DNA of 64,000 nucleotides. Source: Candidatus Poribacteria bacterium (GTDB lineage Bacteria; Poribacteria; WGA-4E; WGA-3G). Positions 1 through 64,000 of the stretch are shown here, piece by piece (the first letter of the stretch is position 1; each line of letters begins with the position of its first letter). The translations under genes and the position numbers were made by a program. The stretch spans positions 1,139,772 to 1,203,771 of the forward strand of contig CBDFHD010000002.1 in the NCBI GenBank assembly GCA_965247285.1, in the 5' to 3' direction. The notes beneath the pieces are model-generated. The model had not been told where the DNA came from and did not search any database. It saw only the letters and a program-made list of their open reading frames with translations.

Positions 1-124
1 ATCACGCCGAGCAGAGGTAAAAAAATGACTATTGAAAGTAACAAGGAAACCTCCTTTGGGACCAATTGTCTTTCATCAATAGGAATGATTTACTGGTTGC
101 GCTTCCCTCTATTGAATAAATAGA

Positions 125-556
125 TTATCGCTTGAACCAAGTCTTCCAGAGCCACATCGAAGGGAAGAACCAAAAAAGCCAACGATCTTCATCTTTCTGA
201 TGCAATTTGCGTCGGCGTTTTGAAAAATCGTCACGAGGCATTTTACGCTGCCACCAAGATATTAACTTACGATTGAACGTGGAGAGGTCTTTATCTGATC
301 TTCCACAGTTACCCAAAACCCACGCACCCAGTCTGACATCATTGTCAATTTTCACAGCGGCTTCCTGAAAAGCTTCTGCTGAGATACCGAGGAAGGATAA
401 AATCCCCATATCTTGCTTGGAAGCAGCACCGTATTTATAACTTCCGATTTCCCCAGCGTGGGCAGCCCGCGCTTTATCTGTCAACCTTGCGACTCCACAG
501 ATTCCGGCAACCTCTTTGTTAAGCAGATCCCGCGGTCGAAAAGCATTCTGTTCCAT
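125..556 (-). CDS. DUF5069-like hypothetical protein
   Basis: 143-aa ORF. N-terminal half (VARLTDKARAAHAGEIGSYKY...GILSFLGISAEAFQEA) resembles the DUF5069 family from memory. Trp-rich C-terminus is atypical. Confidence 0.4.
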   Translation of the reverse strand: MEQNAFRPRDLLNKEVAGICGVARLTDKARAAHAGEIGSYKYGAASKQDMGILSFLGISAEAFQEAAVKIDNDVRLGAWVLGNCGRSDKDLSTFNRKLISWWQRKMPRDDFSKRRRKLHQKDEDRWLFWFFPSMWLWKTWFKR

Positions 557-662
557 TTTTCAAACTATCAAATCTGTTAACCATCAATCCGCTCTACAGA
601 TATTGCACCCCACTGGGGTGCTTAAAAGGGATTCCTTCTTGAACCCCGTAGGGGTGACATGT

Positions 663-2564
663 CTATAGAAAAAACAGATAGTATGCGAGGAATAACACAA
701 TTCCGAGAACCATTGATACAATATAGGATTGGACAAGTCCTGTCTGGAGGCGTCGCAACGTTCCGCCAATCAAACGGATGATAGATGCCACACCGTTGAC
801 AATCCCATCAATAATGCCGTTATCTACAATCCGCCATAAGAGGAAATGAGAACCGTTTTTAATCGGTTGCACAATGAGTGCGTTATATACCTCATCAACA
901 TAATACTTGTTCGCAAGAAGCTTGTGTAGTGCATTGGTAGGTTCGTCAGATGGTACTCGTTTGCTATAACGTGTCCACGCGAACGCAATACCCGCCAGAC
1001 CGACAACCGATGAAATTGCCATAAACAGAAATACATTACCGGATGCCTCATGGTGCGTCTCTGGAAAAACACTCTTCGTGAAGTCGTGGAACCAACTCTC
1101 ATGTCCACCCCACCCCAACAGCAAGCCAATTAAGGCAGAGGGAATCGCCAGAATCGCCAGCGGCACCCACATGACTGGTGGCGATTCGTGCAGATGCGAA
1201 GCAACTTCGGATTCAACACGAGATCCACCATAAAACGTCACGAAGATCAGGCGGAACATATAAAACGCCGTTAAGAATGCCGTGACTAAACCGATGACGT
1301 AAATAAGAGGCGAACTCCCCCATGCACTGTGTAAGATTTCATCTTTGCTCCAGAATCCGCTTAGAAACGGAAATCCGGCAATGGCAAGCGCACCTACTAA
1401 AAAGGTCCAGTGCGTTATCGGCATCTTTGCCTTTAAGCCGCCCATCTTCCGCATATCCAATTCATTCGCCATCGCGTGCATCACACTACCAGCGGTGAGG
1501 AACATCAGCCCTTTAAAGAAGGCATGCGTTACTAAATGGAAAACGCCAGACGCATAAGCACCAACACCAACACCAAGGAACATGAATCCGAGTTGGCTCA
1601 CAGTGGAATAGGCGAGAATGCGTTTTATATCGTTCTGGGTAAGTGCTATCGTTGCAGCGAAGAACGCAGTCAAAACACCGATCCAAGCGACCACTTCACC
1701 GGTGTGCGCTATGTTATAAAGCACAGCCGAGCGTGCTATCATATATACGCCTGCTGTCACCATTGTAGCGGCGTGAATCAAGGCACTGACAGGTGTAGGA
1801 CCTTCCATTGCGTCCGGGAGCCATACATAGAGCGGAATCTGCGCCGATTTACCTATCGCGCCAACGAAGAGTAGCAAGGTCGCAATTACAAGGGTACTGG
1901 CACCAAAGATTTTCTGAAAATTATCTGCCTCAGCGGCATCAAATATCGATGCGAAATCGAGAGTCCCAAAAGCTGCAAACAGGGTAAACATCCCCAGCAG
2001 AAAACCGAAATCACCGATTCGGTTCACGATGAACGCCTTTTTCCCAGCGTCTATCGCTGACTGCTTTTGGTACCAGAACCCGATCAGTAGGTAGGAACAA
2101 AGTCCGACCCCTTCCCATCCGATGAACATCATCAGATAGTTGTTGCCGAGGACCAAGATTAGCATTGCAAAGATGAACAGGTTCAGATAGGCAAAATAGC
2201 GCGTATATCCTTCATCGCCATGCATGTAGCCGATGGAATAGACGTGGATGAGAAACCCAACACCTGTAATCACTAACAACATCACTGACGTTAGTGCGTC
2301 CACACGGAACCCAATATTGAAAGCGAACGACTCACCTGTAATCCATTCATATAGCGTTTCATCAAACGGGGCAGCACCGCCGTGCAAACTGGCAAAAGCG
2401 ATAATCGAACAGACTAAAGAAACAAGCACTGCAAGCGAACCTATCCACCCGCTCAGTTGCTCGTTACCTTTTAGCCCCTTATTTTCTGAAAGTCCTAATA
2501 ACCCGTTAATCAGAAACCCAACAAGCGGGGCAACTAACAAGACAACAATTAATTCAAGTGACAT
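663..2564 (-). CDS. nuoL: NADH-quinone oxidoreductase subunit L
   Basis: 633-aa polytopic membrane protein with the antiporter-like NuoL/ND5 signature (WLPDAMEGPTPVSALIHAATMVTAGVY). Lies at the end of the nuo cluster. Confidence 0.9.
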   Translation of the reverse strand: MSLELIVVLLVAPLVGFLINGLLGLSENKGLKGNEQLSGWIGSLAVLVSLVCSIIAFASLHGGAAPFDETLYEWITGESFAFNIGFRVDALTSVMLLVITGVGFLIHVYSIGYMHGDEGYTRYFAYLNLFIFAMLILVLGNNYLMMFIGWEGVGLCSYLLIGFWYQKQSAIDAGKKAFIVNRIGDFGFLLGMFTLFAAFGTLDFASIFDAAEADNFQKIFGASTLVIATLLLFVGAIGKSAQIPLYVWLPDAMEGPTPVSALIHAATMVTAGVYMIARSAVLYNIAHTGEVVAWIGVLTAFFAATIALTQNDIKRILAYSTVSQLGFMFLGVGVGAYASGVFHLVTHAFFKGLMFLTAGSVMHAMANELDMRKMGGLKAKMPITHWTFLVGALAIAGFPFLSGFWSKDEILHSAWGSSPLIYVIGLVTAFLTAFYMFRLIFVTFYGGSRVESEVASHLHESPPVMWVPLAILAIPSALIGLLLGWGGHESWFHDFTKSVFPETHHEASGNVFLFMAISSVVGLAGIAFAWTRYSKRVPSDEPTNALHKLLANKYYVDEVYNALIVQPIKNGSHFLLWRIVDNGIIDGIVNGVASIIRLIGGTLRRLQTGLVQSYIVSMVLGIVLFLAYYLFFL

Positions 2565-2754
2565 AATTTTTTAACGATTGGGTTTTCGCTCCCTTTTGGC
2601 GAAGCTTACAAGCCAAAACTTGCTGTTAAAAGCTCCGTTGTCAAAATCGGGTTTTCGTTCCGTTTCAACAACGTGAGTTATGATTAAATTGTTCTGAAGA
2701 ACAAGTGAATAGGAACGGTCATTTTACATCTCATGACTAAATCAAAAGTCCTTG

Positions 2755-3054
2755 CTAACCTTTCAACGAATTAATTTCATCCACATTAACCGTCTGCCGA
2801 TGTTTGAAGACGCTCACAATAATTGCGAGCCCAATCGCGACCTCGGCAGCAGCGACAGTCATCACAAAGAAAACGAATATTTGTCCTGTTGCCTCACCGA
2901 GACTACGACTGATTGCCACAAAAGCGAGATTCGCCGCATTTAGCATCAGTTCAATACACATAAAGATGATAATAGCGTTCCTGCGGACGAGGACCCCGAT
3001 GACTCCCGTTGCAAACAAGAGTGCGCTCAAAATGAGATAATACTCTAATGACAT
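2755..3054 (-). CDS. nuoK: NADH-quinone oxidoreductase subunit K
   Basis: About 100 aa with 3 TM helices from the internal Met ([14 protein letters not shown]...). Start is preceded by AAGGAAAATTAAAAAT on the coding strand. The track ORF extends further upstream, probably spuriously. Confidence 0.85.
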
Positions 3055-3125
3055 ATTTTTAATTTTCCTTGCGGTTCGGTCAAGTAACTTTGGAACTTTG
3101 ACATTCCGTGGCGTAAACCCGCCTT

Positions 3126-3194
3126 CCAAATGTAAAGCAAAGACAAATTATGCCATTTAAGGCATAATTTCATTACAGGCTACGTTTTTGATGC
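3126..3194. repeat. intercistronic repeat family 'CCAAATGTAAAGCAAAGACAAATT + palindrome'. Copies at 3126-3194, 18078-18150, 12455-12510; partial copies at 8568-8600 and 4980-5012
   Basis: Direct reading. Copies 3126 and 18078 are near-identical over about 70 bp. The palindrome AAATTATGCC-ATTTAA-GGCATAATTT becomes AAATTGTGCT-TTAAT-AGCACAATTT at 12471 and AATGAAAATG-TTTG-CATTTTCATT at 4988. Confidence 0.75.
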
Positions 3195-3223
3195 TATAAA
3201 GATAAACACCTCACCTACTGAAT

Positions 3224-3757
3224 TTAGTTTTCTTCTTGAGCATCGCGTTTTACCAAAACGATAACGCCAATCAACGCCGCCAACAAAATAAGCGAGGTAA
3301 CCTCAAACGGTAGGAGGTACTTGGTGAACAGGAGTTCACCAATGTCATAAGTAGTTGTCGTTATCGCTCCGGTCGCAGGCACTGCCGATGCCACTGCGGT
3401 GTTGTTGGGCGAATTCACTGCGATATAGATGCCTTCGGCGGCAAGAAGGATGCCTAAAATAATAGCGAATCCCTTGAGTTTCCCCCCAAGAGCCCCTTTC
3501 ACCGAGAGTGTACCCAAGTTCAGGAGCATAATCACAAAGAGAAACAGGACCATGATCGCGCCAGCATAGACAATTACTTGTACAGCCGCAACGAAATGTG
3601 CACCGAGCAGGACAAAAAGCCCCGCTTGTGCGAAAAACGTTACAATAAGCGAAAGCGCGCTATAAATCGGATGTCGAAACGAGATTACAGCAATCGCGCC
3701 AATCAGCGAGACCGCTCCAAAGAGAATAAATAGAATCTGTTCTGCATTCATCAGCAT
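3224..3757 (-). CDS. nuoJ: NADH-quinone oxidoreductase subunit J
   Basis: 177-aa membrane protein with NuoJ motif IVYAGAIMVLFLFVIMLLNLG. Not NuoI, since it has no Cys clusters. Confidence 0.85.
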   Translation of the reverse strand: MLMNAEQILFILFGAVSLIGAIAVISFRHPIYSALSLIVTFFAQAGLFVLLGAHFVAAVQVIVYAGAIMVLFLFVIMLLNLGTLSVKGALGGKLKGFAIILGILLAAEGIYIAVNSPNNTAVASAVPATGAITTTTYDIGELLFTKYLLPFEVTSLILLAALIGVIVLVKRDAQEEN

Positions 3758-3767
3758 GCCTCCTATT

Positions 3768-4949
3768 CTATTGCGTCGAGAGCGGTTGATGTGAGTTCTC
3801 GTCGCTATCCTGGATTGCAGGCTTAGGGGTCTTCATCACAAGCAGTCCTGCGACAATAGATACAACAATAAACGCGGAAACCACATTGCCGATCCCCACG
3901 ATCAGACGAGAGCCGGTCATTATCCATAAAGTGCCGGTTACGACGATTGAACTTAAGGCGACAGGCAATAGGTATTTCCAACCGAGGTTCATAAGTTGGT
4001 CATAGCGGAACCGAGGAAGTGTCCAGCGAACCCAAATAAACACGAATAGGAATATCGCCGTTTTGACGAAGAAAATACCAAACGAGATGAGTCCACTCCA
4101 GACGGGGCCACCGATATTCTCCAATCCGAAGAAGTGCCATCCACCTAAGAAGAGTGTCACCACTACAGTGGATCCAACAATCATGTTCATGTATTCTGCC
4201 ATGAAGAACATCGCGAATTTCATACTGCTGTATTCGGTGTGATATCCGGCAACAAGTTCCTGTTCCGCTTCGGCAAGGTCAAAAGGCAATCGATTTGTTT
4301 CCGCAAACATTGCCGTTGTAAATGCCAGGAATGCGGGGAAGTGAATCAGAAAATTCCAATGCCACGGATATGAACCTTGTGCCATTGCAATCTCACGAAG
4401 GCTGAGAGAACTCGTTAGCATCAGTACGCCGATGATTGCTAATCCGAGCGTTAGCTCGTAACTAATCATCTGCGCAGATGAACGTAAACCGCCCAAGAGC
4501 GAATACTTGTTATTAGATGCCCATGCCCCAAGCACGACCCCGTAGACACCGAGGGAGGTTACCGCCAAAACATACAGAATACCGATGTTGATATCCGCAA
4601 TCTGGAGCGGTATTTCGTTTCCCAATATCGTGATAGAACTCCCAAATGGCACGACTGCAATCGTAACCATCGCAGGCACCAAGAGCATCGCGGGAGCAAG
4701 CACATAGAGCGGCTTATCCACGTGATCCGGAATAAGATCTTCTTTAAAGAGGAACTTTAACCCGTCAGCAATTGGTTGTAGAATCCCTTGGAAACCGACG
4801 CGATTCGGTCCCAATCGATCCTGCATCCATCCGCTCACCCGACGTTCCGCCCAAATCATTGCCATCACACCAATAAGCAGGAGATGTACGATGATGAGAA
4901 TCTTGCCGATTGAACTGAGGAAGAAAACGAGAAGTTGTGAATTTTCCAT
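3768..4949 (-). CDS. nuoH: NADH-quinone oxidoreductase subunit H
   Basis: 393-aa polytopic membrane protein with NuoH/ND1-like conserved stretches (RRVSGWMQDRLGPNRVG, AFTTAMFAETNRLPFDLAEAEQELVAGYHTEYS). Confidence 0.9.
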   Translation of the reverse strand: MENSQLLVFFLSSIGKILIIVHLLLIGVMAMIWAERRVSGWMQDRLGPNRVGFQGILQPIADGLKFLFKEDLIPDHVDKPLYVLAPAMLLVPAMVTIAVVPFGSSITILGNEIPLQIADINIGILYVLAVTSLGVYGVVLGAWASNNKYSLLGGLRSSAQMISYELTLGLAIIGVLMLTSSLSLREIAMAQGSYPWHWNFLIHFPAFLAFTTAMFAETNRLPFDLAEAEQELVAGYHTEYSSMKFAMFFMAEYMNMIVGSTVVVTLFLGGWHFFGLENIGGPVWSGLISFGIFFVKTAIFLFVFIWVRWTLPRFRYDQLMNLGWKYLLPVALSSIVVTGTLWIMTGSRLIVGIGNVVSAFIVVSIVAGLLVMKTPKPAIQDSDENSHQPLSTQ

Positions 4950-5129
4950 TTTTTTAACTATGGGCCGGCGCGCATCGTTCCAAATGTAATGAAAATGTTT
5001 GCATTTTCATTTATTGTCTCCTGACAGGTTTCTGGTGCGTTTCCGACGTTTCCTTTCTATGAAGGGTTTTAAGATATCTACATCCGAAGTTTCTTCTTGT
5101 TCGTAACTCTGGTTATTGAGCCTACAGGC

Positions 5130-6779
5130 TTAGGTTAGCTTGATTCCCGCATCCCCAATTTTTTGATGCGTGGTATCACCATATCCTGGGACACTCTCCG
5201 CAATTGCAAGGGCAATCTCACCGGCAAAATGGTAGTTCATCTCACCGCCCAACTGCTTGGCAAGCTGCTGCGTAATTTCCCAATCCGCACGCGCTTCACC
5301 GGGTGGGTCAACCGCCTTACGAATCCGCTGCACCCAACCTGTCGAATTAGTGAAGGTGCCATCTTTCTCGGCGAAGGTTGTTCCCGGTAGAACCACATCT
5401 GCTAACTGTGTGACTTCTGAGGGCAAAACGTCTTGCACGATAAGGAAATCAACACTTTCCAACGCCGCTTTTTCAGCATCTTCAAGAGGACGCTCAGGTC
5501 CACCGCTAACGAGATAAACGACTTTCGCGCCCGATACTTTCTCCCAAAGCGCGTCACCTTCTAAAACGACGTTACCATTCGCAGAACCGAGTATCGTTCG
5601 TGCCCCTGCCATGTTAGGGTTTTTGTCGGCTTCAATCGTAAACTGAGGGAACTTGTGTTCTTCACCGGGCAACTGTCCAAAGAGTCCCAACTGCGTTGTT
5701 TTCAGCACACCATGTGCGAACTGTTGTAAAACGTAATTGTCTTCATTTGTACCCTGTGCAGAGCCGATAACAACAATGTCCTCAGTTTCTATTTCCGACA
5801 ATTTTTCTGTAATTACCGCTAAGGCATCTGCCCAATGTGTTGGAGTGAGTTCGTCATCAACCCGTTTCATCGGAAGTTGGAGTCGGTCATCGCTGTTCAC
5901 ATAGTGGTAACCCAGGCGACCATCGTCACACATCCAATGTTGGTTAATATCTTCGTGGAAGCGCGGCTTGATCCTGTACACGCCATCGGCTTTATATTCT
6001 ACGGTGATATTGCAACCGACACTACACCCCGAGCAAACGCTGTTCGCTTTCTCTAAGAACCACGGACGAGACTTGAACAAGAAATCCTTGCTAGTCAATG
6101 CCCCGACGGGACAAATATCAACAACATTGCCTGCCAATTTGTTATCCAGTACCTGCAAGGGAACACCTTCATGGCTTCGTGGAATATCAATTTCATCGTG
6201 GGAGCCGCGGTGAACTAAGCCTAATTCGCCCGTTCCGGAAACCTCTTCCGCGAATCGAATACACCGGGTGCAGACAATGCAGCGCGTTGTGTAAAGCAGC
6301 ACATCGGGTCCTAAGTCTTTCTTGGGTGGAACATTTTTGACCTCAAGATAACGACTCTTATCGCGTCCGTGTCGATGCGAGTAGTCTTGAAGATCACACT
6401 CGCCTGCCTGATCACAGACGGGACAGTCAAGGGGATGATGAACAAGCAAAAATTCGAGTATATCCTCGCGCGCCTTTTTGACCCGTGGACTATCCGTCCG
6501 AACAATAAAGTCGTACTTTCCGTCAAGTTTCCTATCAGGTGGTGCTGTTCTAAGCACCGTCGTACACCCGGTTGCGAGTTGCCGATCCGGGACGATTGCA
6601 CCAGCAGGTGGGAAGAAAACGTGTGGCTCAACGAGACACATTCTGCAATTCGCTGGACTGCTCAACCCTGGGTGATAACAGTAGTGAGGGACTTCAATAC
6701 CGTGTTCCCTTGCTGCCTCGACTACATTCGTTCCATCTTCAACCTCTACCTCGAGGTCATCTAATTTAATAAATGCCAT
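5130..6779 (-). CDS. nuoG: NADH-quinone oxidoreductase subunit G (short form)
   Basis: N-terminal 2Fe-2S motif (CYHPGLSSPANCRMCLVE) and His(Cys)3 4Fe-4S motif (HPLDCPVCDQAGECDLQ). At 549 aa it is shorter than E. coli NuoG. Confidence 0.85.
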   Translation of the reverse strand: MAFIKLDDLEVEVEDGTNVVEAAREHGIEVPHYCYHPGLSSPANCRMCLVEPHVFFPPAGAIVPDRQLATGCTTVLRTAPPDRKLDGKYDFIVRTDSPRVKKAREDILEFLLVHHPLDCPVCDQAGECDLQDYSHRHGRDKSRYLEVKNVPPKKDLGPDVLLYTTRCIVCTRCIRFAEEVSGTGELGLVHRGSHDEIDIPRSHEGVPLQVLDNKLAGNVVDICPVGALTSKDFLFKSRPWFLEKANSVCSGCSVGCNITVEYKADGVYRIKPRFHEDINQHWMCDDGRLGYHYVNSDDRLQLPMKRVDDELTPTHWADALAVITEKLSEIETEDIVVIGSAQGTNEDNYVLQQFAHGVLKTTQLGLFGQLPGEEHKFPQFTIEADKNPNMAGARTILGSANGNVVLEGDALWEKVSGAKVVYLVSGGPERPLEDAEKAALESVDFLIVQDVLPSEVTQLADVVLPGTTFAEKDGTFTNSTGWVQRIRKAVDPPGEARADWEITQQLAKQLGGEMNYHFAGEIALAIAESVPGYGDTTHQKIGDAGIKLT

Positions 6780-6883
6780 CTTTTAATTTTCCTTTTTCTA
6801 ATTTTCCTTGCGGAGAAACAACGTGGGTTAGAACTATCCGCTGCCTTTCCTTAAATCCGCTCTCCATTTCATTACGAGCTACG
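6780..6883. repeat. about 100-bp leader repeat 'TTTTAATTTTCCTTGCGGAGAAAC(A/G)ACGTG(G/A)GTTA...', second full copy at 26580-26682. Its start-proximal 20-mer recurs at 3058-3077 and (duplicated, opposite strand) 50881-50917
   Basis: Direct alignment of 6780-6883 with 26580-26682, about 80 percent identical. All copies abut a start codon (nuoG, amidohydrolase, nuoK, comD-like). They supply AAGGAAAATTAAAA as the RBS. Confidence 0.7.
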
Positions 6884-7023
6884 GTTTTTGGTTTCATCTT
6901 TAACGCCTGTAACTGAAAACGGCAGCTTGCATTCTCACTGCGAAGCAGGCGCAAGCGGGTCTACGTAAAGGCACGCTATTCATCAAACCGAACTGACCGA
7001 ACCACAAGGAACAATTAAAAAAC

Positions 7024-8508
7024 CTACAGGTCAGCGAACTCTTTCGGAACAAATCGCTGTTGATACGCGTAATTTTCCTCCGGTGGTACAGTCGCCTCAG
7101 CAACCGGTAGGGTGACGAGTTTACCTTCTCGGAGGGCGGCTTCAAATTCGGGGCGGAACTTACGCATATAACTCACGGCGGGCCAGGAAACAGCGATGCC
7201 AAAAACACAAATCGTATTCCAGGTCATCGTATCCACATTCGCGATGTTATTGGCGACACTTTCCAGCAAATCTAAGTCTTCGTAGATTTCTTCTGTCTCA
7301 CCGGTATCGCCCCATCTACCATTTGCAGCGACACCGAATTTGGGGCGCATAATAGTGCTTTTTTGCCCGTTTCCGTCGGCAATCCGTTGGACAATATCTC
7401 GCACCCACGGGGTCCCCCAGCGGCACGGTGTGCACTGTCCACAAGATTCGTGCGCGTAGAACTTCATGATATTGAGCAGGCAATCGACGATATTCCGAGT
7501 CTCGTTCATGACAATGATGCCACCGGAACCGAGCATCGATTTGGCAAGCGTGAGTGCAGTAAAATCGAGTCGTGTGTCCAACTCATAATGCGTTAAAATC
7601 GGTGCAGAACTACCACCGGGTATAACTGCTTTCACCTCTTCGCCGCGCAGTCCACCTGCAACTTCAATAAGTTCTGAACATGTCAAGCCGAGCTCAAGTT
7701 CATAAACGCCGGGTTCGTTAACATCACCACTGATGCAATAAAGCTTCGTGCCCGTGTTGGGGTCGGGTGTCGGCGGATCAGACCGCGTATCGGCATACGT
7801 TGGTCCCATTTGGGTGTACCATTCAACGCCGTTGCCAACGATAAAAGGCAGGTTACACAATGTCTCAACATTCTGTACCACGGTTGGCTTTCCAAACACA
7901 CCTGCAACAGCAGGGAACGGGGGTTTGTTCCGAGGTTGCCCACGTTTCCCTTCAAGCGATTCAATGAGTCCCGTCTCCTCGCCACAGATATAGGCACCGG
8001 CTCCTGGGTGTGAATAGATGTCAACGTTGAGTCCTGTACCACGAATGTCTTTGCCGAGGTATCCCTTTTCGTATGCCTCCTTGATAGCGGCATCCAACAT
8101 CTTTTTCCCAAGGGTGAATTCACCCCGAATGTAGATATAAGCTGTCTCGATACCCATTGCATAGCAGCAAATCAGGATGCCTTCAATCAATAGGTGTGGA
8201 TTCTTTTCCAAAACGTAGCGGTTACTGAACGTTCCTGGCTCACTTTCGTCAGCGTTGCAACAGAGGTAACACGGCTTTATATCTTTCGGAACGAAACTCC
8301 ATTTCAAGCCCGTCGAGAATCCGGCACCGCCCCTACCTTTCAACCCGGAATCCATCACCATTTTAGCGATATCGTCTGGTTGATATTCCGCAATTGCCTT
8401 TTCAAAACGGGCGTAGCCGTCGTATTGCCGAAAGACATCGAACGTGTTAATATCAGGTACATCCAGATGCTCGTAGAGAATTCGTCTTTCTTGAATTTTT
8501 TTAATCAT
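7024..8508 (-). CDS. nuoF: NADH-quinone oxidoreductase subunit F
   Basis: 494 aa with the NADH/FMN-binding 51-kDa subunit signature (GRGGAGFSTGLKW, ESCGQCTPCR). Confidence 0.9.
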   Translation of the reverse strand: MIKKIQERRILYEHLDVPDINTFDVFRQYDGYARFEKAIAEYQPDDIAKMVMDSGLKGRGGAGFSTGLKWSFVPKDIKPCYLCCNADESEPGTFSNRYVLEKNPHLLIEGILICCYAMGIETAYIYIRGEFTLGKKMLDAAIKEAYEKGYLGKDIRGTGLNVDIYSHPGAGAYICGEETGLIESLEGKRGQPRNKPPFPAVAGVFGKPTVVQNVETLCNLPFIVGNGVEWYTQMGPTYADTRSDPPTPDPNTGTKLYCISGDVNEPGVYELELGLTCSELIEVAGGLRGEEVKAVIPGGSSAPILTHYELDTRLDFTALTLAKSMLGSGGIIVMNETRNIVDCLLNIMKFYAHESCGQCTPCRWGTPWVRDIVQRIADGNGQKSTIMRPKFGVAANGRWGDTGETEEIYEDLDLLESVANNIANVDTMTWNTICVFGIAVSWPAVSYMRKFRPEFEAALREGKLVTLPVAEATVPPEENYAYQQRFVPKEFADL

Positions 8509-8606
8509 GCGGGTTTTCGCTCCGATTTTTCCGTTGTCAAAATCGGGTCTTCGATGAATTTGAACAACAAATGTAAAGCAAACTGTGTGCTAATAGCAAC
8601 CTCTGC

Positions 8607-9131
8607 TTATGCTTCAAGTTTTGCTAAAAGTTCATCAACCTTTTCCGGGGTTAAATTTTTATATAAATCGTCATTCACCATGATAACAGGAGCGACATCG
8701 CACGAGGCGAGACATTCCACTTTCATGAGCGTGAACTTACCGTCAGCAGTTGTGCCTTTCGCGAGATTGGTTTCAGAGGCAACATCCGTATCCAACTTCG
8801 ACTTGAGATAGTCCAAAACAACCTTGCAATCCCGTAGGGCACAAGGTAGCGTATAACATACCCGAATGACGTACTCGCCTACCGGTTCTTCAAAAAACAT
8901 TGGGTAGAAGGTGACGACATCTTTAACTTTCATCACGGTGACTTCAAGTTGTTCAGCGACATACTTCATAACGGCAGGACTAATGTAGCCTGCCTGCCTC
9001 TGTGCGATATGGAGCGTCGGAAGCATTGCCGCTTCCTTAGTCGGATATCGCCCTATCAACTCGTCGAGTTCACGTTGGTTTTCTTCATTAAACGCGAAAG
9101 GCGTTTCGATTTGAATGCGTTCATCTGACAT
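8607..9131 (-). CDS. nuoE: NADH-quinone oxidoreductase subunit E
   Basis: Thioredoxin-like 2Fe-2S 24-kDa subunit (CLASCDVAPVIMVND). Start chosen at internal MSDERIQ. The 5' extension in the track overlaps an intergenic IR element. Confidence 0.8.
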   Translation of the reverse strand: MSDERIQIETPFAFNEENQRELDELIGRYPTKEAAMLPTLHIAQRQAGYISPAVMKYVAEQLEVTVMKVKDVVTFYPMFFEEPVGEYVIRVCYTLPCALRDCKVVLDYLKSKLDTDVASETNLAKGTTADGKFTLMKVECLASCDVAPVIMVNDDLYKNLTPEKVDELLAKLEA

Positions 9132-9268
9132 AAATGTTTCCTTGGAATAGTTATCGGCTATCAGTTTGCTTCGTAGTGAGAACAGTGAGTTAAGGCATGT
9201 AGACTGCAAAAGCATCTTGCATGCCACGGCACTGATAACTATTTCTCTGTTTCTTGAAAGTGTGCGTT

Positions 9269-9610
9269 CTAATAGTTGCCCCAAAACTGAATACGGTTAC
9301 CTTCTGGATCGCGGATGTCGAAATTGGCAAGCCCATCGTCGTTCTCAAGCTTCCGTAATCGCAACCCTTTCGTCTTCAGTTCCTGATGAACGGTCCTGAC
9401 GCACTCAACGTGGAAGACGATTTTCTGTCTCCCTTCGTTTGGTTTGCTCGCGCTATGGAGGCACAACCTGCAAACCCCTGTGTTAAAGCGAGAAAAGCGA
9501 TGCTCAGGGAACGGCTGATCTTCGTCAGGAGACAATCCGACGACATCTCTGTAAAACGCGATTACAGATTTCATGTTTTTGACAAAAAGTATAATGCTGC
9601 CCAGCTCCAT
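9269..9610 (-). CDS. VOC (glyoxalase/bleomycin-resistance) family protein
   Basis: 113 aa. C-terminal FDIRDPEGNRIQFW is the classic VOC motif. Intact ORF inserted between nuoD and nuoE. Confidence 0.7.
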   Translation of the reverse strand: MELGSIILFVKNMKSVIAFYRDVVGLSPDEDQPFPEHRFSRFNTGVCRLCLHSASKPNEGRQKIVFHVECVRTVHQELKTKGLRLRKLENDDGLANFDIRDPEGNRIQFWGNY

Positions 9611-9642
9611 TTAGTCCCTCAAGCAAAAGTGTTATAACTCGT

Positions 9643-10839
9643 TTAGCGATCCAACTCCCCGGCAACAACATTCAGACTTCCCAAGACAGCCACAGTATCG
9701 GAAACCATCCCACCTTCTAACATTTGCGGCAGTGCTTGGAAGTGAAAGAAACTCGGTGGACGGATGCGGATGCGATAAGCGGTCCCGCTGCCATCACTCA
9801 CAATATAAAATCCGAGTTCCCCGTTCGGTGATTCGGTTGCACAATAATGCTCACCCTTTGGGGTTTCCACGCCGTGTCCGTCCATAACAACCTTAAAATG
9901 ATGGATTAAGCCTTCAATATGCCCATAAGCGTCGGACTTATCCGGCATCGTAATCTTGTTATCTTCGACGTTGACCGGTCCATCAGGCATATTATCCAGG
10001 ACTTGGGTAACGATACCACAACTCTGAATCATCTCCTCCATCCGGACGAGGTAGCGGTCGTAGGCATCACCGTTGGCTCCAACTGGCACATCAAATGTGA
10101 CTTCATCGTAACTGGAATACGGTTCAGCCTTGCGTATATCATGTGCTACGCCGGTGGCTCGAAGGCAGGGACCTGTTAACCCGTAACTGATGGCATCATC
10201 AGGTGAAATGGGTCCGACACCTTTTGTCCGATCCATCCAGATACGGTTCCGTGTGAGCAGCGTATGAGTCTCCTTCAACGCCTTCGGGAAGTCGCTGACG
10301 AATTGCCGTACATCTTCTTCACACCCAGCATAGAGGTCGCGAAGTACACCACCAACGCGCGTGTAACTGGTCGTCAACCGTGCTCCGGTCGTCTTTTCAA
10401 AGATACTATACAACTTCTCGCGTTCGCGGAAACTATAGAGGAATACAGAGAATGCTCCTAAGTCCAGCGCAGCAGTTCCCAACCATAATAGGTGATCTGC
10501 GAGTCGTGAGAGCTCCGCCATCAAAATACGGATGTATTGACACCGTTTTGGGACTTCAATGTCGAGCAACTGCTCAACAGCAAGCACATATCCGAAATTG
10601 TTAGACAACGGCGATAGATAGTTCATCCGGTCGGTTACAACAATGTACTGGTTGTAATCCAAGTGTTCACCAAGTTTCTCAAACCCGGTATGCAGGTAGC
10701 CTGCATGGGGTGTCGCCTTCAAAACGGATTCGCCATCAAGTTCTAACACAATGCGCAGGGTGCCGTGCGTTGCCGGATGTTGCGGACCGAAGTTGAGAAT
10801 CATCTTCTCACCTGTGGCGCGTTTCAGCCCACCTTGCAT
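9643..10839 (-). CDS. nuoD: NADH-quinone oxidoreductase subunit D
   Basis: 398-aa 49-kDa subunit homolog (LNFGPQHPATHGTLRIVLELDGE, MEEMIQSCGIV). Confidence 0.9.
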   Translation of the reverse strand: MQGGLKRATGEKMILNFGPQHPATHGTLRIVLELDGESVLKATPHAGYLHTGFEKLGEHLDYNQYIVVTDRMNYLSPLSNNFGYVLAVEQLLDIEVPKRCQYIRILMAELSRLADHLLWLGTAALDLGAFSVFLYSFREREKLYSIFEKTTGARLTTSYTRVGGVLRDLYAGCEEDVRQFVSDFPKALKETHTLLTRNRIWMDRTKGVGPISPDDAISYGLTGPCLRATGVAHDIRKAEPYSSYDEVTFDVPVGANGDAYDRYLVRMEEMIQSCGIVTQVLDNMPDGPVNVEDNKITMPDKSDAYGHIEGLIHHFKVVMDGHGVETPKGEHYCATESPNGELGFYIVSDGSGTAYRIRIRPPSFFHFQALPQMLEGGMVSDTVAVLGSLNVVAGELDR

Positions 10840-11006
10840 AAAATACTCCTTTTTTATAGTTATCGGTCTTCGGTTATCAGTTTTCAGTTAAGAGGTGGGT
10901 TTTTAACAACTTACCCTCCTCTTAGCGTACTCTGGAGCGTGGTAGATTGTTACCAAGTGACTTCTTAACCAATAACCGACAACTAACCACTGACAACCAC
11001 TTTGTC

Positions 11007-11555
11007 TTAGGCATTCTGTTTATCAAAATTAAAGCGTTCGCGCTCGCCACGTCCGCGGAGTGGATAATCCTTTCGGAGCGGGTGTCCCTCAAAATCGTCC
11101 GGCATCAAGATCCGGTGAAGATCGGGGTGTCCCTCAAAATTAATTCCGAACATGTCATAAGTTTCACGCTCTAACCAGTTCGCACCTTTCCACAATGCGG
11201 TAACAGATGGAATACTCAGGTCGTTTTCATGGACAGGCACTTTTACTCGGACACGACACTGTCCCTGATAGGAATAAAGCTGATAGACTACCATAAACCT
11301 CGCATAGTCAAACTGCATCAATTCGGATTCCATCTGTGAATTGTCGACGGCAGTAGCATCAACGAGAAAGGTATAGGCGAGTTCAGGATCTGTTTTCAGA
11401 TACTCCAAAATAGCGTAAACCTGTTCTTTACGTACAACAACGACAACAGTACCACGCATTTCGTCCTGTGCTAATAGGGCATCTGCGTGATGTTCCTCTA
11501 ATTTTGCAAGCACAAGAGGTTTCGGCTGTTCTTCGATTTCTTTCTCTTCATTCAT
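11007..11555 (-). CDS. nuoC: NADH-quinone oxidoreductase subunit C
   Basis: 182-aa 30-kDa subunit family. Sits between nuoB and nuoD. Confidence 0.85.
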
Positions 11556-12082
11556 ACGACTGCCTCTACTCCTTTAGGTGAGGCACCACTGGTGATTTTC
11601 TGCTGCACCTGTAGCACCGCATCAATGAGATCTTCGGGTCTCGGCGGGCATCCGGGTATGTAGACATCTACGGGAATGAACTGATCAACGCCTTGAATTA
11701 ACGTATAGGTATCAAACACGCCACCGCAGGAAGCACATGCCCCCATCGAAATCACCCACTTCGGATCCGGCATCTGGTCATAGATACGTTTTAGCACCGG
11801 CATCATTTTGATAGAAATCCTGCCGGAAACGATGAGCAGATCGGATTGGCGGGGTGAAAATCGGATCGCTTCAGAACCGAATCGAGAGAGGTCGAATTTG
11901 GCAGCCAAGGTCGCCATCATCTCAATTGCGCAGCACGCTGTCCCAAACGGCATGGGCCACAACGAATTCTTGCGTCCCCAGTTGACGACCTTACCAATAG
12001 TCGTTGTGATGATGTTCCCATCCGTCTGTCCGACACCTTGTCCAACAAAATCTAATCCCATGTTAAGCCTCCTTTCTTCCAA
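11552..12082 (-). CDS. nuoB: NADH-quinone oxidoreductase subunit B
   Basis: 176 aa. PSST/20-kDa subunit with Cys ligands for cluster N2 ([24 protein letters not shown]). Confidence 0.9.
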
Positions 12083-12420
12083 GCGTAGATATAGCCGAGA
12101 AGAAGAATACCGATAAACACCAGCATTTCAACTAAAATAAACAAGCCACTCGTCTCAGAGAATTTCTTGAAGACCACTGCCCACGGGTAGAGGAACACCA
12201 CTTCGATATCGAAGATGATAAAGAGCATCGCAATGAGATCAAACCGGATAGTAAACCGTTGCCTCGCATCGCCGACTGGTTGGACACCGGATTCGTAAAC
12301 GGAGAGTTTAGCGCGGTTTGGGCGTTTGGGTCCAAGAATATGGGTTAGAGCGAGATTAATACCCGCAAAGAGAACTGCAAAGAGTCCTAACAACAAGATT
12401 GGAAGATAATCTATTAACAT
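12052..12420 (-). CDS. nuoA: NADH-quinone oxidoreductase subunit A
   Basis: 122-aa membrane protein with 3 TM helices. First gene of the cluster. Overlaps the nuoB start. Confidence 0.85.
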
Positions 12421-12691
12421 TGTTTCTAATCTATTTTGCCCTCACACATCTTAATAATGTAAAGCAAAGACAAATTGTGCTTTAATAGCACAATTTGGCA
12501 TCGCAAACTTTGCCAAAGTAAAAGGTTAATGCCGACTCAAACACACATTTTTCTAATATGTTTAATAGTTTCTCATAATTCAAAAACATTGTCAAGTTTT
12601 TTTTAGAAAAAAACGAAAGATGAAAACAAATTTCTGGGGTTGGCACTTCAAACCTATGTGCTTCGTGCTGGATAAAAAACATATTTTCCTG

Positions 12692-12720
12692 TTGATATAG
12701 GGTCTGAAATGTAGTATACT
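12692..12720 (+). promoter_or_regulatory. sigma70-like promoter for the DUF433 gene
   Basis: TTGATA at 12692-12697, a 17-bp spacer, then TATACT at 12715-12720. Lies about 45 bp upstream of the 12767 start. Confidence 0.4.
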
Positions 12721-12766
12721 TATGACAAATCAGGCATGAAAGTTATCGGAGGTTATCATACTCAAA

Positions 12767-12985
12767 ATGAAACCTGAGCACGTGATAAACCAAGATCCTG
12801 AGATTCACGGGGGGACACCGGTGTTTGCGGGCACTCGTGTTCCCGTAAAAGCACTTATTGATCACCTCAAAGCCGGAGAGAGTCTTGACTATTTTCTTGA
12901 AGGGTTCCCTTCGGTTTCTCGGGAACAGGCAGTCGCTTTTTTAGAACTCGCGTTGACCCGAGCCATCCGATCCCATCGGTGGTGA
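12767..12985 (+). CDS. DUF433 domain protein (antitoxin-like partner of DUF5615)
   Basis: 72 aa. PEIHGGTPVFAGTRVPVKALIDHL matches the DUF433 fold seen upstream of DUF5615 PIN-like genes. Confidence 0.7.
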   Translation: MKPEHVINQDPEIHGGTPVFAGTRVPVKALIDHLKAGESLDYFLEGFPSVSREQAVAFLELALTRAIRSHRW

Positions 12986-13092
12986 TATACTCCCCTACTA
13001 AATCGGTGGTGTTGTTCCTGCGCGTCTGCATTCGTCACCCCACGATGTTGTAAGTACCCCAACCATTCAACCCCCCGGAGATCCAAAACCAC

Positions 13093-13280
13093 ATGCGCGT
13101 TCTCCTCGATGAAAACTTAGACTGGCGATTGGTACGATATTTTGACGCGGATTTTCAAGTCACCACGGTTTCTCGGCAAGGGTGGATCGGATTGAGGACA
13201 TTCACCCTGCTATGTTGAGAGTCAATGAAATGTTAAGAGAAGTTCAACCCGGACATGTCATCCACGTGCCGGCAAGCTAA
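13093..13280 (+). pseudogene. degraded DUF5615 (PIN-like, Mut7-C type) gene
   Basis: Frame 0 gives MRVLLDENLDWRLVRYFDADFQVTTVSRQGW, then a stop. Frame +2 from 13188 continues IEDIHPAMLRVNEMLREVQPGHVIHVPAS. The central roughly 30 aa of the domain is missing and there is a frameshift. Confidence 0.5.
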
Positions 13281-13308
13281 TGTGACCTTTTGCAGATAAC
13301 CGCAAGGT

Positions 13309-14064
13309 CTAAAACCGCTTCAAGCCTCCCCATGTTGTAGCCAGTTTTCTCCCAGGCGTTACGGCGAACCCACCGTTATTCGGAATGCTATCGCCGGTGA
13401 CACTGATGTTATCAAAGATTGCCGCGTAATTTGCAAGACCGAAACCTACGCCGCCTGTCAGAAAACTAGTCAGTTTGCCTGCTTTTGTCTTAATTTTTTG
13501 GCCGTTATGCATCAGAGCAAAATCATCTCCGGTTTCCACAATGTTCTTACTATTTAACCCTAAAATGAAGTGTTCCCCCTTAACGCTTAACTTTAGATGC
13601 GACCACTTGTTCAATTTTAAAAGCGGATGGCGCCCAGCGTAAAGGAGTGGGAACTTTACACCGTGCAAATCGCCTGTCACACAATCCACCCATGATCCGA
13701 GGAGAGGATCGTCATTAACCAGTACCACCGGATCGGCAAAACTACAGTAGAATAACACGCTCCCCTTAACCCGCGCTGCAATCGCTATAGCACTCCTACC
13801 GTGTTTCTTCAGCGGCTTAACATCAAATTCAATTGTGTAATCTTCCCATGTGTCATCACCCGTTGTGAGCAGACGCAGAAATGTCTCATGACTTACGGCG
13901 TGAAGTTCATCGTCAACAACGTCCCAAACACCGGGATCCTTATTCAACTGGACAAGCTCCTGCCAGTCCCTCAGTTCTTTGTGATCAAATGTTTCCAAAA
14001 ACGTCCCTGCCCAGGCAGAGAAAGGCAGGAGAAAAAGCACTACTACAATAGTTACAGATTTCAT
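13309..14064 (-). CDS. secreted hypothetical protein (possible ConA/LamG-like beta-sandwich)
   Basis: 251 aa with N-terminal signal peptide (MKSVTIVVVLFLLPFSAWAG). No confident family assignment. Confidence 0.5.
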   Translation of the reverse strand: MKSVTIVVVLFLLPFSAWAGTFLETFDHKELRDWQELVQLNKDPGVWDVVDDELHAVSHETFLRLLTTGDDTWEDYTIEFDVKPLKKHGRSAIAIAARVKGSVLFYCSFADPVVLVNDDPLLGSWVDCVTGDLHGVKFPLLYAGRHPLLKLNKWSHLKLSVKGEHFILGLNSKNIVETGDDFALMHNGQKIKTKAGKLTSFLTGGVGFGLANYAAIFDNISVTGDSIPNNGGFAVTPGRKLATTWGGLKRF

Positions 14065-14209
14065 AATGATCCTCCTCTCGAGGTTAAAGCCGCTTCAAGT
14101 TGGGTTGTTGGGTTTCGCTATCTCTATGTATACCAACAGGTCATTGAAAATCAGGATCTTCGGTACAAATAGAAGGTTCTGGAACTCTTACCGCTCAACC
14201 AGCACGGGG

Positions 14210-17200
14210 TTACAACGTGGGTAAATTTTTGACGATCTCCACGGTTTTCAGGCTGACGGTGATGACGCGGGCAATCAGATCCACGATATACCGTGGCTCC
14301 GACTCACGGTTCGGGTCGTTCACAATCCCGCTCCGTTTGTCTATCTTGACGCGGTACTGATCCACCACCCACTCCAACGCAGAACGTGTGCCGAGCCGAT
14401 AGTCGTAGACCGCCGCAGGGATGCCGTCCAGTGTCAGGAAATCGTTGTATTTCAGCTGCGTCTTGTCTTTGGACAATTTCATCTTCTCAACCCGCCAATC
14501 TACCGTCATCCCCGGCGTTTCAATGTATTTCAGCTTGTCGTATTTGGGAACGGATTCATAGTTGACGTGGAAGTCTGCTAACGCCGCGCCTGCGTTGGCG
14601 AATCCCCAAAAGTCTTCGGCGAAGGGGATATGCGGGAGATCGCGCTTGAGGTTTGCCTCGTATTTCTCACGATAGGTGGGTTGGTGCAGGAGACCGTAGT
14701 TATAGTGGAAGATGTCCCATTTGGTGATGGTGTCTTCGCCGTAGTGGGTTCGGAATTCGGTCAATGCCCAATCGGTGATGTTCTCTTGTCGATTGGTGCC
14801 GTCCTCGTCGTAGGTGTAGAAAGGGAAGCATTGAGAATCGCCTGTAAAATGGAAATCTGGAATTGCATCAACCATCAATGTGTGAAAGGATGTGTTTGTT
14901 CTCGGGGAACTTACACAGATTGTCCTGTTTTCTGTTTCTGCATCAGATGTCGGAAAAATTGAGGGAAACACGTACACGCACTCATTCATCATCCTATGAA
15001 AATAGAGGTGCAATTTCGTAAATGGTCGGTAAAAAGATGTTCGAATATTTACATCCGAAAACTCCGCCAATGTGCCTGTTCTCAACTTGGACTTCAGGCT
15101 CCGGGTCCACTTAATCTTGGTATCATTGGTATCTATAAAATCATTGACATTAATATCTCTGTTACTTCGCCGTTCCCATTGAAACACCTGTCCATTGTAA
15201 TACTCCATCATCTGTGTCAAATTATCTGTGAGGATATTTCGGGCGAAGTTGTAAACCCATGAATCGCGGGCAGTCACTACGCCAACGCTGTAAGTTTTAA
15301 AAAGTGTTCCTTCTGCATCTCCTTCACCTTTCTTTGATGTTTCACTCCCCATCGGGAGGAAGGTGTCAAATTCAGCATGGAGTCCTTCGGTGAGCCACGT
15401 ATAGCGACTATCAGGCGTTATTTCCTGCCAATCAACGTTTTGGTGATGCTGCTTTGAATTGAGATAATTATACTTCTCTTCCTTCCGCCAAAATTCATCA
15501 ACACTGGCATAGAAGATTTCGGCTATTTTCGAGACAGGTTTTGAATCTGTACTGATGGCATTTCTCTTAATAAAAAGATTAATGCTCACCCCGATCTGAA
15601 TCCCAAAGACATTGTGTGTTGTCCCCGACAATTTTGGATTCCTACGGACGTTCCCACCGAGATCTAAAATGTAAATTGCGTCGAAATCTTCTGCGAGGTG
15701 CTTCCGCATGCCGTCAAATGCGGTTCCGTCGAGAAAACCGTTATTTGTCACAAACGTGACAACACCTTCTTTCCCAATTCTCTTTGATGCCCAACTGAAT
15801 GCTTTCACATACGGATCGTATAATTTACTTTTCAGCTGCGCGGCGGAATCTCTTACATACGTCTCAGCAACCTGCTCGTCCATTAACTCATATTTCCGAT
15901 TTTTGTTATTATCGTTTTCATTCACTTGCCCCATGTTGTAAGGTGGATTGCCGATAACGACGAACATATCCGCTGTCTTCTGTCGCTCCACGCGTTCTGT
16001 GTTCTCGCGCGTAAAGAGTTCCCCTTGCCGCTGCTCCAGTAACTCAAACGTGTCCGCAAGTGCGATCCCTTCAAACGGCAGATACGTCCCCGTCCGTTGG
16101 AAGAATTCTTGCTCGATGTTCAGACTGGCGATGTAGTAGGGCAGGAGCATCACCTCGTTGCAGTGGAGTTCGTGGCGGTATTTCGTCTCTAACACCGTGC
16201 CTTGGATGTCCTGCATGAGTCGGACGATGAAGTTGCCTGTCCCGACGAACGGATCGATGATATGAACGCCGGTGTCCGATAGCGACCGACCGAATTCGGT
16301 TTCCAAGATGTGTTCCACACTTTTCACCATGAAATCGACGATAGGCTGCGGTGTGTAGACGATGCCGTGTGTGTCCGCCACATCCTCGGAGAACCCCTGA
16401 AAGAACTTCTCGTAAAACGTATTGAGGAAGTGCTGTTTTTGGGTGAAGTCTTGGCAGAGCGTCGCGGCCTGCTCAATGGCAGTATAAAACCGATCTAAAG
16501 GCTCAAGAAACACGTCACGACTCATTGCATAACGCATGAGCGCGGCACTGACTTTTTCAATCTCGACAGCGATGATATTTCGGCTTGTAAAGTCTGACCG
16601 GTTGAAAACGGTGCGAAAGATGCGTTCGGTGAGGATATGTTGGATGAGCATCTCCTCGACGGCATCCTGTGAGAGTTCCGGGTTGATGGAGGTGCGGCAG
16701 ATTTCGTAGAAATCGGTGAACGCCTTTTTGAAGGCTGGGTCGGTTTCGTGGCGTTGCTCAATGAGTTCTTTTAGTTTGTTTGCGAGGTCGGGTACATGTT
16801 CTCTGAAGTCGGTGACAGCGGTCTGCCAGTTTTCGAGCGCGGGTGGGACGTAAGCGAATAGGTATTGGAGTGCCGCAATTAAGTTTGCGGGTGCGGTGAT
16901 CTCGAGATCAAGTGCCTCACGTCCGTTTTGATACAGGATGGCGCGTTGTGGGGTTTGGAAGAGGATATTGTCGAGCGGGTAACCAGCCTCGCGTTTCTCC
17001 TGCACGGATATTGAGAGGTCGTCGTCTATATCCTTCGCTTCCCAGTAGGCGAGCGGGAGTCCGTATTCGTCGATGATTGCGCCGTCGATAACGATGCGAT
17101 TTCCTTTTGGGGCGCGCATTGGGTATTGGGGAACGAGTGTGGCGTTCATCTGCTTTGCGCAGGCATCGAGTAAGAAAGCGAAGGGGTTGCTGACCGCGCC

Positions 17201-17329
17201 TTCGTGCGTGATGTCGTGTTTATCGTATTGCTGCAGCGTGGCGTAGTAGTCTCGGACTGCTTTGTGGCTGGGTTTGAGGGTGAGTCGCGGCATAGGGGTA
17301 TGATAACAGGTTTTTGGAAGACAAGTCAA
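14210..17329 (-). CDS. MmeI-like type IIL/IIG restriction-modification enzyme (single-chain endonuclease plus N6-adenine methyltransferase)
   Basis: 1039 aa. N-terminal PD-(D/E)xK with D-x9-EAK spacing (IIDEYGLPLAYWEAKD) as in MmeI. SAM-binding FVGTGNF and gamma-class NPPY motif (VIGNPPYNMG). No helicase motifs. Long C-terminal TRD-like region. Confidence 0.7.
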   Translation of the reverse strand: MTCLPKTCYHTPMPRLTLKPSHKAVRDYYATLQQYDKHDITHEGAVSNPFAFLLDACAKQMNATLVPQYPMRAPKGNRIVIDGAIIDEYGLPLAYWEAKDIDDDLSISVQEKREAGYPLDNILFQTPQRAILYQNGREALDLEITAPANLIAALQYLFAYVPPALENWQTAVTDFREHVPDLANKLKELIEQRHETDPAFKKAFTDFYEICRTSINPELSQDAVEEMLIQHILTERIFRTVFNRSDFTSRNIIAVEIEKVSAALMRYAMSRDVFLEPLDRFYTAIEQAATLCQDFTQKQHFLNTFYEKFFQGFSEDVADTHGIVYTPQPIVDFMVKSVEHILETEFGRSLSDTGVHIIDPFVGTGNFIVRLMQDIQGTVLETKYRHELHCNEVMLLPYYIASLNIEQEFFQRTGTYLPFEGIALADTFELLEQRQGELFTRENTERVERQKTADMFVVIGNPPYNMGQVNENDNNKNRKYELMDEQVAETYVRDSAAQLKSKLYDPYVKAFSWASKRIGKEGVVTFVTNNGFLDGTAFDGMRKHLAEDFDAIYILDLGGNVRRNPKLSGTTHNVFGIQIGVSINLFIKRNAISTDSKPVSKIAEIFYASVDEFWRKEEKYNYLNSKQHHQNVDWQEITPDSRYTWLTEGLHAEFDTFLPMGSETSKKGEGDAEGTLFKTYSVGVVTARDSWVYNFARNILTDNLTQMMEYYNGQVFQWERRSNRDINVNDFIDTNDTKIKWTRSLKSKLRTGTLAEFSDVNIRTSFYRPFTKLHLYFHRMMNECVYVFPSIFPTSDAETENRTICVSSPRTNTSFHTLMVDAIPDFHFTGDSQCFPFYTYDEDGTNRQENITDWALTEFRTHYGEDTITKWDIFHYNYGLLHQPTYREKYEANLKRDLPHIPFAEDFWGFANAGAALADFHVNYESVPKYDKLKYIETPGMTVDWRVEKMKLSKDKTQLKYNDFLTLDGIPAAVYDYRLGTRSALEWVVDQYRVKIDKRSGIVNDPNRESEPRYIVDLIARVITVSLKTVEIVKNLPTL

Positions 17330-17362
17330 GGGGAACCTGACATATCCAGATTCTCTTTGGAT

Positions 17363-18007
17363 CTACGGCGACAAGCGTTTCATCTCCCATGCTCCATCGG
17401 GCAGTAGCGTATAACAGAGCCGATCATGAAGGCGGTTTGGACACCCTTGCCAAAATTCAAACAGATTCGGTACGAGCCGGTACCCACCCCAATGAGGGGG
17501 ACGCGGAATGGCATCGGGTGCATAAGTCTGTTCTGCGCGTTGATACCCCTCTGTAAGGTGCTCTCGTCCCGCAATCACAAGACTTTGGTGTTCTGTCTGC
17601 ACGGCGAGTTGACTCTCGACGGGACGGTTGGCGAAGTAGGCATCTGATTCTTCAGCACTCATCTTCTCCACAATACCCGTACTCCGAACTTGCCGGTCGA
17701 GTTCACGCCAATAGAACACCAACGCGGCGTTCGGATTCTCCGCGAGTTCCTTTCCCTTTTGGCTCTCATAGTCAGTGTAGAAACAGAAACCGTTCGCATC
17801 AAAGCCTCTGAGTACCACCATTCGGGCAGATGGAATCCCTTGTGGCGTTGCCGTTGCTAACGTCATAGCATCCGGCAAATCAAGTTTAGCGGCAATCGCA
17901 TCTGCGAACCATTGCTCAAACTGTTCAAACGGATCGGACGAGGCGTTCTCTTCAAGCAGATGTCCACTCTGTGCTCTATATTCTCTACGTAGTTTATCAG
18001 TGTTCAT
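17363..18007 (-). CDS. pdxH: pyridoxamine 5'-phosphate oxidase
   Basis: 214 aa. FMN-binding split-barrel motifs (MVVLRGFDANGFCFYTDYESQKG) and C-terminal RLHDR. Confidence 0.85.
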   Translation of the reverse strand: MNTDKLRREYRAQSGHLLEENASSDPFEQFEQWFADAIAAKLDLPDAMTLATATPQGIPSARMVVLRGFDANGFCFYTDYESQKGKELAENPNAALVFYWRELDRQVRSTGIVEKMSAEESDAYFANRPVESQLAVQTEHQSLVIAGREHLTEGYQRAEQTYAPDAIPRPPHWGGYRLVPNLFEFWQGCPNRLHDRLCYTLLPDGAWEMKRLSP

Positions 18008-18275
18008 TTTTTTAACTATGGTCTCCTGGGCTGTGCTCTATTACATTTTTTTAATTATTGGGTTTTCGCCCTGCGCTCCAAATGTAAAGCAAAGACAAAT
18101 TATGCCATTTAAGGCATAATTTCATTACGCGTAGGTTTTTGAGTATTCTGAATATCCTTCTTAAAATCGAACCGCAAGCCCGTAACGTAGTGGAGGGCGA
18201 CTCGAAATCAAAAACTTTCAAATTGCAGACCACGTTACTTATCCACAAGGTAAAATTAAAAAAACCGCGGACTGT

Positions 18276-19781
18276 TTACCTTTTCCAGAAATTCGGTGAA
18301 AAGAGGATAAGCACGGTATAAAGTTCTAAACGTCCGAGTAACATGCAGAAGGATAGAACAAATTTACCAGCCGTGTGAATATGTGCGTAGTTGTCAGTCG
18401 GTCCGACGCTGCCGAGACCGGGACCGATGTTTCCCATCGTAGCGATTGTCGCCCCGGCGGCACTAATGAGATCAAGCCCCAAAGTTGCCATAAGACATGT
18501 TACAATCGCAAAAATTCCGATGAAAAAGAAAAAGAAACCGAGAACATTGGTCATCACTTCGGGTGGTACCACTCGATCGTTAACGCGAATAGGAAGCACG
18601 GCATGGGGGAAGATCAGGCGTTTAATTTCGGCACCGCTCTGTTTGATGAGAAGTAGGAACCGAACCTGCTTTATACCTCCACCGGTGGAACCCGCACAAC
18701 CGCCGTAGAACATAAGTATCACCAAAATGAATTGGGAGAGGGCGGGCCATTGCTCAAAGTCAGCAGTCCCATAGCCAGTAGTTGTAATGATAGACATGAC
18801 CTGAAATGTAGCATAACGCAGCGATGTCCACATCGAATCATAAGGGATATCCCCATCGACTTGAAACCTGATTGTATTCCATGAAATTAAGGTAATACTC
18901 ACTGCGATAACGATACAGTAGAATTTGAATTCTGCATCTTGGAAATAGGCTTTAACATCGCCTCGAAGGGCGCGATAATGAAGGGCGAAATTGGTCCCAG
19001 CGAGAAACATGAAGCAACTGATTACCATGTCAATATAAACACTATTGTAGTGCCCGATGCTAAGGTTCTTCGTCGAAAATCCACCGGTCGCCATCGTGCC
19101 AAAGGTATGGCAGAGCGCGTCAAAAAGCGACATTCCCCCGAACATCAGCAGCACCGTTTCTAAAAGAGAGAGCAGGAGATAAACGCCCCAGAGAAGTTTA
19201 GCGGTTTGTGCAATACGGGGGGTGAGTCGATCGGTTTGCGGTCCGGGTGCCTCGGCACGAAAAAGCTGCATACCACCGATGCCGAGCATTGGAAGAATCG
19301 CTACGGCAAGGACAACAATTCCCATCCCACCGAGCCAGTGGGAAAGACTCCGCCAGAAGAGCATAGCGTGTGAAAGATGCTCAATTTCTGTGAGGACAGT
19401 GGCTCCTGTGGTTGAGAAACCCGCCATAGATTCAAAATAACAGAAGGAAAACTTTGTCCACAAGGAGCGCCCATCCATGTAAAACACATCTGCAAATATG
19501 TAAGGGAGCGAACCAAAGAGGGCGACTGTCACCCATCCCAAAGCGACAACTGCAAAGCCTTCGCGTATGCCGAGTTCTTCCTGCCAGGCGCGTATACTAA
19601 AACGGAGAACTAAACCAACAACTAAGGTGAGTATTGCCGAGACGACGAACGCCGTCAAATTGCTCTCGGTTTCACCTACCCTTATCTGATAATAGATAGC
19701 CACTCCCAAAGGAAGCAGCATCGTTCCCGCGAGACAGATAAGTAAATTACCAAGCGTATAAACGATTAATTTAAGACTCAT
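18276..19781 (-). CDS. trkH: TrkH-family potassium uptake protein
   Basis: 501-aa polytopic membrane protein with repeated M-P-M pore modules containing GFSTTG/TTTGYG-like selectivity sequences. Confidence 0.85.
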   Translation of the reverse strand: MSLKLIVYTLGNLLICLAGTMLLPLGVAIYYQIRVGETESNLTAFVVSAILTLVVGLVLRFSIRAWQEELGIREGFAVVALGWVTVALFGSLPYIFADVFYMDGRSLWTKFSFCYFESMAGFSTTGATVLTEIEHLSHAMLFWRSLSHWLGGMGIVVLAVAILPMLGIGGMQLFRAEAPGPQTDRLTPRIAQTAKLLWGVYLLLSLLETVLLMFGGMSLFDALCHTFGTMATGGFSTKNLSIGHYNSVYIDMVISCFMFLAGTNFALHYRALRGDVKAYFQDAEFKFYCIVIAVSITLISWNTIRFQVDGDIPYDSMWTSLRYATFQVMSIITTTGYGTADFEQWPALSQFILVILMFYGGCAGSTGGGIKQVRFLLLIKQSGAEIKRLIFPHAVLPIRVNDRVVPPEVMTNVLGFFFFFIGIFAIVTCLMATLGLDLISAAGATIATMGNIGPGLGSVGPTDNYAHIHTAGKFVLSFCMLLGRLELYTVLILFSPNFWKR

Positions 19782-19812
19782 GACTTAGAAAAATGCAAGC
19801 CGATACACTCTT

Positions 19813-21219
19813 TTAGATTCGACGTTCGGCGAACAAGTCTTCGACAATTGGAATCGCATCGGGCATACTAAAGACGATAACGCGATCTGCGGGTTGGATA
19901 ACAGATTTACCGGTTGGAATAATGAGTTTTTCCCGTCGAATAACGGCGCCGATAAAGGCATTGCCTGGAAATTTTGTTTTGAAAGAGGAGAGTTCCTTGT
20001 GGACTATTTTCGCGTTGACTCCGGCAACAATTTCAATGACTTCCGCATCTATACCATGGAGCGAGGCAACAGAAACTATATTTCCACGACGGATGAGCCG
20101 CAGAATGTTGCTAACAACAGTGAGATGTCGGCTGACAGCGCCATCAAGTCTCGGAATACGTGCCAATAAAGGAAGATAACGTGGTCGCTGAACGAGCGCG
20201 AGTACACGCTGGGCACCGTTCTCTTTGGCAGTCATACATGCCATAATATCGTTTTCATCGTCCCCTGTAACGGAGACGAATCCGTTAACATCCTCTATAC
20301 CTGCTTCTTCAAGGAGTCTGAATTGGAGATAATCGCCTTGTAAAACGGTGGTACGCTTTAGCATTTGGGATGCGAGTCGTGCTTGTGTTTGATCGGCTTC
20401 AATGAGTTTGACGTTGGTGCCGTTTTCTTCAAGTGTACGAGCGATCCCAATGCCGATAGGACTCGCGCCAACAATGATAACGCGGTCAAGCTGCTGATTA
20501 AATGTAATACCACTAATACGTAACAATTGCTCAACTGCTAACGCACTGCCGATGACAAAGACCTCGTCCCCTTGTTGCAAAACATCAGCACCTCTCGGAA
20601 TGATAATGTGCCTGTTGCCATTACTGATCGGGTTGCCGTTATTAGAGATCCCATAACGACTAATGGCAGCAAAGCGGATATCCGCGAGAAGACCACTTGC
20701 GTCCAATTCTGCAAGCGATTTTCCTATCAAGGGGTTTGACTGTTTGGTACGAAAGGCAACAAGTTGGACTTTTCCATCATCAAATTCGACAATCTCTCTC
20801 GCCTCAGGTATCTGCAAGAGCCGTACAAATTCAGCAACACAACGCTGCTCTGGATTCACCAGAAGATCAATGCCGAAATCTTTAGGAGTGAGTCCACTTT
20901 CCGTGGAGAAGTAGTCAGGATTTGAGACACGTGCAATTTTTGTGCTGACGCCGTACCTGCCGGCTATCTGACAAGCGAGTATATTAATCTCATCGCTATT
21001 CGTAACGGCAATGAGGAGATCAGCTTCGTCAATCCCAGCGGTTTTGAGAAGGCGCGGAGATGCCCCCGATCCGTGCAGCGTTTGCAAGTCTAATTGTTCA
21101 TTAACCCGGTCACAGGCAGCATCGGATTCATCAATAAGAACAACATCGTTATCTTGGGCAGTGAGAAGTTTGGCAATATGAAACCCAACCTCTCCGGCAC
21201 CTATAATTATTGCTTTCAT
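19813..21219 (-). CDS. trkA: Trk system NAD-binding protein TrkA
   Basis: 468 aa with two RCK/Rossmann repeats (IIGAGEVGFHIAKLL and VIIVGASPIGIGIARTL). Confidence 0.85.
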   Translation of the reverse strand: MKAIIIGAGEVGFHIAKLLTAQDNDVVLIDESDAACDRVNEQLDLQTLHGSGASPRLLKTAGIDEADLLIAVTNSDEINILACQIAGRYGVSTKIARVSNPDYFSTESGLTPKDFGIDLLVNPEQRCVAEFVRLLQIPEAREIVEFDDGKVQLVAFRTKQSNPLIGKSLAELDASGLLADIRFAAISRYGISNNGNPISNGNRHIIIPRGADVLQQGDEVFVIGSALAVEQLLRISGITFNQQLDRVIIVGASPIGIGIARTLEENGTNVKLIEADQTQARLASQMLKRTTVLQGDYLQFRLLEEAGIEDVNGFVSVTGDDENDIMACMTAKENGAQRVLALVQRPRYLPLLARIPRLDGAVSRHLTVVSNILRLIRRGNIVSVASLHGIDAEVIEIVAGVNAKIVHKELSSFKTKFPGNAFIGAVIRREKLIIPTGKSVIQPADRVIVFSMPDAIPIVEDLFAERRI

Positions 21220-21319
21220 TTTTTAAATTATTGAATCTGGTCACCGTTCCACTACCTTTCACAGTGGTTTTGGATTAAGTCAACAGGGTCTGATCCATGT
21301 ACGCTTTTTGTTTTTGTCC

Positions 21320-24205
21320 TTAATATTCACTAACGGGTGGGCAGGTGCACATAAGATTCCTATCCCCATAAACCTCATTGATACGTGCGACTGCGGGCCA
21401 AAATTTAGCCTCGCGGACCCAAGGTTTCGGAAACACGGCTCTTTCACGTGAATAGGAATGATCCCACTCAGATTGTGTAACCATTTCTACGGTGTGAGGC
21501 GCATTCTTCAATACATTGTCTACCTGATCAGCAATGCCCGTCTCAATCTCCGCTATTTCTTCACGTATTGAAATGAGAGCGTCACAGAACCGCTCTAACT
21601 CCGCCCTCGATTCGCTTTCTGTCGGTTCAATCATCATCGTCCCCGGTACGGGCCAGGAGACAGTCGGTGCGTGGAACCCATAGTCCATCAGTCGTTTTGC
21701 GACATCGGTCACATCTATATCGGCACTTTTCTTGAAAGCACGCAAATCAATGATACACTCGTGAGCAACTAAGCCGTTTTTTCCAGTATAAAGGACAGGA
21801 TAATGTGGTGCAAGCCGTTTGGCAATATAGTTAGCGTTAAGGATCGCAACTTCTGTCGCTGCCGTAAGCCCCTGCGTCCCCATCATCGCAATATATGCCC
21901 AAGAGATAGGCAGAATTCCTGAACTTCCCCAGGGGGCAGCAGACACAGCACCAATTCCAGCATCACCACCGACAGTGACAAGTGGATGTGTGGGCAAGAA
22001 ATCTCTGAGATGCGCCTTGACCCCAATGGGTCCCATCCCCGGTCCACCGCCGCCGTGTGGGATACAGAAAGTTTTGTGGAGATTCAAATGGCACACATCC
22101 GCTCCAATATCTGCCGGCTGCCCGATTCCAACAAGGGCATTCAGATTCGCACCGTCCATGTAGACCTGTCCACCGGATTGATGAACAATATCGCAAATCT
22201 CTCGAATTTTCTCTTCAAAGACCCCGTGTGTTGACGGGTATGTAATCATGGCAGCAGCAAGATTCTCACGATGCTTGTCAGCTTTTAATTGGAGATCTTC
22301 GAGGTCAATATTCCCATCCGTATCGCACGCGACAACGACAACTTGCATACCTGCCATCACAGCACTCGCAGGATTTGTGCCGTGAGCAGATGTTGGTATT
22401 AAACACACATCGCGATGCGACTCACCGCGGCTCTGGTGGTATTTTCGTATGACTAACAGTCCTGCGTATTCACCTTGTGAACCCGCATTCGGTTGCAATG
22501 AGATACCACTATAACCGGTTATCTCAGCTAACCACGTTTCCAACTGTGAAAATAGAGTCTGATACCCCTCCGCTTGCTCTCGCGGCGCGAACGGGTGCAG
22601 TCCACCAAATTCGTTCCACGTCACTGGGACCATTTCCGCCGTAGCATTGAGTTTCATAGTACAAGAACCGAGAGGTATCATGGCATTCACAAGGGAAAGA
22701 TCCTTGGTTTGAAGCTTGTGGATATAGCGAAGCATCTCGGTTTCAGAATGGTAACTATTGAACACAGGGTGCGTTAGGTAGGAACTCTTTCGTTGTAAAT
22801 CTATTGGAATTTCACTTGTAGGTATGCTTTCCAAACTTGTCCGCCCACCAAATACTTGCAGGATTTCTTCAACATCAACAGATGTCGTTGTTTCGTCTAA
22901 AGAGATGCCAATATGTGTTGAATCAATTGCCCGAAAATTGATTTGTTTTGCCCGGGCAGCGTCGAGCAATTTCTCCGCTGTTCCCAACGGAACACCAACG
23001 CAGAGGGTATCAAAACAGGGTGATTTCCCTGTTGTAAATCCAAGTTCTTCAAGTCCTGCACGTAATGTGCAAGTGAGGGAGTGTACGTGTTCAGCGATGT
23101 GCTTAAGTCCTGTGGGTCCATGATACACTGCATACATCCCCGCCATCACAGCGAGGAGTACCTGTGCGGTGCAAATGTTACTCGTCGCTTTTTCGCGTCG
23201 GATATGCTGCTCCCGCGTTTGGAGTGCCAAGCGGATAGCCTGCTTCCCGTTTAAATCGTGGGATACACCTGCAATCCGTCCGGGAATACTACGCTTAAGC
23301 TCTTCATGTGTGGAAAGAAAAGCTGCGTGGGGACCGCCATATCCAAGCGGAACTCCAAACCGTTGCGAGTTACCGATAGTAATGTCTGCACCGAATTCGC
23401 CAGGAGGCTTTAATAACATGAGTGCTAACAGGTCCGTGGCGGTAATAAATAAGCCACCAGCGGCGTGCACTTGTTCAGCGAATTGATGATAATCGTAAAT
23501 CGCACCATCTGTGGCGGGGTATTGCGCGATGGCACCTAAGATCGGTGTGTCAAAATTGACATCACGATGGTCACCAATTTGTAATTCAATGCCGAGAGGT
23601 TCAGCACGCGTCTGCAAAACAGCAATAGTTTGTGGATGACAGGTTTCAGAAACGAAAAAATCGCGACAGGTTTTCTGTTTTGTGAGGGCGAGGCACATCC
23701 CCATCGCCTCAGCGGCGGCTGTTGCCTCATCTAAAAGAGAAGCATTCGCGACAGGTAAGCCGGTTAAATCAATCACCATTGTTTGGAAGTTAAGCAATGC
23801 CTCCAAACGTCCCTGTGAAATCTCGGCTTGATAAGGTGTGTATTGGGTATACCAACCGGGGTTTTCCAGAATGTTTCGCTGGATGACTGGCGGAACAAAG
23901 CAATTATAGTATCCCATCCCAATAAAAGAGCGAAAGACTTGGTTTTGGGAAGCAACTTTCTTTAGTGCGGCAAGCACCTCCGACTCTGACTTTGCAATAT
24001 GGGCTTGCAAGCTACGCCCTGGGCCACACGCATCTTCATTCAAACTGAAAGGCGACGATAAACGAATGTCCGCTGGCACAACATCTTCAATGAAATCCCC
24101 GACTGAAGAATAACCGAGCGTTGACAACATGAGTTCAATATCTTCCGGACGAGGACCGATGTGCCGATTTGCGAAGGATCTTCCGTTTTCCTGTTTTTCA
24201 AGCAT
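21320..24205 (-). CDS. gcvP: glycine dehydrogenase (decarboxylating), glycine cleavage P protein
   Basis: About 960 aa from internal Met [21 protein letters not shown]-dependent GcvP homology throughout. The track ORF is longer at its 5' end. Confidence 0.9.
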
Positions 24206-24584
24206 GCTCCGCCTCAATATGCGCCTGATAACCATCGGCATCAAGAAGTGCGTCAAGTTCGTTAGCGTCAGTCATTCTGATTCTGAGGAACCAACCTTCG
24301 TCGTACGGAGACGCATTCACCTGTTCCGGTGCGTCGAGAAGCGATTCGTTGATCTCAATGACCTCACCACTGACAGGCGCATAGAGGTCGAATGCCGCCT
24401 TGACAGACTCTATCACACCGAACTCCGTTTTCTGTGTGAGTTCAGTGCCAACTTCGGGCAATTCAACATAGACGATATCCTGAATTTCGGATTGGGCATA
24501 ATCGCTGATACCAATGGTAGCGATGTCTCCCTCTTGTTTAACCCATTCATGGCTTTCCATGTATCTTAAGTCTTGTGAAATCAT
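24198..24584 (-). CDS. gcvH: glycine cleavage system H protein
   Basis: 128 aa. Lipoyl-lysine motif ([17 protein letters not shown]). Overlaps the gcvP start. Confidence 0.9.
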
Positions 24585-24689
24585 ATTATTATGTTCTCAA
24601 TAATAGCCGTCAGCCATCAGGGCGTTCGCTCCGCTCACTCTCGGCAGTCAGTAAAGAGGTTCTTGTGGCGGTTGTGAACGTTCTCACCG

Positions 24690-24735
24690 ACCACCGGCTC
24701 TACTGACTACTGACTGCTGACTACTGACTGCTGAT
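24690..24735. repeat. 7-bp tandem repeat (GACTACT/GACTGCT, about 5 copies) at the gcvT stop
   Basis: Direct reading of ctactgactactgactgctgactactgactgctga. The repeat spans the gcvT stop codon and encodes the last residues ...SSQ. Confidence 0.5.
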
Positions 24736-25815
24736 AATAAAAGGCACCTCCACAATTATGGCGGGGTGCAGTTTACCTCGAATTTCCACATCAATTTTTT
24801 CATTTTCAGGCACTGCCTGTGATTCAATAGAAGCGAAGCCTATACTACATTTAAGACTCGGTGAAGAGGTACCGCTGGTCACGCTACCTATGCGTTCATC
24901 GCCTTGATAAATAGCATAACCGGCACGTGCTACAGCACGGCCAAGCATCTGAAATCCAATTATATGCTTCGTGATGCCCTTTCTTTTGTGTGCAAGGAGT
25001 GCACTTTTGCCGATAAATTGTCGATTCTTAAATTTGACGAACCGACCCAGCCCAACTTCAAACGGGTTCGTGTCGTCATTCATGTCCATACCGTAGAGGC
25101 GGAGCCCAGCTTCCAGACGTAAGGTGTCGCGCGCACCAAGCCCCACCGGTTGTCCTCCTACTGCGATGACAGCAGGATACAGAGCAGTCCACAAACGTTC
25201 GGCGTATGCCGCAGGAACATATAACTCAAAGCCAACTTCCCCAGTATAACCCGTACGCGAAATAGCAGTAGGGACACCAGCGACGTCACCCGTTGTAAAT
25301 CGAAAATACGGGATCTCGGAGACATCTCGTTCAGGAACGAAAGGATTCAGAAGATCTATTGCCTTTGGACCCTGCAGTGCAATGAGAGCCATGTCCTCGG
25401 ACATGTCTTTTACCTCTGCACCTGTATCGTTACAGGTCTCCACCCATGCCAGATCTTTTTCAATATTGGCGGCGTTGACCACCAGCATATAGTGATTATC
25501 AGCATGTCGGTAAACGAGTAGGTCGTCAACTATTCCGCCTGTTTCATTGCAGAATAGGGTATACAACACACGCCCATCGCTTAAACGACTCACATCGTTC
25601 GTGCTGAGCTTCTGCACCAATTCGTCCGCACCCTGTCCAGAAACTTCAATCTCTCCCATATGCGACAAGTCAAACAAACCGGCGATGCTTCGGACAGCCA
25701 AATGTTCCGTAACGATGCTGCTATACTGAAGGGGCATCTCCCAACCGCCGAATTCGGTAAATTTAGCATTGAGGTTTCTGTGGACCTCATAAAGGGGTGT
25801 TCGCTTCATTAGCAT
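24721..25815 (-). CDS. gcvT: glycine cleavage system T protein (aminomethyltransferase)
   Basis: 364 aa. GcvT family (LFDLSHMGEIEVSG...). Confidence 0.9.
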   Translation of the reverse strand: MLMKRTPLYEVHRNLNAKFTEFGGWEMPLQYSSIVTEHLAVRSIAGLFDLSHMGEIEVSGQGADELVQKLSTNDVSRLSDGRVLYTLFCNETGGIVDDLLVYRHADNHYMLVVNAANIEKDLAWVETCNDTGAEVKDMSEDMALIALQGPKAIDLLNPFVPERDVSEIPYFRFTTGDVAGVPTAISRTGYTGEVGFELYVPAAYAERLWTALYPAVIAVGGQPVGLGARDTLRLEAGLRLYGMDMNDDTNPFEVGLGRFVKFKNRQFIGKSALLAHKRKGITKHIIGFQMLGRAVARAGYAIYQGDERIGSVTSGTSSPSLKCSIGFASIESQAVPENEKIDVEIRGKLHPAIIVEVPFIISSQ

Positions 25816-26568
25816 TTAAAATCCATAGATACGAGCGAGATTTCCACCGAAAATCTGTGCTTCGGCATCATCGCCGAGTTCCAACCGTTTGAGGGCGTTG
25901 ATAACCTGAATAGGACGGTACTCAGGCAAATTAGAACCGAAGACTATCTGCTCAGGTCCAAGCGCGTCAACAGCGGCTTTTACTTCCGTTGGAACAACGG
26001 CATCTGGATCCGTCCCCCAACGCCGATGAAAGCGTAAAATAGTAGTTCCCAACGAGATATTTTCGTTGGCTTTTGCGATAGAGATAGCCGAATCTAAATC
26101 GTCTGGAAATCCCATGTGATCCATGATAACCGGGGTTTCTGGCACCCAGCTTGCCACAGTGCCAATCCGGTTTGGATGGCAATTGTCAGGTCCGGAATGA
26201 ATTGAGACAATAAGCCCGTAATCACGGGCAGCTTCAACAACGGGACGCACCATTTCATCATCCACATCGTATTTGTGAACCGCAGGCATCAGTTTGATCC
26301 CGCGCATTCCCCATTCCTCGGCTGCTAACCTAACCTGCTCAACGGGTTCTGGTTCCGTTGGATGCACGAGGGCACAGCCAAGTGCGCGCGAATTACCGCG
26401 AATCGCGTCGGCAAGCTCATTATTTTCGGGGAGAGGCTGGGTATTCGGCATAATAACCGCAACGTCCATGTCGGCTTCATCCTCTAACGCCAACAACGCT
26501 GCTAAATCAAGATTTCCATTTTCATCACGAAATGAATCATTAAGATAGGCTTCAAAATCGCCTCGCAT
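25816..26568 (-). CDS. amidohydrolase-family (TIM-barrel metal-dependent hydrolase) protein
   Basis: 250 aa. HxH-less amidohydrolase_2-like pattern (VIMPNTQP...IHSGPDN...DHMGFP). Start immediately follows the 100-bp leader repeat. Confidence 0.6.
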   Translation of the reverse strand: MRGDFEAYLNDSFRDENGNLDLAALLALEDEADMDVAVIMPNTQPLPENNELADAIRGNSRALGCALVHPTEPEPVEQVRLAAEEWGMRGIKLMPAVHKYDVDDEMVRPVVEAARDYGLIVSIHSGPDNCHPNRIGTVASWVPETPVIMDHMGFPDDLDSAISIAKANENISLGTTILRFHRRWGTDPDAVVPTEVKAAVDALGPEQIVFGSNLPEYRPIQVINALKRLELGDDAEAQIFGGNLARIYGF

Positions 26569-26801
26569 GAGAAACTCCTTTTTTTAATTTTCCTTGCGGA
26601 GAAACGACGTGAGTTAAAACTCTGATGTGTCTTTCTTAAATCCGCACTCCATTACATTACGTGCTAACGTTTTTGGATCAAAGCGACACATAGCGATCAG
26701 GCCCTCGCTCCTACAGATATTTTCTAATCAAGGTCCCTTCGCTGCGTTGTAGGCTTAGAATCTTAGGCGAATAGGATTATAAAAAACTTCTTTCTGCTTC
26801 A

Positions 26802-27881
26802 CTATGGAGTCAAAAGTTCATTCACAAAAATCGGTCCAGTTGTGCCAACTTCAAGAGGCATAGCTACCTCCATCACGGAATCTCGGTAAATGGTATAGGC
26901 AGATTCCGCCGCAGAAGGGTCGGGAAAACGGATGATAAAAACGATCTGGGATTCCGTCCAATTTTTTAAATCTGGGTTATCCCGATAGCGAGCGGATACT
27001 CCGAGTGCTGTATCACTCAATTGTGGCACATTGACGGGCAACGTGCTGTAGATCTGACGCAACACCCAATTCGATCGGAATAACTTGACAGTTCCACGCA
27101 TCTTATTGCTTGGGAGTAAGGATAGTATTTGTGGTTCTGGAGCAGGCTCTTTAATCCGTGCGGCGATATCTTTTGCGAGCAGGACCATCGCTTCACGAAT
27201 ACCGGTCGCGAATTCGTAGCCTTCGATCTGAATAAAATATTTCCCTTTTGAAAACCGGAGATACCCGCCCGAAAGCATCGCCTTGCTGCCCACCCATTCA
27301 AATTTTACTTGCGGATAGATGTGAAAGTTATAAATCCCAAATGCATTTTCAGGGGTGCCCATATCGAAAATTTCGAGCAAAATCAAAGGCTTTGAACCGA
27401 ATCGAGGTGCTTGGTATTCCACCTCCGCCTGCCGTTGGAAACCGTAAGCGTAGAAAAGATCCGGTGCCTCAGTTCTATCCCGATAGAGGGTTTTGCCTTC
27501 GTAGGTTGACGGTGCACGCGACTGTACCCAATCCAATATTTCACCATCGCTCGGTAAGAGAAGCTCAGGCGAAATATTTGTTTGTCCAATGTCTTTCACC
27601 GTTAGCGATTCTGTCGGCAGTGTCGACGCGCCTCTAATGTTTTCAAAGACCTCCTGCATCACCTGTTCCGCTCTCTTCAGTGTAGTGCTGTGCCAGACCC
27701 CGTAGATATACTCGCCCTCCTGTTGAACAGCTGTCCAATTTCCGTGTTCTTCACTGCACGAAATCAGCACCAAACTGCAGAAAAAGGTCACGCAAAGTGA
27801 GAAACGATGAAGTTTTTGAAAAGGATGTCCTGTCTTACGGTTCATTCGGGCGAAGGCTCCCGCGCTGTATTCTGTTACCAC
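26802..27881 (-). CDS. hypothetical lipoprotein
   Basis: ORF with lipobox (LVLISCSEE) after an N-terminal hydrophobic segment. Real start probably the internal MNRKTG. No family recognised. Confidence 0.45.
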   Translation of the reverse strand: MVTEYSAGAFARMNRKTGHPFQKLHRFSLCVTFFCSLVLISCSEEHGNWTAVQQEGEYIYGVWHSTTLKRAEQVMQEVFENIRGASTLPTESLTVKDIGQTNISPELLLPSDGEILDWVQSRAPSTYEGKTLYRDRTEAPDLFYAYGFQRQAEVEYQAPRFGSKPLILLEIFDMGTPENAFGIYNFHIYPQVKFEWVGSKAMLSGGYLRFSKGKYFIQIEGYEFATGIREAMVLLAKDIAARIKEPAPEPQILSLLPSNKMRGTVKLFRSNWVLRQIYSTLPVNVPQLSDTALGVSARYRDNPDLKNWTESQIVFIIRFPDPSAAESAYTIYRDSVMEVAMPLEVGTTGPIFVNELLTP

Positions 27882-28390
27882 TGCTCAGCAAGCTGGTTGT
27901 AAAGGTCCTCGATCAACTCTTCTACAATAAGATTTCTGGCTTGTTCACCACTTTCCATCGGTTCAGCCCGATTCGGAACAATATAGAAATCGTGAACCTG
28001 GAGATAGTTATCACTTTCCTCAATAATTTGGTTTCGGACTCTATCTATAAATTGATACTCTATCTGAAGCGTCATCCGCACGAGTTCAACTTCACCATTA
28101 GATCCAAATCCGTGCTCCCTTACATTGTAATCCTGTATCCGCATCGTAAATTCGGCATCGTTTCCGTCTCGCCATTTCCGGTTGAAACGTTCGATGAGTT
28201 TCTCATGAATTACTTCATCATAAGGACGCTGGGAGGTGTTATCATAAGCAAAATCTGCATCCAGGATTTCAATAGGTGTGATACGAATGGTTGAGATATG
28301 CTCCAGATACTCTGATTTGGAAACATAACCGCACCCAGCGATCAAACTTAGCAATATCGGTAATACTAAGATGAACAACGTTTTAGACAT
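27875..28390 (-). CDS. hypothetical lipoprotein (LptE-like size and architecture, unproven)
   Basis: Start at MSKTLFILVLPILLSLIAGCGY (lipobox LIAGC). About 170 aa. Confidence 0.45.
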   Translation of the reverse strand: MSKTLFILVLPILLSLIAGCGYVSKSEYLEHISTIRITPIEILDADFAYDNTSQRPYDEVIHEKLIERFNRKWRDGNDAEFTMRIQDYNVREHGFGSNGEVELVRMTLQIEYQFIDRVRNQIIEESDNYLQVHDFYIVPNRAEPMESGEQARNLIVEELIEDLYNQLAEQW

Positions 28391-28484
28391 TTTTCTCTCC
28401 GGAGTTTTGTCGGAAAATAGGATCCGACTGGTGCCCAAAAGTTAGTTTCTTGTCTCCTAATTGTCACGGTTTTGTCCATTCCTG

Positions 28485-28745
28485 TTAAAACATCAGACCA
28501 TTCGTTAGTACAGATCGCTGAAACTTTACTGGAGCAGCTTTCGGTCGTGGTGTTGTCTGTTTTCCACCATAAAACACAGATTTAACAGTATCAACAACAT
28601 ACCGTTTATAAGTAGGCGACAATAGAACAACAAAGACGAGCACAAGGAGTATTAGAACAATGGCTAAAAGATAGGTTAGCCATTTCTGATCGAGCAAATC
28701 TCCTTTATCAAAGGCGTGCTTAGCTAAAATACGTCGTGATTTCAT
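28485..28745 (-). CDS. small single-pass membrane protein
   Basis: 86 aa with one TM (WLTYLLAIVLILLVLVFVVLL). No homology recognised. Confidence 0.35.
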   Translation of the reverse strand: MKSRRILAKHAFDKGDLLDQKWLTYLLAIVLILLVLVFVVLLSPTYKRYVVDTVKSVFYGGKQTTPRPKAAPVKFQRSVLTNGLMF

Positions 28746-28971
28746 CGGTTTGCCCTCATGTCAGTAGTGTGTTTTACTTCGTCTATACGGGCGACTGTAT
28801 CGTCCTTGTCAAAGATTCGGATTGCTTATGATATTCATATTATAGCATAAAAACAGGGAACATGCAAAATTTTTAATTCACTCCGTCTATCAACGGAATA
28901 GCGGGGTTCCAAACCCCGCCAGCGAGGGAGGGGTTGTAGTTCCCGAAAGTGTCAACATATTTTCGGATTTT

Positions 28972-29018
28972 ACTATAAACATAGAAATAGGGCAAAGGAA
29001 CCGTCCTTCACCCTATTT
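28972..29018 (-). terminator. putative intrinsic terminator downstream of pnp
   Basis: Imperfect inverted repeat AAATAGGG...CCCTATTT (28985-29018). On the minus strand it is followed by a T-rich tract. Confidence 0.4.
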
Positions 29019-29056
29019 CGTTTCTATGTGAATTGGTTAGTTACAATGCGTTCCTA

Positions 29057-31390
29057 CTACCGAGAGCGCCCTTTGGGAATGCGTGGTGAGCGTTGATTAC
29101 GGAGGTCGCGAGAATTATCCCGTTGGTCATACCGACCTCCACGCCGTTCGCGTGTGTCATTAGAGCGTCTTTCACCACCACGGGACTCACGAGAATCTCG
29201 ATTATCACGGTAGTTAGGGCGTCCGGAATCACGGGGTTCTCTGGAAGCATTCCAATCGGGTGAGGCTTCGCGATCCTCATTTGATTCAACAGTCAGTTCT
29301 GCAACAGGCACGTCCCCTACAGCAACAAGTGTTAGATCTACGCGATCCTGTTCGTCAATAGTGAGAACGCGGACGGTAACCTCGTCACCAACCTGCATAA
29401 CATCCTCGGCACGACGGACATACCCATCACCCATCTGTGAAATATGAACAAGTCCATCCTTGTTCGGCAAGATTTCCACAAATGCTCCAAAAGGTGCTGT
29501 TCGGACCACTTTCCCGGTGTATTCTTTTTCAATCTCAGGCATAGCGGTGATTGCTCGAATTTTCTCTTCTGCGCGTTTGACATTCTCAGCACTTGTCGCG
29601 GCAATTTCGACAGTCCCATCATCTTCGATATTGATGGTCGTGCTTGTTTCTTCCTGGATGCCCTGCACAGTTTTACCACGCGGACCGATGAGGTCTTTGA
29701 TTTTCTGCGTCGCAATTTGAAGGGAATAAATTCGAGGAGCGTAGGGTGACAATTCCGCACGCGGTTCAGCTATCACAGCGTTCATCTGTTCGATGACGGC
29801 AAGGCGTGCTTCTCTTGCCTGATGAATTGCCCGACGCATCAACTCAGGCGTGACACCTTCAATCTTGATGTCCATCTGTACGGCGGTGACACCTTCACTG
29901 GTTCCGGCTACTTTGAAGTCCATGTCGCCGAGAAAATCTTCAGTTCCGAGCATATCAGTAAGGATGGCTTCCTGTTCGCCTTCCTTGATAAGACCGACAC
30001 CGATCCCCGCGACGGGTCTTTTAATTGGCACGCCTGCATCTAACAGTGCGAGTGTTGCACCGCAGACGGTTGCCATTGAAGATGAGGCATTAGATTCCAA
30101 AATCTCGGAGACGATCCGAATGGTGTAATGAAATTCTTCTTTACTCGGGATGACCGATTCAAGTGCCTTTTGCGCGAGTGACCCGTGCCCGATTTCCCGG
30201 CGTCCGGGTCCCATCATGCGTTTGACTTCACCGGTACTGAATGGCGGGAAGTTATAATGTAAATAGAAGGCGCGTCTTGCTTCGCCATCAAGTCCGCGTT
30301 GTACGTCTTCATCGCCGGATGTACCGAGTGTTGTCACACAGAGTGCCTGTGTCTGTCCTCTGCTAAAGAGAGCGGAGCCATGGGTGTGCGGGAGCAACGC
30401 CACTTCTCCTGAAATCGAGCGAATGTCGGTTAGACCGCGACCATCAACGCGTTTCCCCTCGGAGAGAATCGCTTCACGCATCTCTTCTTTCTCGATTTCA
30501 CTTAAGATGGAGATGGTATCTTTTGTTGCATTCGGATCGGTTTCCTCAAGTGTATCCTCAAGCATTTCTGAGAGGACCGCTTCCTGCACCTCTCCGAGAT
30601 AATCCTCACGCAACTTCTTGTCTGCCATCCCGATAGATTCTCGAATGCGGGAAGTGGCGAGATCCCGGACACGGCTACTGAGATTAGACGCAACACTTTT
30701 AGAGGCATAGTCGCGTTTTGTGTTACTGCAACCTGCGGCTAACCCTTCTTGAAGTTTGATGACCTCTTGTATCTGCGCGTGGGCGGCGATAATTGTGTCA
30801 ATGACTTCATCTTCAGGAATTTCATGTCCACCGCCTTCAACAGACATAACAGCATCTGCCTTGCCACTTACGAACAATTCCATACTTGAGGCATGCAATT
30901 CTTCGTAAGTAGGATTAATGATTAACCTGTCTTCAACTTTTCCGACGGTGACAGCAGCGACAGGTCCGTTAAAGGGTATATCGGAAATCGCTAATGCTGC
31001 AGAAGTCCCGATAAGGGCGGGAACGTCCGCGGGATGAATACCATCCGATGAAAACACGTTACATAAAACCTGTACCTCAGCCTTGAAGTCCTTCGGAAAA
31101 AGAGGGCGAATGCAGTGGTCAATTAAACGAGCTACCAACTGCTCTGATGTCCCTGGACGCGGCTCGCGCCTACCATAAACTGTCGGTATTCGCCCACCGG
31201 CGTATGCCCTTTCACGATAATCTACTGTTAACGGAAAGAAATCGAGATCATGTTCACTATCATCGGCTACCACCGTGACTAAAACAACCGTTCCACCGTA
31301 TTGCACCCAAACGGCACCATCTGCCTGTTTCGCGACTTTACCGGTTTCAATTGATAACTTCTCGCTCCCAAGTTGCATTTCAACTTTCAT
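29057..31390 (-). CDS. pnp: polynucleotide phosphorylase with Arg/Asp/Ser-rich C-terminal extension
   Basis: 777 aa. Two RNase PH domains, KH and S1. Roughly 80 extra C-terminal residues rich in R, D, S and E. Confidence 0.9.
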   Translation of the reverse strand: MKVEMQLGSEKLSIETGKVAKQADGAVWVQYGGTVVLVTVVADDSEHDLDFFPLTVDYRERAYAGGRIPTVYGRREPRPGTSEQLVARLIDHCIRPLFPKDFKAEVQVLCNVFSSDGIHPADVPALIGTSAALAISDIPFNGPVAAVTVGKVEDRLIINPTYEELHASSMELFVSGKADAVMSVEGGGHEIPEDEVIDTIIAAHAQIQEVIKLQEGLAAGCSNTKRDYASKSVASNLSSRVRDLATSRIRESIGMADKKLREDYLGEVQEAVLSEMLEDTLEETDPNATKDTISILSEIEKEEMREAILSEGKRVDGRGLTDIRSISGEVALLPHTHGSALFSRGQTQALCVTTLGTSGDEDVQRGLDGEARRAFYLHYNFPPFSTGEVKRMMGPGRREIGHGSLAQKALESVIPSKEEFHYTIRIVSEILESNASSSMATVCGATLALLDAGVPIKRPVAGIGVGLIKEGEQEAILTDMLGTEDFLGDMDFKVAGTSEGVTAVQMDIKIEGVTPELMRRAIHQAREARLAVIEQMNAVIAEPRAELSPYAPRIYSLQIATQKIKDLIGPRGKTVQGIQEETSTTINIEDDGTVEIAATSAENVKRAEEKIRAITAMPEIEKEYTGKVVRTAPFGAFVEILPNKDGLVHISQMGDGYVRRAEDVMQVGDEVTVRVLTIDEQDRVDLTLVAVGDVPVAELTVESNEDREASPDWNASREPRDSGRPNYRDNRDSRESRGGERRSNDTRERRGGRYDQRDNSRDLRNQRSPRIPKGRSR

Positions 31391-31604
31391 TCTATGTACT
31401 ACTCCTGTATTTCCTATTTATTTCGTTGTGCCACCAAGTAAGACAGTCAAAAGGGGTTAAAGAACAGTCCTCATCCGAAAAATGTCTCGTCGATTTGCGT
31501 ACAATGCATTCGGACAAAGTCTCACGGCATTTACCGCAAGATAAGACTCATTCGTTTCCCGCTTGGCACCAAGGCGACAAACTCGCCCAGAACCTATATA
31601 AAAT
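31391..31604 (-). promoter_or_regulatory. rpsO-pnp intercistronic leader with hairpins (rpsO terminator / pnp autoregulatory leader region)
   Basis: About 215-nt untranslated spacer. Inverted repeats GGCGAgtttgTCGCC and CGCTTGG..CCAAGGCG. By analogy to the E. coli pnp leader. Confidence 0.4.
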
Positions 31605-31895
31605 CTAACCACTCCTCGTTCCAATAGTGTCACGCATTCCAAGTTCATTAATTAAACGGTAATAGCGCGTAGCGTCTTTCTTGTAAAGATACCGTAACAA
31701 GCGGCGCTGCTTGCCAACTAATCGGTAAAGTCCATAGCGCGAATGATGGTCCTTTCGGTGCGTCCGAAAATGCTCAGTCAACTCTTGAATACGCGCATTG
31801 AAAATTGCCACTTGAGCCTCCGGGGAACCAGTGTCTTGTTCGTGTATCTGGTGCTGTTGGATCACTTCCTTCTTCTTTGCTGCATCAATTGCCAA
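31605..31895 (-). CDS. rpsO: 30S ribosomal protein S15
   Basis: 96 aa. S15 signature (TGSPEAQVAIFNARIQELTEHFRTHRKDHHSRYGL). Confidence 0.9.
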   Translation of the reverse strand: MAIDAAKKKEVIQQHQIHEQDTGSPEAQVAIFNARIQELTEHFRTHRKDHHSRYGLYRLVGKQRRLLRYLYKKDATRYYRLINELGMRDTIGTRSG

Positions 31896-32161
31896 TTACG
31901 TTCACCTCCTTTTGGCAGAACAACTAACTTTGTAATAGCAAGTTTAGGGACTTGCAAAATCCACATAGAGTTATCTCGTAAAGGTAATTCTACGAACCAT
32001 CAGTGCTTTGTAAAACATTATATGGAATAAAAACTAAATCGTATTCGGGAGATCGCTCCCTTGTTTACCTACATTTGATACATATATAATATCACAAATC
32101 AACCCAAAATTCAAATTAAACTCACAATCCCACGGCAGCGCCTAAGTTTAAGCAGCATCAC

Positions 32162-33154
32162 TTATGAGGAGGTAGGCGATGCGAGAATTTCCCTCGCTGT
32201 TGCGATGTCGCGATGTATTTGTTGAATCAGGAACTCTGGATTTGGGAATTTCCGTTCATTTCTAATCTTCTCTACGAAGAATATTTCCACAGGTTTACCG
32301 TAGATGACTTCATTAAAATTGAAGAAGTGTCCCTCCACCTGAATATTGACACCGTTAAACGTAGGACGCATTCCGATGTTCAATACCCCGTCTAACCACC
32401 GTTCCTCTAACTTTGCCCGGATGGCATAAACACCATTAGGGGGGCAGACTTGATTCTGGGTCTCTATATTCGCGGTAGGAAACCCAATTTCCCTCCCACG
32501 GCCATCACCATGAACGACATTGCCGATCAAGGAATAGGGACGTCCCAATAACTGTGAACTCCGCTTAAGATCGCCTTGCGCGAGTGCCTCTCGGATACGA
32601 GTGCTATGGACTGGCGCGCCATCTACCTCTGTAGGTGGAACAATAGAAACATCAAACGCATATCCTTGGCTAAGCTCCACCAATCGTTCTGCATTACCTG
32701 CACGATTTTTTCCAAATTGGCAAGCATACCCCACAACGACGTGCCTCGCTCGACATTTCTCTAAGAGTACACATTCTACAAAGGATTCAGGAGACATTGA
32801 TGCAATCTGTGCGTCAAAACTGAGCATGACAATTTCATCAATGCCAAATTGTTGAAGTATTTCGACACGCTTGGAGAGAGGGGTTAGGATAGGTGGACAT
32901 CGTTCTGGGGCAAGGAAAGCAAGTGGATGCGGGTAAAAACCGACCAATACACTCATCAAGTTACCATGCGCAGCGCGTTTAAGAAGTGTGTTAATAACCG
33001 CTTGGTGTCCAACATGGATACCATCAAACACGCCAAAAGTGACAGCAGTCTCCCTGCCAAATTCAAATATGTCGTTTAGACTATAGCGTGTGGTTGCGAC
33101 CTGTAGATCGTTCCCACTGCAGGCGTTTTCCACGTCGCTCAATCCTTCTGGCAA
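32162..33154 (-). CDS. ribF: bifunctional riboflavin kinase / FMN adenylyltransferase
   Basis: FAD-synthetase N-domain (FGVFDGIHVGHQAV) and riboflavin-kinase C-domain (GFPTANI...). The 5' end is uncertain and overlaps the upstream gene. Confidence 0.85.
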   Translation of the reverse strand: MPEGLSDVENACSGNDLQVATTRYSLNDIFEFGRETAVTFGVFDGIHVGHQAVINTLLKRAAHGNLMSVLVGFYPHPLAFLAPERCPPILTPLSKRVEILQQFGIDEIVMLSFDAQIASMSPESFVECVLLEKCRARHVVVGYACQFGKNRAGNAERLVELSQGYAFDVSIVPPTEVDGAPVHSTRIREALAQGDLKRSSQLLGRPYSLIGNVVHGDGRGREIGFPTANIETQNQVCPPNGVYAIRAKLEERWLDGVLNIGMRPTFNGVNIQVEGHFFNFNEVIYGKPVEIFFVEKIRNERKFPNPEFLIQQIHRDIATAREILASPTSS

Positions 33155-34155
33155 TCACCATATCTCATGTGCCCCGGATCAGTGTGGCGTTGTGAAGCTT
33201 GAACAAGGGCAGCAATGGCTAATGGATAGGGCATGGCAATCCGACATCCTGCGGCGCGGACGTGTCCTCCCCCTTGAAACTCTGCGGCAAGTTGACTAAC
33301 ATCAACGTATCCTTGACTCCGCAGACTCACTTTTGTACTTCGATCCGCCATCTCAGACACACAGAGTGCTACCTCAACACCCGCTATTGCTTGAATCTGA
33401 TTCACAACCCCTTCCACCGCATCAGCAGTCATTCCAGCTTTGCGAAACATCGCCTGTGTTGCATACACCGATGCTGTTTTTCCATCATCTGTTATTTGCA
33501 ATGTGCTGAGGACTTCACTCAATAGGCGTATCTTAGCAACAGGAACCTGTTCATAGACATTCCGATAAACTTCATCTGGGGTGAATCCGCCAATCTCAAT
33601 TAATTCTGCGGCGATTCGATGCGTCTCGGCTGTGGTATTACTATGCCGAAAACAGCCGGTATCAAACATCAGTCCTGTATAGAGACAAAGTGCACATGCT
33701 TCACCTATTGGGAATTGATGATGTTTAATGAGTTTGTAAACAATCTCTGAAGTGGAAGAGGCTGTAGGTATAATGAGATTGATGTCGCCGAACGCCTCTG
33801 CAGTGGCGTGATGGTCAATGTTAACGAGGCTGTATATAGGATGCAAGGTTTTGGAAAGCCTCTTTCCAATTCGCTCCAGCGTACTTGCGTCCAAAACAAT
33901 CAACACCTCAGGACAATATGTCCCGATGGAATGCGTGCTCTCAATACTATCCCAAGCTGGTAGAAATCGATAGTTAGGGGGTACTATATCCGTGTTAAAT
34001 ATTTTAACAGATTTCCCGAGCTTCGTGAGAAAGAGGTAAAGCCCCAATTCGGAACCGATTGCATCACCATCAGGATTAATGTGCGTTGAAAGCGCGAAGT
34101 TATGGTATCGGTCAAATAGGGTAAGGAGTGCGTCGTAGTCGTGCGTATTAGCCAT
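33139..34155 (-). CDS. nrnA: DHH/DHHA1 phosphoesterase (NrnA-like oligoribonuclease / pAp phosphatase)
   Basis: DHH motifs (HINPDGDAIGSELG, NIDHHATA) and DHHA1 GGGH (FQGGGHVRAAG). Start chosen at MANTHDYDALL. Confidence 0.7.
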   Translation of the reverse strand: MANTHDYDALLTLFDRYHNFALSTHINPDGDAIGSELGLYLFLTKLGKSVKIFNTDIVPPNYRFLPAWDSIESTHSIGTYCPEVLIVLDASTLERIGKRLSKTLHPIYSLVNIDHHATAEAFGDINLIIPTASSTSEIVYKLIKHHQFPIGEACALCLYTGLMFDTGCFRHSNTTAETHRIAAELIEIGGFTPDEVYRNVYEQVPVAKIRLLSEVLSTLQITDDGKTASVYATQAMFRKAGMTADAVEGVVNQIQAIAGVEVALCVSEMADRSTKVSLRSQGYVDVSQLAAEFQGGGHVRAAGCRIAMPYPLAIAALVQASQRHTDPGHMRYGDCQKD

Positions 34156-34564
34156 CTGTAGGGTGTTCATGAAGTGTCTGCTCGTGGTCTTGGTCTTCTG
34201 TCGTTTCGTCTTCGGTTGTATCGGTTGTAACAGACTTGAGGAGTCCATCTATTTTGAAGAGATAGTCAGCGGATTCATCTATAGCGAACCGAAGCTCCGG
34301 CGAATAGCGAAGCGTCAGACGATTCCCGATCTCGCGCCTAAGGAAGCCCGCTGCGCTCTTTAAACCCGCGAGTGTTTTGCTTTTCTGCTCCTCATCGCCG
34401 ATAACGCTCACCTTCACATCCACATACTTTAGATCTGGCGACACGGATGCCTGTGTGACAGCACAAAACGCAACGCGCGGATCCTTGACAGAACGTTGGA
34501 TAATCTCGCTTAACTCTCGCTGAATGAGGGCTCCTACCCGATCTTGCCTTCTATTATCTACCAT
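34148..34564 (-). CDS. rbfA: ribosome-binding factor A
   Basis: 138 aa. RbfA family (RVGALIQRELSEII...DPRVAFCAVTQASVSPDLKYVDVKVSV). Confidence 0.85.
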   Translation of the reverse strand: MVDNRRQDRVGALIQRELSEIIQRSVKDPRVAFCAVTQASVSPDLKYVDVKVSVIGDEEQKSKTLAGLKSAAGFLRREIGNRLTLRYSPELRFAIDESADYLFKIDGLLKSVTTDTTEDETTEDQDHEQTLHEHPTDG

Positions 34565-34607
34565 GTCAATCCTTCCTCTTGCAGCAAGTTTTGGCTTGCA
34601 AACTTCA

Positions 34608-34892
34608 TTAAAAGAAAAATTCCGTTTCGTAATCCACTAATTCAGCATCTACATGCGCCTCAACAAAAGTGATGAGATGTGAAATAACCTTATTCAGATG
34701 TACAACATCGTTGGAAACTGAAACGGCAGCTAATATGGCGAACTGATGTGCCTCCAACGCCTCAACTTCAGCAATAGCAACGTTGAAGCGGTTTTTGAGT
34801 CTCGCGATGAGGCTTTTGATAACCCGACGTTTCGCTTTCAGCGAGTGACTTTCCGGAATTCGGAGATGGATCTTACAAACACCGATGTGCAT
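34608..34892 (-). CDS. DUF503 (YlxP-like) protein
   Basis: About 94 aa from MHIGVCKIHLRIPESHSLKAKRRV. This family typically sits between infB and rbfA. Confidence 0.65.
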   Translation of the reverse strand: MHIGVCKIHLRIPESHSLKAKRRVIKSLIARLKNRFNVAIAEVEALEAHQFAILAAVSVSNDVVHLNKVISHLITFVEAHVDAELVDYETEFFF

Positions 34893-34970
34893 GAAAGTAT
34901 CAGTCAACTGTAGGTGCGATTGACCACCGCACCGCTTATGAAAATACGCAACTATACGCACAAAACCAAT

Positions 34971-37025
34971 TTATGAAAGTGAGCGCGCTATATGTTCGTG
35001 AACATAACATTCAAGGACATCACCGACCTTCAAATCATCGAACGTCTCAATTCCTATTCCACATTCGTAGTTCGCTTGCACCTCATTGACATTATCCTTG
35101 AACCGGCGAAGCGAATTGACTTTACCCTCGTGAATCAATCGATTGTCGCGAAGGATACGAAGGGGTTGGCTGAAGGAAATTCGCCCCCAATTGACGTAAC
35201 TACCGGCAACCAAACCGCGGCGTGGCACCTTAAATAATTCACGGACCTCAGCACGCCCGATAACGACTTCTCGCACCTCAGGATCAAGCAAGCCTTCCAT
35301 AGCCGAATGGATATAGGAGATGAGATTATAAATGACGTTGTAGGTCCGAACATCAATTCCCTCAGTCTCTTTAGCCTGTACTGCCTCGGTCGTAGGATGA
35401 ACATTGAAACCGACGACAATTGCATCAGAAGCAGAGGCGAGCAAAATATCGGTTTCGGTGATCCCTCCGACCGCTTGATGAATAATATTGATCTTAACCT
35501 CATCGGCACTCAATTCGAGCAGTGATGAGGCGACGGCTTGTACGGAACCTTGCACATCGCCTTTAAGAACAACGTTTAATTCTTTAATCTCGCCTTCCTG
35601 AATTTGTTGGAATAGGTTATCCAAACTGACGTGGCTATTTGCCCCGAGTTTTTCATTGCGATACCGGTCCTGACGGGTTTCACTGATAGTACGTGCGTCT
35701 TTATCGAATTCAACGACATAGAATTTGTCGCCTGCTTCTGGTACGCCGGTGAAACCGAGTACCTCAACAGGGCATGAAGGACCAATTTCTTTCATCCGTT
35801 TCCCGAAATTGTCCATCATTGCTCTAACTTTTCCGGAGTACCTACCTGAAACAAAAACATCACCAACCCTCAATGTACCAGACTGTACGAGAACGGTTGC
35901 GATGGCACCGCGTCCCTTGTCAACCTGTGCTTCAATAACAACACCACGTGCTGCCTTATTTGGGTTTGCTTTGAGCTCAAGTAGAGCAGCTTCCAAAAGG
36001 AGCATTTCAAGCAAAAAGTCAATCCCAGTTCCATCTATCGCGGAAGTTTCAACACAAATTGTTTGTCCACCCCAGTCCTCTGGTAGGAGTTCCTGGGTAG
36101 CCAATTGTTGTTTAACGTAGTCTACACGTGCCCCAGGCATATCTATTTTATTAATTGCGACTACAATTGGAACCTTCGCGGCTCTTGCGTGATTGATCGC
36201 CTCAATTGTCTGAGGCATGACTCCGTCGTCAGCTGCGACAATAAGAACGACAATATCGGTCACTTGTGCGCCGCGTGCTCGCATCGCGGTAAAAGCGGCG
36301 TGCCCCGGCGTATCTAAGAAAACGATGCTCCCACCTTTTAATTTTACGTGATAAGCTCCAATATGTTGTGTTATGTTACCCGCCTCAGATTCACTGATAT
36401 TTGATTGACGAATAGAGTCTAAAAGAGATGTTTTGCCATGATCAACATGTCCCATGATTGTGACCACCGGAGCTCGAGGTTGTAAAGATGCTGGGTCATC
36501 AGGTATCTCGGTCAACAGTTCATCTTCAAGCGTTCTTAGCTTAACCGCCTCAAAATTCAGGGACTCCCCAAGCATCACAAGCGTATCGTAATCAAGCCGC
36601 TGATTTATGCTCGCCATCACCTTTAACTTCATGAGACGCATAATCAACGCTGAAGGTTGCAACTCCAGCGATTTTGCAAGGTCAGCGACAGTGGTACCTT
36701 CTATAACCTGCAAACCATTGGTTGTAGCAGTTTCTTCCGACGCTGAGGCGTTTTCAACAGCATCTTCGGGCGTAGAAACGGTTTTCTCCACCGGTTCGCC
36801 AGCCAATTCTGATTCAATAAGCGCGATGGTGTCCGGATCGAGGGCACTCATCCCGCTTTTAACGCGAACGCCACGCGCTTCAAGTAGAGCAATAAGCTCC
36901 TTGTTTGTTAGGTTGTATTGTGTCGCCAATTCATAAACTCGCACACCAGAGACTTGACTTTTCTCTTGACTACCCTTGGCGGACTTCCTCTGCCGTCGTT
37001 GTGGCTGTCGTCGTGCCCTGTTCAT
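34971..37025 (-). CDS. infB: translation initiation factor IF-2
   Basis: 684 aa. GTPase G1-G4 ([21 protein letters not shown]). Short N-terminal region. Confidence 0.9.
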
Positions 37026-37336
37026 AGTAATTTCTCCTTTTCTTCTTTTCTGCTCGTGGACTCTTGGGTCCTTTGAAGAAGCATCTGTTCAAATTGTGCT
37101 ATATTCTGACTTGCCAGTTGCACACGTAATAAAGAATTAATCCGTTTGGGAGACTTGAACGCTTTCTGGATGCAGTCTTGAGAGAGGCAAACGTAAGCTC
37201 CGCGCCCGCCTAACTTCCTTTGACTGTCAATTTGCAGTTTTCCGTCCCCCTGACACACGAACCGAACCAACACTTTCTGCGGTAATTTCCCACGGCACCC
37301 AATACAAGTGCGAATAACATCTCTCAATGACTCCAC
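37022..37336 (-). CDS. ylxR: YlxR/DUF448 family RNA-binding protein
   Basis: 104 aa. CIGCRGKLPQKVLVRF...GRGAYVC motif. Lies between nusA and infB. Confidence 0.8.
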   Translation of the reverse strand: MESLRDVIRTCIGCRGKLPQKVLVRFVCQGDGKLQIDSQRKLGGRGAYVCLSQDCIQKAFKSPKRINSLLRVQLASQNIAQFEQMLLQRTQESTSRKEEKEKLL

Positions 37337-37342
37337 CCACTT

Positions 37343-38659
37343 TTAAGACTCAGCATCAAAATCATCAAGCTCAGGAGCGACAGATGTCTCCGTCTCGATC
37401 TCCTCGTCGGGACTCTCTGCTCCCTCAGTTTCAACAACATCGGCATCTGAGTCTCCCTCAACATCCTCCGCCAAGTCAACTACTTGTTCAACCTCTGTTG
37501 AATCCGGCACATCGGCAGTCTCCTGTTCTTGCAGACTTTGGTCAGGACTTTCTTCTTGACTGCCTGAGGCTTGCGCATCTGTTTTATCAGAATCTTCCGG
37601 CTTAAAGAGTCCATCCATCGAAACAGGATCCTCAGACTCACCTTTTATGTCAACTTTCCAACCTGTCAATTTCGCCGCGAGTCGCGCATTCTGTCCCCGT
37701 TGTCCAATCGCTAAAGACAGTTGATCGTCCGGAACAATCACAAGAGCACTCCTATCTTCTTCATTGAACTCAACCCTACGTACACCAACTCGTCCCCCCA
37801 GAGCATTCGCAATGAATACATTGGCATCTTCACTCCATTCCAGTAAGTCTATCTTCTCATCATCAAGTTCACTGACGATCGTTTGGACGCGTATCCCTTT
37901 AACACCAACACACGTGCCTACAGCATCAATGCCATCTTCTGTCGCCCTGACGGCAACTTTCGCTCGATTCCCAGGATCACGCGCAACCGCCATAATCTCA
38001 ACCTGACCCTCATAGATTTCAGGAACTTCTTGCTCAAATAACATCGCTACCAGATCTCGATGCGTCCGGGATACAATAACCGGAGCACCGCGCGCCTCAT
38101 TCTTTACCGATAAAATTAGACATTGTAAGCGTTTACCACGCTCATAGTTCTGTGAACGTGGCATCTCACGCGGTGGTAAAAAGGCTTCCGTCTGCTCAAG
38201 ATCCAAAATGACACCACCGCGTTCAAAACGTTGGACATAACCTGTGACAACTTCGCCTTCACGTCCCGCAAACTCTTGATAAATCTTTTCTCGCTCCGCC
38301 TGCTTGATTTTCTGGAAAAGGATTTGCTTCGCCAACTGTGCCGGGACCCGTCCAAACTCGCTGGGGTTGATTTCAACGTCCAGCATCTCCCCAACTTCAA
38401 CGTCCTCTTGAAGTAGCACCGCTTGCTCAATCGGAATCTCTGTCGAGAAATCACGCATAATATTAACGACTTTTTTAGGGACATAACAGCGTATATCACC
38501 TTTCTCCAAATTAATCTCAACAGAAACGTTGGCATCATCACCGTAAACCCGGCGTGCGGCGGCACACAGTGCCTCCTCTATCGCTTCAATGAAAACCTGT
38601 TCAGGTAAATCTGTCTGTGCCGTATTTTGACGTATAGCGTTTTGGAGGTTCTCTAACAT
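37343..38659 (-). CDS. nusA: transcription termination/antitermination factor NusA
   Basis: 438 aa. Has the NusA N-domain, S1, KH1/KH2 and an acidic C-terminal tail. Confidence 0.9.
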
Positions 38660-38781
38660 AATAATTGATGTCCGCGTGATCTCTTAATTATACAGACTTG
38701 TAGACGTTGTCCTGTATAACAAGCCAGCGTACTCCTTTCCATCTTTTAATATTCGCAGTGTGTGTTTTTGGCACTTGATCG

Positions 38782-39234
38782 CTACCAACTCAGGTGTATA
38801 TGTGCATTGAGAATTTGCGAAATTTTAACGGAGATGTCGTTTCCACCAGTCTGCGCTAAGACGACTTCTCCGTGACGCACCTCCACAACGGTGCCTTGTA
38901 CTTGACGCTTTTGTTCGTTTTTTGGTTCAATTTCTATCCGAACGGTCCGTCCACAATTTCGCTGAAAATCCTTAGAGGTTCGTAAAGGTCTGTCTATGCC
39001 GGGGGAAGCTACTTCCAACTGAGCATAGTTTTCTAAATGCTTATGCACCTCTAAAATCGGACGTACGATCTGGTTCACCGTTTGACAATCTGCCACCGAA
39101 AGCCCATCGGGTTTATGAATGAGGAGTCGCAGCGTTTTTGAATGTGTTTCAACATCCACAAGCTCAATACCGTCACTGTCAAGTATCGGTGCTAACATCT
39201 CAATAATGGAATTTTTCTCGGCTTCTGTCATATC
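38782..39234 (-). CDS. rimP: ribosome maturation factor RimP
   Basis: About 150 aa from MLDMTEAEKNSIIEMLAPIL. RimP family, first gene of the nusA-infB operon. Confidence 0.8.
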   Translation of the reverse strand, partial: DMTEAEKNSIIEMLAPILDSDGIELVDVETHSKTLRLLIHKPDGLSVADCQTVNQIVRPILEVHKHLENYAQLEVASPGIDRPLRTSKDFQRNCGRTVRIEIEPKNEQKRQVQGTVVEVRHGEVVLAQTGGNDISVKISQILNAHIHLSW

Positions 39235-39518
39235 TAACATAATATAAAAATAAAAAAACGCGATACTCCCAATCATAGAGGTTCTTCGCGGTTTATATGA
39301 TGTCGTAGGGCACAGTTGAAAGGAACAGGTAAATCGAGGACGAAGACCTCACTTGCATTCCAAGGACTGCGACTTACGACCACGACCGCTGCCGAAGCAA
39401 CGGGGTATAAATTCTCGCCCACCCACCTCTATTGTTACATAATACCCGTACATAATACCCGTTTCCCTTCTTTTAATCAAGCCAATTAGTCAGTAAGCCT
39501 GAACCGTGAGATCAAAGG

Positions 39519-39713
39519 CTAATGTGTTTCAAAAAATTCAATGACCTCGCCACTGGGTCCTTTGAAAAAAGCGATAGTCACCTTGATATTACCGAGAATT
39601 CTTGGTTCCAACAGCCATGTTAAACCTCCGACCACTTCATCAGTCGTTTCGGCACTACGCGTAAAAAACCCGTCCCTAAAAGCAAGATTCGCAAAGGTTA
39701 TGACATAATTGTA
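39519..39713 (-). pseudogene. 3' fragment of a VOC/glyoxalase-family gene
   Basis: Open frame without a start encodes ...NLAFRDGFFTRSAETTDEVVGGLTWLLEPRILGNIKVTIAFFKGPSGEVIEFFETH*. The N-terminal half of the domain is absent. Confidence 0.4.
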
Positions 39714-39761
39714 TCATATTCTGTACTGGAAGTCAAGTTAAATCCAATCTACCCACACCTG

Positions 39762-40439
39762 TTGGTTAGGACAAAAAGTAATTTTCATTCCGATGATAAG
39801 TATGCTATACTATCTCGCATGAGCATGTTCCGCGAACACTGGATCGGCGGGTTAGTCGTTTATAGTACTTTTTTCACCATCTCGCTTATCGCCACCTTCG
39901 CCGTTCCAATCCTTTATGATACTGTGCCACAGGAGTGGAATCTAACTATTCCACCGGTGAGAGACGTTGTAAAAATTATCGGCTGTTTTGTTGTCGCAGT
40001 CCTATTCGGATTGTGGCCAGACGTTGACATTAAGAGTAAGAGTCAAAAAATATTTTATACTGTATTATTTGCGATGAACGTAGTGCTGATCGTTTTCTTG
40101 CAAAAGTATCTGGAATCCGCGCTGCTCGGTCTATTCGCGATGCTCCCAATTATGAGCAAACATCGTGGATGGACACACGCCAAAATTACGATGATTTTGC
40201 TCCCCAGTGTGTTTCTGTTAATTCCAATTTATGCCGCATATTCAGAGTGGGAGACGGCTGGCACTCTCGTAGACTCACTCAACGCCTTGCGAGAGTGGGA
40301 AGGACTTATGGATGCTGTCCGTAGCGGTTTCCCGTTTTATGTCGCAAGTTTTATCGGCTACGCGACGCATCTCCATTTGGATGGCATTTTATTTCGTTCG
40401 CGGAAAGCACAACGACAGAAGGCACGAGTTAACCAATGA
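39762..40439 (+). CDS. membrane-bound metal-dependent hydrolase (YdjM/DUF457-like)
   Basis: 225 aa with multiple TM helices and conserved His residues (HRGWTHA, HLHLD). Confidence 0.55.
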   Translation: MVRTKSNFHSDDKYAILSRMSMFREHWIGGLVVYSTFFTISLIATFAVPILYDTVPQEWNLTIPPVRDVVKIIGCFVVAVLFGLWPDVDIKSKSQKIFYTVLFAMNVVLIVFLQKYLESALLGLFAMLPIMSKHRGWTHAKITMILLPSVFLLIPIYAAYSEWETAGTLVDSLNALREWEGLMDAVRSGFPFYVASFIGYATHLHLDGILFRSRKAQRQKARVNQ

Positions 40440-41767
40440 ACAGAACAGAACAGACACTCCAAGCACTATTTGACAACCCGATCATGCAGGCACTCAAAAC
40501 TTTCGCAAAAGATCAAGGGGTGCAGCTCTATCTCGTCGGAGGGAGCGTAAGGGATCTGTTCCTGGAACGTCAGACGACAGATATTGACTTTACGCTGGCT
40601 TCTGATGCAATCCAGTTTGCTAAAGCATTTGCAGCCAACATCGGAGCAATCGTCATCGCCTTAGAAGAAAACCCACCGACAGCCCGCGTGATTGTTAAGC
40701 CCGACAGCACTTCACAGACCCCACAACTCAGCATGGATTTCGCACAATTCCGAGCCGCATCGCTCACTGACGACCTACGCTTACGGGACCTGACGATTAA
40801 TGCGATGGCAATCGCGTTTGAAAATGTGGGAACGTTTACAAATAAGGCACGCAAACAAATCCTCTGTCGGGTAATTGATCCGTGCGGTGGTATGAAAGAC
40901 CTAAAGGGAGGTCTGCTCCGATTTCCGAGCAGACAGGTGGTGATAGCAGATCCGGTTCGACTTTTACGGATTTATAGATTCGCAGCGCAGTTAGACTTCG
41001 AGATTTCCCAGAATGCAATCGATCTGGTAACAGCGTACAGGTCGATGCTGTCTGATGTAGCGGGGGAACGGTGCCGAGACGAACTGATGAAAATTCTTTA
41101 CATTAAGAAGGCACACCCGTATCTACAACAAATGGAGGCAGCAGGACTACTCACACAGGTCGTTCCGATTATCAAAGAGCCTCACAGGGCTTGGAGCTCG
41201 CTTGAAACTTTCGAGGAAGGCCCAATTCCTACAGCACTCCACGCTTATCGCAAGGAAATTAATCGCTATCTCCAGGAGGAACTCAGTGTAGAAATCAATA
41301 GGTGTTCGCTCATCAAGCTTAGCCTACTCTTGGGAGACAATTTGGGGAGTATCGGTGAACGCCTTCGATTCAGCCGAAAAGCGGTGAAGTTTATAGAATG
41401 CCTCATCTCAGGAAGCAAGAAACTTAAAAACACAATCCCACAATTGACACAGAAACAGATAAATCGCTTCCTTAGAACTTATACGTCCGATTGGTGGGGT
41501 ATCCTCCTATATTCCGCAGCGTCATCTCCGATTGATTCGGCAATTCTAAAACAGATCGCAGATACTTATTATGAACATATTCTGCCGATCTGTAAGCAGG
41601 GCAGACTGATCACGGGAAACGATCTGATTCAGGAATTTCATTTGAAAGAAGGGGAGCAAATTGGAGATCTGTTAAAAGAGATTGAGGACCGTCAATTTGA
41701 CGGTGAAATCCGAACCCGTGAAGAAGCATTTGCTGCGGTCGCGGCGTTACTTCAGAAGCAGCCGTGA
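40436..41767 (+). CDS. cca: CCA tRNA nucleotidyltransferase / poly(A) polymerase family protein
   Basis: 443 aa. Pol-beta head-domain motif (GGSVRDLFLERQTTDIDF). ATGA overlap with the upstream gene. Confidence 0.8.
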   Translation: MNRTEQTLQALFDNPIMQALKTFAKDQGVQLYLVGGSVRDLFLERQTTDIDFTLASDAIQFAKAFAANIGAIVIALEENPPTARVIVKPDSTSQTPQLSMDFAQFRAASLTDDLRLRDLTINAMAIAFENVGTFTNKARKQILCRVIDPCGGMKDLKGGLLRFPSRQVVIADPVRLLRIYRFAAQLDFEISQNAIDLVTAYRSMLSDVAGERCRDELMKILYIKKAHPYLQQMEAAGLLTQVVPIIKEPHRAWSSLETFEEGPIPTALHAYRKEINRYLQEELSVEINRCSLIKLSLLLGDNLGSIGERLRFSRKAVKFIECLISGSKKLKNTIPQLTQKQINRFLRTYTSDWWGILLYSAASSPIDSAILKQIADTYYEHILPICKQGRLITGNDLIQEFHLKEGEQIGDLLKEIEDRQFDGEIRTREEAFAAVAALLQKQP

Positions 41768-41794
41768 CTCACCCGTTTCATCGGTTTCTCTGAA

Positions 41795-42469
41795 CTACAA
41801 TTTCGTTTGATATTTTTGTAGCAATCTCGGAATCAAAGATAGCAAGAGCATTAGCACGCCAGCTATTCCAAGATAGAGTAGCGTCTTCCAAATATTGCCC
41901 TCACCACTCACAAACGCGCCACCGAGCTGGACAAACGCTGCTGTCCCCGGCAACATAAAGATAGCAGAGACAAGTACATAAGTGGAGAACCGAATACTGG
42001 TTAGCCCATAGGCATAGTTTTGAAGGTTAAATGGGAAAATCGGGACCAAGCGTGTAAACATCAAGATACGCCATCCCTGTTCTTCAACCTGCTCATCTAT
42101 CTTGCGGAATTGCGCATTGTTTTTGACCCAACCTTCAACGAGGTCGCGGGCAACATAGCGGGCAATGAGAAAAGCAATGGAGATAGAGATAATAGAAGCT
42201 ACGGAAGCGTAAAAGATACCCCACAAGGGTCCGAAGACGAAACCCGCTAACACAGTTACTGGGGAACCGGGAAGGAAAAAGACAGTGGATACCAGATAGA
42301 GCCCAATGTAAACCAACGGAGCAATTTTCCCAAAACCCGCCACCCATGTCTTGATTTTCGGTACGTTCTCTAAGCGAATATCGTCTGTTACGCCGTAGTA
42401 CCTCAACACGAGATAAACCGCCGCAACGACCCCAACAGCAATTAGAATTTTAATTGTGCTCTTTTTCAT
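41795..42469 (-). CDS. DedA/TVP38 family membrane protein
   Basis: 224 aa. DedA signature (FLPGSPVTVLAGFVFGPLWG). Confidence 0.8.
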   Translation of the reverse strand: MKKSTIKILIAVGVVAAVYLVLRYYGVTDDIRLENVPKIKTWVAGFGKIAPLVYIGLYLVSTVFFLPGSPVTVLAGFVFGPLWGIFYASVASIISISIAFLIARYVARDLVEGWVKNNAQFRKIDEQVEEQGWRILMFTRLVPIFPFNLQNYAYGLTSIRFSTYVLVSAIFMLPGTAAFVQLGGAFVSGEGNIWKTLLYLGIAGVLMLLLSLIPRLLQKYQTKL

Positions 42470-43958
42470 TTTTTGTAGAAACCGCCTCTAAATAGGATTT
42501 AATCTGTGTCTGATATCGGACAGGAATACGGTTATTTTCTACGGCTTCAGCATACGCACGCGACGCGCTGAGGACTACATCGGCAAAGGGTAAATAGACA
42601 GACGCATCGTCGCTAACCTCACCAGTAAAGACGCGAGAGAAACCTTCCGCACTACCAGAGGCACCTGCTGTAAGTGTCAACTGTTCTCCATTCCCCTGTA
42701 GGACTGCGGTCTCCTCACCAGTCAGTGGTGCTGTCGAATCTCCATTGTCTGTTCCGCTCTCCCTTTTGTCTGACTCGGTCCCCTGCGATTCTGACTGTGG
42801 ATCGGAATTCGATCTACCTTCACGAGCCCCTTGGACCTCACTGGTTCCAGCGTCTTGTCCAGGGGCACCATCGCTATTCGCAATCCCGCCTCCTGGGGAT
42901 TTAGTTTCAATAGTTGCCAATGCCAGTTCCTTCTGACTTGACGTGAGTTGTGCCTCCAGTTGCGCGAGATCTGTTGATTTTTCCATCTTCTCAAGGGCAG
43001 CGATGATGTCTTGTAACGTCTCCGGTGTGACCGCTTTGCCCTGAATCTGATTCAGTGAATCACTGAGCGCGCTCTTCGGTAGCCCTTTAGCTAAACGTTC
43101 AAAGAGCCCCATAAGTTCCGCTTGGAGCTCCGGCGGTATCTCAGCCTGTTCAGTGAGGTTTTTCAGCTCTGTAGCGAGTTGGTTGGCATCCATACCACGA
43201 AAACTTTGACTCGCTTCCGTGGCTTCGGTAATAGCAGTTTGCACCGATTGCTGCTCGCGGACCTCTTTTTTTAAGTTGCTGAGATGTCCTTGTGCTGTAT
43301 TGAGATCCGCTGCGGCTTTCAATTCATTTACTGTGTCGCTGATTTTGCGCTGTAGGGTCGAATTCTCAATCTGTTTCCCTTCAAGACTTTGAACTGCTCT
43401 ATTCAACGCCCGCTGCTGCGGGTCTGTCAATGGCTGTGGCACCTCATAGAAGGGTGGAATCGTGAAAGATAACCCAATCAGCAGGAGAGGGATCAGAAAC
43501 AGTTTCAGGAGCTTTGGTACACGATACGGACTTACTTTTGCAATGTCTAAGGCTGTCGCAGTCTCTGCAGCATCTCGGATTTGGAGTTGTGCGAACTCGT
43601 TTTCGGGATCGGCTTGTCTCAGCCCAAGTGCTGTGCTGAGACGCTCACTGAGGTCCACTTTCTCGTCAACAATCCGCGCGACAAACAGTAAATCCTTTCG
43701 GTGCTTGACACTGAGACCTACACCCACAACTATCACTACAGACATAACGATCCAACTGATCCCTGATATATGCATCGGTAGGAGAATCACTCGATTCAGG
43801 AGGAACAGAATAGCGAGCAAAATGAGTCCACAGAAAAATGTAGATGTGATCGTCTGCAAGAGTGCCTGCCGATACATCCTACCACGAATGTCGTTTAGAC
43901 AAATTTTGATGCGTTGCGCATCCAATCCTTCGACTCGGTCGCGTTCAGAACTTACCAT
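42450..43958 (-). CDS. hypothetical membrane protein with long coiled-coil and low-complexity acidic/Ser-Gly region
   Basis: 502 aa. N-terminal TM helices, a central coiled-coil, then a G/S/D/E/T-rich stretch. Translationally coupled between the GT9 gene and dedA. Confidence 0.5.
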   Translation of the reverse strand: MVSSERDRVEGLDAQRIKICLNDIRGRMYRQALLQTITSTFFCGLILLAILFLLNRVILLPMHISGISWIVMSVVIVVGVGLSVKHRKDLLFVARIVDEKVDLSERLSTALGLRQADPENEFAQLQIRDAAETATALDIAKVSPYRVPKLLKLFLIPLLLIGLSFTIPPFYEVPQPLTDPQQRALNRAVQSLEGKQIENSTLQRKISDTVNELKAAADLNTAQGHLSNLKKEVREQQSVQTAITEATEASQSFRGMDANQLATELKNLTEQAEIPPELQAELMGLFERLAKGLPKSALSDSLNQIQGKAVTPETLQDIIAALEKMEKSTDLAQLEAQLTSSQKELALATIETKSPGGGIANSDGAPGQDAGTSEVQGAREGRSNSDPQSESQGTESDKRESGTDNGDSTAPLTGEETAVLQGNGEQLTLTAGASGSAEGFSRVFTGEVSDDASVYLPFADVVLSASRAYAEAVENNRIPVRYQTQIKSYLEAVSTKNEKEHN

Positions 43959-44968
43959 GCGAGTTTCTCCACTGTCGCCATAACTGCATCTGGGGTAATC
44001 GCTTCAAGATTCTCGCGAGCGCGATCGGGATGCGCGTCCCACTCTTTGGACGATAGCGTTTTCATAAACGAACACTCTTTGCGAGCGACCACCGCATGTC
44101 TGTCCCACGACGGTGCCCACTGGATAAGATTAGAGGCTCCAAACAAGGCAATCGTCGGTGTTTTCACGGCAGTGCTGAGGTGCATTGGTCCCGTATCGTT
44201 GCTAATGTATAGATTACACCGTTGCAGAAGTGCCGCAAGTTGCATCGGGGTCGCCCGATTGACAATAACGGGTGAATACACCATCTGCTTCGCCACTTGA
44301 GCTGCTAACTCACCTTCCCGCGGTCCGGTCGTGATAATAATATGAGCGCCGTATGTTTCATGTAACTGATCACCAAGAGCCGCAAAATTCACTGCGTGCC
44401 AGCGGCGGTAATCGGTCGCGGCACCCGGATTGAGACCGATAATAAGCTTGCTATCATTAAGTTTCTGGTTTTCAAGAAAATTGTTCACCCACGCGATGCT
44501 TGCCCTATCAACAAATACTTCCGGTTCACTGTCCAAGACTTCAACACCCAGTGCCCGAACGACATCGAGATAGCGTTGCGTCTCATGCTGCAAGGTGTTA
44601 TTCGGGACTGCGAGATTCAACAACTTTTTCCCCCCGGCGTTCGTTTCAAATCCAACACGGAACGGGATTCTGGCGAGAAATGCGTGAAGGACGAGACGAA
44701 ACGTTGGTTGTAACACAACCGCCATTTGGAATTTTCGCCGAGCAATCTGATAGATGAGTTTCGGCACCGAAGCCTGATAGGTAAGTACCTCGTTCAGGTG
44801 TGGGTTTGCGGACACTAAATCCTCTCGTGTCGGCGCTACCATGTAAGCAATGTAGGCATTTTGAAAGTGGCGGCGTAAGGCACGAATGACAGGCGTTGTT
44901 AAAACCGTTTCTCCCAGAGGCGCGAGTCTGATGATTAAGATACGTTCGATTTGTTCAGTTGAAAACAT
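43952..44968 (-). CDS. glycosyltransferase family 9 (ADP-heptose:LPS heptosyltransferase-like)
   Basis: 338 aa. GT9 pattern (RLAPLGETVLTTPVIRAL...GLNPGAA...LFGASN). Confidence 0.75.
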   Translation of the reverse strand: MFSTEQIERILIIRLAPLGETVLTTPVIRALRRHFQNAYIAYMVAPTREDLVSANPHLNEVLTYQASVPKLIYQIARRKFQMAVVLQPTFRLVLHAFLARIPFRVGFETNAGGKKLLNLAVPNNTLQHETQRYLDVVRALGVEVLDSEPEVFVDRASIAWVNNFLENQKLNDSKLIIGLNPGAATDYRRWHAVNFAALGDQLHETYGAHIIITTGPREGELAAQVAKQMVYSPVIVNRATPMQLAALLQRCNLYISNDTGPMHLSTAVKTPTIALFGASNLIQWAPSWDRHAVVARKECSFMKTLSSKEWDAHPDRARENLEAITPDAVMATVEKLAW

Positions 44969-45238
44969 CCTGTTCTCTTACATCTTCGGATTGGACATTG
45001 CAGACCGAATCCTCTTTAAACAGCCTATTGCTAAATTCCACGAGTGATGATATAATACCCTAAAATCGACGGAATGTCAAGGTCAGTAACTCACCCTTAA
45101 AAGGTTGGGCTTGTGCAAAGCGTGGTTTCCAAACGTCCACTCCGCAGGACTCAACTACTGGCTACAGGTCGCCTAAACCTGTGGCGATATTAATAAAGGG
45201 TTTACTGTAGACCTCGTTTTCAGGCGTGAGAGAAAATA

Positions 45239-46048
45239 ATGCCTGCACTTTTCAAATTCAAAAGGAGGCGGTTTTTCCTCCAAATCCCAAAAGGTTGGGT
45301 TTCCAAACCGCAAAACTTGATGAATTTCCGTGTCCAAAGCTTAAAAGAGAAATATCTACGCGGTTGGGAACGACAAGCGACTGTTGTTCTGCTTGCCTCT
45401 GCACTACTATTAACATTACACAGATATTACAGTCGGCGGAGTTTTTTCAAACGCCACTTCGCAGAATACCTTAGCAACGTCCCACTGGCAGAGAGTCACT
45501 CGTATTACTACTGGTTTTTGACGACAGCAGTCACGTTGTTATTCGTCCCCGCGCTCGTTGCGCAATTCGGAACAAAGGAGCGGCTGAAGGACTACGGATT
45601 CCAACTCGGTAATCAGAAACTTGGATGGAGCATAACAGGAGCGGCATGGTTTCTGATGATACCTGTGATTATTCTTGCAGTCATCGCGTACCCGCCTTTC
45701 GTAGCAAAGTATCCACTCTGCAAGGTAGTGGCGAGTAGTTGGCAGGCATTTCTACCTTACCAACTCGCGTATGGTGTTTACATGTTTTCGTGGGAATTCT
45801 TCTTCCGTGGGTTTATGCTCTTCGGATTGGAACGGAAATTCGGGAACTATACTCTCTTAATTCAGACAATCCCATTTGCAGTGATGCACTATTCAAAGCC
45901 GTTACCGGAGGCACTCGGTTCAATCATTGGGGGTGTATTGCTCGGGATACTTGCTCTGGAAACGCGCTCATTTATCTATGGAGCGGCAATTCACTGGCTT
46001 GTCGCAATGACAATGGATGTAGTGGCTGTCACCCTTCCACGCTCTTAA
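45239..46048 (+). CDS. CPBP family intramembrane glutamic endopeptidase (CAAX protease-like)
   Basis: Motifs SWEFFFRGFML and FAVMHY (EExxxR / FxxxH). Start codon uncertain; alternative start at MNFRVQ. Confidence 0.7.
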   Translation: MPALFKFKRRRFFLQIPKGWVSKPQNLMNFRVQSLKEKYLRGWERQATVVLLASALLLTLHRYYSRRSFFKRHFAEYLSNVPLAESHSYYYWFLTTAVTLLFVPALVAQFGTKERLKDYGFQLGNQKLGWSITGAAWFLMIPVIILAVIAYPPFVAKYPLCKVVASSWQAFLPYQLAYGVYMFSWEFFFRGFMLFGLERKFGNYTLLIQTIPFAVMHYSKPLPEALGSIIGGVLLGILALETRSFIYGAAIHWLVAMTMDVVAVTLPRS

Positions 46049-46282
46049 GCATAAAAATTTCATTGCGGTTGCTCAGCAATTGTATTATAATTATCCAAGT
46101 TGCTACGGGCAAGATTTTAGGGGTATGAACGCCATTTTTAATGCGCCCAAGTTCAGCATACTCGGGGGTTTCGTAGCGTAAACTTTTAGTTTGCGCACGC
46201 ATTATGCACAATCTAAAAGATTATGCTACAAAGATGGCAACTTGCGTTATCACCCTTCGGTGTCAAGTATGGAGAATTTCTT

Positions 46283-46723
46283 ATGAAAATGTTAGGACTG
46301 TCTCTTATCATCACGGTAGTTTTATGCTCCAGCAGCATGCCTGCATTCGGAGAATTAAGCGTTGAGGACTTAGAGAAAATCCGTCAGATTGTCAACGAAA
46401 CTGAAGTCCGGTTGGGGAAACGCATCGATGACGTTGAGGGTCGACTGGGGAAACGCATTGATGAGGTGAAGAAGGAACTGGATACCCGTATCACTTCTGA
46501 AAGTGAAGCACAAGGAAAACGTATCACGGATTTACGGGATCGCATAGACTTTCAAGGCCATTTGATCATTGCCTTAATCGTCGCCATTATCGGTTTTGTC
46601 GCTGTACCGTTGAGTTTCCTCGTCTATCAATACAACAAACAACGCGAGCAACAACGCGAAGAAATAGAGACACTCCGACGGAGAATAGAAGAACTTGAAC
46701 GGAAGCCAATCATCCAGGCTTAA
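46283..46723 (+). CDS. hypothetical signal-peptide / membrane-anchored coiled-coil protein
   Basis: Starts MKMLGLSLIITVVL with GGAG 10 nt upstream. Internal 33-bp tandem duplication encoding RLGKRIDDVEG / RLGKRIDEVKK. C-terminal TM plus coiled-coil. Confidence 0.5.
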   Translation: MKMLGLSLIITVVLCSSSMPAFGELSVEDLEKIRQIVNETEVRLGKRIDDVEGRLGKRIDEVKKELDTRITSESEAQGKRITDLRDRIDFQGHLIIALIVAIIGFVAVPLSFLVYQYNKQREQQREEIETLRRRIEELERKPIIQA

Positions 46724-46923
46724 CCAACGAAAAAACTATGGCACAACCCGACATCATTCAAACGATACTTAAAGACACCAATTAACACCTTGACCTATTC
46801 GACACATCTGAAATTCAGGGCTTACGTCAAAGGATAGAAGGCAAAAAAAGGCCCATTACCTATTGCCCTATTCGGGGGAAGGCAGTCCAACTAAAACCTG
46901 AAGAACTTATCCGCCAACTGTAT

Positions 46924-47505
46924 GTGGAACGCCTTCTGAACCGGTATCATTATCCGCGTGAGCGTTTGCGGTTTGAACACCTCGTCAATTTCGGCAGAGA
47001 AAAGAAACGCGCCGACATCGTTATCCTTGACAAAGATAGGGTTGATACCCCCTATATTATCGTCGAGGTGAAAAAGCCGAAACTCCAAGACGGCAAGGCA
47101 CAACTCCGTTCCTACTGCAACGCCACTGGCGCGCCTATCGCTGTGTGGACAAACGGACAACAGATTTCGCACTACCACCGAAGAGATCCAAACTACTTTG
47201 AAGACATTACCGATATTCCTAACGCCGATCAGACTTTGGCGGATATACTCAACGAACGTTTTACCCTCAAAGATCTCATTCTTAAGGATAAACTTGCTAC
47301 GGAGCACAAATCCTTAAAGGATGTCATTTTGGAATTAGAGGACGAGGTGCTCGCCAATGCAGGCGTAGATGTCTTTGAGGAGGTTTTTAAACTTATCTTT
47401 ACCAAACTCTATGACGAATTCAAGAGTCAGGAAGACAAAATGTTTATCAACCATCTCCTACGGCACAAAATCAACACTGTTATCAAACTCACGTTTAGTA
47501 CGTAA
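46924..47505 (+). CDS. HsdR_N-like PD-(D/E)xK nuclease-domain protein (possibly a 5'-truncated fragment)
   Basis: YHYPRERLRFEHLVNFGREKKRADIVILDKD...IIVEVKKP resembles the N-terminal nuclease domain of type I restriction R subunits. The frame is open upstream to 46837 without an ATG. GTG at 46924. Confidence 0.45.
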   Translation: MERLLNRYHYPRERLRFEHLVNFGREKKRADIVILDKDRVDTPYIIVEVKKPKLQDGKAQLRSYCNATGAPIAVWTNGQQISHYHRRDPNYFEDITDIPNADQTLADILNERFTLKDLILKDKLATEHKSLKDVILELEDEVLANAGVDVFEEVFKLIFTKLYDEFKSQEDKMFINHLLRHKINTVIKLTFST

Positions 47506-47673
47506 TGTTAGATGAACGAAAATCTATGAAAAATCACGGGCGTGTCGGTGGGTTTTCTATTAACATAACTGCTCGTAAGGCCAAACTTTTTTGCCTAACG
47601 TATTCGCTCCCTTTTACCTTTGTGAGGGGGAGCTTCAAAATCCTTGATTCTATGATTTAGCCAATCGCAATGC

Positions 47674-47989
47674 TCAAGTACAATTGGGATAACCCGTATT
47701 TTTCAGGCGACGCTTAAGCGCGTTCAATAGGGTTTGGAACGTATCTAACAGCGGCGCATCTTCGTTAGAGAGAGCATCCAAGAGTGTTTCAGCATCAATA
47801 CTGGTGCGTTTGGAAAGTTCGGAAACCCCACCTTGCGACTCCACAAAGATCCGCAACTCTTTTAAAAAAAGGCAGGTCCCTATCAACTTGATATTCCTCC
47901 AATGTCAATTGGAGATACGCAATCGCTGCCTCCCGATCATTAGCAAGCCTTCTAATGTGATACTCGCGCCAGTTCCCCATTTCTCTCAT
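47674..47989 (-). pseudogene. frameshifted addiction-module antidote gene (HTH; partner of the RelE/ParE-like killer)
   Basis: N-terminal MREMGNWREYHIRRLANDREAAIAYLQLTLEEY in one frame. C-terminal ...LSKRTSIDAETLLDALSNEDAPLLDTFQTLLNAL in another. The frames switch at an A7/T7 homopolymer (47864-47870). Confidence 0.55.
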
Positions 47990-48243
47990 TGATGTGTCTC
48001 CTCATATTCTCGCCAATAGGCATTCGCGAGTTCAATATCCCGCTGCTGTGATGCTTTGTCTCCACCACAAAGCAGAAGGACGAGTGTATTTTCAATTTGA
48101 CGGAAATAGATGCGATATCCTGGTCTAAAGTGCAGACGCAATTCAAAGACACCTCCACCGACAGATCGGCAATCACCCAAATTGCCATCTTCAAGTTTCG
48201 CAAGCCGTTTGTCAATTCTCTGTTTCGTTATTTTTAGGGTTTA
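47986..48243 (-). pseudogene. 5'-truncated addiction-module killer (RelE/ParE superfamily) gene
   Basis: Open frame ...RLAKLEDGNLGDCRSVGGGVFELRLHFRPGYRIYFRQIENTLVLLLCGGDKASQQRDIELA matches the killer-protein core. An in-frame stop lies where the first roughly 20 codons and start should be. Confidence 0.5.
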
Positions 48244-48289
48244 CGCATAAAACAGAATAATTTCACAGTTTTCATAGCAAAACCGAAAA

Positions 48290-48631
48290 TCATTGGGTTT
48301 GGCAAAAGACGATAAACCCATACCCCACTTGGGTTTTGGACGGTTTTCGTCTCCTGTTGCTATGAAGGCTGCTATGAAAATTGCTATGAAAATTGGGTGA
48401 GTCCAGTTTACGCCAAGATTCCATAAGACAATAGGTCGAGAACCCCTCGATTTCTACCAATATTGCGTAAGTCCTAATTTTATCTCGGATGGATTCAAAC
48501 CATTCAATGAAAGGTTGTCTACCATTTGGATCCCGGTAGTATTGTATTTCTATTGGTTGTCCGTCCCTATCGACAATCGTTCCATACCCGCTATGCAATG
48601 ATAAATAAACAGTTCGTTGATTGGTAATCAT
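48290..48631 (-). pseudogene. Gp49/HigB-like toxin gene with C-terminus replaced by a 12-bp tandem repeat
   Basis: N-terminal IEIQYYRDPNGRQPFIEWFESIRDKIRTYAILVEIEGF resembles phage Gp49-like (DUF891) toxins. After about residue 75 the sequence becomes NFHSNFHSSLHSN, encoded by the repeat. Confidence 0.4.
48358..48393. repeat. 12-bp tandem repeat TGCTATGAA(G/A)(G/A)(C/T), 3 copies, plus a solitary copy at 48270-48281
   Basis: Direct reading: tgctatgaaggc tgctatgaaaat tgctatgaaaat. Confidence 0.6.
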
Positions 48632-48799
48632 ACTTCATTTTTTATTAAAAACGTAAGGTATATTTGCAATTTCGGAATTGCTCAGATAATTGCAGTTGAC
48701 ATCTACACCGTTTTCCTATAAAATACCTCCTATACAACTTGTAGGTGCGTTTTGGGAGCGTGCTTCCAGATTGATTCATAGAGGAGATGAAAATATAAT

Positions 48800-50743
48800 A
48801 TGGCTAATAACGTTTTTCCACCGGCAGAAACTGCTTATCCGATTGATGATGCCCACGTCAGCAGCTTAGAAACATATCAAGCACAATACGCCGAATCAAT
48901 TCAAGATCCGGAAGCATTTTGGGCAACGATCGCGGAACGATTGACGTGGTATCAGAAATGGCATACAGTTCGCGATTACGATTTCGTTAACGCCGAGATT
49001 AAATGGTTCGACGGAGGCACACTGAACGTCTGCTATAATTGCCTCGATCGGCATATAGAAGCAGGACACGGTGATGCAACCGCCATTATTTGGGAGGGAA
49101 ACGCCCCATCCGAAGATAAGACATTCAACTACAGTGAACTCCTCGCTGAGGTCAAAAAGTTTGCCAATGTCCTGAAGGCACAAGGCATAGAAAAAGGCGA
49201 CCGCGTGTGTATCTACTTACAGATGGTTCCAGAGTTAGCGATTGCGATGTTAGCGTGTGCGAGGATTGGTGCTGTCCACTCTATCGTTTTCGGCGCATTT
49301 TCAGCGGAAGCCCTCCGAGACAGAATTAACGACTCAGCGTGTAAACTGCTGATAACGCAGGACACGGCAATGCGTGGTCCCCGTAGCGATATACCGATGA
49401 AGGCAAATGCTGATGCCGCAGTTGCCGAATGTCCATCTATTGAAAAGGTTGTCGTTGTCAAGCGAACAGGAGATGCAGTTGACTTTGATGCATCCAGAGA
49501 TATTTGGTGGCATGAAGCAATAGCAAACGCCGATGCAGAATGTGAACCGGTAGTTATGAATGCTGAAGACCCGCTTTTTATCCTGTATACCTCCGGCTCG
49601 ACCGGTAAACCGAAGGGAGTTTTGCATACTACAGGCGGTTACCTCGTTTACACATCTTACACACATCAACAGGTTTTTGACTATCACGAAGGCGATGTCT
49701 ACTGGTGCACCGCCGATATAGGTTGGATAACAGGACACTCTTATATTGTCTACGGTCCACTTGCAAATCGTGCGATTAGTGTGATGTTTGAAGGTGTGCC
49801 AAACTATCCGGACTTTGGACGCTTTTGGCAGGTCGTTGAGAAGCACAACATTAATATCTTCTACACTGCCCCGACAGCACTACGCGCGCTGATGAAAGAA
49901 GGGAATACATGGGTCGAAAAGTACGACAGATCCACGCTTAGACTGCTCGGTACGGTGGGTGAACCGATCAAAGAACCGGAGTGGCTGTGGTACTACAATA
50001 CAGTCGGTGAGAAACGGTGCCCCATCGTCGATACATGGTGGCAAACCGAAACGGGTGGGATTCTGATGACACCACTGCCTGCTGCGACACCACTGAAACC
50101 CGGCTCGGCAACCTTCCCGTTCTTCGGAATTGAACCCGTGATACTTGATGAAGGTGGTAACGAAGTGGAAGGTAACCCTGCAACCGGTTATCTCTGTATT
50201 AAAACGGCGTGGCCCGGCATCATGCGAACCATCTACGGCGACCATGAACGGTTTTTGGACACCTATTTCCGCCGATTCCCTGGCTACTATATGACAGGCG
50301 ATGGGGTCCTACGCGATGAAGAGGGTTATTATTGGATTACAGGACGCGTGGATGACGTTCTGAACGTCTCCGGACACCGATTAGGCACAGCAGAGGTCGA
50401 AGGTGCAATCGGGCAACACGAGGCAGTGGCAGAAGCCGCAGTCGTCGGTTATCCACACGACATCAAGGGACAAGGCATCTATGCGTATGTTACGCTCATG
50501 ACGGGCGAATCCGCATCTGATACGGTGGAAACAGGCATCAAACAGGCGGTCCGACAACATATCGGACCTATCGCCACGCCTGACAAAATTCAGTTCACCC
50601 CTGCCCTGCCAAAGACGAGATCGGGCAAGATTATGCGGCGTATCCTCCGCAAAATCGCGGAAGGCGACATCTCCGACCTCGGTGATACCTCCACCCTTGC
50701 CGATCCAACAGTGGTTGACGCTTTGGTTGACGGGAGACGATAG
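48800..50743 (+). CDS. acs: acetyl-CoA synthetase (AMP-forming)
   Basis: 647 aa. Acs N-terminal region ([15 protein letters not shown]) and AMP-binding motif ([12 protein letters not shown]). Confidence 0.9.
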
Positions 50744-50917
50744 AAATCACGATGTCCGTTACGAAGTTTTCGTTTCACAACAAAGGGGTTTCTTGAGATA
50801 GTATCAAACCCCATAGCCCGTAAGCGTAGCGGAGGGCGGGTTTAAGAAACGCACTTGATAGTCGAAACGCTCGTCCTTCCTCCGCAAGGAAAAATTAAAA
50901 TAAGGAAAAATTAAAAA

Positions 50918-51412
50918 TTGGCATCAGCACAGAAGATAGTAAATGAATTAAAAAAACAGGAGATCACCCACGCTGTAGGCGTTCCAGATAACGGGAGTGC
51001 CCGGATTTATGAACTCTTACGATCAGAGCCTGGTATCGAAGTCATTACGGTCACTCGCGAAGGGGAAGCATTTGCTATTGCGTCAGGCTTGTACGTTGGT
51101 GGCAAAAAGCCTGTGATCATCATCCAAAATACCGGATTCTTGGAATCAGGCGATGCGATCCGAGGCACCGTTGTCAACATGCGGGTCCCAGTAGTGGTAT
51201 TTATTGGATATCGCGGTTACCACAACCGAGATAGAGATGGACAATGGGTCGATTCTGTAGCGACTTTCCTTGAACCGACGTTGAAAGCATGGAATCTCTC
51301 TTATGAAATGCTTGAAACAGACTCGGATGTTCCCGGCATCGCGAGAGCATTTGAAGAGGCGACAGAGACTTCACTACCAACAGCAGTGCTTCTAATCGGA
51401 CATTCTACATAG
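50918..51412 (+). CDS. sulfopyruvate/phosphonopyruvate decarboxylase alpha-subunit-like TPP-enzyme PYR domain protein (orphan)
   Basis: 164 aa resembling ComD (EITHAVGVPDNGSARIYELL...VTREGEAFAIASGLYVGGKKPVIIIQNTG). Apparent TTG start preceded by a duplicated AAGGAAAAATTAAAA motif. No beta subunit follows. Confidence 0.55.
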   Translation: MASAQKIVNELKKQEITHAVGVPDNGSARIYELLRSEPGIEVITVTREGEAFAIASGLYVGGKKPVIIIQNTGFLESGDAIRGTVVNMRVPVVVFIGYRGYHNRDRDGQWVDSVATFLEPTLKAWNLSYEMLETDSDVPGIARAFEEATETSLPTAVLLIGHST

Positions 51413-51620
51413 CAGTTTTTGCCTCTATTTCGACTGTATGGAACAAACAAGAGGATTCTTGTGCTGAGACCTATAGCGTTCTTTTCCCGTAATTGAGAGT
51501 GCCTTACGCGAAATGATGACGCAATTGCCTCGTCGCGCTCCTTTTTTCCGTAAAATCCTGTTAAAATCCCTGTTTTTTCGGGTTTTTTGGTGAAATGTCG
51601 CTTTTTTTTAAACATTTTAC

Positions 51621-51650
51621 TTGACAAAACGTTTTAATATAATGTATCAT
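51621..51650 (+). promoter_or_regulatory. putative sigma70-type promoter of the sigma-factor gene
   Basis: TTGACA at 51621-51626, an 18-bp spacer, then TATCAT at 51645-51650. Alternatively TTTACT with a 16-bp spacer and TATAAT at 51638-51643. Strong RBS AAGGAGAGGAG before the ATG. Confidence 0.35.
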
Positions 51651-51693
51651 TAATCTTTGTTTTATCAAAAGTCTATAGAAGGAGAGGAGAAAG

Positions 51694-52977
51694 ATGGAAG
51701 CCGAGTTTTTCGGTGAAACAGCAAGTATTGAAAGTGTTGATCCATACATGGATGCAACATATCCGCCAGATGAGACAGAACCCTCAGAAAGTTATACAGG
51801 TAGCGATCAAAGCGCTTTAACGAGTTGGCTTCGGAGCGTAGCAGGTCACCGTCTGTTAACCCGCGAGGAAGAAGTTCAATTGGCGAAACGGATTGAAGTC
51901 GCAGAAGCTAAAGCACTAGACGAACTATTAGACGCCTTAGTGGAAGTAAACCTATTATCTCGCGAGAAGAGAGAGCAACTGGCAGTACGAATTGAAGCCG
52001 TAGAGGCTAAAGCACTAAACGAACTATTAGATGCCTTAGTGGACGTAGACCTATTATCTCGCGAAAAGAAAGAGCAACTGACAGTACGAATTGGCGCTGG
52101 CAGGAGCGAAACAAGAAAAGCACTGGTAAGCGAACTACAAGACGCACTGGTGAAAGGTGACTCATTATCTGACGAAGAAAAAGATAAACTGACGAAACGA
52201 ATTGGAGTAGCGGAGAGTGAAGCACGTAGGGCACGAGATGAACTTGTCCAAGCGAATCTACGACTCGTAATTTCTATCGCCGTTAAATACCAAGGTCACA
52301 ACGTGCCACTCGAAGATTTGATTCAAGAAGGAAACATCGGACTGATTAAAGCAGCAAGCAAGTTTGACTATCAGAGGGGTTTTAAATTCAGTACGTACGC
52401 GATTTGGTGGATTAAACAAGCGATTATGCGTACGCTTGACAATTTTTCCCGTTCCATTCGATTACCTTCCTACGTAGTTGCAAAGATGAACAAGTTCGAC
52501 GCCGTCTACTCAACGTTGTGTCAAGAACTACAACGCGAGCCGCGGCGCGACGAAATAGCAGACGCTTTAGACTTGACATTGAAACAGGTCGAAGAAATTT
52601 TAACGTTTAACGCTGACGCTATCTCGATGGATTTACCACTTAGCGACGAACGGTCTGCTGCTACATTAGGCGACTTAATCGAAGACCCAACAACCAGTGG
52701 CGAAGGCGGTCCGATCGCAGAAATGATTAATCAGGATTTGACCGCTCAATTTCTCAAAAGACTGCCAGAGCGCGAACAAAGAGTATTGAAGATGCGTTTC
52801 GGACTTGAGGACGGAGAACGGAAAACACTCCGAGAAATCGGTGTCGCTTTGGAAGTTACCCGGGAACGAGTCCGCCAACTGGAAATAGACGCAATCAAAC
52901 GATTGTATAACCTTTATGACGAAATGGGCGAATTTCGGTCAAATCGTCAATCATGGGCAGGGAAAACCGCCGCATAA
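51694..52977 (+). CDS. RNA polymerase sigma factor, sigma-70 family (RpoD-like) with internal 33-aa duplication
   Basis: Regions 1.2, 2 ([37 protein letters not shown]), 3 and 4 ([27 protein letters not shown]). Confidence 0.85.
51889..52086 (+). repeat. 99-bp in-frame tandem duplication (2 copies, roughly 90 percent identical) inside the sigma-factor gene
   Basis: Copy 1 is 51889-51987 and copy 2 is 51988-52086. They encode [33 protein letters not shown] and [33 protein letters not shown]. Confidence 0.7.
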
Positions 52978-52998
52978 CGCCGCTCACGGAAGGCAATT

Positions 52999-53613
52999 AT
53001 GAAGAATATCTTGAAGAAGCTCAAGGGCACTGAAACCGCTTTGCTGACAGTCACAGAAGCCGCACAAGAGAAAATTCAGGCAGTGATAGCAACCGAAGAG
53101 GCTGAAGTTCAAGGACTACGCATTAGTATTCAGGGTAGAACTGCCACCGCTTTCCAATACAGCCTTGGTTTAGCTACTGAAGCACAAGCAGATGACATTG
53201 TTGTTGAATGTGGGAATTTTAATATACTTGTCGACGCGGAAAGCGCGCCTGACCTTAAAGGTACTGTGATTGACTATGTTGATGACCTGAATTCGAATGG
53301 GTTCAACATTGAGAACCCAAACACACCAACATGGGACAATCCAAAAGCACAAGAGGTTCAGAAGCTCATTGATGAACGGATTAATCCGGCTGTTGCGGCA
53401 CACGGTGGACAGATAGAACTCCTGAATGTCGAGGATGATGCCATATACATTCATATGGGCGGCGGCTGTCAAGGCTGCGGCATGGCAGACGTCACACTTA
53501 AACACGGCATCGAGGCAATGATTCAAGAGGTCTTTCCTGAGATTAAGCACGTGATTGACACCACCGATCACGGTGCCGGGGATGACCCGTACTATTCCCC
53601 AAGCAAGGGATAA
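52999..53613 (+). CDS. nfuA: Fe-S biogenesis protein NfuA (degenerate A-type carrier domain plus Nfu domain)
   Basis: 204 aa. N-terminal HesB-like domain without Cys ligands. C-terminal Nfu CxxC (GGGCQGCG). Confidence 0.75.
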   Translation: MKNILKKLKGTETALLTVTEAAQEKIQAVIATEEAEVQGLRISIQGRTATAFQYSLGLATEAQADDIVVECGNFNILVDAESAPDLKGTVIDYVDDLNSNGFNIENPNTPTWDNPKAQEVQKLIDERINPAVAAHGGQIELLNVEDDAIYIHMGGGCQGCGMADVTLKHGIEAMIQEVFPEIKHVIDTTDHGAGDDPYYSPSKG

Positions 53614-53621
53614 CACAAATG

Positions 53622-53657
53622 ACGGGCGGATGTCACCATCTGCCCGTTTTTATTTTT
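53622..53657. terminator. bidirectional intrinsic terminator between convergent nfuA and the GHMP gene
   Basis: GGGCGGATG-tcacc-ATCTGCCC stem followed by GTTTTTATTTTT on the plus strand. An A-rich tract precedes it, serving the minus strand. Confidence 0.6.
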
Positions 53658-54624
53658 AACCTGACACAACGTGTGCACCCAGATTGTTCGCCTGCGTAAC
53701 AAAACAGGAACCCCCCTCCGGAAGTGTTTTTAGGAATGCTTCGGCGTCCCGCTTTAACCTATCAATATCCTCACCCATCACACAAATTGCCGACCCCCAA
53801 CTGCTAACGCCCGCGCCGAAAACACCACTGTCGCGTAAGAAGTCAAGCGTCAATCGGAGCTCAGCACCTTGTGCCTCAATTTCCACTTTTTTCCATCCAA
53901 ACGTTTGAATTTGATCTAAGGCTTTGCCAAAGGTGTGCATATCTCCTTCAATCAAGGCAGGAAGTACCTGCATCAATAGGATGTGTGAAAGTTTCTGGGC
54001 AACCCATTCCGGTTGCGGACAAAGCGTCTGAAACAACTCGATCTCTTTATCACCATAAATCCGTGAACAATTCGGCATGACAATTAGCAACGGCACTTCT
54101 GGAAACGAGTAACGGAGTAAAACCGGAGGTGGTGAAATATCCCCAAGTGCGGAAGAAGGGAGGAAGGATGACTTCTGTTCAGGGAAACGATGTCCGCCAT
54201 CAACGATGAACCCACCTGTCTCGAATGCCGCAACACCAATACCTGAAGTGCCGCCACGTCCGACAACTTTTGCCAATTCTTGGACATCTAACCCAAGTCC
54301 GTATAGCACATTGACTGCGTGTGCAACACCAAGAGAAAGTTGCGTTCCAGATCCGAATCCACAATGCATCGGGATTTCAGATTGAAATGTTAATTTAATG
54401 CCGGGGAAGGGATAGGTTTCTTGAAGTCGCTCAAGTACTGCAGCAGTCCGATCACGGTATACAGAAGATGGCAGATGAATTCCGGTTGCCCGCTCAGCAA
54501 CAATTTGAAAATTGGGCTCAGCAATTGCGAGACCGAACCCACCATCAATCCGTCCCAATGCACCGTTCAAATCAAGTAGAGAAAAGTGTAAACGGGACGG
54601 AGTGGTAATTTTGACGTGGTGCAT
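53656..54624 (-). CDS. GHMP-kinase-fold protein, beta-ribofuranosylaminobenzene 5'-phosphate synthase-like
   Basis: 322 aa. N-terminal TPSRLHFSLLDLNGALGRIDGGFGLAI and GHMP motif (PMHCGFGSGTQLSLG) resemble archaeal beta-RFAP synthase (MptG). Confidence 0.5.
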   Translation of the reverse strand: MHHVKITTPSRLHFSLLDLNGALGRIDGGFGLAIAEPNFQIVAERATGIHLPSSVYRDRTAAVLERLQETYPFPGIKLTFQSEIPMHCGFGSGTQLSLGVAHAVNVLYGLGLDVQELAKVVGRGGTSGIGVAAFETGGFIVDGGHRFPEQKSSFLPSSALGDISPPPVLLRYSFPEVPLLIVMPNCSRIYGDKEIELFQTLCPQPEWVAQKLSHILLMQVLPALIEGDMHTFGKALDQIQTFGWKKVEIEAQGAELRLTLDFLRDSGVFGAGVSSWGSAICVMGEDIDRLKRDAEAFLKTLPEGGSCFVTQANNLGAHVVSG

Positions 54625-54877
54625 AGTTGTGTCGGGTCGATTGAGTCTTATGAGCAGGTTACGGAACGGTGTAACCTCTCCCTTTCATACCGAGTTTCAC
54701 TTCAGGTGATAGACCCCGCCTTGAAAGGCGAGGCTTCCGCAAAGTTATGCGAAAGCACTTGTGGAATTCAGAAGCGGACTAGACGCTTCAACACAGCAGT
54801 CTGCTATTCTGTTAAACAGAACAATAGGTCTTACAACTGCTAAGCTAACGGTTTTGACCTTTCCAAGAAGGCGGTGT

Positions 54878-55066
54878 CTACACCCCCTCACTAAAGTCGG
54901 GGGTTTTGACACCGAAATTTGATAACGGCATAAATTTCGCTGCATCCCACTTAATTTGTGCTTGGACTTGATAAGCAGCAAAACAGAATGCAACAAGGGT
55001 AAAAAGGCACGCCCTTTTCATGCGGACTTTCCGTAGATTAGCCAGTAGCCTCACCATCATGCCCAT
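54878..55066 (-). pseudogene. N-terminal remnant of the MacB/FtsX-type efflux permease
   Basis: Small ORF ...[29 protein letters not shown] resembles the conserved N-terminus plus TM1 of FtsX-like permeases (ALRNLRRNKLRS..LT.LGI.IGV). It ends after about 60 codons. The rest of the gene is missing. Confidence 0.45.
54883..54908 (+). terminator. plus-strand intrinsic terminator hairpin (CCCCC-11 nt-GGGGG-TTTT)
   Basis: caCCCCCtcactaaagtcGGGGGTTTTgac. No U-tract on the minus-strand side. Confidence 0.45.
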
Positions 55067-55742
55067 TTTGTCTGACATCTCGCTCGATCAAACCATCTCG
55101 AATATGCAACACACGTTTGGCATGTTCAGCGACTTCAGCTTCGTGTGTCACCATGATGATGGTATTTCCCTCGTCGTTCAAACGGTTGAAAATCGCCATG
55201 ATTTCGGTGCCAGAACGGGTATCCAGGTTACCTGTCGGCTCATCAGCGAAGATCATTGAGGGCCTATTGACTAAAGCCCGTGCGATCGCCACACGCTGAA
55301 TTTGTCCACCAGACAACTCTGTTGACTTGTGATTGACTCGATCGGCTAAGCCTACCGCCTCCAAAGATTCAAAGGCACGTCGTTTGCGTTCTTTTCTGCC
55401 CAAACCGGAGTAAATAAGCGGCAATTCAACATTGTTGAGTGCACTCGTTCGCGGCAGCAGATTAAACGACTGAAACACAAAACCGATTTTTTTATTCCGA
55501 ATGTCAGCCAAACGATTATCGGACAGTTTCCCAACCTCTTCACCTTCAAGGAAGTACTCTCCCGAAGTCGGCGTTGCGAGACACCCCAGAATATCCATCA
55601 TCGTTGATTTTCCGGAACCCGAGGGTCCCATAATCGCGATGAATTCGCCTTGTGTTATACTGAAGCTCACACCTCGTAAGGCATGCACCTGCACATCGCC
55701 CATTTGATAGATTTTTATCAAATCTTTTACATCTATTAACAC
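55038..55742 (-). CDS. ABC transporter ATP-binding protein (MacB/LolD-type)
   Basis: 234 aa. Walker [10 protein letters not shown], signature [15 protein letters not shown], Walker [12 protein letters not shown]. Confidence 0.85.
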
Positions 55743-55819
55743 AATGTTTCCTCCTTAACCTTGATCTTATCAAGGTAAAGCAATAGACCAGAAATACAAC
55801 TTAGCATGTTTATGTTGAC

Positions 55820-57790
55820 TTATTTATCCTCTTCCTCTGTATCTGTTTGCCCCTTCGTTAATTCTTGCATAGAAGGCACAAAAACGCGGTCCCCCTCCTT
55901 CAAACCGCCGGTGATTTGAAAGTGGGTGTTATTGCGCTGCCCAATTGTAATGTGAGTTTTGACACCTTTTTGCTCTTTTTTATCTTTACTGGGCTCACCT
56001 GTATCTAACATAACAAAGTATTGCCGCTCACTGCTAACTTCAGCCTCTATATTAGAAAGGATCTCTTGCTCGGAGACAACAATGGAAATCTCCATTGGAC
56101 CGCTCTGCAAGCCTTTCTGCGCACCTTCGAGTAATACTTCAAGGTTGCCACGGGTTTCCTCTCGGGCAATCTTGCCGACTCGTCCATCAAACTCCTTCCC
56201 GATCAAATTCCGGATTTTGAGTTCCTGACCTTCCCGAAATTGTCCGAGATCTACCGAATTTACATTCGCCTTAACAGTGAAAACTTTTGGACTCAGCACA
56301 GCGGGTATTGGAAGTTGAAGGATATCGGACTCTTCAAACACAATGATGTCAACATCTGCAGACATACCGGGCAGAAGTTCTGGCGGCGAACCGATGACCT
56401 CTACATCTACCTCAAAGGTGATGACAGAACTCTGATTCTGGGGACCACGGGGGGTCGCACTCGGTGAAATCTCGCTGACCCGTCCCGGAAAGACCTGACC
56501 CGGATAACTATCAACGCTGATTTCGGCGCGTTGTTCCTCACTTATTTTCCCAATTTCCACTTGATTTATCTGTGTCCTTACGATCATCCGATCGAGGTCG
56601 GCAATGCGCATGATAGCTTCACCGCGTGAAAAAGAGGAACGCCCCGAGGTAATAATTTCACCCTCTTCCACAATGAGACGCGTAACCGTACCGGATATAG
56701 GTGACGTGACTGTTGTCCATTTGTAGCGCTCTTGCTGAGACTTGAGTTGGCTCTCCGCCTGAAGCAGGCCCGCCTCCGCACCAACTCTTGCATGTCTGGT
56801 TAGTTCTTTCTCGTCTTCGGTTGTATCTTCCAGTTGCTGGAGCCGGGTGCGAGCGTTCTCGAATTCTGCCTCTAACTGCTTTTTCCGTGCTTCTTCCGAT
56901 TCTCCAAGTGTTTCAACATTCTTTTGATTCAGCGCGAGTGTTGATTCTCGACTCTCAATCGCTTGATCCATCGCGTTGATGTTCTCTTCTTGGGATTTAA
57001 TAGTCTCATTTTGCGATTCAACCTCTTTCTGTGCGTTTTCATACTGCGACTTAGCTAAGGCAAGTTGCCTCTGAGAGTCTTCCAACGATTTTTTTGAGAC
57101 CAGTTTTTTATCAAACAGTTCTTTATTCCGCTCATACTCGGATTCTGCGGTTTCAAAGGAGATTTTCGCGGATTCAACATTTCCTTCGGTACGTTGAAGG
57201 GTTAGGTTCGCTTGCTCTAATGCAATTTTTGCCTGTCTCAGGGCAATCTGATCTTGGGTGAGGGAATTTTTTGTCGTAGCAACCTGTGTCTCCGCTTCGG
57301 TAATTCGTTGCCGCGTCGTTGCAACAAATGAATCTAAAGTTGCCTGTGCCATAGCGACAGAATTGCGTGCTTGGGCGAGACCACTCTCTTGCTGTTTTTC
57401 AGTAATCTGGATTTGGAGTCCCGCCCGTTGAAGTTCAGCACTTCGCGCATCGCGGTTGGCTTCTGCCTGTTTCCTCTGTTCCAGAATTTGTTCATCGTCA
57501 ATACGCAGCAAAGGATCCCCCAACTCAACTCTTTGCCCTTCATCGACAAGAATTTCAACTATCTCGCCCTCCACGTTCGAGCGGACATCCACCTCAAGAA
57601 AGGAACGTAGATTACCAGACTCACGCACCCGAACGAGAAATTCACCGCGACGGACAATTTCCTGTTTATCCTCAGTTTTCTTCTTGTTTTGACCGAAACT
57701 GAAGTTCATCCGTGTAGCACCAATTGCCCCAACAGCGATCACAACTAAGGCAATTGCTCCGACGATAATCCACTTTTTTCGATTTTTCAC
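55820..57790 (-). CDS. efflux periplasmic adaptor (HlyD/MacA-family membrane fusion protein) with extended coiled-coil
   Basis: 656 aa. N-terminal TM, barrel-sandwich and lipoyl-like segments, and a very long coiled-coil. Confidence 0.8.
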   Translation of the reverse strand: MKNRKKWIIVGAIALVVIAVGAIGATRMNFSFGQNKKKTEDKQEIVRRGEFLVRVRESGNLRSFLEVDVRSNVEGEIVEILVDEGQRVELGDPLLRIDDEQILEQRKQAEANRDARSAELQRAGLQIQITEKQQESGLAQARNSVAMAQATLDSFVATTRQRITEAETQVATTKNSLTQDQIALRQAKIALEQANLTLQRTEGNVESAKISFETAESEYERNKELFDKKLVSKKSLEDSQRQLALAKSQYENAQKEVESQNETIKSQEENINAMDQAIESRESTLALNQKNVETLGESEEARKKQLEAEFENARTRLQQLEDTTEDEKELTRHARVGAEAGLLQAESQLKSQQERYKWTTVTSPISGTVTRLIVEEGEIITSGRSSFSRGEAIMRIADLDRMIVRTQINQVEIGKISEEQRAEISVDSYPGQVFPGRVSEISPSATPRGPQNQSSVITFEVDVEVIGSPPELLPGMSADVDIIVFEESDILQLPIPAVLSPKVFTVKANVNSVDLGQFREGQELKIRNLIGKEFDGRVGKIAREETRGNLEVLLEGAQKGLQSGPMEISIVVSEQEILSNIEAEVSSERQYFVMLDTGEPSKDKKEQKGVKTHITIGQRNNTHFQITGGLKEGDRVFVPSMQELTKGQTDTEEEDK

Positions 57791-57792
57791 GG

Positions 57793-59202
57793 CTACTGTA
57801 ACACTCCCATTGCGTCCTGTAAACGGTTTTGTGTAATTTTGTAATCGTAGAACGTATTCACCTCATCCGTCAACGCCTGTGCGTAATTGGTTTGGGCATC
57901 AAGGAGTTCAAGCAGGATTGCTTTGTCAACATCAAAACGCCCTTGAATGACCTCTAAACTGAGTCGAGCGTTGGTGACTTGTGTTCTGGCGATATCGACT
58001 GCGGCTTCACCGCGCTTGAGATTTAGATACGATTGTCGGACCTCTAAGGCAACCGACCGCTCCAGGTCACTGGCATTTTCACGAGCCTGTTCTAATTGCA
58101 TAGTCAACTCTCTGACACGATTCCCCAAAACACCACCATCAAAAAGCGTAAAATTAAGTGACACGCCTGCGCTCCAACTTCGGAACTCGGAAAAATTCTC
58201 ACGCTCACGGAGGTAATCGTCGACGTTAACGTTGTAGTCTACATCCGCGTTCAGACGGGGCCAGCGCTGTAATTTCGCAAGTGTCAATGACCATTCCTGT
58301 GAGTTCAATTGTGATTGCGTTTCTTTAAATTCCGGACGATTGTCAAGTGCTATCTGAATAGCTTCTTCAACCGATATTTCTATTCTCTCAATTGTGCCAC
58401 GTTGCTGATATAACTGATACGACGCATCCGCCGCAACAGTAATTAGCGCACCTGGATCTAAGCCGAGGAGTCGTGGTAATCTGGCTTTTGAAATTTGAAG
58501 TGAATTATTGTTGTTTAGCTGGGCGAATCTGTTATTTCCCTCTCGCACTTCAGCTGTCGCTACATCCGCTGGAATGAGCGAACCTGCCTCTACGAAATCT
58601 TTAGTGCGTTGTGTGTTCTCCTGTGCCCTCGCCAAATTCTGTTCACTCACTTCGACCAGTGCCTGATATTGGAGGACATCATAATAGGCTTCAGTGATTT
58701 GCAAAATTAGGCTCTGTTTAATTCGCTCATTACGGTTCACAGTGCCACTCAGGGACTCTTTCGCCTGTGCGAACCCACCCTCACGTTGACCATTGTCCCA
58801 AATCGTATATTGTCCGCTCAGCCCTAAATTGTAGTTTTCGGGTTCAAACCCGAAGTCAACTCGGTCAGAAAAATCGTAAACACCGGTTGAAAAGATACGT
58901 GGAAAATAGTCAGCACGGGCAGTTTTCACCCGAAGTTCCTGTATAGCAAGATTCAAACGTGCATTTCGCATATTCGTCGATTTTTCCAAACCTACTTGGA
59001 TACATTGTTCAAGTGTCAAAGATTGGGTTAAATCAACTTCGGTGGCACGTTCCTGTGCACTGACACAAATAACGACTGCAAACTGAACAGCGAGGATGAA
59101 TTTTAAGAGCAAGCTTCGGAAACCTGAACGGTGCATTCCTTTGAGCTTTGACAAAACAATGAATTTATTTTTTCTGGGAATCATTAACATCTCCTTGTCC
59201 AT
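57793..59202 (-). CDS. TolC-family outer membrane efflux protein
   Basis: 469 aa. Signal peptide and two TolC-like repeats. Immediately upstream of, and coupled to, the adaptor gene. Confidence 0.8.
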   Translation of the reverse strand: MDKEMLMIPRKNKFIVLSKLKGMHRSGFRSLLLKFILAVQFAVVICVSAQERATEVDLTQSLTLEQCIQVGLEKSTNMRNARLNLAIQELRVKTARADYFPRIFSTGVYDFSDRVDFGFEPENYNLGLSGQYTIWDNGQREGGFAQAKESLSGTVNRNERIKQSLILQITEAYYDVLQYQALVEVSEQNLARAQENTQRTKDFVEAGSLIPADVATAEVREGNNRFAQLNNNNSLQISKARLPRLLGLDPGALITVAADASYQLYQQRGTIERIEISVEEAIQIALDNRPEFKETQSQLNSQEWSLTLAKLQRWPRLNADVDYNVNVDDYLRERENFSEFRSWSAGVSLNFTLFDGGVLGNRVRELTMQLEQARENASDLERSVALEVRQSYLNLKRGEAAVDIARTQVTNARLSLEVIQGRFDVDKAILLELLDAQTNYAQALTDEVNTFYDYKITQNRLQDAMGVLQ

Positions 59203-59532
59203 TCCAACATTTGTAGGGTGCCCTCCAAGCGGGCACCTCGTGTAAGTTCAACACTTTCCAACAGGATGTTTTGGGAACATGTAAGTTTCGCCAAAACCGT
59301 ATTATTATAGATTGCGGCATCAATACGAGCCTCTCCAATTGCGCCCAGTGCTCCTGCTACTAACCTGTGAGCGGGATTCCTAACCATGAACTTTAATACA
59401 AGACAGACTCCGAAATTCTAACAGTTAAGTTTTAACTTTCAAGGCACGCCAAAAAGATATTATTTATAACATTTTGACGCAGTTTCTCGGTAAAAGTTTA
59501 GACATTTTAACACCTAAAGAAGTTCTTTTTTC

Positions 59533-59561
59533 TTGCAATCGCCCAGAATTTCTGTTAAACT
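59533..59561 (+). promoter_or_regulatory. putative sigma70 promoter for the PEGA-domain gene
   Basis: TTGCAA at 59533-59538, a 17-bp spacer, then TAAACT at 59556-59561. Confidence 0.35.
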
Positions 59562-59579
59562 ACTACTAAATTAGAGGCT

Positions 59580-61238
59580 ATGAAACATACACTTCGGACG
59601 AAAAGCATGTCAAAGCAGAACATTATTTTTATCACTATCTCTATTTGTGTCGCATTAACTATCTTCGTATCAACACCAGCACTCTCGGTTGATTCTGGCA
59701 CACACTGGCTCATTGTGGACACAACACCAGAAGCACATGCCCATGAACTGGTAAACTCACTGATTGAACTCCTAACGACACGCGGAAAAGTACCGAGTGA
59801 GCAGATCCACCATGTTGAAGGTGACAGTGCCACGTCTGAAGAGATTCATGCCATGATTCAAGAAGTTGGGAGGCAAACCGCGGTTCAGGACACTCTGATT
59901 TTTCTATATCACGGGATAGTTACCAAACCGAGAGGCATGAACGCCATGCACCTGCTAACACAAGGAGACGAACAAGGGATCCAAGATGCCACCCTCAATG
60001 ACTGGTTCAGAGAGACAGAAAGAAAGCACACCGTTGTTATTGTCGATGGTTACACAGAGGACACAAACCTAAACGCCTACTACGCGAATCGCGAGATACT
60101 CGGCACCGCTGCACTCAACGCGATCCAATCGGCAGAGAAAGCAAACACAACAGTCTTCCTTCAGCGACTCCACGATACGCTTACGGTAGATACAACCGAT
60201 ACAAACGATAATCGGCAGCTCAGCATTATAGAAAGTTACGAACTGTTGCGAACCAATCTCGATTTTGTGGAGGGAATTCTTGCACCAACGGGTGATGTCG
60301 AAGCGGCACTGCTCAAGCTTAGCCCTGCGCTTAAGATCACAACATTCCCTGAAAGCGCAGAAATTATCATCAACGACGTAGAGGTTGGAAGCACACCGAA
60401 ACTCATCACAGAAAATCTGCAACAAGGCACCTCCACTGTAACCGTAAAGAAAGCGGGGTACATCATCCCACTGCCCAAAACAGCTGAACTGCAATTAGAA
60501 CTTGGAGAATCCGTCCATATTGGCTGGGCACTTGAGCCTATTGCTATTCACGGCACCGTTATAGGCGTGTCGGATGCGTCACCTGCTGGATCTGTTGTCT
60601 GGATTGATGGAACGGCATATCAACAGGTCGTGAAAGCTGATGGAATCTACCGTTTCGACGAGTGGAAGGATTCAGGTTCACTGAGTCTCGGTGAGACGTA
60701 TACGCTCTATGTGAAACAGGGGAACCTGAATTACGGTTCGGCAACTTTCACATTTGACGGCTATACCGACATAGCACAATCCCTGCAGCTTATTCAGCGA
60801 ACATGGTTTGAAGTCGCACAAATCGAATTCGACCGGCATAATCACCAAGGGGCTGTCACTGCTTTTCAAAATGGGATTGAAATCACGAGAGACTTTCCGC
60901 AAATGTCCCCTGACTTAACAGTTCTACTGCTCAGTTCCTTCGCTGATGCCGTAGAGAAACAAGACGTTCAGGATGTCACCTATCTCATCGTTACAGCAAA
61001 ACTCGCGGAACAACTCGGTCAACCTGCCCTTGCAAAAAAGTATTGGGAAGAGGTGAAAACAAAAGCAGACAAGGGGAGTTCCTCCGCTAAACTGGCAAAT
61101 CAACGACTGTGGCACCTGAACCGTGGACGCTATCTCTTGAATATCGGCTTGATTGTGTTGCTCGTAGTCCTATTGGCATCTGGAGCGTGGACGTTTTTTA
61201 GATACCGAAAGTCCAATCGAACCGTGCCATCAGATTGA
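59580..61238 (+). CDS. secreted, C-terminally membrane-anchored protein with PEGA domain
   Basis: 552 aa. Signal peptide, then PEGA-like segment (ITTFPESAEIIINDVEVGSTPKLITENLQQGTSTVTVKKAGY), then a C-terminal TM (LLNIGLIVLLVVLLASGAW). The N-terminal domain has a caspase-like HG motif (FLYHGIV) but no Cys. Confidence 0.55.
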   Translation: MKHTLRTKSMSKQNIIFITISICVALTIFVSTPALSVDSGTHWLIVDTTPEAHAHELVNSLIELLTTRGKVPSEQIHHVEGDSATSEEIHAMIQEVGRQTAVQDTLIFLYHGIVTKPRGMNAMHLLTQGDEQGIQDATLNDWFRETERKHTVVIVDGYTEDTNLNAYYANREILGTAALNAIQSAEKANTTVFLQRLHDTLTVDTTDTNDNRQLSIIESYELLRTNLDFVEGILAPTGDVEAALLKLSPALKITTFPESAEIIINDVEVGSTPKLITENLQQGTSTVTVKKAGYIIPLPKTAELQLELGESVHIGWALEPIAIHGTVIGVSDASPAGSVVWIDGTAYQQVVKADGIYRFDEWKDSGSLSLGETYTLYVKQGNLNYGSATFTFDGYTDIAQSLQLIQRTWFEVAQIEFDRHNHQGAVTAFQNGIEITRDFPQMSPDLTVLLLSSFADAVEKQDVQDVTYLIVTAKLAEQLGQPALAKKYWEEVKTKADKGSSSAKLANQRLWHLNRGRYLLNIGLIVLLVVLLASGAWTFFRYRKSNRTVPSD

Positions 61239-61370
61239 AACCGTCAGAAATAGTCCCCTCCCATCATTTCTGCATCTCCGTAATCCTGCCTATCTTGGTT
61301 CAGACGATGGACTTTATACGTCTTGCCTTGGTGATGCGTTATGTGGGTTTCACCTTCGTTTCCACCCAAC

Positions 61371-62453
61371 CTACGGAATCTGTATATTAGGCAAAAGTTC
61401 TTCTAATACGACCGTCGCATACCCACCCGCAGGTAGCGTAAAACTGAGACGGACTCCCCGACCATTGACGGTTTCCAACACCTCATGCAATTGCATCGGC
61501 ATCCGTAAAGGTCTACGCGTCCCCGGTAAACGGATCCCGACAACCTTACGAAAGGCTTCAAGTCGAACCCCTTCATCTGCAAGGATCGATTTCTCCAACG
61601 TGAGCACGTCGCCAGTCGGCAGACGCATCTTATATCCGAAAATCGGACCCGAAGGACTAATTTCAAATGCATCTGCTCGCGGTTGCTCAGCGGTAGCGTC
61701 CGCAACGAGAAAAGGTGCTCCGTTGTCGTGTTTCACAGCGATGTCACCTTCAAGGAGTTCGCCCAAACAAGGAGTCCGCTTTTCCAAGACGCGGTTAAAC
61801 AGGGACGCCTGATACGCCGACAAAAACAACTTGCGCAGTCGATGTGGAATACACATTACGACCTTTTCGGGGGACCTTTTTGCTAATTCTCGTTGCATAC
61901 GGCGCGCCACATCATCAATCTGTAGTGCGTCATCTGTGATTATATAACGCAAGACCGCATCCCAATCCGTCTTTACCAACGCTTTGCCAATCAGATGTGA
62001 ATCGTTTTTATTGCCAAATCGCTGTGCCCCGAAGCGATTCGGTACACCTTCAGTTGCCAACCGATCCATTACCGCTTTGACACGGGGCAGTGTATCGTGA
62101 GGAACATCGTGTACGGTTATCTCAAAACGGTTGCCTCGGAGGTGTCCTACCCGTAATTTATGGGGATGCCGCTCTGCCCATAGCACTTCAATATTCGGTT
62201 GTTCAATTTTCAAAACCCGTTCCGGTAACACCCCTTCGACAGATAGCACCTGTGTTGTGACTGCGTTCCTATCCTTCAAGCCGGCGTAACCAAACTGCTG
62301 GGGGCGTACCTGTAAATCCCGTGCAATTCGGTTAATTGCTTCCAAGGTGCTGAGATTCCGTTTCCGAATAGCGAAAAAGGTATGCGTTCCCGTTCCGGTA
62401 GGTTCATAAAGCGGTAGTTCCTCGACAATAAAATTTTCAGGTTCTTTAATCAT
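61371..62453 (-). CDS. truD: tRNA pseudouridine(13) synthase
   Basis: About 360 aa from MIKEPENFIVEELP with AAGAGGA as SD. TruD family (catalytic-Asp region FGYAGLKDRNAVTTQ). Confidence 0.8.
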   Translation of the reverse strand: MIKEPENFIVEELPLYEPTGTGTHTFFAIRKRNLSTLEAINRIARDLQVRPQQFGYAGLKDRNAVTTQVLSVEGVLPERVLKIEQPNIEVLWAERHPHKLRVGHLRGNRFEITVHDVPHDTLPRVKAVMDRLATEGVPNRFGAQRFGNKNDSHLIGKALVKTDWDAVLRYIITDDALQIDDVARRMQRELAKRSPEKVVMCIPHRLRKLFLSAYQASLFNRVLEKRTPCLGELLEGDIAVKHDNGAPFLVADATAEQPRADAFEISPSGPIFGYKMRLPTGDVLTLEKSILADEGVRLEAFRKVVGIRLPGTRRPLRMPMQLHEVLETVNGRGVRLSFTLPAGGYATVVLEELLPNIQIP

Positions 62454-62598
62454 CTGATTCCTCTTATCCCCCTTAATTTCTCTGCCATTATAGTCATCAT
62501 TCACCAATTTGTCAAACTGTGGAAAACAGAAATATTTCCTTGCCACAGGCACTTAATTGTGGTATACTTAACAGTGAAACACCAAAAAGGAGGGGAAG

Positions 62599-63858
62599 AT
62601 GGCTTACATAATTAGCGAACCGTGTGTTGATGTAATGGACACCGCATGCGTTGATGTCTGTCCGGTTGACTGTATACACACCACTGAAGGCGAAAAGCAG
62701 CTTTACATCAACCCAGATGAATGTATTGACTGCGCTGCATGCGAACCTGTGTGTCCGGTTGACGCGATCTCCATGCAAAGTGATGTCCCCAGCGAATGGG
62801 AACCGTTTATTGAGATAAACCGTAAATTTTTTGAGACCTTCGTTAAACCTGAAACCGCGGACGCAGGAGCCGATGAAACAGGAAAAACTAAACAAGGGAA
62901 GCAACAAGGTATACCGGAAGAATTTGTGCAAATACCGGAGGTCCCAGACTCAAGCCTTCGCGCACCATACAATGTCTTAATAATGCTCTTACAACCGCTT
63001 CTCGGTGCCTTTTCAGCGAAGTTTAAAGCACGGCTTGAGGAGATGGCTGGCAACACGCTCGTCTTTAGTTCTGCGGTATCAACAGGTATCAATAGCCTCA
63101 TTAACTTGACGCTTTATCCGCTTATCCTCTTCTTCATCGGAGTCAAAGGACAAAGTGCCAACCTTTTTACGAGTGAAGGCAACCTGATGATTTTCTTGGG
63201 GATCATCATCGCTATTTCTGAAGGTATTTACCGGTTTAAAGACGAGTTCAATTCCACAGCTGAACAACCGCGCTACGGTGCCGCCTTCTACGGATGGTTC
63301 CCCTCACTCATTGCAACCCCACTCCTAATTGGCTTACGCTCAGCACTCGTCGGTCAGCGAAAAGAAGAACGCACAACGATGCCCGGAGCGGTCCTCACAG
63401 ATGGCAAGATCTATTCTGACGATGTACGGGAACGTTACAGACGCTACGGCATGATAAATCGCCTTACAGAACAGGCGAATCACTACGAGGTCGAAATCGA
63501 ATTTCCGAGGTGGGTGCCGAATTCTGTCGCGAAACAAGAGCATGAACTCCCTGATAGAATGCCGGACTACACGTATGAAATTCAACTCAGTTCGCCGTAT
63601 GTCCCCGGTGAATCCCTCACGCCTGAAAGTATCTTGACTGTGCAAACACAATTGGATGATCCAAGGTTTGCCTCTGTTGTAGGTCGCACAAGCTCATTCC
63701 CGAACGGTTTCACAAATATCATGCCGATCTCAGGACAACCAGAAGATTTTCAGGCAACTTATCGGAATAAAGTATTGACGATTATCGTCTCCAAAAGCGG
63801 TACATGCGAATCACTCGGACTTGAACCAACAGTGCATTATGCCAAACTGAAGGGATAG
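62599..63858 (+). CDS. 7Fe (FdxA-type) ferredoxin fused to a multi-pass membrane domain and a C-terminal beta-rich module
   Basis: First roughly 105 aa match Azotobacter-type FdxA (AYIISEPCVDVMDTACVDVCPVDCIH...CIDCAACEPVCPVDAI). They are followed by 3-4 TM helices and a roughly 110-aa C-terminal domain with faint Hsp20/CS-like character. SD AAAGGAGGGGAAG lies before the ATG. Confidence 0.55.
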   Translation: MAYIISEPCVDVMDTACVDVCPVDCIHTTEGEKQLYINPDECIDCAACEPVCPVDAISMQSDVPSEWEPFIEINRKFFETFVKPETADAGADETGKTKQGKQQGIPEEFVQIPEVPDSSLRAPYNVLIMLLQPLLGAFSAKFKARLEEMAGNTLVFSSAVSTGINSLINLTLYPLILFFIGVKGQSANLFTSEGNLMIFLGIIIAISEGIYRFKDEFNSTAEQPRYGAAFYGWFPSLIATPLLIGLRSALVGQRKEERTTMPGAVLTDGKIYSDDVRERYRRYGMINRLTEQANHYEVEIEFPRWVPNSVAKQEHELPDRMPDYTYEIQLSSPYVPGESLTPESILTVQTQLDDPRFASVVGRTSSFPNGFTNIMPISGQPEDFQATYRNKVLTIIVSKSGTCESLGLEPTVHYAKLKG

Positions 63859-63879
63859 CGAAACTTGCAGCTATAGGCT

Positions 63880-64000
63880 ATGGTTGATAAAGAAACGCTT
63901 GTCGATTGGGATAAGCGTTACCTCTGGCACCCGTTCACGCAAATGCAGGATTGGCTGGCGGAGGAGCCAGTCATCATTGAACGGGGTGACGGATGCTACC
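63880..64000 (+). CDS. bioA: adenosylmethionine-8-amino-7-oxononanoate aminotransferase (partial, N-terminus only)
   Basis: [25 protein letters not shown]... is the typical BioA N-terminus. Runs off the window. Confidence 0.6.

Follow-up and report, generated by a model that had tools for sequence, protein, structure and literature searches.

A probably mobile REP-like DNA module between cistrons of Candidatus Poribacteria

Copies of the repeat at the nuo locus

The stretch of DNA analysed here (the window, 64,000 nucleotides) carries minus-strand nuo genes as well as trkH and pdxH; the gene labels NuoJ, NuoH, NuoL, PdxH and TrkH were confirmed with Pfam. The 21-mer AATGTAAAGCAAAGACAAATT occurs in it exactly three times, at 3129, 12456 and 18081, always on the plus strand, and zero copies were expected from the shuffled window. 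Each 21-mer is followed by a palindrome that forms a 10-bp hairpin with the flanking AAATT/AATTT, and an unfiltered search of the entire window with a covariance model of core and hairpin returned the same three copies and nothing else at full length. The 10-mer CCAAATGTAA alone was not significant in the window (6 matches with at most one mismatch, 5.2 expected). A sequence-only reading of this DNA had placed a repeat at 3126, 12455 and 18078, between cistrons, with ATGCC/GGCAT replaced by GTGCT/AGCAC between copies; the repeat is real, its three full copies all lie between minus-strand genes, and the replacement is genuine. Copies, remnants and the outer palindromes that surround them (termed frameworks, see below) are listed by position.

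3055..3190, plus strand: A2 outer framework hosting copy 1; stem GCCT 3121-3124 / AGGC 3177-3180; loop TCCA^TTTCATTAC
3129..3167, plus strand: module copy 1, nuoJ-nuoK spacer, 66.4 bits with the covariance model; 16-nt arm AATGTAAAGCAAAGAC, hairpin AAATT-ATGCC-ATTTAA-GGCAT-AA; a target-derived TTT at 3168-3170 completes the 10-bp stem
4951..4989, plus strand: A1 left half and 7-nt core stump AATGTAA (4983-4989), nuoG-nuoH spacer
4989..5010, plus strand: separate hairpin ATGAAAATG-TTTG-CATTTTCAT, not homologous to the module hairpin
6859..6879, plus strand: empty site, nuoF-nuoG spacer; A2 framework GCTC-TCCA^TTTCATTAC-GAGC
8570..8582, plus strand: truncated remnant, nuoE-nuoF spacer; first 13 nt of the core, AATGTAAAGCAAA
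12456..12493, plus strand: module copy 2, nuoA 5' leader; stem GTGCT/AGCAC; TTT 12494-12496
18008..18275, plus strand: trkH-pdxH spacer, 268 nt; mosaic: A1 left flank (truncated), A1-like unit carrying copy 3, A2-like flank (inverted)
CCTGCGC 18070-18076 / GCGTAGG 18129-18135, plus strand: outer stem of copy 3
18081..18119, plus strand: module copy 3, trkH-pdxH spacer; stem ATGCC/GGCAT; TTT 18120-18122
2565-2600, 3055-3080, 4950-4982, 6780-6810, 18008-18060, 26572-26640 and ~50860-50917: repeat-borne leaders

Two partial copies had also been proposed. At 8568 a core remnant is present, reduced to the first 13 nt (model E = 0.075), and the same nuoE-nuoF remnant is found in the near-identical strain L114. 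At ~4980 the covariance model, applied to the whole window, gave no match, and the AATGTAA stump is what is kept of a core; because L114 keeps a full module in its nuoG-nuoH spacer (stem ACGCC/GGCGT, followed by the separate hairpin ATGAAAATG..CATTTTCAT), the window stump is a deletion derivative. The pair ATGAAAATG/CATTTTCAT, previously counted as a covarying version of the stem, is a distinct hairpin that in L114 lies downstream of the intact module.

On the gene strand the A2 framework of copy 1 ends in CCGCAAGGAAAATTAAAAAT, directly before the nuoK ATG (3054). Several window genes have such repeat-borne leaders, in which a Shine-Dalgarno-like sequence and TTAAAAAA (or AAATTAAAAA) abut the start codon, examples being CCGCAAGGAAAATTAAAAAT-ATG and CCCATAGTTAAAAAA-ATG; most other window genes have ordinary AGGAG leaders. 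A TTG inside the repeat gives a 124-aa nuoK ORF (2755-3129, minus strand), the real start being the ATG at 3054, and three of the 120 listed NuoK entries (P0003, P0007 and P0036) have 124 aa, compared with 99 for most.

The surroundings contain further features. Other repeat modules without the core lie in nuo spacers at 2567-2672 and 8498-8568 (GGAGCGAAAACCC..TTAAAAAA and TCCGTTGTCAAAATCGGGTTTTCG; families D3 and D4), and L115 and L117 carry related CTCCGATTT.TCCGTTG...AAATCGGGTTTC palindromes. A 1039-aa Type ISP restriction-modification protein with coupler, N6 methylase and Type_ISP_C domains is encoded at 14210-17329 (minus strand), between pdxH and the gene upstream of nuoA, and is absent from the orthologous region of the relative L092. 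A glyoxalase-family gene (9269-9610, minus strand) lies between nuoD and nuoE, the nuoH-nuoJ gap at 3757-3768 is just 10 nt with no nuoI between, and in the relatives L114-L117 a CitMHS-type transporter gene is found among three Proton_antipo_M (NuoL/M/N-type) genes downstream of nuoK. A 99-nt tandem unit (79% identity) is present at 51853-52050 (plus strand) inside the ORF 51694-52977, with related 33-nt units at 46402-46467.

Distribution and copy number

For the census, one genome per species (185,579 species) was scanned for the exact 21-mer. At least 113 stretches, belonging to 37 assemblies, contain AATGTAAAGCAAAGACAAATT; 111 of these stretches are titled Candidatus or uncultured Poribacteria and two are MAGs titled 'uncultured bacterium'. 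The copy analyses used 124 exact 21-mer copies, window included, and the census was seeded on exact 21-mers; orthologous copies in different species are not independent. Non-seed sequence contained 11 further exact copies and nine with 1-4 mismatches, a density of ~1 copy per 45 kb, so that a genome of a module-rich lineage would hold about a hundred; one chromosome has at least 17 exact copies among the matches listed. Density varies greatly by lineage, and L116 and L117 have no copy in 20 kb each.

Rfam 15 gave nothing at gathering scores over the window and nothing relevant at E values up to 10 over 2400-18400, annotated plasmids and phages gave no similarity to the module, and literature searches on Poribacteria repeats and 'Poribacteria-1' returned no description of it. 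One exact 21-mer in a viral contig (IMG/VR, L118 3282-3302) was rejected as a chance match, being in a coding region with no hairpin after it; its translation (..DNVKQRQIEE..) shares the reading frame of the in-frame copy in L068 described below.

Structure of the module and its target

The module is 38-46 nt long and consists of the conserved 16-nt arm AATGTAAAGCAAAGAC, AAATT, 5-8 variable stem bases, a loop, their complement and AA, after which TTT follows. The foot of the hairpin (AAATT..AA) is fixed and the inner 5-8 bp differ by subfamily. There is one hairpin per unit, and the module ends (AATG.../...AA) are not inverted repeats, the palindrome being internal. Modules are embedded in several unrelated outer palindromes, the frameworks A1, A2 and B and at least three more.

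Framework A1: TTTTTTAACTATGG-CTCCTGG-[6-bp stem]-TCCA^TTTCATTAC-[stem']-GGTTTCTGGTTAATTC
Framework A2: longer unit, 3' end CCTTGCGG
Framework B: ..ATGCAGATCGCA^TTTGGGTGAGTAC...

Other palindromic intergenic repeats provide most of the targets, which are found within their apical loop or at its edge; insertion of modules there accounts for the nested stem-in-stem appearance and for the apparent covariation of outer stems. The junction is always N^TTT, in at least five unrelated frameworks, in tandem copies and in an intragenic copy. The host TTT pairs with the AAA of the module, so that insertion itself creates the final three pairs of the 10-bp hairpin. Comparison of filled with empty sites gave no target-site duplication and a junction ambiguity of at most 1 nt. 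Tandem modules in L043 and L061 precede one shared TTT; here (L043 ~2369-2452, L061 ~68-170) the second module sits between the terminal AA of the first and the reused TTT. Subtypes ATGCC, TTGCC, CCTCG and GTTCG were all found at the same point of the A1 framework.

The hairpin loop of the module is itself split by other small repeats at L001 3952 and 7521, L087 1078, L070 7919 and L059 7657 (for example AATCAACGGTATGAAGCCCGTGTGGGCTTC units and TATAGTAAAACCCACAATTAACTTTACA). Since module loops themselves carry other repeats, insertions in these genomes seem to favour hairpin loops in general.

Filled and empty sites in relatives

The distance between framework halves is bimodal: the halves of framework A adjoin (0 nt) at 12 sites and lie 39/40/42 nt apart at 56, and those of framework B adjoin (0 nt) at 7 sites and lie 40/43/46 nt apart at 22. 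For three further frameworks the predicted empty versions exist, with the same N^TTT junction as the filled ones.

At nuoF-nuoG the window is empty and L114 holds a 42-nt module exactly between A6866 and T6867; the two spacers otherwise differ by 2 substitutions and a second, 22-nt indel. This second indel is also clean (22-nt GTTTTTGCTTGGGTGTTTCCCC in L114, absent from the window at 6828/6829), similar sequence occurs in L031 and L099, and the segment may be another tiny insertion module. The nuoJ-nuoK spacer is filled with the same copy in the window and L114, L117 has the same A2 framework in the empty state, and the corresponding spacers of L115 and L116 are unrelated to that of the window. 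At nuoE-nuoF, L092 has an empty A1 framework unrelated to the repeats and the 13-nt stump of the window, and the trkH-pdxH spacer measures 3 nt in L092 compared with 268 nt in the window. The copy in the nuoA leader is an older insertion, found in L092 (core 21/21, one stem change), in L114 (1 mismatch) and, decayed, in L115 (4 core mismatches and an indel). Comparison with related genomes, which the sequence-only reading had put forward as a check, shows the nuoA-leader copy retained in L092 and L114, and turnover at the other spacers.

One copy is intragenic. In L068 (2859-2900) a 42-nt module lies in frame (ENVKQRQIVPTQAQ) within a gene of the ornithine cyclodeaminase/mu-crystallin family, and the solved homologues 6t3e and 1omo, when aligned to the L068 protein, show a gap of 12-15 residues exactly at the module.

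The aligned spacers show that copies come and go as strains diverge; each indel may represent either insertion or precise excision.

Covariation and folding

Differences between copies preserve pairing, and the hairpin is under structural constraint, as had been proposed: eight perfect stem versions occur across the family, 97% of cells pair among 29 distinct intact sequences retained by filtering, one pair position of this set shows AU, GC, UA and CG, and its covariation score was reached by no shuffle. Folding predictions give stable structures (z-scores -2.5 to -4.8); the stem-loop, when co-transcribed, has a predicted energy of -11 to -22 kcal/mol, and either strand should fold stably. L114 adds a lineage-specific double change in the nuoG-nuoH context (ATGCC/GGCAT to ACGCC/GGCGT). 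The covariance-model alignment over 100 sources was distorted by insert columns and was excluded from the pair counts.

These stems, together with the conservation of the nuoA-leader copy in L092, are what a cis-acting RNA element would offer, i.e. a stem-loop selected for mRNA processing or stability, or for translational coupling that tunes subunit stoichiometry in long operons. Against such an element, the stem is frequently lost. In the unfiltered set all five variable pairs are formed in 72 of the 124 copies (58%) and four in 7; 37 copies have at most three variable pairs contiguous from the foot and 8 are interrupted by other insertions. The stem is degraded or interrupted in 34% (no closing AATTT, or an unbroken run from the foot of at most three of the five variable pairs), and widespread 'mixed-arm' variants (e.g. 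ATGCC..GGAAACCT) lose the hairpin (-0.8 compared with -11.2 kcal/mol). Stem type tracks framework type and genome, so that the covariation lies mostly between subfamilies; covariation of outer stems across framework types is largely due to modules occupying different pre-existing hairpins.

Wobble-tolerant covariation on the transcribed strand, a feature of cis-regulatory RNA, is likewise missing from the outer stems of framework A1, which exist in 16 perfect versions with 218 of 228 cells Watson-Crick, 3 G.T and 1 A.C. Inner and A1 outer stems showed no excess of G.U on the transcribed strand (G.U in ~1% of cells). Stems that are almost purely Watson-Crick fit a constraint at the DNA level, or conversion in one step, better than stepwise compensation in RNA. 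An excess of A.C over G.T in the outer stems of antisense copies (18 compared with 5) was discarded, since it came from an unpaired position common to A2 frameworks and vanished in true 6-bp A1 stems.

Gene context and orientation

Genes were called with a codon-usage caller trained on these sequences. All but one of the copies lie between genes (123 of 124). In 62 cases the two neighbouring genes both run antisense to the core strand, in 25 both run in its sense, and a further 15 copies are in divergent and 4 in convergent spacers; the single orientation relative to genes that had been noted is true of the window and does not extend to the family.

The antisense bias stems from family A (41 to 12), families B and O together giving 21 to 13. 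In ~21 family A copies a Shine-Dalgarno-like sequence and TTAAAAAA, both belonging to the framework, abut the next ATG, with 31-34 nt between core and start codon. Bias and spacing would suit a cis-acting RNA element; the orientation bias is, however, that of the host framework and is also present when the module is missing. Nor do the copies keep the fixed orientation and position relative to genes of a cis-regulatory RNA, since they are also found in divergent promoter regions, beside tRNA genes and inside an ORF.

The strand of the module relative to local GC skew showed no bias (57 negative, 66 positive); skew follows gene strand, and over 8-kb windows it is a weak proxy for the direction of replication. 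A sigma-70 promoter on the core strand (AAGACA-17-CATAAT) was considered and rejected: it has 9/12 matches only, promoter-like matches were not above shuffles, and the orientation census gave no preference for a downstream sense gene.

Discussion

The element is probably a mobile DNA module of REP-like type that is tolerated between cistrons, rather than an RNA control device of the nuo operon; to date it has been seen in Candidatus Poribacteria only, and its hosts are sponge symbionts. The view that its covariation reflects RNA selection for nuo expression is not supported, in view of its insertional behaviour, with empty and filled sites, the 42-nt strain indel and the in-frame gene copy, and further by variable nuoJ/K, nuoE/F and nuoG/H spacers, both orientations, about a third of copies stemless and no G.U bias. 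The view that the element is unlike REP was not supported either: it is a short, mostly intergenic, mosaic-forming palindrome that behaves as insertional DNA and whose stem is lost in about a third of copies.

The module sits, without duplication of the target, immediately 5' of TTT, the host TTT completing the stem with AAA. The hairpin may be preserved at the DNA level by a structure-specific mobilising enzyme that recognises the single-stranded DNA hairpin together with the arm, the best guess being an enzyme of the HUH/Y1 type, as for REP/RAYT or IS200/IS605. Template switching is reported to create and maintain perfect hairpins (PMC8794818), and on palindromes such as these it might convert both arms at once, as an alternative or additional form of upkeep. 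Modules presumably reside between nuo cistrons since spacers tolerate insertion, and some host frameworks place a Shine-Dalgarno sequence and TTAAAAAA immediately in front of the following ATG. The spread of the module may be aided by gene conversion among dispersed frameworks; within a single framework type, the filled and the empty state could even be propagated in this way without transposition. REP-like effects on mRNA stability or processing are possible as candidate side effects.

In six-frame ORFs of the 1.03 Mb sampled, no ORF with H-x-H-hydrophobic...Y-x3-NP (the RAYT/Y1 pattern) was found, and between paired copies in L001, L059, L083, L099 and L103 there were ordinary-looking ORFs and no transposase, as judged from N-terminal sequences. 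A more specific proposal, which we advance tentatively, is that the module is the substrate of a previously undescribed single-strand or structure-specific mobilisation system of Poribacteria, in which the AAA foot pairs with a TTT exposed in the loop of another hairpin; the 16-nt arm would then be the recognition or guide sequence of the enzyme. If this were true, the module would be among the smallest target-specific mobile units known, and REP-like elements would have been caught moving.

The cis-acting RNA element set out above is unlikely. The covariation is real, the predicted folds are stable and family A favours the antisense orientation, yet orthologous spacers of relatives are without the element or filled with unrelated repeats, a near-identical strain differs by the very presence of the module, and Rfam holds no match. 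Tight conservation of the core and retention of the nuoA-leader copy in three relatives would also fit selection for a function.

A DNA binding site for a conserved Poribacteria protein (nucleoid, partition or regulatory), with the 21-mer as recognition sequence and the palindrome as dimer site or cruciform, is less plausible again. The core is strongly conserved over 37 assemblies against variable flanks and inner stems, the copies are scattered between genes, and strictly Watson-Crick stems are what a DNA-level constraint predicts; but such a site has no need of covarying stems of arbitrary sequence, it leaves precise empty/filled junctions, reuse of TTT, the in-frame copy and the strain indel unexplained, and copy density is very uneven by lineage (none in the 20 kb each of L116 and L117).

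A portable intrinsic terminator or attenuator is the least probable reading: the opposite strand reads hairpin and then the U-rich tail AAUUUGUCUUUGCUUUACAUU, all three window copies register as terminator-like in a consensus scan of the minus strand, and this same reading places the module behind a tRNA 3' end in L086, L093 and L003, but the scan is lax and its background high (26 found, 17 expected), the stem has just 3-4 G-C pairs and the U tract is interrupted, copies are located within the nuo operon and in the nuoA leader, positions at which efficient termination would do harm, and not at 3' ends of transcription units (15 divergent compared with 4 convergent spacers, the hairpin-side gene pointing away in 45 of 112 classified copies), and a 21-nt tail invariant in most copies is left unexplained. 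By its sequence the gene-strand module resembles a weak terminator.

Among the systems compared, the REP-like mobile module works most like REP/BIME elements. With these and the REPINs of Enterobacteria and Pseudomonas, which RAYT Y1 transposases mobilise, it shares the form of ~40-nt extragenic palindromes at about a hundred copies per genome (here 38-46 nt, 123/124 intergenic, at least 17 in one chromosome among the matches listed), a position between cistrons, a stem that is kept while its sequence differs by class, stem-loop formation when transcribed, and mosaics with other motifs, modules being nested in A1, A2, B and other frameworks and small modules lying inside the module loop. It differs from REP in having an AAATT/AATTT foot and a 16-nt arm in place of a GTAG-type tetranucleotide, in occurring as single units where REP/REPIN form inverted doublets, and in its clear empty and filled N^TTT sites, mostly in loops of other hairpins; the 1.03 Mb sampled contain no gene with the RAYT pattern.

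IS200/IS605 elements and their derivatives (PATEs) resemble the module in the absence of target duplication, the fixed short adjacent target and the hairpin-based recognition proposed for it. In IS608, a guide pairs with the cleavage site, and by analogy the pairing of host TTT with the AAA foot may recall this. IS200/IS605 elements have distinct left and right hairpins and a Y1 transposase, whereas the module has one hairpin in ~40 nt and no transposase in the 1.03 Mb sampled, and their lagging-strand bias contrasts with the 57/66 split by GC skew, itself a weak proxy.

Rickettsia palindromic elements (RPEs) are also small palindromes that spread in one lineage and can sit in frame, as in L068, but they measure 100-150 nt and are often intragenic, compared with 123/124 intergenic copies here. 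Correia elements of Neisseria and MITEs (ERIC, RUP, BOX) are, like the module, dispersed intergenic repeats in operons that can supply expression signals and RNA stem-loops; those elements are bounded by terminal inverted repeats and duplicate their target (TA or another sequence), and the module shows neither feature. The preference for loops of pre-existing palindromes is common to the module and to IS1397/ISKpn1 and the IS110-family elements that target REP loops, these being full transposase-encoding IS and the module 40 nt of non-coding DNA.

To our knowledge, the spread of REP-type palindromes has so far been argued largely from indirect evidence. Exact empty/filled pairs, the strain indel and the N^TTT target rule make the mobilisation mechanism directly testable, and Poribacteria genomes can be screened for the responsible enzyme. 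The discovery of RNA motifs calls for caution, as covariation of nested stems can arise from mobile DNA in palindromes or from conversion at the DNA level. In Poribacteria themselves the repeats inflate spacers within housekeeping operons, mislead start-codon calls (NuoK with 124 instead of 99 aa) and provide strain markers.

Follow-up and report, generated by a model that had tools for sequence, protein, structure and literature searches.

The spacer upstream of nuoG in a Candidatus Poribacteria genome carries a member of a clade-specific intergenic repeat family, with a unit of about 113 nt, of the sponge-symbiont Candidatus Poribacteria. This repeat appears to have entered compact spacers, and we propose that it now probably provides the downstream cistron with its translation-initiation region. 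The element is of a known kind, the structured intergenic repeats that bear a ribosome-binding site (RBS), and the Poribacteria family itself is newly described: we found no earlier description of Poribacteria repeats or RNA motifs in the literature that we searched.

A repeat family of Candidatus Poribacteria

We analyzed a stretch of 64,000 nt (the window). A preliminary description of it had noticed that two stretches, at 6780-6883 (upstream of nuoG) and at 26580-26682 (upstream of an amidohydrolase gene), are about 80% identical. The two are indeed homologous: a repeat search matched them at 82% over 65 nt and at 87% over 45 nt, with one indel between, and in a global alignment they agree at 88 of 118 columns if the non-homologous ends are included (~83% over the shared core). 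The stretches are real, but their limits had been placed slightly out of register with the cores (Table 1). Coincidence, or a simple duplication of one segment at two loci, has nothing in its favor beyond this initial pairwise resemblance, and we consider it extremely improbable. The 20-mer CTCCGCAAGGAAAATTAAAA has 4 matches in the window with at most 3 mismatches, versus 0.04 expected, and the 5' block GGAGnGCGGrTTTAAG has 4 matches at the same four places, versus 0.23 expected. The similarity ends at the start codons and is absent from the coding regions; and, as had been pointed out, the adjoining genes are unrelated (Pfam identifies NuoG, Amidohydro_2, NuoK, and TPP_enzyme_N proteins). The 89 matches to a covariance model within one phylum (see below) also argue against this explanation.

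With the covariance model, run with its filters off, we identified six copies of the ~113-nt element in the window. The four sense copies end at the starts of nuoG, nuoK, the amidohydrolase gene, and a TPP-enzyme gene; the two inverted copies adjoin the stop codons of upstream genes. The preliminary description had proposed a small family. The family is multi-copy, as proposed, but it is larger than had been claimed, and both inverted copies in the window had been overlooked. At nuoK, just the terminal 20-mer had been reported (3058-3077); the 20-mer is present, but it is not alone, as a full divergent copy lies there. At the TPP-enzyme (ComD-like) gene, the duplicated tail that had been noticed is real, but the site is fuller, with a whole copy followed by that duplicated tail. 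The 20-mer was also said to stand directly before the ATG, and this turned out to be incorrect: a duplicated tail (AAGGAAAATTAAAAG) intervenes at nuoG, and an AAGGAG Shine-Dalgarno (SD) motif intervenes at the amidohydrolase gene, whose ATG (26568) follows this SD of its own, 9 nt past the element.

Table 1. Positions of the repeat units and of related features. Positions are in the window unless preceded by a locus label (L). CM, covariance model.
Feature	Position	Strand	Evidence
nuoG sense copy, subfamily a	6792..6905	-	CM 109.5 bits, E 5.6e-21
Hairpin P1 and GTAG lead of nuoG copy	6859-6882		
Tail of nuoG copy, CTCCGCAAGGAAAATTAGAA	6796-6815		
Duplicated tail AAGGAAAATTAAAAG between nuoG copy and nuoG ATG (6779-6777)	6780..6795	-	sequence
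Inverted copy, head-to-head with nuoG copy	6899..7023	+	CM 36.1 bits, E 4e-5
Sense copy upstream of amidohydrolase (PF04909) and glycine-cleavage genes	26578..26690	-	CM 112.7 bits
P1 of amidohydrolase copy, GCAC/GTGC	26644-26664		
Tail of amidohydrolase copy	26582-26601		
Sense copy upstream of 164-aa TPP_enzyme_N (ComD-like) gene	50790..50903	+	CM 100.7 bits; Pfam
ATAG and P1 of ComD-like copy	50813-50837		
Duplicated tail AAGGAAAAATTAAAAA, with TTG start at 50918 directly after	50904..50917	+	sequence
Divergent full copy upstream of nuoK (ATG 3057)	3053..3174	-	CM 38.8 bits, E 1e-5
Inverted copy, antisense to its neighbors	18152..18264	+	CM 60.4 bits, E 2e-10
Repeat family D1	3118-3176, 18070-18128, 12445-12503		
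Third module family	2565-2672, 8498-8568, 18047-18077; L005:1560-1597; L084 spacers		
CTGACGACTGATAACTGACAAC-type repeat	L025:1250-1285; L038 near 1200; L019 near 2727; L047 near 2416; L086:8520-8572		
Candidate ATT start, Era	L072:1935-1944		
Candidate ATT start, TrpB	L075:2508-2517		
Candidate ATT start, GFO/IDH/MocA	L020:287-296		
Candidate ATT start, MurJ-like	L044, near 716-725	-	
Candidate ATT start, PhyH-HEAT	L042:3314		
Candidate ATT start, tmk	L009:5670		

The sense copy and the inverted copy between nuoF and nuoG occupy the whole of the 244-nt spacer. The tail of this inverted copy runs up to the nuoF stop codon (7024), and its hairpin (P1) is GCTTGC/GCAAGC with a loop of 19 nt. In the nuoK copy, the P1 loop holds an insert of about 38 nt from another repeat family (D1). 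The second inverted copy is followed by no ORF; its tail is aimed at the 3' end of the gene at 18276..19781(-). We also considered whether the amidohydrolase and TPP copies have a degenerate inverted partner on their upstream side, but rejected this, as the covariance model gave only 3 bits. We found no tRNA or tmRNA genes within the window. A protein identical to the window's amidohydrolase is encoded on long-read metagenome contigs of ~5.7 Mb.

How widespread is the element? We scanned 185,579 species genomes (one genome per species) for the pattern GCGGRTTTA-N25-55-YCCGCAAGGAAAA and obtained 64 loci with exact matches. In 46 of these, the gap has a fixed length of 35-38 nt, and all 46 are metagenome-assembled genomes (MAGs) of Candidatus Poribacteria, although one (L010) is labelled only "uncultured bacterium." The other 18 loci are from scattered taxa and have arbitrary gaps, as chance predicts. 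A covariance model of 113 model positions, built from 39 copies, found 74 copies in the pattern loci and none in the 18 non-Poribacteria control loci. In total, it found 89 copies in about 0.5 Mb of Poribacteria DNA, all from one phylum; many of these copies are orthologous to each other, so the counts are not of independent events. Complete genomes have at most about 7 exact-pattern matches each, and the copies are clustered. A second scan, of metagenomes with the 5' half of subfamily a alone, yielded 11 loci (six distinct sites), all of which are full-length copies with the tail. Among the copies that were retrieved via the 5' half alone, start codons next to the element are likewise far commoner than expected by chance.

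Other repeats lie nearby. Family D1 has a hairpin, TATGCCTTAAATGGCATA, and then TTTGTCTTTGCTTTACAT; it is inserted in the P1 loop of the main element twice, in the nuoK copy and in a chimeric unit at ~18045-18150(-) that the covariance model did not detect. In the chimeric unit, at 18045-18050, a minimal ORF (ATG TAA) follows a D3-type tail; the real start of the 17363..18007 gene is 38 nt farther downstream. There is also a third family of modules that lie in front of genes, with the form ..GGAGCGAAAACCCRAT..TTAAAAAA+ATG, often after a palindromic CCGTTGTCAAAATCGGG unit. It precedes nuoL and nuoF and is also found within the upstream region of 17363..18007, and it has only the TTAAAAAA end in common with the main element. 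A further repeat, with units like CTGACGACTGATAACTGACAAC, lies directly before the ..TTAAAA ATG starts of other genes. Also in the window, a sigma-70 family gene (51694..52977) contains an in-frame tandem duplication of 99 nt (33 codons) at 51853-52050, with 79% identity, between regions 1.2 and 2.

Anatomy of the unit and its hairpin

In the direction of the downstream gene, the unit consists of four parts: an A-rich 5' flank (..AAAGATRAAAYCAAAAACC); the hairpin P1, led by (G/A)TAG; GGATTTAAGG and then a variable middle of about 30 nt; and a conserved tail, CCGCAAGG(A/T)AAAWTTAAAA (also written ..CGTYGTTTCTCCGCAAGG(A/T)AAAWTTAAAA), which ends 0-3 nt before an ATG or TTG. The T, A, G, and C directly 5' of the stem or entering it are at least 90% conserved, and the base before them is mostly G or A. 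Two A(A)GGA motifs are conserved in the unit, with a spacing of about 42 nt. We found no terminal inverted repeats (TIRs) in the single unit. We also rejected a conserved peptide inside the element: the positions of ATG and GTG are unconserved, and close copies differ by 1-nt indels.

P1 is an imperfect palindrome of about 22 nt whose stem is maintained by compensatory changes, with at least four compensatory versions (GCTC/GAGC, GCCC/GGGC, GCAC/GTGC, and GCCTGC/GCAGGC). Across 39 sequences, 84.6% of cells are paired, versus at most 52.7% if the 3' partners are slid; 39 cells have changed on both sides, and none of 500 shuffles reached the observed covariation. Across 72 distinct sequences, three of the pairs are 98-100% paired and alternate between CG, UA, and AU. 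The excess of G.U over A.C (48 versus 6) favors folding of the sense strand, with most of the G.U coming from one position in one subfamily. (RNAalifold gave only a GCGG/CCGC stem, which was itself fixed by our search pattern, so we used mutual information and explicit pair counts instead.)

Beyond P1, a helix scan found no second helix of at least 4 pairs with covariation. Pairing of GGAGA with TCTCC and a hairpin in the middle region were supported neither by eye nor by the helix scan, and we rejected both. A long-range helix, AACGAAGTGG/CCACGTCGTT, would join the region of the P1 loop to the 3' part of the unit; it is 70.9% paired, versus at most 51.7% when slid, and is thus less well supported than P1. 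It is complementary in both main subfamilies and mutually exclusive with P1, and it might be an alternative fold or the trace of a palindromic origin. When folded, as the preliminary description had suggested, single copies are not more stable than shuffles (z = -0.1 to -1.9 for four copies).

These features bear on whether the unit is a signal-responsive leader, either a riboswitch or the site of one regulator (perhaps CsrA-like, with the two AAGGA motifs), that defines a regulon as REP2/CREN does in Neisseria. The conserved hairpin and the two spaced A(A)GGA motifs would fit such a leader, as would the multiple copies at the 5' ends of genes and the purifying selection on them, and REP2 is a precedent for a repeat-borne regulon in the account in PMC3184786. 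We nevertheless consider this explanation quite unlikely. Rfam (15) had no match in the window at the gathering score and none near the nuoG copy at E up to 10. A riboswitch or other curated cis-regulatory RNA would be expected to have a conserved multi-helix core and a coherent set of genes. In contrast, the Poribacteria unit has one short covarying hairpin, whose loop tolerates insertions of 19-38 nt, and a variable middle with indels; it precedes functionally incoherent genes; some copies are inverted at the 3' ends of genes; and the same operons run without the element in close relatives.

Judging by description only, the nearest functional analogue would be REP2/CREN (contact regulatory element) of Neisseria, along with the Borrelia IR. 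As described by Delihas 2011 (PMC3184786), these repeats are 120-150 bp, have internal stem-loops and no TIRs, and are found in front of many ORFs, for which they bring an RBS and a start codon; in addition, REP2 contains a promoter, and the genes that it marks are regulated together. The Poribacteria unit is similar to REP2 in its size class (~100-150 bp), in its lack of TIRs, in having a (predicted) stem-loop near the 5' end and an RBS motif, in reaching the start codon, and in its tens of copies upstream of many ORFs. Unlike REP2, it has no consistent sigma-70 promoter, it is mostly intercistronic in operons and precedes unrelated housekeeping genes, it is also found inverted at stop codons and in tandem, and it has one supported hairpin. 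Because we did not find a promoter and because the setting is intercistronic, we did not file the element as a member of REP2.

Placement, conservation, and turnover of the units

We counted the copies and tabulated their distances to start codons, as the preliminary description had proposed. In 40 of 89 copies (45%), the ATG, TTG, or GTG of a long ORF lies exactly at the last model positions, and in 15 others a start lies within 40 nt, past a duplicated tail or the gene's own SD. Together, these 55 copies (62%) are far more than chance would give. Another 12 copies offer an in-frame ATT alone, 6 lead into a tandem copy, 9 adjoin or overlap the stop codon of a gene on the other strand, and 7 have nothing nearby. 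Overall, about 75% of the copies aim at a downstream start or a tandem copy, and about a quarter precede no start codon. The exact-start class includes about 22 different genes, so the signal does not come from recounting one orthologous locus.

The unit is oriented like the gene that follows it (the 50790 copy and its gene are both on the + strand, for example, and the others lie on the - strand). The gene upstream is usually close by and co-directional, which makes most units intercistronic. The term "leader" in the preliminary description suits the many copies at starts, but it does not cover the whole family: some 10% of copies lie inverted at stop codons, some 7% lead into a tandem copy, and the majority are found between co-directional genes within operons. 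The genes downstream include nuoG/H/I/K, secD/F, tmk, lnt, ispH, a tsaC-like gene, cstA, and an RND pump, as well as transporters, dehydrogenases, and enolase-superfamily enzymes. This diversity argues against a metabolite- or regulon-specific leader.

Units are arranged singly, in tandem, or as head-to-head inverted pairs. In the pairs, an inverted copy partners a sense copy, and the pair spans exactly from the upstream stop codon to the next start codon. The RNA of such a pair is predicted to fold back into a long hairpin by pairing of the two tails, with UUUUUAAUU..CCUUGCGG opposite CCGCAAGG..AAUUAAAA (folding z = -0.9, -5.9 for L065, and -2.4).

Once fixed, the units are under purifying selection. 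Orthologous copies of the same subfamily are 0.90-0.99 identical, as compared to 0.50-0.89 at the fourfold-degenerate sites of the gene behind them. The amidohydrolase copy and its orthologue in L064 are 0.98 identical (0.72 at fourfold sites), the tmk copies are 0.97-0.99 identical (0.81-0.89), the nuoG copies of L048 and L067 are 0.97 identical (0.71), and the cstA copies are 0.90 identical (0.50). Other orthologous pairs are just 0.5-0.63 identical, far below the fourfold sites, because a different subfamily lies at the same place. Both nuoG and the TPP gene have different subfamilies in different species, and the window's copies are replacements with a duplicated tail: the nuoG orthologues in L048 and L067 have a single tail, versus the duplicated tail in the window, and alignment of the ComD-like orthologues in L057 and L061 showed another subfamily with a single tail.

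We obtained eight nuo loci from relatives (L079-L086) via their NuoG homologues. In the relatives whose NuoG is 59-82% identical, the nuo spacers are mostly 8-95 nt (two are longer, at 130 and 214 nt), ordinary GGAGG or AAGGA SDs lie 5-10 nt before the ATG, and the covariance model found no match. At 83% identity (L086), the nuoF-nuoG spacer is 26 nt and has a GGAG SD. At 86% identity (L085), the element is present before nuoK only, and a tail-only version precedes nuoH. Between nuoG and nuoH, comparing the window to L048 and L015 gave no clean empty site; clean sites are found in more distant relatives. The compact, element-free spacers of the relatives imply that the compact operon is ancestral and that the element arrived secondarily. 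The comparison shows that the element and other repeat families apparently invaded the spacers in the window's clade and displaced the native SD region. We also noticed that the nuo operon of this clade (L079-L086) is interrupted by unrelated genes at varying places, with unusually fluid spacers: a glyoxalase-family gene lies between nuoD and nuoE, a PhyH gene lies between nuoF and nuoG (L082), and L086 has a HicAB toxin-antitoxin and a Uma2 gene.

The preliminary description had called the module mobile. Presence/absence and subfamily turnover point to mobility, but we did not find a transposase, TIRs, or target site duplications (TSDs). Is the element purely selfish, of REP/RAYT or MITE type, with the GTAG hairpin as the site of a Y1 transposase, A/T-rich gene boundaries as the target, and no gain for the host? 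REP/SMAG elements have a GT[AG]G tetranucleotide 5' of an imperfect palindrome of 21-65 bp and are associated with RAYT (Y1) transposases (Nunvar 2010 and Rocco 2010, as cited in PMC3184786). The (G/A)TAGC that lies 5' of the imperfect palindrome of P1, at least 90% conserved, has this REP/SMAG layout in the terms of the same account. Presence or absence at orthologous spacers, subfamily turnover, tandem and inverted arrangements, the presence of another repeat nested within the P1 loop, and the one-sided tail duplications are all consistent with a selfish element as well. However, the orthologous copies, tail included, are more conserved than fourfold sites; the native SD has been replaced, not merely added to; the orientation follows the downstream gene; and the unit is 113 nt and asymmetric. 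A motif search of 1,253 ORF fragments (~490 kb) for HUH/Y motifs found no RAYT-like ORF, which is a weak test. Overall, a purely selfish element is the main rival explanation but seems unlikely to us. The selfish and initiation-region views could both hold if a mobile element has been domesticated.

Like REPs, the Poribacteria unit is extragenic and multi-copy, with single, tandem, and inverted arrangements (similar to BIMEs or REPINs), and for both an intra-operon, post-transcriptional effect on the mRNA is plausible. It differs from REPs in its long non-palindromic 3' part, which ends in the initiation region. Also, classic REPs have hundreds of copies, typically at the 3' ends of genes or between convergent genes, while the Poribacteria unit has far fewer exact-pattern matches per genome and is strongly biased in orientation to the downstream gene. 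MITEs such as Correia/NEMIS of Neisseria and ERIC of enterobacteria are, like the Poribacteria unit, small, non-autonomous, and multi-copy, with hairpins in mRNA and copies that can overlap or supply expression signals; co-transcription, another MITE feature, is probable for the Poribacteria unit. The inverted pair mimics a MITE-like element of about 230 bp with TIRs, but the single unit has none. MITEs have a two-sided TSD, whereas the Poribacteria unit has only one-sided tail duplications, and the start-codon registration of 45% of its copies is not a MITE feature.

Start codons and a putative translation-initiation cassette

The preliminary description had proposed that AAGGAAA in the tail is a working SD, and our analysis does not favor this. 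The AAGGA of the tail lies 11-12 nt away from the ATG, a distance near the upper limit for an SD, and the amidohydrolase gene and several others retain their own AAGGAG or GAGGA between the tail and the ATG. AAGGA is complementary over 5 nt to the usual anti-SD, which may not be that of Poribacteria. Furthermore, TTAAAA-ATG also occurs without AAGGA: if TTAAAA is followed by ATG within 0-4 nt, then 55 of 81 such sites (68%) open an ORF of at least 100 codons, versus 17% of all ATGs, and 24 of these 55 starts lie outside the element family, many of them without an SD. This implies that the effect of the tail may not be specific to the element and that the A-rich context may matter as much as AAGGA. 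The element-free starts are at 2564, 4949, 18007, and 21219 in the window and at 20 other sites in the loci.

TTG or ATT is the start codon of several element-linked genes. Some conserved genes lack a canonical start near the N-terminus, and for these the in-frame ATT of the tail AAATTAAAA gives full-length N-termini (Table 1). Under the ATT starts, the profile matches begin at residue 4 for Era, residue 9 for TrpB, residue 2 for MurJ, and residue 3 for the Rossmann domain of GFO. This suggests that these genes may initiate at AUU, with their first codons (M-K-K/N) encoded by the repeat.

A different explanation for the tail's position is that it is a -10 box, with transcription beginning at the A of the ATG, so that the unit is a portable internal promoter for leaderless mRNAs. 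Consistent with this, the tail variants GGTAAAATT and GGTATAATT place TAAAAT or TATAAT at -12 to -7 from the ATG, the nuoK copy scores as TTGACC-17-AAAAAT, and many TTAAAA-ATG genes have no SD. However, the consensus has no -35 box, sigma-70 consensus scans found no consistent promoter in the copies (matches were at or below the shuffle expectation), and the commonest tail is GGAAAA, not GGTAAA. The element-linked genes that start with TTG or ATT also argue against this idea, as these starts are poorly tolerated in leaderless initiation. Finally, most copies are inside operons, right after a co-directional gene. We therefore rate a leaderless promoter as very unlikely.

We instead favor the view that the unit acts in translation. 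Transcribed together with the rest of the operon, it would function in cis within the mRNA and provide a translation-initiation cassette to the next cistron. Ribosomes would be recruited by AAGGA together with the unstructured, A-rich TTAAAA tract, and the upstream hairpin P1 might be a 5' stabilizer, a processing landmark, or a factor-binding site. In inverted pairs, the initiation region could be hidden by the pairing of the tails and be opened only when the upstream gene is translated, which would give translational coupling. The spread and turnover of the units presumably came about by some route of transposition or recombination.

A stronger form of this proposal, which we put forward only tentatively, is that the unit is a portable RNA cassette that has replaced the native SDs of many housekeeping cistrons. 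The single unit would then provide a hairpin-protected, A-rich, and partly SD-independent start; its own AUU could serve as the start codon (as for Era, TrpB, the MurJ-like protein, and the GFO/IDH/MocA oxidoreductase); and the inverted pair would form a stop-to-start hairpin that enforces coupling over about 240 nt.

For annotation, the intra-operon "spacers" of 110-250 nt in these genomes should be recognized as structured repeats and not as promoters. If our proposal is correct, then the element would be a marker for calling start codons correctly, including AUU starts, in Poribacteria MAGs, and it would be a natural portable part for intercistronic expression. It would also be a test case for how selfish intergenic repeats become regulatory sequence of the host. 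And if the cassette works as we propose, then an uncultivated symbiont lineage has rewired the translation initiation of its core operons (complex I, Sec, and nucleotide and lipid synthesis) via one small repeat, instead of by point evolution of each RBS.

Follow-up and report, generated by a model that had tools for sequence, protein, structure and literature searches.

Ferredoxins are usually viewed as free, diffusible electron carriers, whereas alpha-crystallin domains (ACDs) are regarded as chaperone modules. RnfB carries an N-terminal membrane anchor in addition to its iron-sulfur (Fe-S) domains, and in each of the chlorosome proteins CsmI, CsmJ and CsmX a [2Fe-2S] ferredoxin is joined to a domain that binds the envelope. 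The redox protein NCB5OR is composed of cytochrome b5, a CS domain and a b5 reductase. Electron supply also matters for biotin synthesis, where BioB requires a protein electron donor and where bio operons encode lineage-specific Fe-S accessory proteins (PMC11099021). Furthermore, pimelate can be made by O2-dependent cleavage of fatty-acyl chains via two routes, one using the P450 enzyme BioI and the other the diiron oxygenase BioE, and the BioI-BioW pair is confined to Bacillaceae and Staphylococcaceae (PMC12704756).

Here we describe a gene located near one end of a 64,000-nucleotide stretch of Candidatus Poribacteria DNA (hereafter called 'the window'), whose 419-amino acid product joins a ferredoxin domain to a predicted membrane module and a divergent ACD-like domain. 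This ferredoxin-membrane-ACD architecture is previously uncharacterised, and literature searches on ferredoxin-ACD fusions, on membrane-anchored ferredoxins and on ferredoxin or biotin in Poribacteria yielded nothing on the fusion family. The features of the locus are compiled in Table 1.

Table 1. Features of the fusion gene and its surroundings, with positions given relative to the first nucleotide of the window.
Feature	Position	Strand	Remarks
truD	61371..62552	-	Divergent upstream neighbour, outside the system; Pfam TruD, E 6e-91
Sigma-70-like promoter (predicted)	62540..62568	+	TTGCCA-17-TATACT, extended -10 TG; 10/12 matches plus TG
Shine-Dalgarno sequence	62587..62595	+	AAGGAGGGG; SD-like core upstream in 76/80 orthologous loci
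Fusion CDS	62599..63858	+	ATG start, complete, 419 aa; ferredoxin, hydrophobic module and ACD-like domain
FdxA-type 7Fe ferredoxin domain (predicted)	62599..62850	+	aa 1-84; Pfam, NCBIfam and PDB matches
Acidic flexible linker	62851..62898	+	aa 85-100; poorly conserved, 44% mean pairwise identity, 14-16 aa
Pre-membrane segment	62899..62967	+	aa 101-123; conserved, KxQGIPEEFVQIP...LRxP; 74% identity, 9 invariant columns
Four-helix hydrophobic module	62968..63348	+	aa 124-250; predicted helices, characterised by hydropathy, charge and hydrophobic moment
Connector	63349..63423	+	aa 251-275; 60% identity, low to moderate pLDDT
Divergent alpha-crystallin (HSP20-like) beta-sandwich (predicted)	63424..63798	+	aa 276-400; AF2, Foldseek, hhalign
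C-terminal tail	63799..63855	+	aa 401-419; L-x-L-E (404-409), HYAKLKG; 77% identity
bioA start (adenosylmethionine-8-amino-7-oxononanoate transaminase)	63880..64000	+	Cut by the window end; predicted operon partner

A single intact gene encodes the fused chain

The initial annotation held that the fusion is probably expressed as one chain, and comparison with orthologs bears this out. A single in-frame ORF of 419 to 433 amino acids carrying the full cysteine motif is present in 80 of 80 orthologous loci from Candidatus Poribacteria genomes. Differences in linker length among these orthologs (14 to 16 amino acids) involve whole codons only, and no frameshift was found. In addition, Fer4 occurs in 173 homologs whose match covers the non-ferredoxin portion of the protein. 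The gene is thus single and intact, and the ferredoxin-hydrophobic-ACD architecture of its product is solidly established.

A merged gene of this kind could also be an artefact, in which a ferredoxin gene and a membrane-protein gene only seem joined owing to a frameshift in sequencing or an overlooked stop codon. The gene is indeed split in a few database entries (L081, L088 and L089), and two others (P0066 and P0100) begin at Met58. However, the split sites differ from one entry to the next, lie in long-read assemblies and read into out-of-frame garbage. One apparent split, for example, continues into an Arg-rich out-of-frame linker, and a cluster mate that is at least 90% identical is fused. 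We therefore rejected these two-gene versions as frameshifts rather than natural splits, and as Rosetta-stone evidence they count neither for nor against natural two-gene forms. Given one ORF in 80 independent genomes, with only whole-codon indels, the artefact reading is refuted and retains a negligible probability.

The N-terminal domain resembles FdxA-type 7Fe ferredoxins

Both Fer4 and Fer4_7 (Pfam) are matched above their thresholds. Among the NCBIfam models, FdxA_Actino aligns to residues 1-98 with 120.5 bits, narrowly below its equivalog cutoff of 125, while FdxA_Protbact (87 bits versus a cutoff of 135) and FdxA_fam (49.2 versus 65) fall further short. Among PDB sequences, the protein matches the 7Fe ferredoxin 2v2k best (E 1.7e-28), and RnfB models give weak matches only, at the level of Fer4. 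An earlier description of the domain as an Azotobacter-type ferredoxin was apt with regard to its FdxA-type 7Fe character, but the domain lies nearer to the actinobacterial, Bacillus and Thermus type (2v2k, 1bc6 and 1h98) than to Azotobacter FdI.

The cysteine pattern, C9-x7-C17-x3-C21P ... C42xxC45xxC48xxxC52P, is of the [3Fe-4S] plus [4Fe-4S] type. The first-cluster motif lacks the second cysteine, which points to a [3Fe-4S] cluster, and this motif is present in 80 of 80 orthologs. All eight cysteines are invariant across 81 orthologs, whose ferredoxin domains share a mean pairwise identity of 80-86%. Residues 1-84 are thus predicted to constitute an FdxA-type ferredoxin with a [3Fe-4S] cluster and a [4Fe-4S] cluster. 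The probable ligands are C9, C17 and C52 for the former and C21, C42, C45 and C48 for the latter, leaving C25 free, an assignment that we take to follow that of A. vinelandii FdI. Inspection of the N-terminus revealed neither a signal sequence nor a Tat motif.

A predicted membrane hairpin precedes a divergent alpha-crystallin-like domain

The linker and the loop between helices H2 and H3 are the least conserved segments of the protein, and distant homologs carry long Ala/Pro-rich linkers in place of the acidic one. Within the hydrophobic module, H1 is amphipathic (QPLLGAF..K..E), H2 and H3 are of transmembrane (TM) grade, and H4 is amphipathic and basic. Family mean Kyte-Doolittle values are 1.70 for H2 and 1.56 for H3, versus 0.99 for H1 and 0.69 for H4, and the combined count of Lys and Arg falls from 2.9 for loop 1 to 0.6 for loop 2 and rises to 4.1 for loop 3. 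Because of this distribution of charge and hydropathy, an H2-H3 hairpin with its ends in the cytoplasm and two interfacial helices appears to fit the positive-inside rule better than four TM helices would. Hence, of the three to four TM helices noted initially, four predicted helices are recovered, but only H2 and H3 are clearly TM-grade. The protein is probably anchored in the membrane through these two helices. Motifs shared across the family (QPlLGAL / T..N...YP / E...RlR / YG) contain no Cys or His, and the module, whether searched alone or as a profile, has no match in Pfam, NCBIfam or PDB sequences.

The initial annotation also suggested a C-terminal module with Hsp20- or CS-like features, and structural modelling together with profile comparison placed an ACD-like fold at residues 276-400. 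Although a full-length AF2 model based on a shallow alignment of close orthologs was poor (pLDDT 43), a model of the C-terminal domain with distant homologs added reached a pLDDT of 86.5 and a pTM of 0.79. The top 36 Foldseek matches in the PDB are all ACDs of small heat shock proteins (sHSPs), with probabilities of about 1.0 and target-normalised TM-scores of up to 0.64, albeit with E-values of only 1e-3 to 1e-2. CS domains (USP19, Sgt1 and p23) rank below the sHSPs in this search. Profile alignment with hhalign against four canonical sHSPs, whose sequences were entered by hand, gave a probability of 95.2% and an E-value of 2.6e-8 over 90 aligned columns, and a family profile matched only three sHSPs in the PDB (E 0.1-0.66). 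At E<=10, Pfam HSP20 (PF00011) still gives no match to this domain of the window protein, and just two of 41 family members match it (best E 0.011). Taken together, model and sequence comparisons indicate that residues 276-400 form a true, albeit divergent, ACD homolog with the seven- to eight-stranded beta-sandwich typical of ACDs.

The ACD-like family has its own signature, comprising an ERxRRYG helix, EFPR, an insertion of about 15 amino acids with LPDxMPDY, and SFPxxF. In the window protein the helix, which precedes the ACD, reads ERYRRYG, and the insertion of about 15 amino acids contains LPDRMPDY. The N-terminal region typical of sHSPs is absent. The L404-x-L406-E409 element, located six amino acids past the last strand, is conserved in the poribacterial clade, and L406, E409 and H413-G419 are the invariant columns of the tail. 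By analogy, the L-x-L probably sits where sHSPs have their IXI motif. Many distant family members end directly after the last ACD strand.

Relatives combine the ACD-like domain with several ferredoxin types

Clustered at 90% identity, the fusion family forms more than 170 groups, and it is represented in 144 species-level genomes. Its sequences indicate a conserved family rather than a one-off fusion, with distant relatives elsewhere using other ferredoxin types. The N-terminal partners of the ACD-like family include 7Fe FdxA-type, Alvin/YfhL-type 2[4Fe-4S] and single-cluster ferredoxins. Ferredoxin-ACD fusions occur with or without the hydrophobic module, the latter as soluble forms (P0155, P0162, P0168 and P0181). 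Two members (P0164 and P0204) have a ferredoxin on the N-terminal side of the ACD and, on its C-terminal side, a polyferredoxin bearing four CxxCxxCxxxCP motifs. Many other members carry the ACD without any ferredoxin; because fragmentary metagenome genes skew the tally of architectures, we did not use ferredoxin-less fractions quantitatively. Judging from these searches, both the ACD-like family and the hydrophobic module appear to be unannotated domains. No relatives were found in metagenome contigs scanned with the non-sponge subfamily.

Genomic context differs among these groups. The Alvin-type subfamily resides in an unrelated housekeeping locus with glutaredoxin, GNAT or DHO_dh, CarD and IspD, and has no bio genes nearby. 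Other family members adjoin genes for SDR/hydrolase or TatD.

The fusion gene is linked to biotin synthesis genes in Poribacteria

The neighbours first assigned as truD and bioA are correctly identified. In the window, bioA begins 21 nucleotides past the stop codon of the fusion gene, and an orthologous BioA (locus L001) scores 548 bits against TIGR00508, for which the cutoff is 405. The bioA gene is found downstream in 79 of 80 loci from sponge Poribacteria, whereas truD is upstream in only 51 of 80. The start of bioA overlaps the stop codon or lies within 25 nucleotides of it in 50 of 75 scorable loci, often as an overlap or a junction of about 20 nucleotides. Diverse orthologous loci have an arrangement of the form TTGCYA-N17-TGTGGTATAMT at a conserved upstream position, and the Shine-Dalgarno sequence, already noted as strong, ends 3-5 nucleotides from the ATG. 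No plus-strand terminator was found between the two genes in the window. Because the promoter and Shine-Dalgarno sequence are conserved, no terminator intervenes and the junctions are close or overlapping, the fusion gene and bioA are predicted to form an operon in sponge Poribacteria.

A different biotin gene neighbours the family elsewhere in the phylum. In four of four non-sponge poribacterial contexts (L084/85, L092, L094/95 and L096), bioW lies immediately upstream with gaps of 4-132 nucleotides. The remaining flanks of these loci differ, and the BioW proteins are 46-59% identical to one another. One bioW-linked relative, P0135, has no ferredoxin, and so the linkage to bioW may have to do with the hydrophobic-ACD module and not with electron transfer. 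Every bio-linked member of the family comes from one phylum, Poribacteria, and the linkage could trace back to one ancestral bioW-X-bioA order.

Other biotin-related functions were sought around the gene. The loci examined contain no bioB, P450 or diiron oxygenase gene in the surrounding 6-10 kb, and a Pfam sweep of most ORFs of at least 150 amino acids in the window found no bioB, bioF, bioD, bioW, P450 or diiron oxygenase. There is no bioW within 6 kb of the sponge-Poribacteria gene and bioA. Likewise, 80 upstream regions contain no BirA-type operator (TGTnAAC-N12-18-GTTnACA) and no conserved palindrome, with only the promoter being conserved. The adjacency to bioA, at first noted only briefly, is the strongest functional lead.

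Possible functions of the fusion protein

We infer, tentatively and with a little less than even confidence, that the protein is a membrane-anchored 7Fe ferredoxin, probably oligomerised through its ACD, that supplies low-potential electrons, with biotin synthesis as their most likely destination. In this proposal, H2 and H3 would form a membrane hairpin and H1 and H4 would rest on its cytoplasmic side, so that the ferredoxin and the ACD are both exposed to the cytoplasm. The ACD might dimerise, oligomerise or dock a partner, as in sHSPs and CS-domain proteins, possibly assisted by the L-x-L tail, and an oligomerised ACD would create a multivalent ferredoxin platform at the membrane. From there, the ferredoxin would shuttle low-potential electrons to an acceptor. 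The most likely electron sink would be a reductant-requiring step of biotin synthesis, because the gene shares a predicted operon with bioA in sponge Poribacteria and directly follows bioW in other poribacterial lineages. Candidate sinks are the radical-SAM enzyme BioB and an O2-dependent acyl-chain cleavage that feeds pimelate to BioW. A bolder version, which we regard as rather improbable, would make the protein a dedicated component of biotin synthesis, either as the missing BioB reductant and assembly platform or as part of a new membrane-associated route to the pimelate that BioW activates, with the 'RRYG' ACD acting as a ferredoxin-specific scaffold for oligomeric electron-transfer assemblies in several bacterial lineages.

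Several observations run against delivery of electrons to biotin synthesis. BioA and BioW are not redox enzymes and need no reductant, none of the candidate reductant-requiring enzymes is encoded nearby, and the ferredoxin-less P0135 is also linked to bioW. The restriction of bio linkage to one phylum, the housekeeping surroundings of the Alvin-type subfamily and the lack of a BirA-type operator add to these. Apart from P0135 and the lack of nearby candidate enzymes, the same facts would suit a housekeeping membrane-tethered ferredoxin that serves other acceptors (e.g. IspG/IspH, desaturases or other radical-SAM enzymes) and whose place beside bio genes is inherited synteny, as would the SDR/hydrolase and TatD neighbours of other members. 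We consider this reading unlikely, since bioW pairing persists despite reshuffled flanks and considerable BioW divergence, and bioA is retained far more faithfully than truD, often at very short junctions. By a rough estimate, moreover, a pathway with about six of several thousand genes is unlikely to provide the neighbour by chance.

The homology to ACDs raises the prospect of a membrane stress protein that senses redox state or oxygen, in which oxidation or loss of an Fe-S cluster switches the ACD to an sHSP-like holdase or membrane-stabilising state. Variants of this idea include a protein akin to redox-regulated chaperones and an in-cis holdase that protects and re-matures the O2-labile ferredoxin. 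Because many family members bear the ACD without a ferredoxin, this domain presumably also works independently. Some sHSPs bind membranes, and fdxA and the alpha-crystallin gene acr of M. tuberculosis are both strongly induced by hypoxia; we treat these parallels as leads only. However, three unrelated ferredoxin types are interchanged within the family and polyferredoxin extensions occur, which fits a scaffold for generic electron transfer better than one specifically tuned sensor. The promoter looks constitutive, the neighbours are housekeeping or biotin genes rather than stress genes, and the domain lacks both a Pfam HSP20 match and the sHSP N-terminal region. A stress sensor is thus distinctly unlikely. 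More improbable still is a new route to the pimeloyl precursor, in which acyl chains of the membrane, or an acyl carrier, would be engaged by the hydrophobic-ACD module, with the ferredoxin powering their oxidative cleavage to the pimelate that BioW activates. This possibility gains from the position of bioW directly upstream in all non-sponge poribacterial contexts, including that of the ferredoxin-less member, and a membrane location would suit a lipid-derived substrate. In addition, the listed routes leave the source of the BioW substrate in Poribacteria unaccounted for, since BioI-BioW is restricted to two other families (PMC12704756). Yet neither the hydrophobic module nor the ACD contains any conserved His, Cys or carboxylate cluster from which an oxygen-activating metal site might be built, no oxygenase gene lies nearby, and sponge Poribacteria keep the gene beside bioA without a neighbouring bioW.

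If electron delivery by a membrane-bound, scaffolded ferredoxin proves true, the ferredoxin-ACD family would represent a new organisation of low-potential electron flow based on scaffolded and localised ferredoxins, and the HSP20 fold would gain a new job. The pairing with bioA and bioW offers a testable handle both on the BioB reductant outside the enterobacterial flavodoxin paradigm and on the BioW pimelate source outside Bacillaceae and Staphylococcaceae. Since Poribacteria are abundant in sponges as symbionts and are uncultured, a marker for their biotin metabolism would also be ecologically relevant. Two new families could also be defined, one for the RRYG-ACD and one for the QPLLGAL hydrophobic module.

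Comparison with known systems

Over its N-terminal 84 residues, the protein has the same cysteine pattern as FdxA-type 7Fe ferredoxins (M. smegmatis FdxA 2v2k, 1bc6, 1h98 and A. vinelandii FdI). The known representatives are soluble proteins of 77-107 amino acids, whereas here the domain forms the head of a 419-amino acid chain. The C-terminal domain appears to have the beta-sandwich of sHSPs (S. pombe Hsp16 3w1z, Xanthomonas HspA 3gla, Sulfolobus Hsp20.1 4rzk and M. jannaschii Hsp16.5), with detectable homology, and the L-x-L of the poribacterial tail may correspond to their IXI motif. Unlike these proteins, the window domain has no Pfam HSP20 match, bears its own signature and occurs in a ferredoxin and membrane context, and any chaperone role for it is putative. 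CS/p23-domain proteins, including NCB5OR, likewise place an HSP20-like beta-sandwich beside redox domains as a protein-protein or scaffold module. However, they are eukaryotic, rank below ACDs in similarity and have heme or flavin partners rather than Fe-S clusters, and the comparison implies no common descent of the architecture.

RnfB and CsmI/CsmJ/CsmX share with the poribacterial protein the principle of tethering a carrier to the membrane or envelope such that electron delivery is localised. They nevertheless employ other ferredoxin types and unrelated anchors and have no ACD, and the poribacterial gene lies outside Rnf and chlorosome clusters. A further parallel is BsaP, an Fe-S auxiliary of actinobacterial biotin synthase that is likewise lineage-specific and encoded in a biotin operon (PMC11099021). 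BsaP sets a precedent for dedicated Fe-S helpers in biotin synthesis, and the BioB electron donor is unknown in some phyla (PMC11099021). The two proteins are not expected to be related in sequence. BsaP is a soluble protein of about 80 amino acids with an atypical three-Cys site, encoded beside bioB, whereas the poribacterial protein combines a canonical 7Fe domain with hydrophobic and ACD modules and is encoded beside bioA or bioW.

One chain from ferredoxin to alpha-crystallin-like domain

The fusion gene encodes a single chain in which a 7Fe ferredoxin is followed by a constrained hydrophobic module and an alpha-crystallin domain (ACD) homolog, and it forms an operon with the biotin gene bioA. 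With each species represented by one genome, 144 loci that encode a relative were identified. The best 80 of these are labelled Candidatus Poribacteria almost without exception, and every one of them (80/80) has the 7Fe Cys motif in the same ORF, of 419-433 aa, as the C-terminal module; the eight cysteines are invariant among 81 aligned orthologs. The initial annotation had read ferredoxin, membrane segment and beta-rich module as one chain, and this is now confirmed; a frameshift or missed stop joining two genes is excluded. When residues 108-419 alone served as the query, 173 proteins were recovered, and nearly all of the best 120 (61-97% identity) span 407-433 aa and have Fer4 domains as well. 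Mean pairwise identity among the 81 orthologs is 86% in the ferredoxin core, 75-80% in the four helices (H1-H4), 70% in the C-terminal domain and 77% in the C-terminal tail, compared with 44% in the linker (residues 85-100, 14-16 aa long) and 48% in the H2-H3 loop. The expected Shine-Dalgarno sequence is present, and the promoter is kept in spacing and sequence across diverse orthologous loci. Judging by identity, the window DNA is itself poribacterial, because its closest protein match is 97% identical and locus L001 is 94% identical.

Locations and properties of the fusion gene, its relatives and neighbouring features (L, loci encoding relatives; P, homologous proteins)
Feature	Location	Strand	Remarks
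Fusion gene CDS	62599..63858	+	ATG start, 419 aa
Shine-Dalgarno	upstream of fusion-gene ATG	+	AAGGAGGGG, read from window sequence
Sigma-70-like promoter	62540-62568		TTGCCA-17-TATACT, extended -10 TG
Ferredoxin domain	residues 1-84		Pfam Fer4, Fer4_7 above thresholds
Hydrophobic module	residues 124-250		four predicted helices; full-length model of low confidence
ACD-like domain	residues 276-400		AF2: short helix, then seven main strands
truD	upstream of fusion gene, divergent		Pfam TruD, E 6e-91
bioA	starts 63880, 21 nt past fusion-gene stop		full-length L001 ortholog: TIGR00508 548 bits, cutoff 405
BioW upstream of relative	L084/85		gap 128 nt
BioW upstream of relative	L092		gap 4 nt; L092 protein without ferredoxin
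BioW upstream of relative	L094/95		gap 132 nt
BioW upstream of relative	L096		gap 6 nt
N-terminal Alvin/YfhL-type 2[4Fe-4S] ferredoxin	P0124, P0126, P0127, P0139, P0140
FdxA-type ferredoxin, distant full-module relative	P0132
Short single-cluster ferredoxin, distant relatives	P0165, P0177
Ferredoxin-linker-ACD	P0155, P0162, P0168, P0181		soluble, without hydrophobic module
Ferredoxin-ACD-polyferredoxin	P0164, P0204		four C-terminal CxxCxxCxxxCP motifs
ACD without ferredoxin	P0280, for example		Pro/Ala-rich N-terminal region
Two-gene version	L081 6388-7786
Two-gene version	L088 5528-6843
Two-gene version	L089 5094-6462
Degenerate second copy	L074 ~3555-3992	+	~2.4 kb upstream of intact gene
NuoJ	3224-3757	-
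NuoH	3768-4949	-
Type ISP restriction-modification enzyme	14210-17329	-	1039 aa; Type_ISP_C, ISP_coupler, N6_Mtase
HSDR_N_2 fragment-like ORF	46924-47505	+	isolated
NfuA-type Fe-S carrier	52999-53613	+	Fe-S_biosyn + NifU
PEGA-domain protein	59580-61238	+	552 aa; N-terminal signal-like and C-terminal TM segments

Two-gene versions are encountered at three loci (L081, L088 and L089), where the frame shifts all fall at different positions; in L088 the frame change is followed by an out-of-frame, Arg-rich linker. These loci come from one series of long-read metagenome assemblies (ERZ25039492, ERZ25039532), and the split L081 protein has a fused cluster mate at at least 90% identity. For these reasons we reject them as natural splits and regard them as artefacts or pseudogenes, such that the search for split orthologs yields only apparent ones. 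They generate false ‘ferredoxin + hypothetical protein’ pairs in databases. Separately, L074 carries a second copy with an internal deletion that joins ferredoxin residues 1-33 directly to H4; the ORF continues only through the ACD's first half and stops early. The 140-aa product of this copy is P0123 in databases.

Properties of the three domains

The best PDB sequence matches of the ferredoxin domain are 7Fe ferredoxins, 2v2k (E 1.7e-28) followed by 1bc6 and 1h98, and Azotobacter FdI variants match at ~1e-17 to 1e-18. Its motif, C9-x7-C17-x3-C21P ... C42xxC45xxC48xxxC52P, has the [3Fe-4S]+[4Fe-4S] pattern originally recognized, with the ligands assigned to clusters by analogy with FdI. The domain belongs to the 7Fe ferredoxin superfamily, yet it falls just short of curated FdxA cutoffs (NCBIfam FdxA_Actino, 120.5 bits, narrowly below the 125-bit cutoff).

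Four helices are predicted in the hydrophobic module, which agrees with the three or four proposed initially, but only two have the hydropathy of transmembrane (TM) segments. Among 21 diverse homologs, mean Kyte-Doolittle values are 1.70 for the H2 core and 1.56 for H3, whereas H1 (0.99) and H4 (0.69) are amphipathic; basic residues cluster in loops 1 and 3 and along H4 but are few in the H2-H3 loop. These two features favour a predicted H2/H3 hairpin, with H1 and H4 lying along the cytoplasmic face. Whether two or four helices cross the membrane (2-TM or 4-TM), the ferredoxin ends up on the same side as the C-terminal domain. This side would be the cytoplasm, given that the Fe-S domain stands at the very start of the chain with neither a signal nor a Tat motif. 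Across the family the module is marked by QPlLGAL, K, E, F, T..N...YP, G, E...RlR and YG; no Cys or His is conserved in it, so that no cofactor site is obvious. Searches of Pfam, NCBIfam and PDB sequences turned up no relative of the module.

Similarity of the C-terminal module to Hsp20/CS proteins, noted previously from its sequence, is borne out by structure prediction. An AF2 model built from a 41-sequence diverse alignment (pLDDT 86.5, pTM 0.79) retrieves small heat-shock proteins (sHSPs) as its top 36 Foldseek PDB matches, with probability ~1.0, E-values of only 1e-3 to 1e-2 and target-normalised TM-scores up to 0.64; CS domains rank after them. The only PDB sequences found with a family profile are three sHSPs, none of them with an E-value that passes the threshold, and profile-profile comparison with four canonical sHSPs gives 95.2% probability and E 2.6e-8. 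One stand-alone relative is named ‘Hsp20/alpha crystallin family protein’ by NCBI. On the strength of these predictions and comparisons, the domain is best described as a divergent ACD homolog, a member of the alpha-crystallin superfamily that nonetheless misses the Pfam HSP20 threshold. Its own hallmarks are an ERxRRYG helix (hence RRYG-ACD), an insertion of ~15 aa (LPDxMPDY) and the motifs EFPR and SFPxxF. The tail of members of the poribacterial clade has a conserved L-x-L-E six residues past the last strand, at the site of the IXI oligomerisation motif of sHSPs, followed by an invariant HYAKLKG.

A wider family with varied ferredoxins

An exhaustive HMMER search of 1.84 billion cluster representatives yielded 95 family representatives, of which the sponge-poribacterial clade contributes essentially one full-length sequence and a few fragments. 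Distant full-module relatives (29-37% identity) again carry N-terminal ferredoxins, including other types. The RRYG-ACD is the invariant unit of the family. Many members outside the sponge clade (P0127, P0128, P0129, P0132, P0133, P0135, P0160, P0165 and P0184) end in Ala-Ala (…RAAA, …QAAA, …HAA, …GGAA, …IRAA); by analogy with ssrA/ClpX-type degrons, such termini may permit regulated proteolysis.

Genomic context and other window genes

Of the two neighbours named in the initial annotation, truD matches its family model, and so does the full-length L001 ortholog of bioA. In sponge Poribacteria, bioA lies downstream in 79 of the best 80 loci, whereas truD is upstream in just 51. In 26 loci the fusion gene overlaps at its 3ʹ end with the bioA ORF, and in another 24 a gap of 17-22 nt separates them; the window has no + strand terminator between the two. 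No further bio genes occur within 10 kb of the fusion gene or among the scanned window ORFs, and no BirA-type operator lies upstream of it.

The nearest relatives outside the sponge clade, which carry an RRYGM/DDPRF/FPGSF signature, belong to further lineages of Poribacteria, among them MAGs of hot-spring and marine origin. BioW lies directly upstream and co-directional in every context examined, even though the other neighbours are wholly different and the BioW proteins are mutually only 46-59% identical. By rough estimate, a random gene would abut one of the ~six bio genes with a chance of ~0.3%. Since a biotin-gene neighbour has been kept despite divergence and rearrangement, the fusion gene is probably tied functionally to the biotin pathway. 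A GFO/IDH/MocA-family oxidoreductase, possibly a third cluster member, also accompanies the pair in 3 of 4 contexts, upstream of BioW in L084/L085/L094/L095 and downstream of the module gene in L092.

Elsewhere in the window, the nuo operon (~0.6-12 kb, - strand) leaves only 10 nt between NuoH and NuoJ, too little to accommodate nuoI, whose product is the 2x[4Fe-4S] ferredoxin-like subunit of complex I. Besides the fusion gene, no CxxCxxCxxxCP ORF was picked up when the 64 kb were scanned by regular expression, and nuoI presumably resides elsewhere in the genome. The NfuA-type gene, 9 kb upstream of the fusion gene, adjoins a sigma-70 gene, an arrangement syntenic in L093. The PEGA-domain gene is flanked by truD on one side and a TolC/HlyD/ABC efflux cluster on the other, and is kept in just 36 of the best 80 loci.

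Proposed function and alternatives

We propose that the ferredoxin faces the cytoplasm on a flexible tether, with the helical hairpin as its anchor, whereas the ACD and tail motif would mediate dimerisation or oligomerisation of the protein, or partner docking. In this way low-potential electrons would come from a donor that is both localised and multivalent. The most plausible sinks would be the reductant-requiring steps around biotin. BioB requires a protein electron donor, which is flavodoxin/Fpr in E. coli and unknown in mycobacteria, and BsaP is a dedicated Fe-S helper in the actinobacterial bio operon (PMC11099021). BioI P450 and BioE diiron oxygenase provide two routes to the pimeloyl moiety by O2-dependent fatty-acyl cleavage, and because the BioI-BioW pair is reported from Bacillaceae and Staphylococcaceae only, the routes listed do not account for the substrate of poribacterial BioW (PMC12704756). 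The architecture is close to certain, an electron-carrier role is likely, and biotin synthesis is a plausible sink; the layered hypothesis as a whole is advanced tentatively.

The protein could instead be a general housekeeping ferredoxin on a tether, with merely inherited bio synteny. All bio-linked lineages fall in one phylum, and their linkage may therefore descend from a single ancestral bioW-X-bioA operon; moreover, the Alvin-type subfamily is found in a different setting with no relation to biotin genes (glutaredoxin ... [gene] - GNAT or DHO_dh - CarD - IspD). The absence of a BirA-type operator and the non-redox chemistry of BioA and BioW likewise speak for caution over the biotin link. 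Set against the repeated retention of biotin neighbours, we consider this explanation unlikely. The ACD would suit a redox- or oxygen-sensing membrane sHSP, but the RRYG-ACD is repeatedly joined to non-homologous ferredoxins, which argues that generic electron transfer has been selected rather than one tuned sensor, and such a role seems rather improbable. A direct part in a new pimelate-forming system would fit the proximity of BioW. However, the module and ACD lack metal-binding residues, and we judge this role very unlikely. An assembly artefact is refuted by the recurrence of the single ORF.

The architecture appears to be new, although both end domains derive from known superfamilies, 7Fe ferredoxins and ACDs. 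A literature search found no paper on the combination, and neither Pfam nor NCBIfam has a model for the middle module or the ACD-like domain. The protein brings together two sequence families not described before, and its link to biotin synthesis can be put to the test. Among known systems, RnfB is an anchored Fe-S protein, the chlorosome proteins CsmI/J/X are ferredoxins fused to an envelope anchor, and NCB5OR places a CS domain between redox domains; unrelated to the fusion protein in sequence or gene context, all are analogues only.
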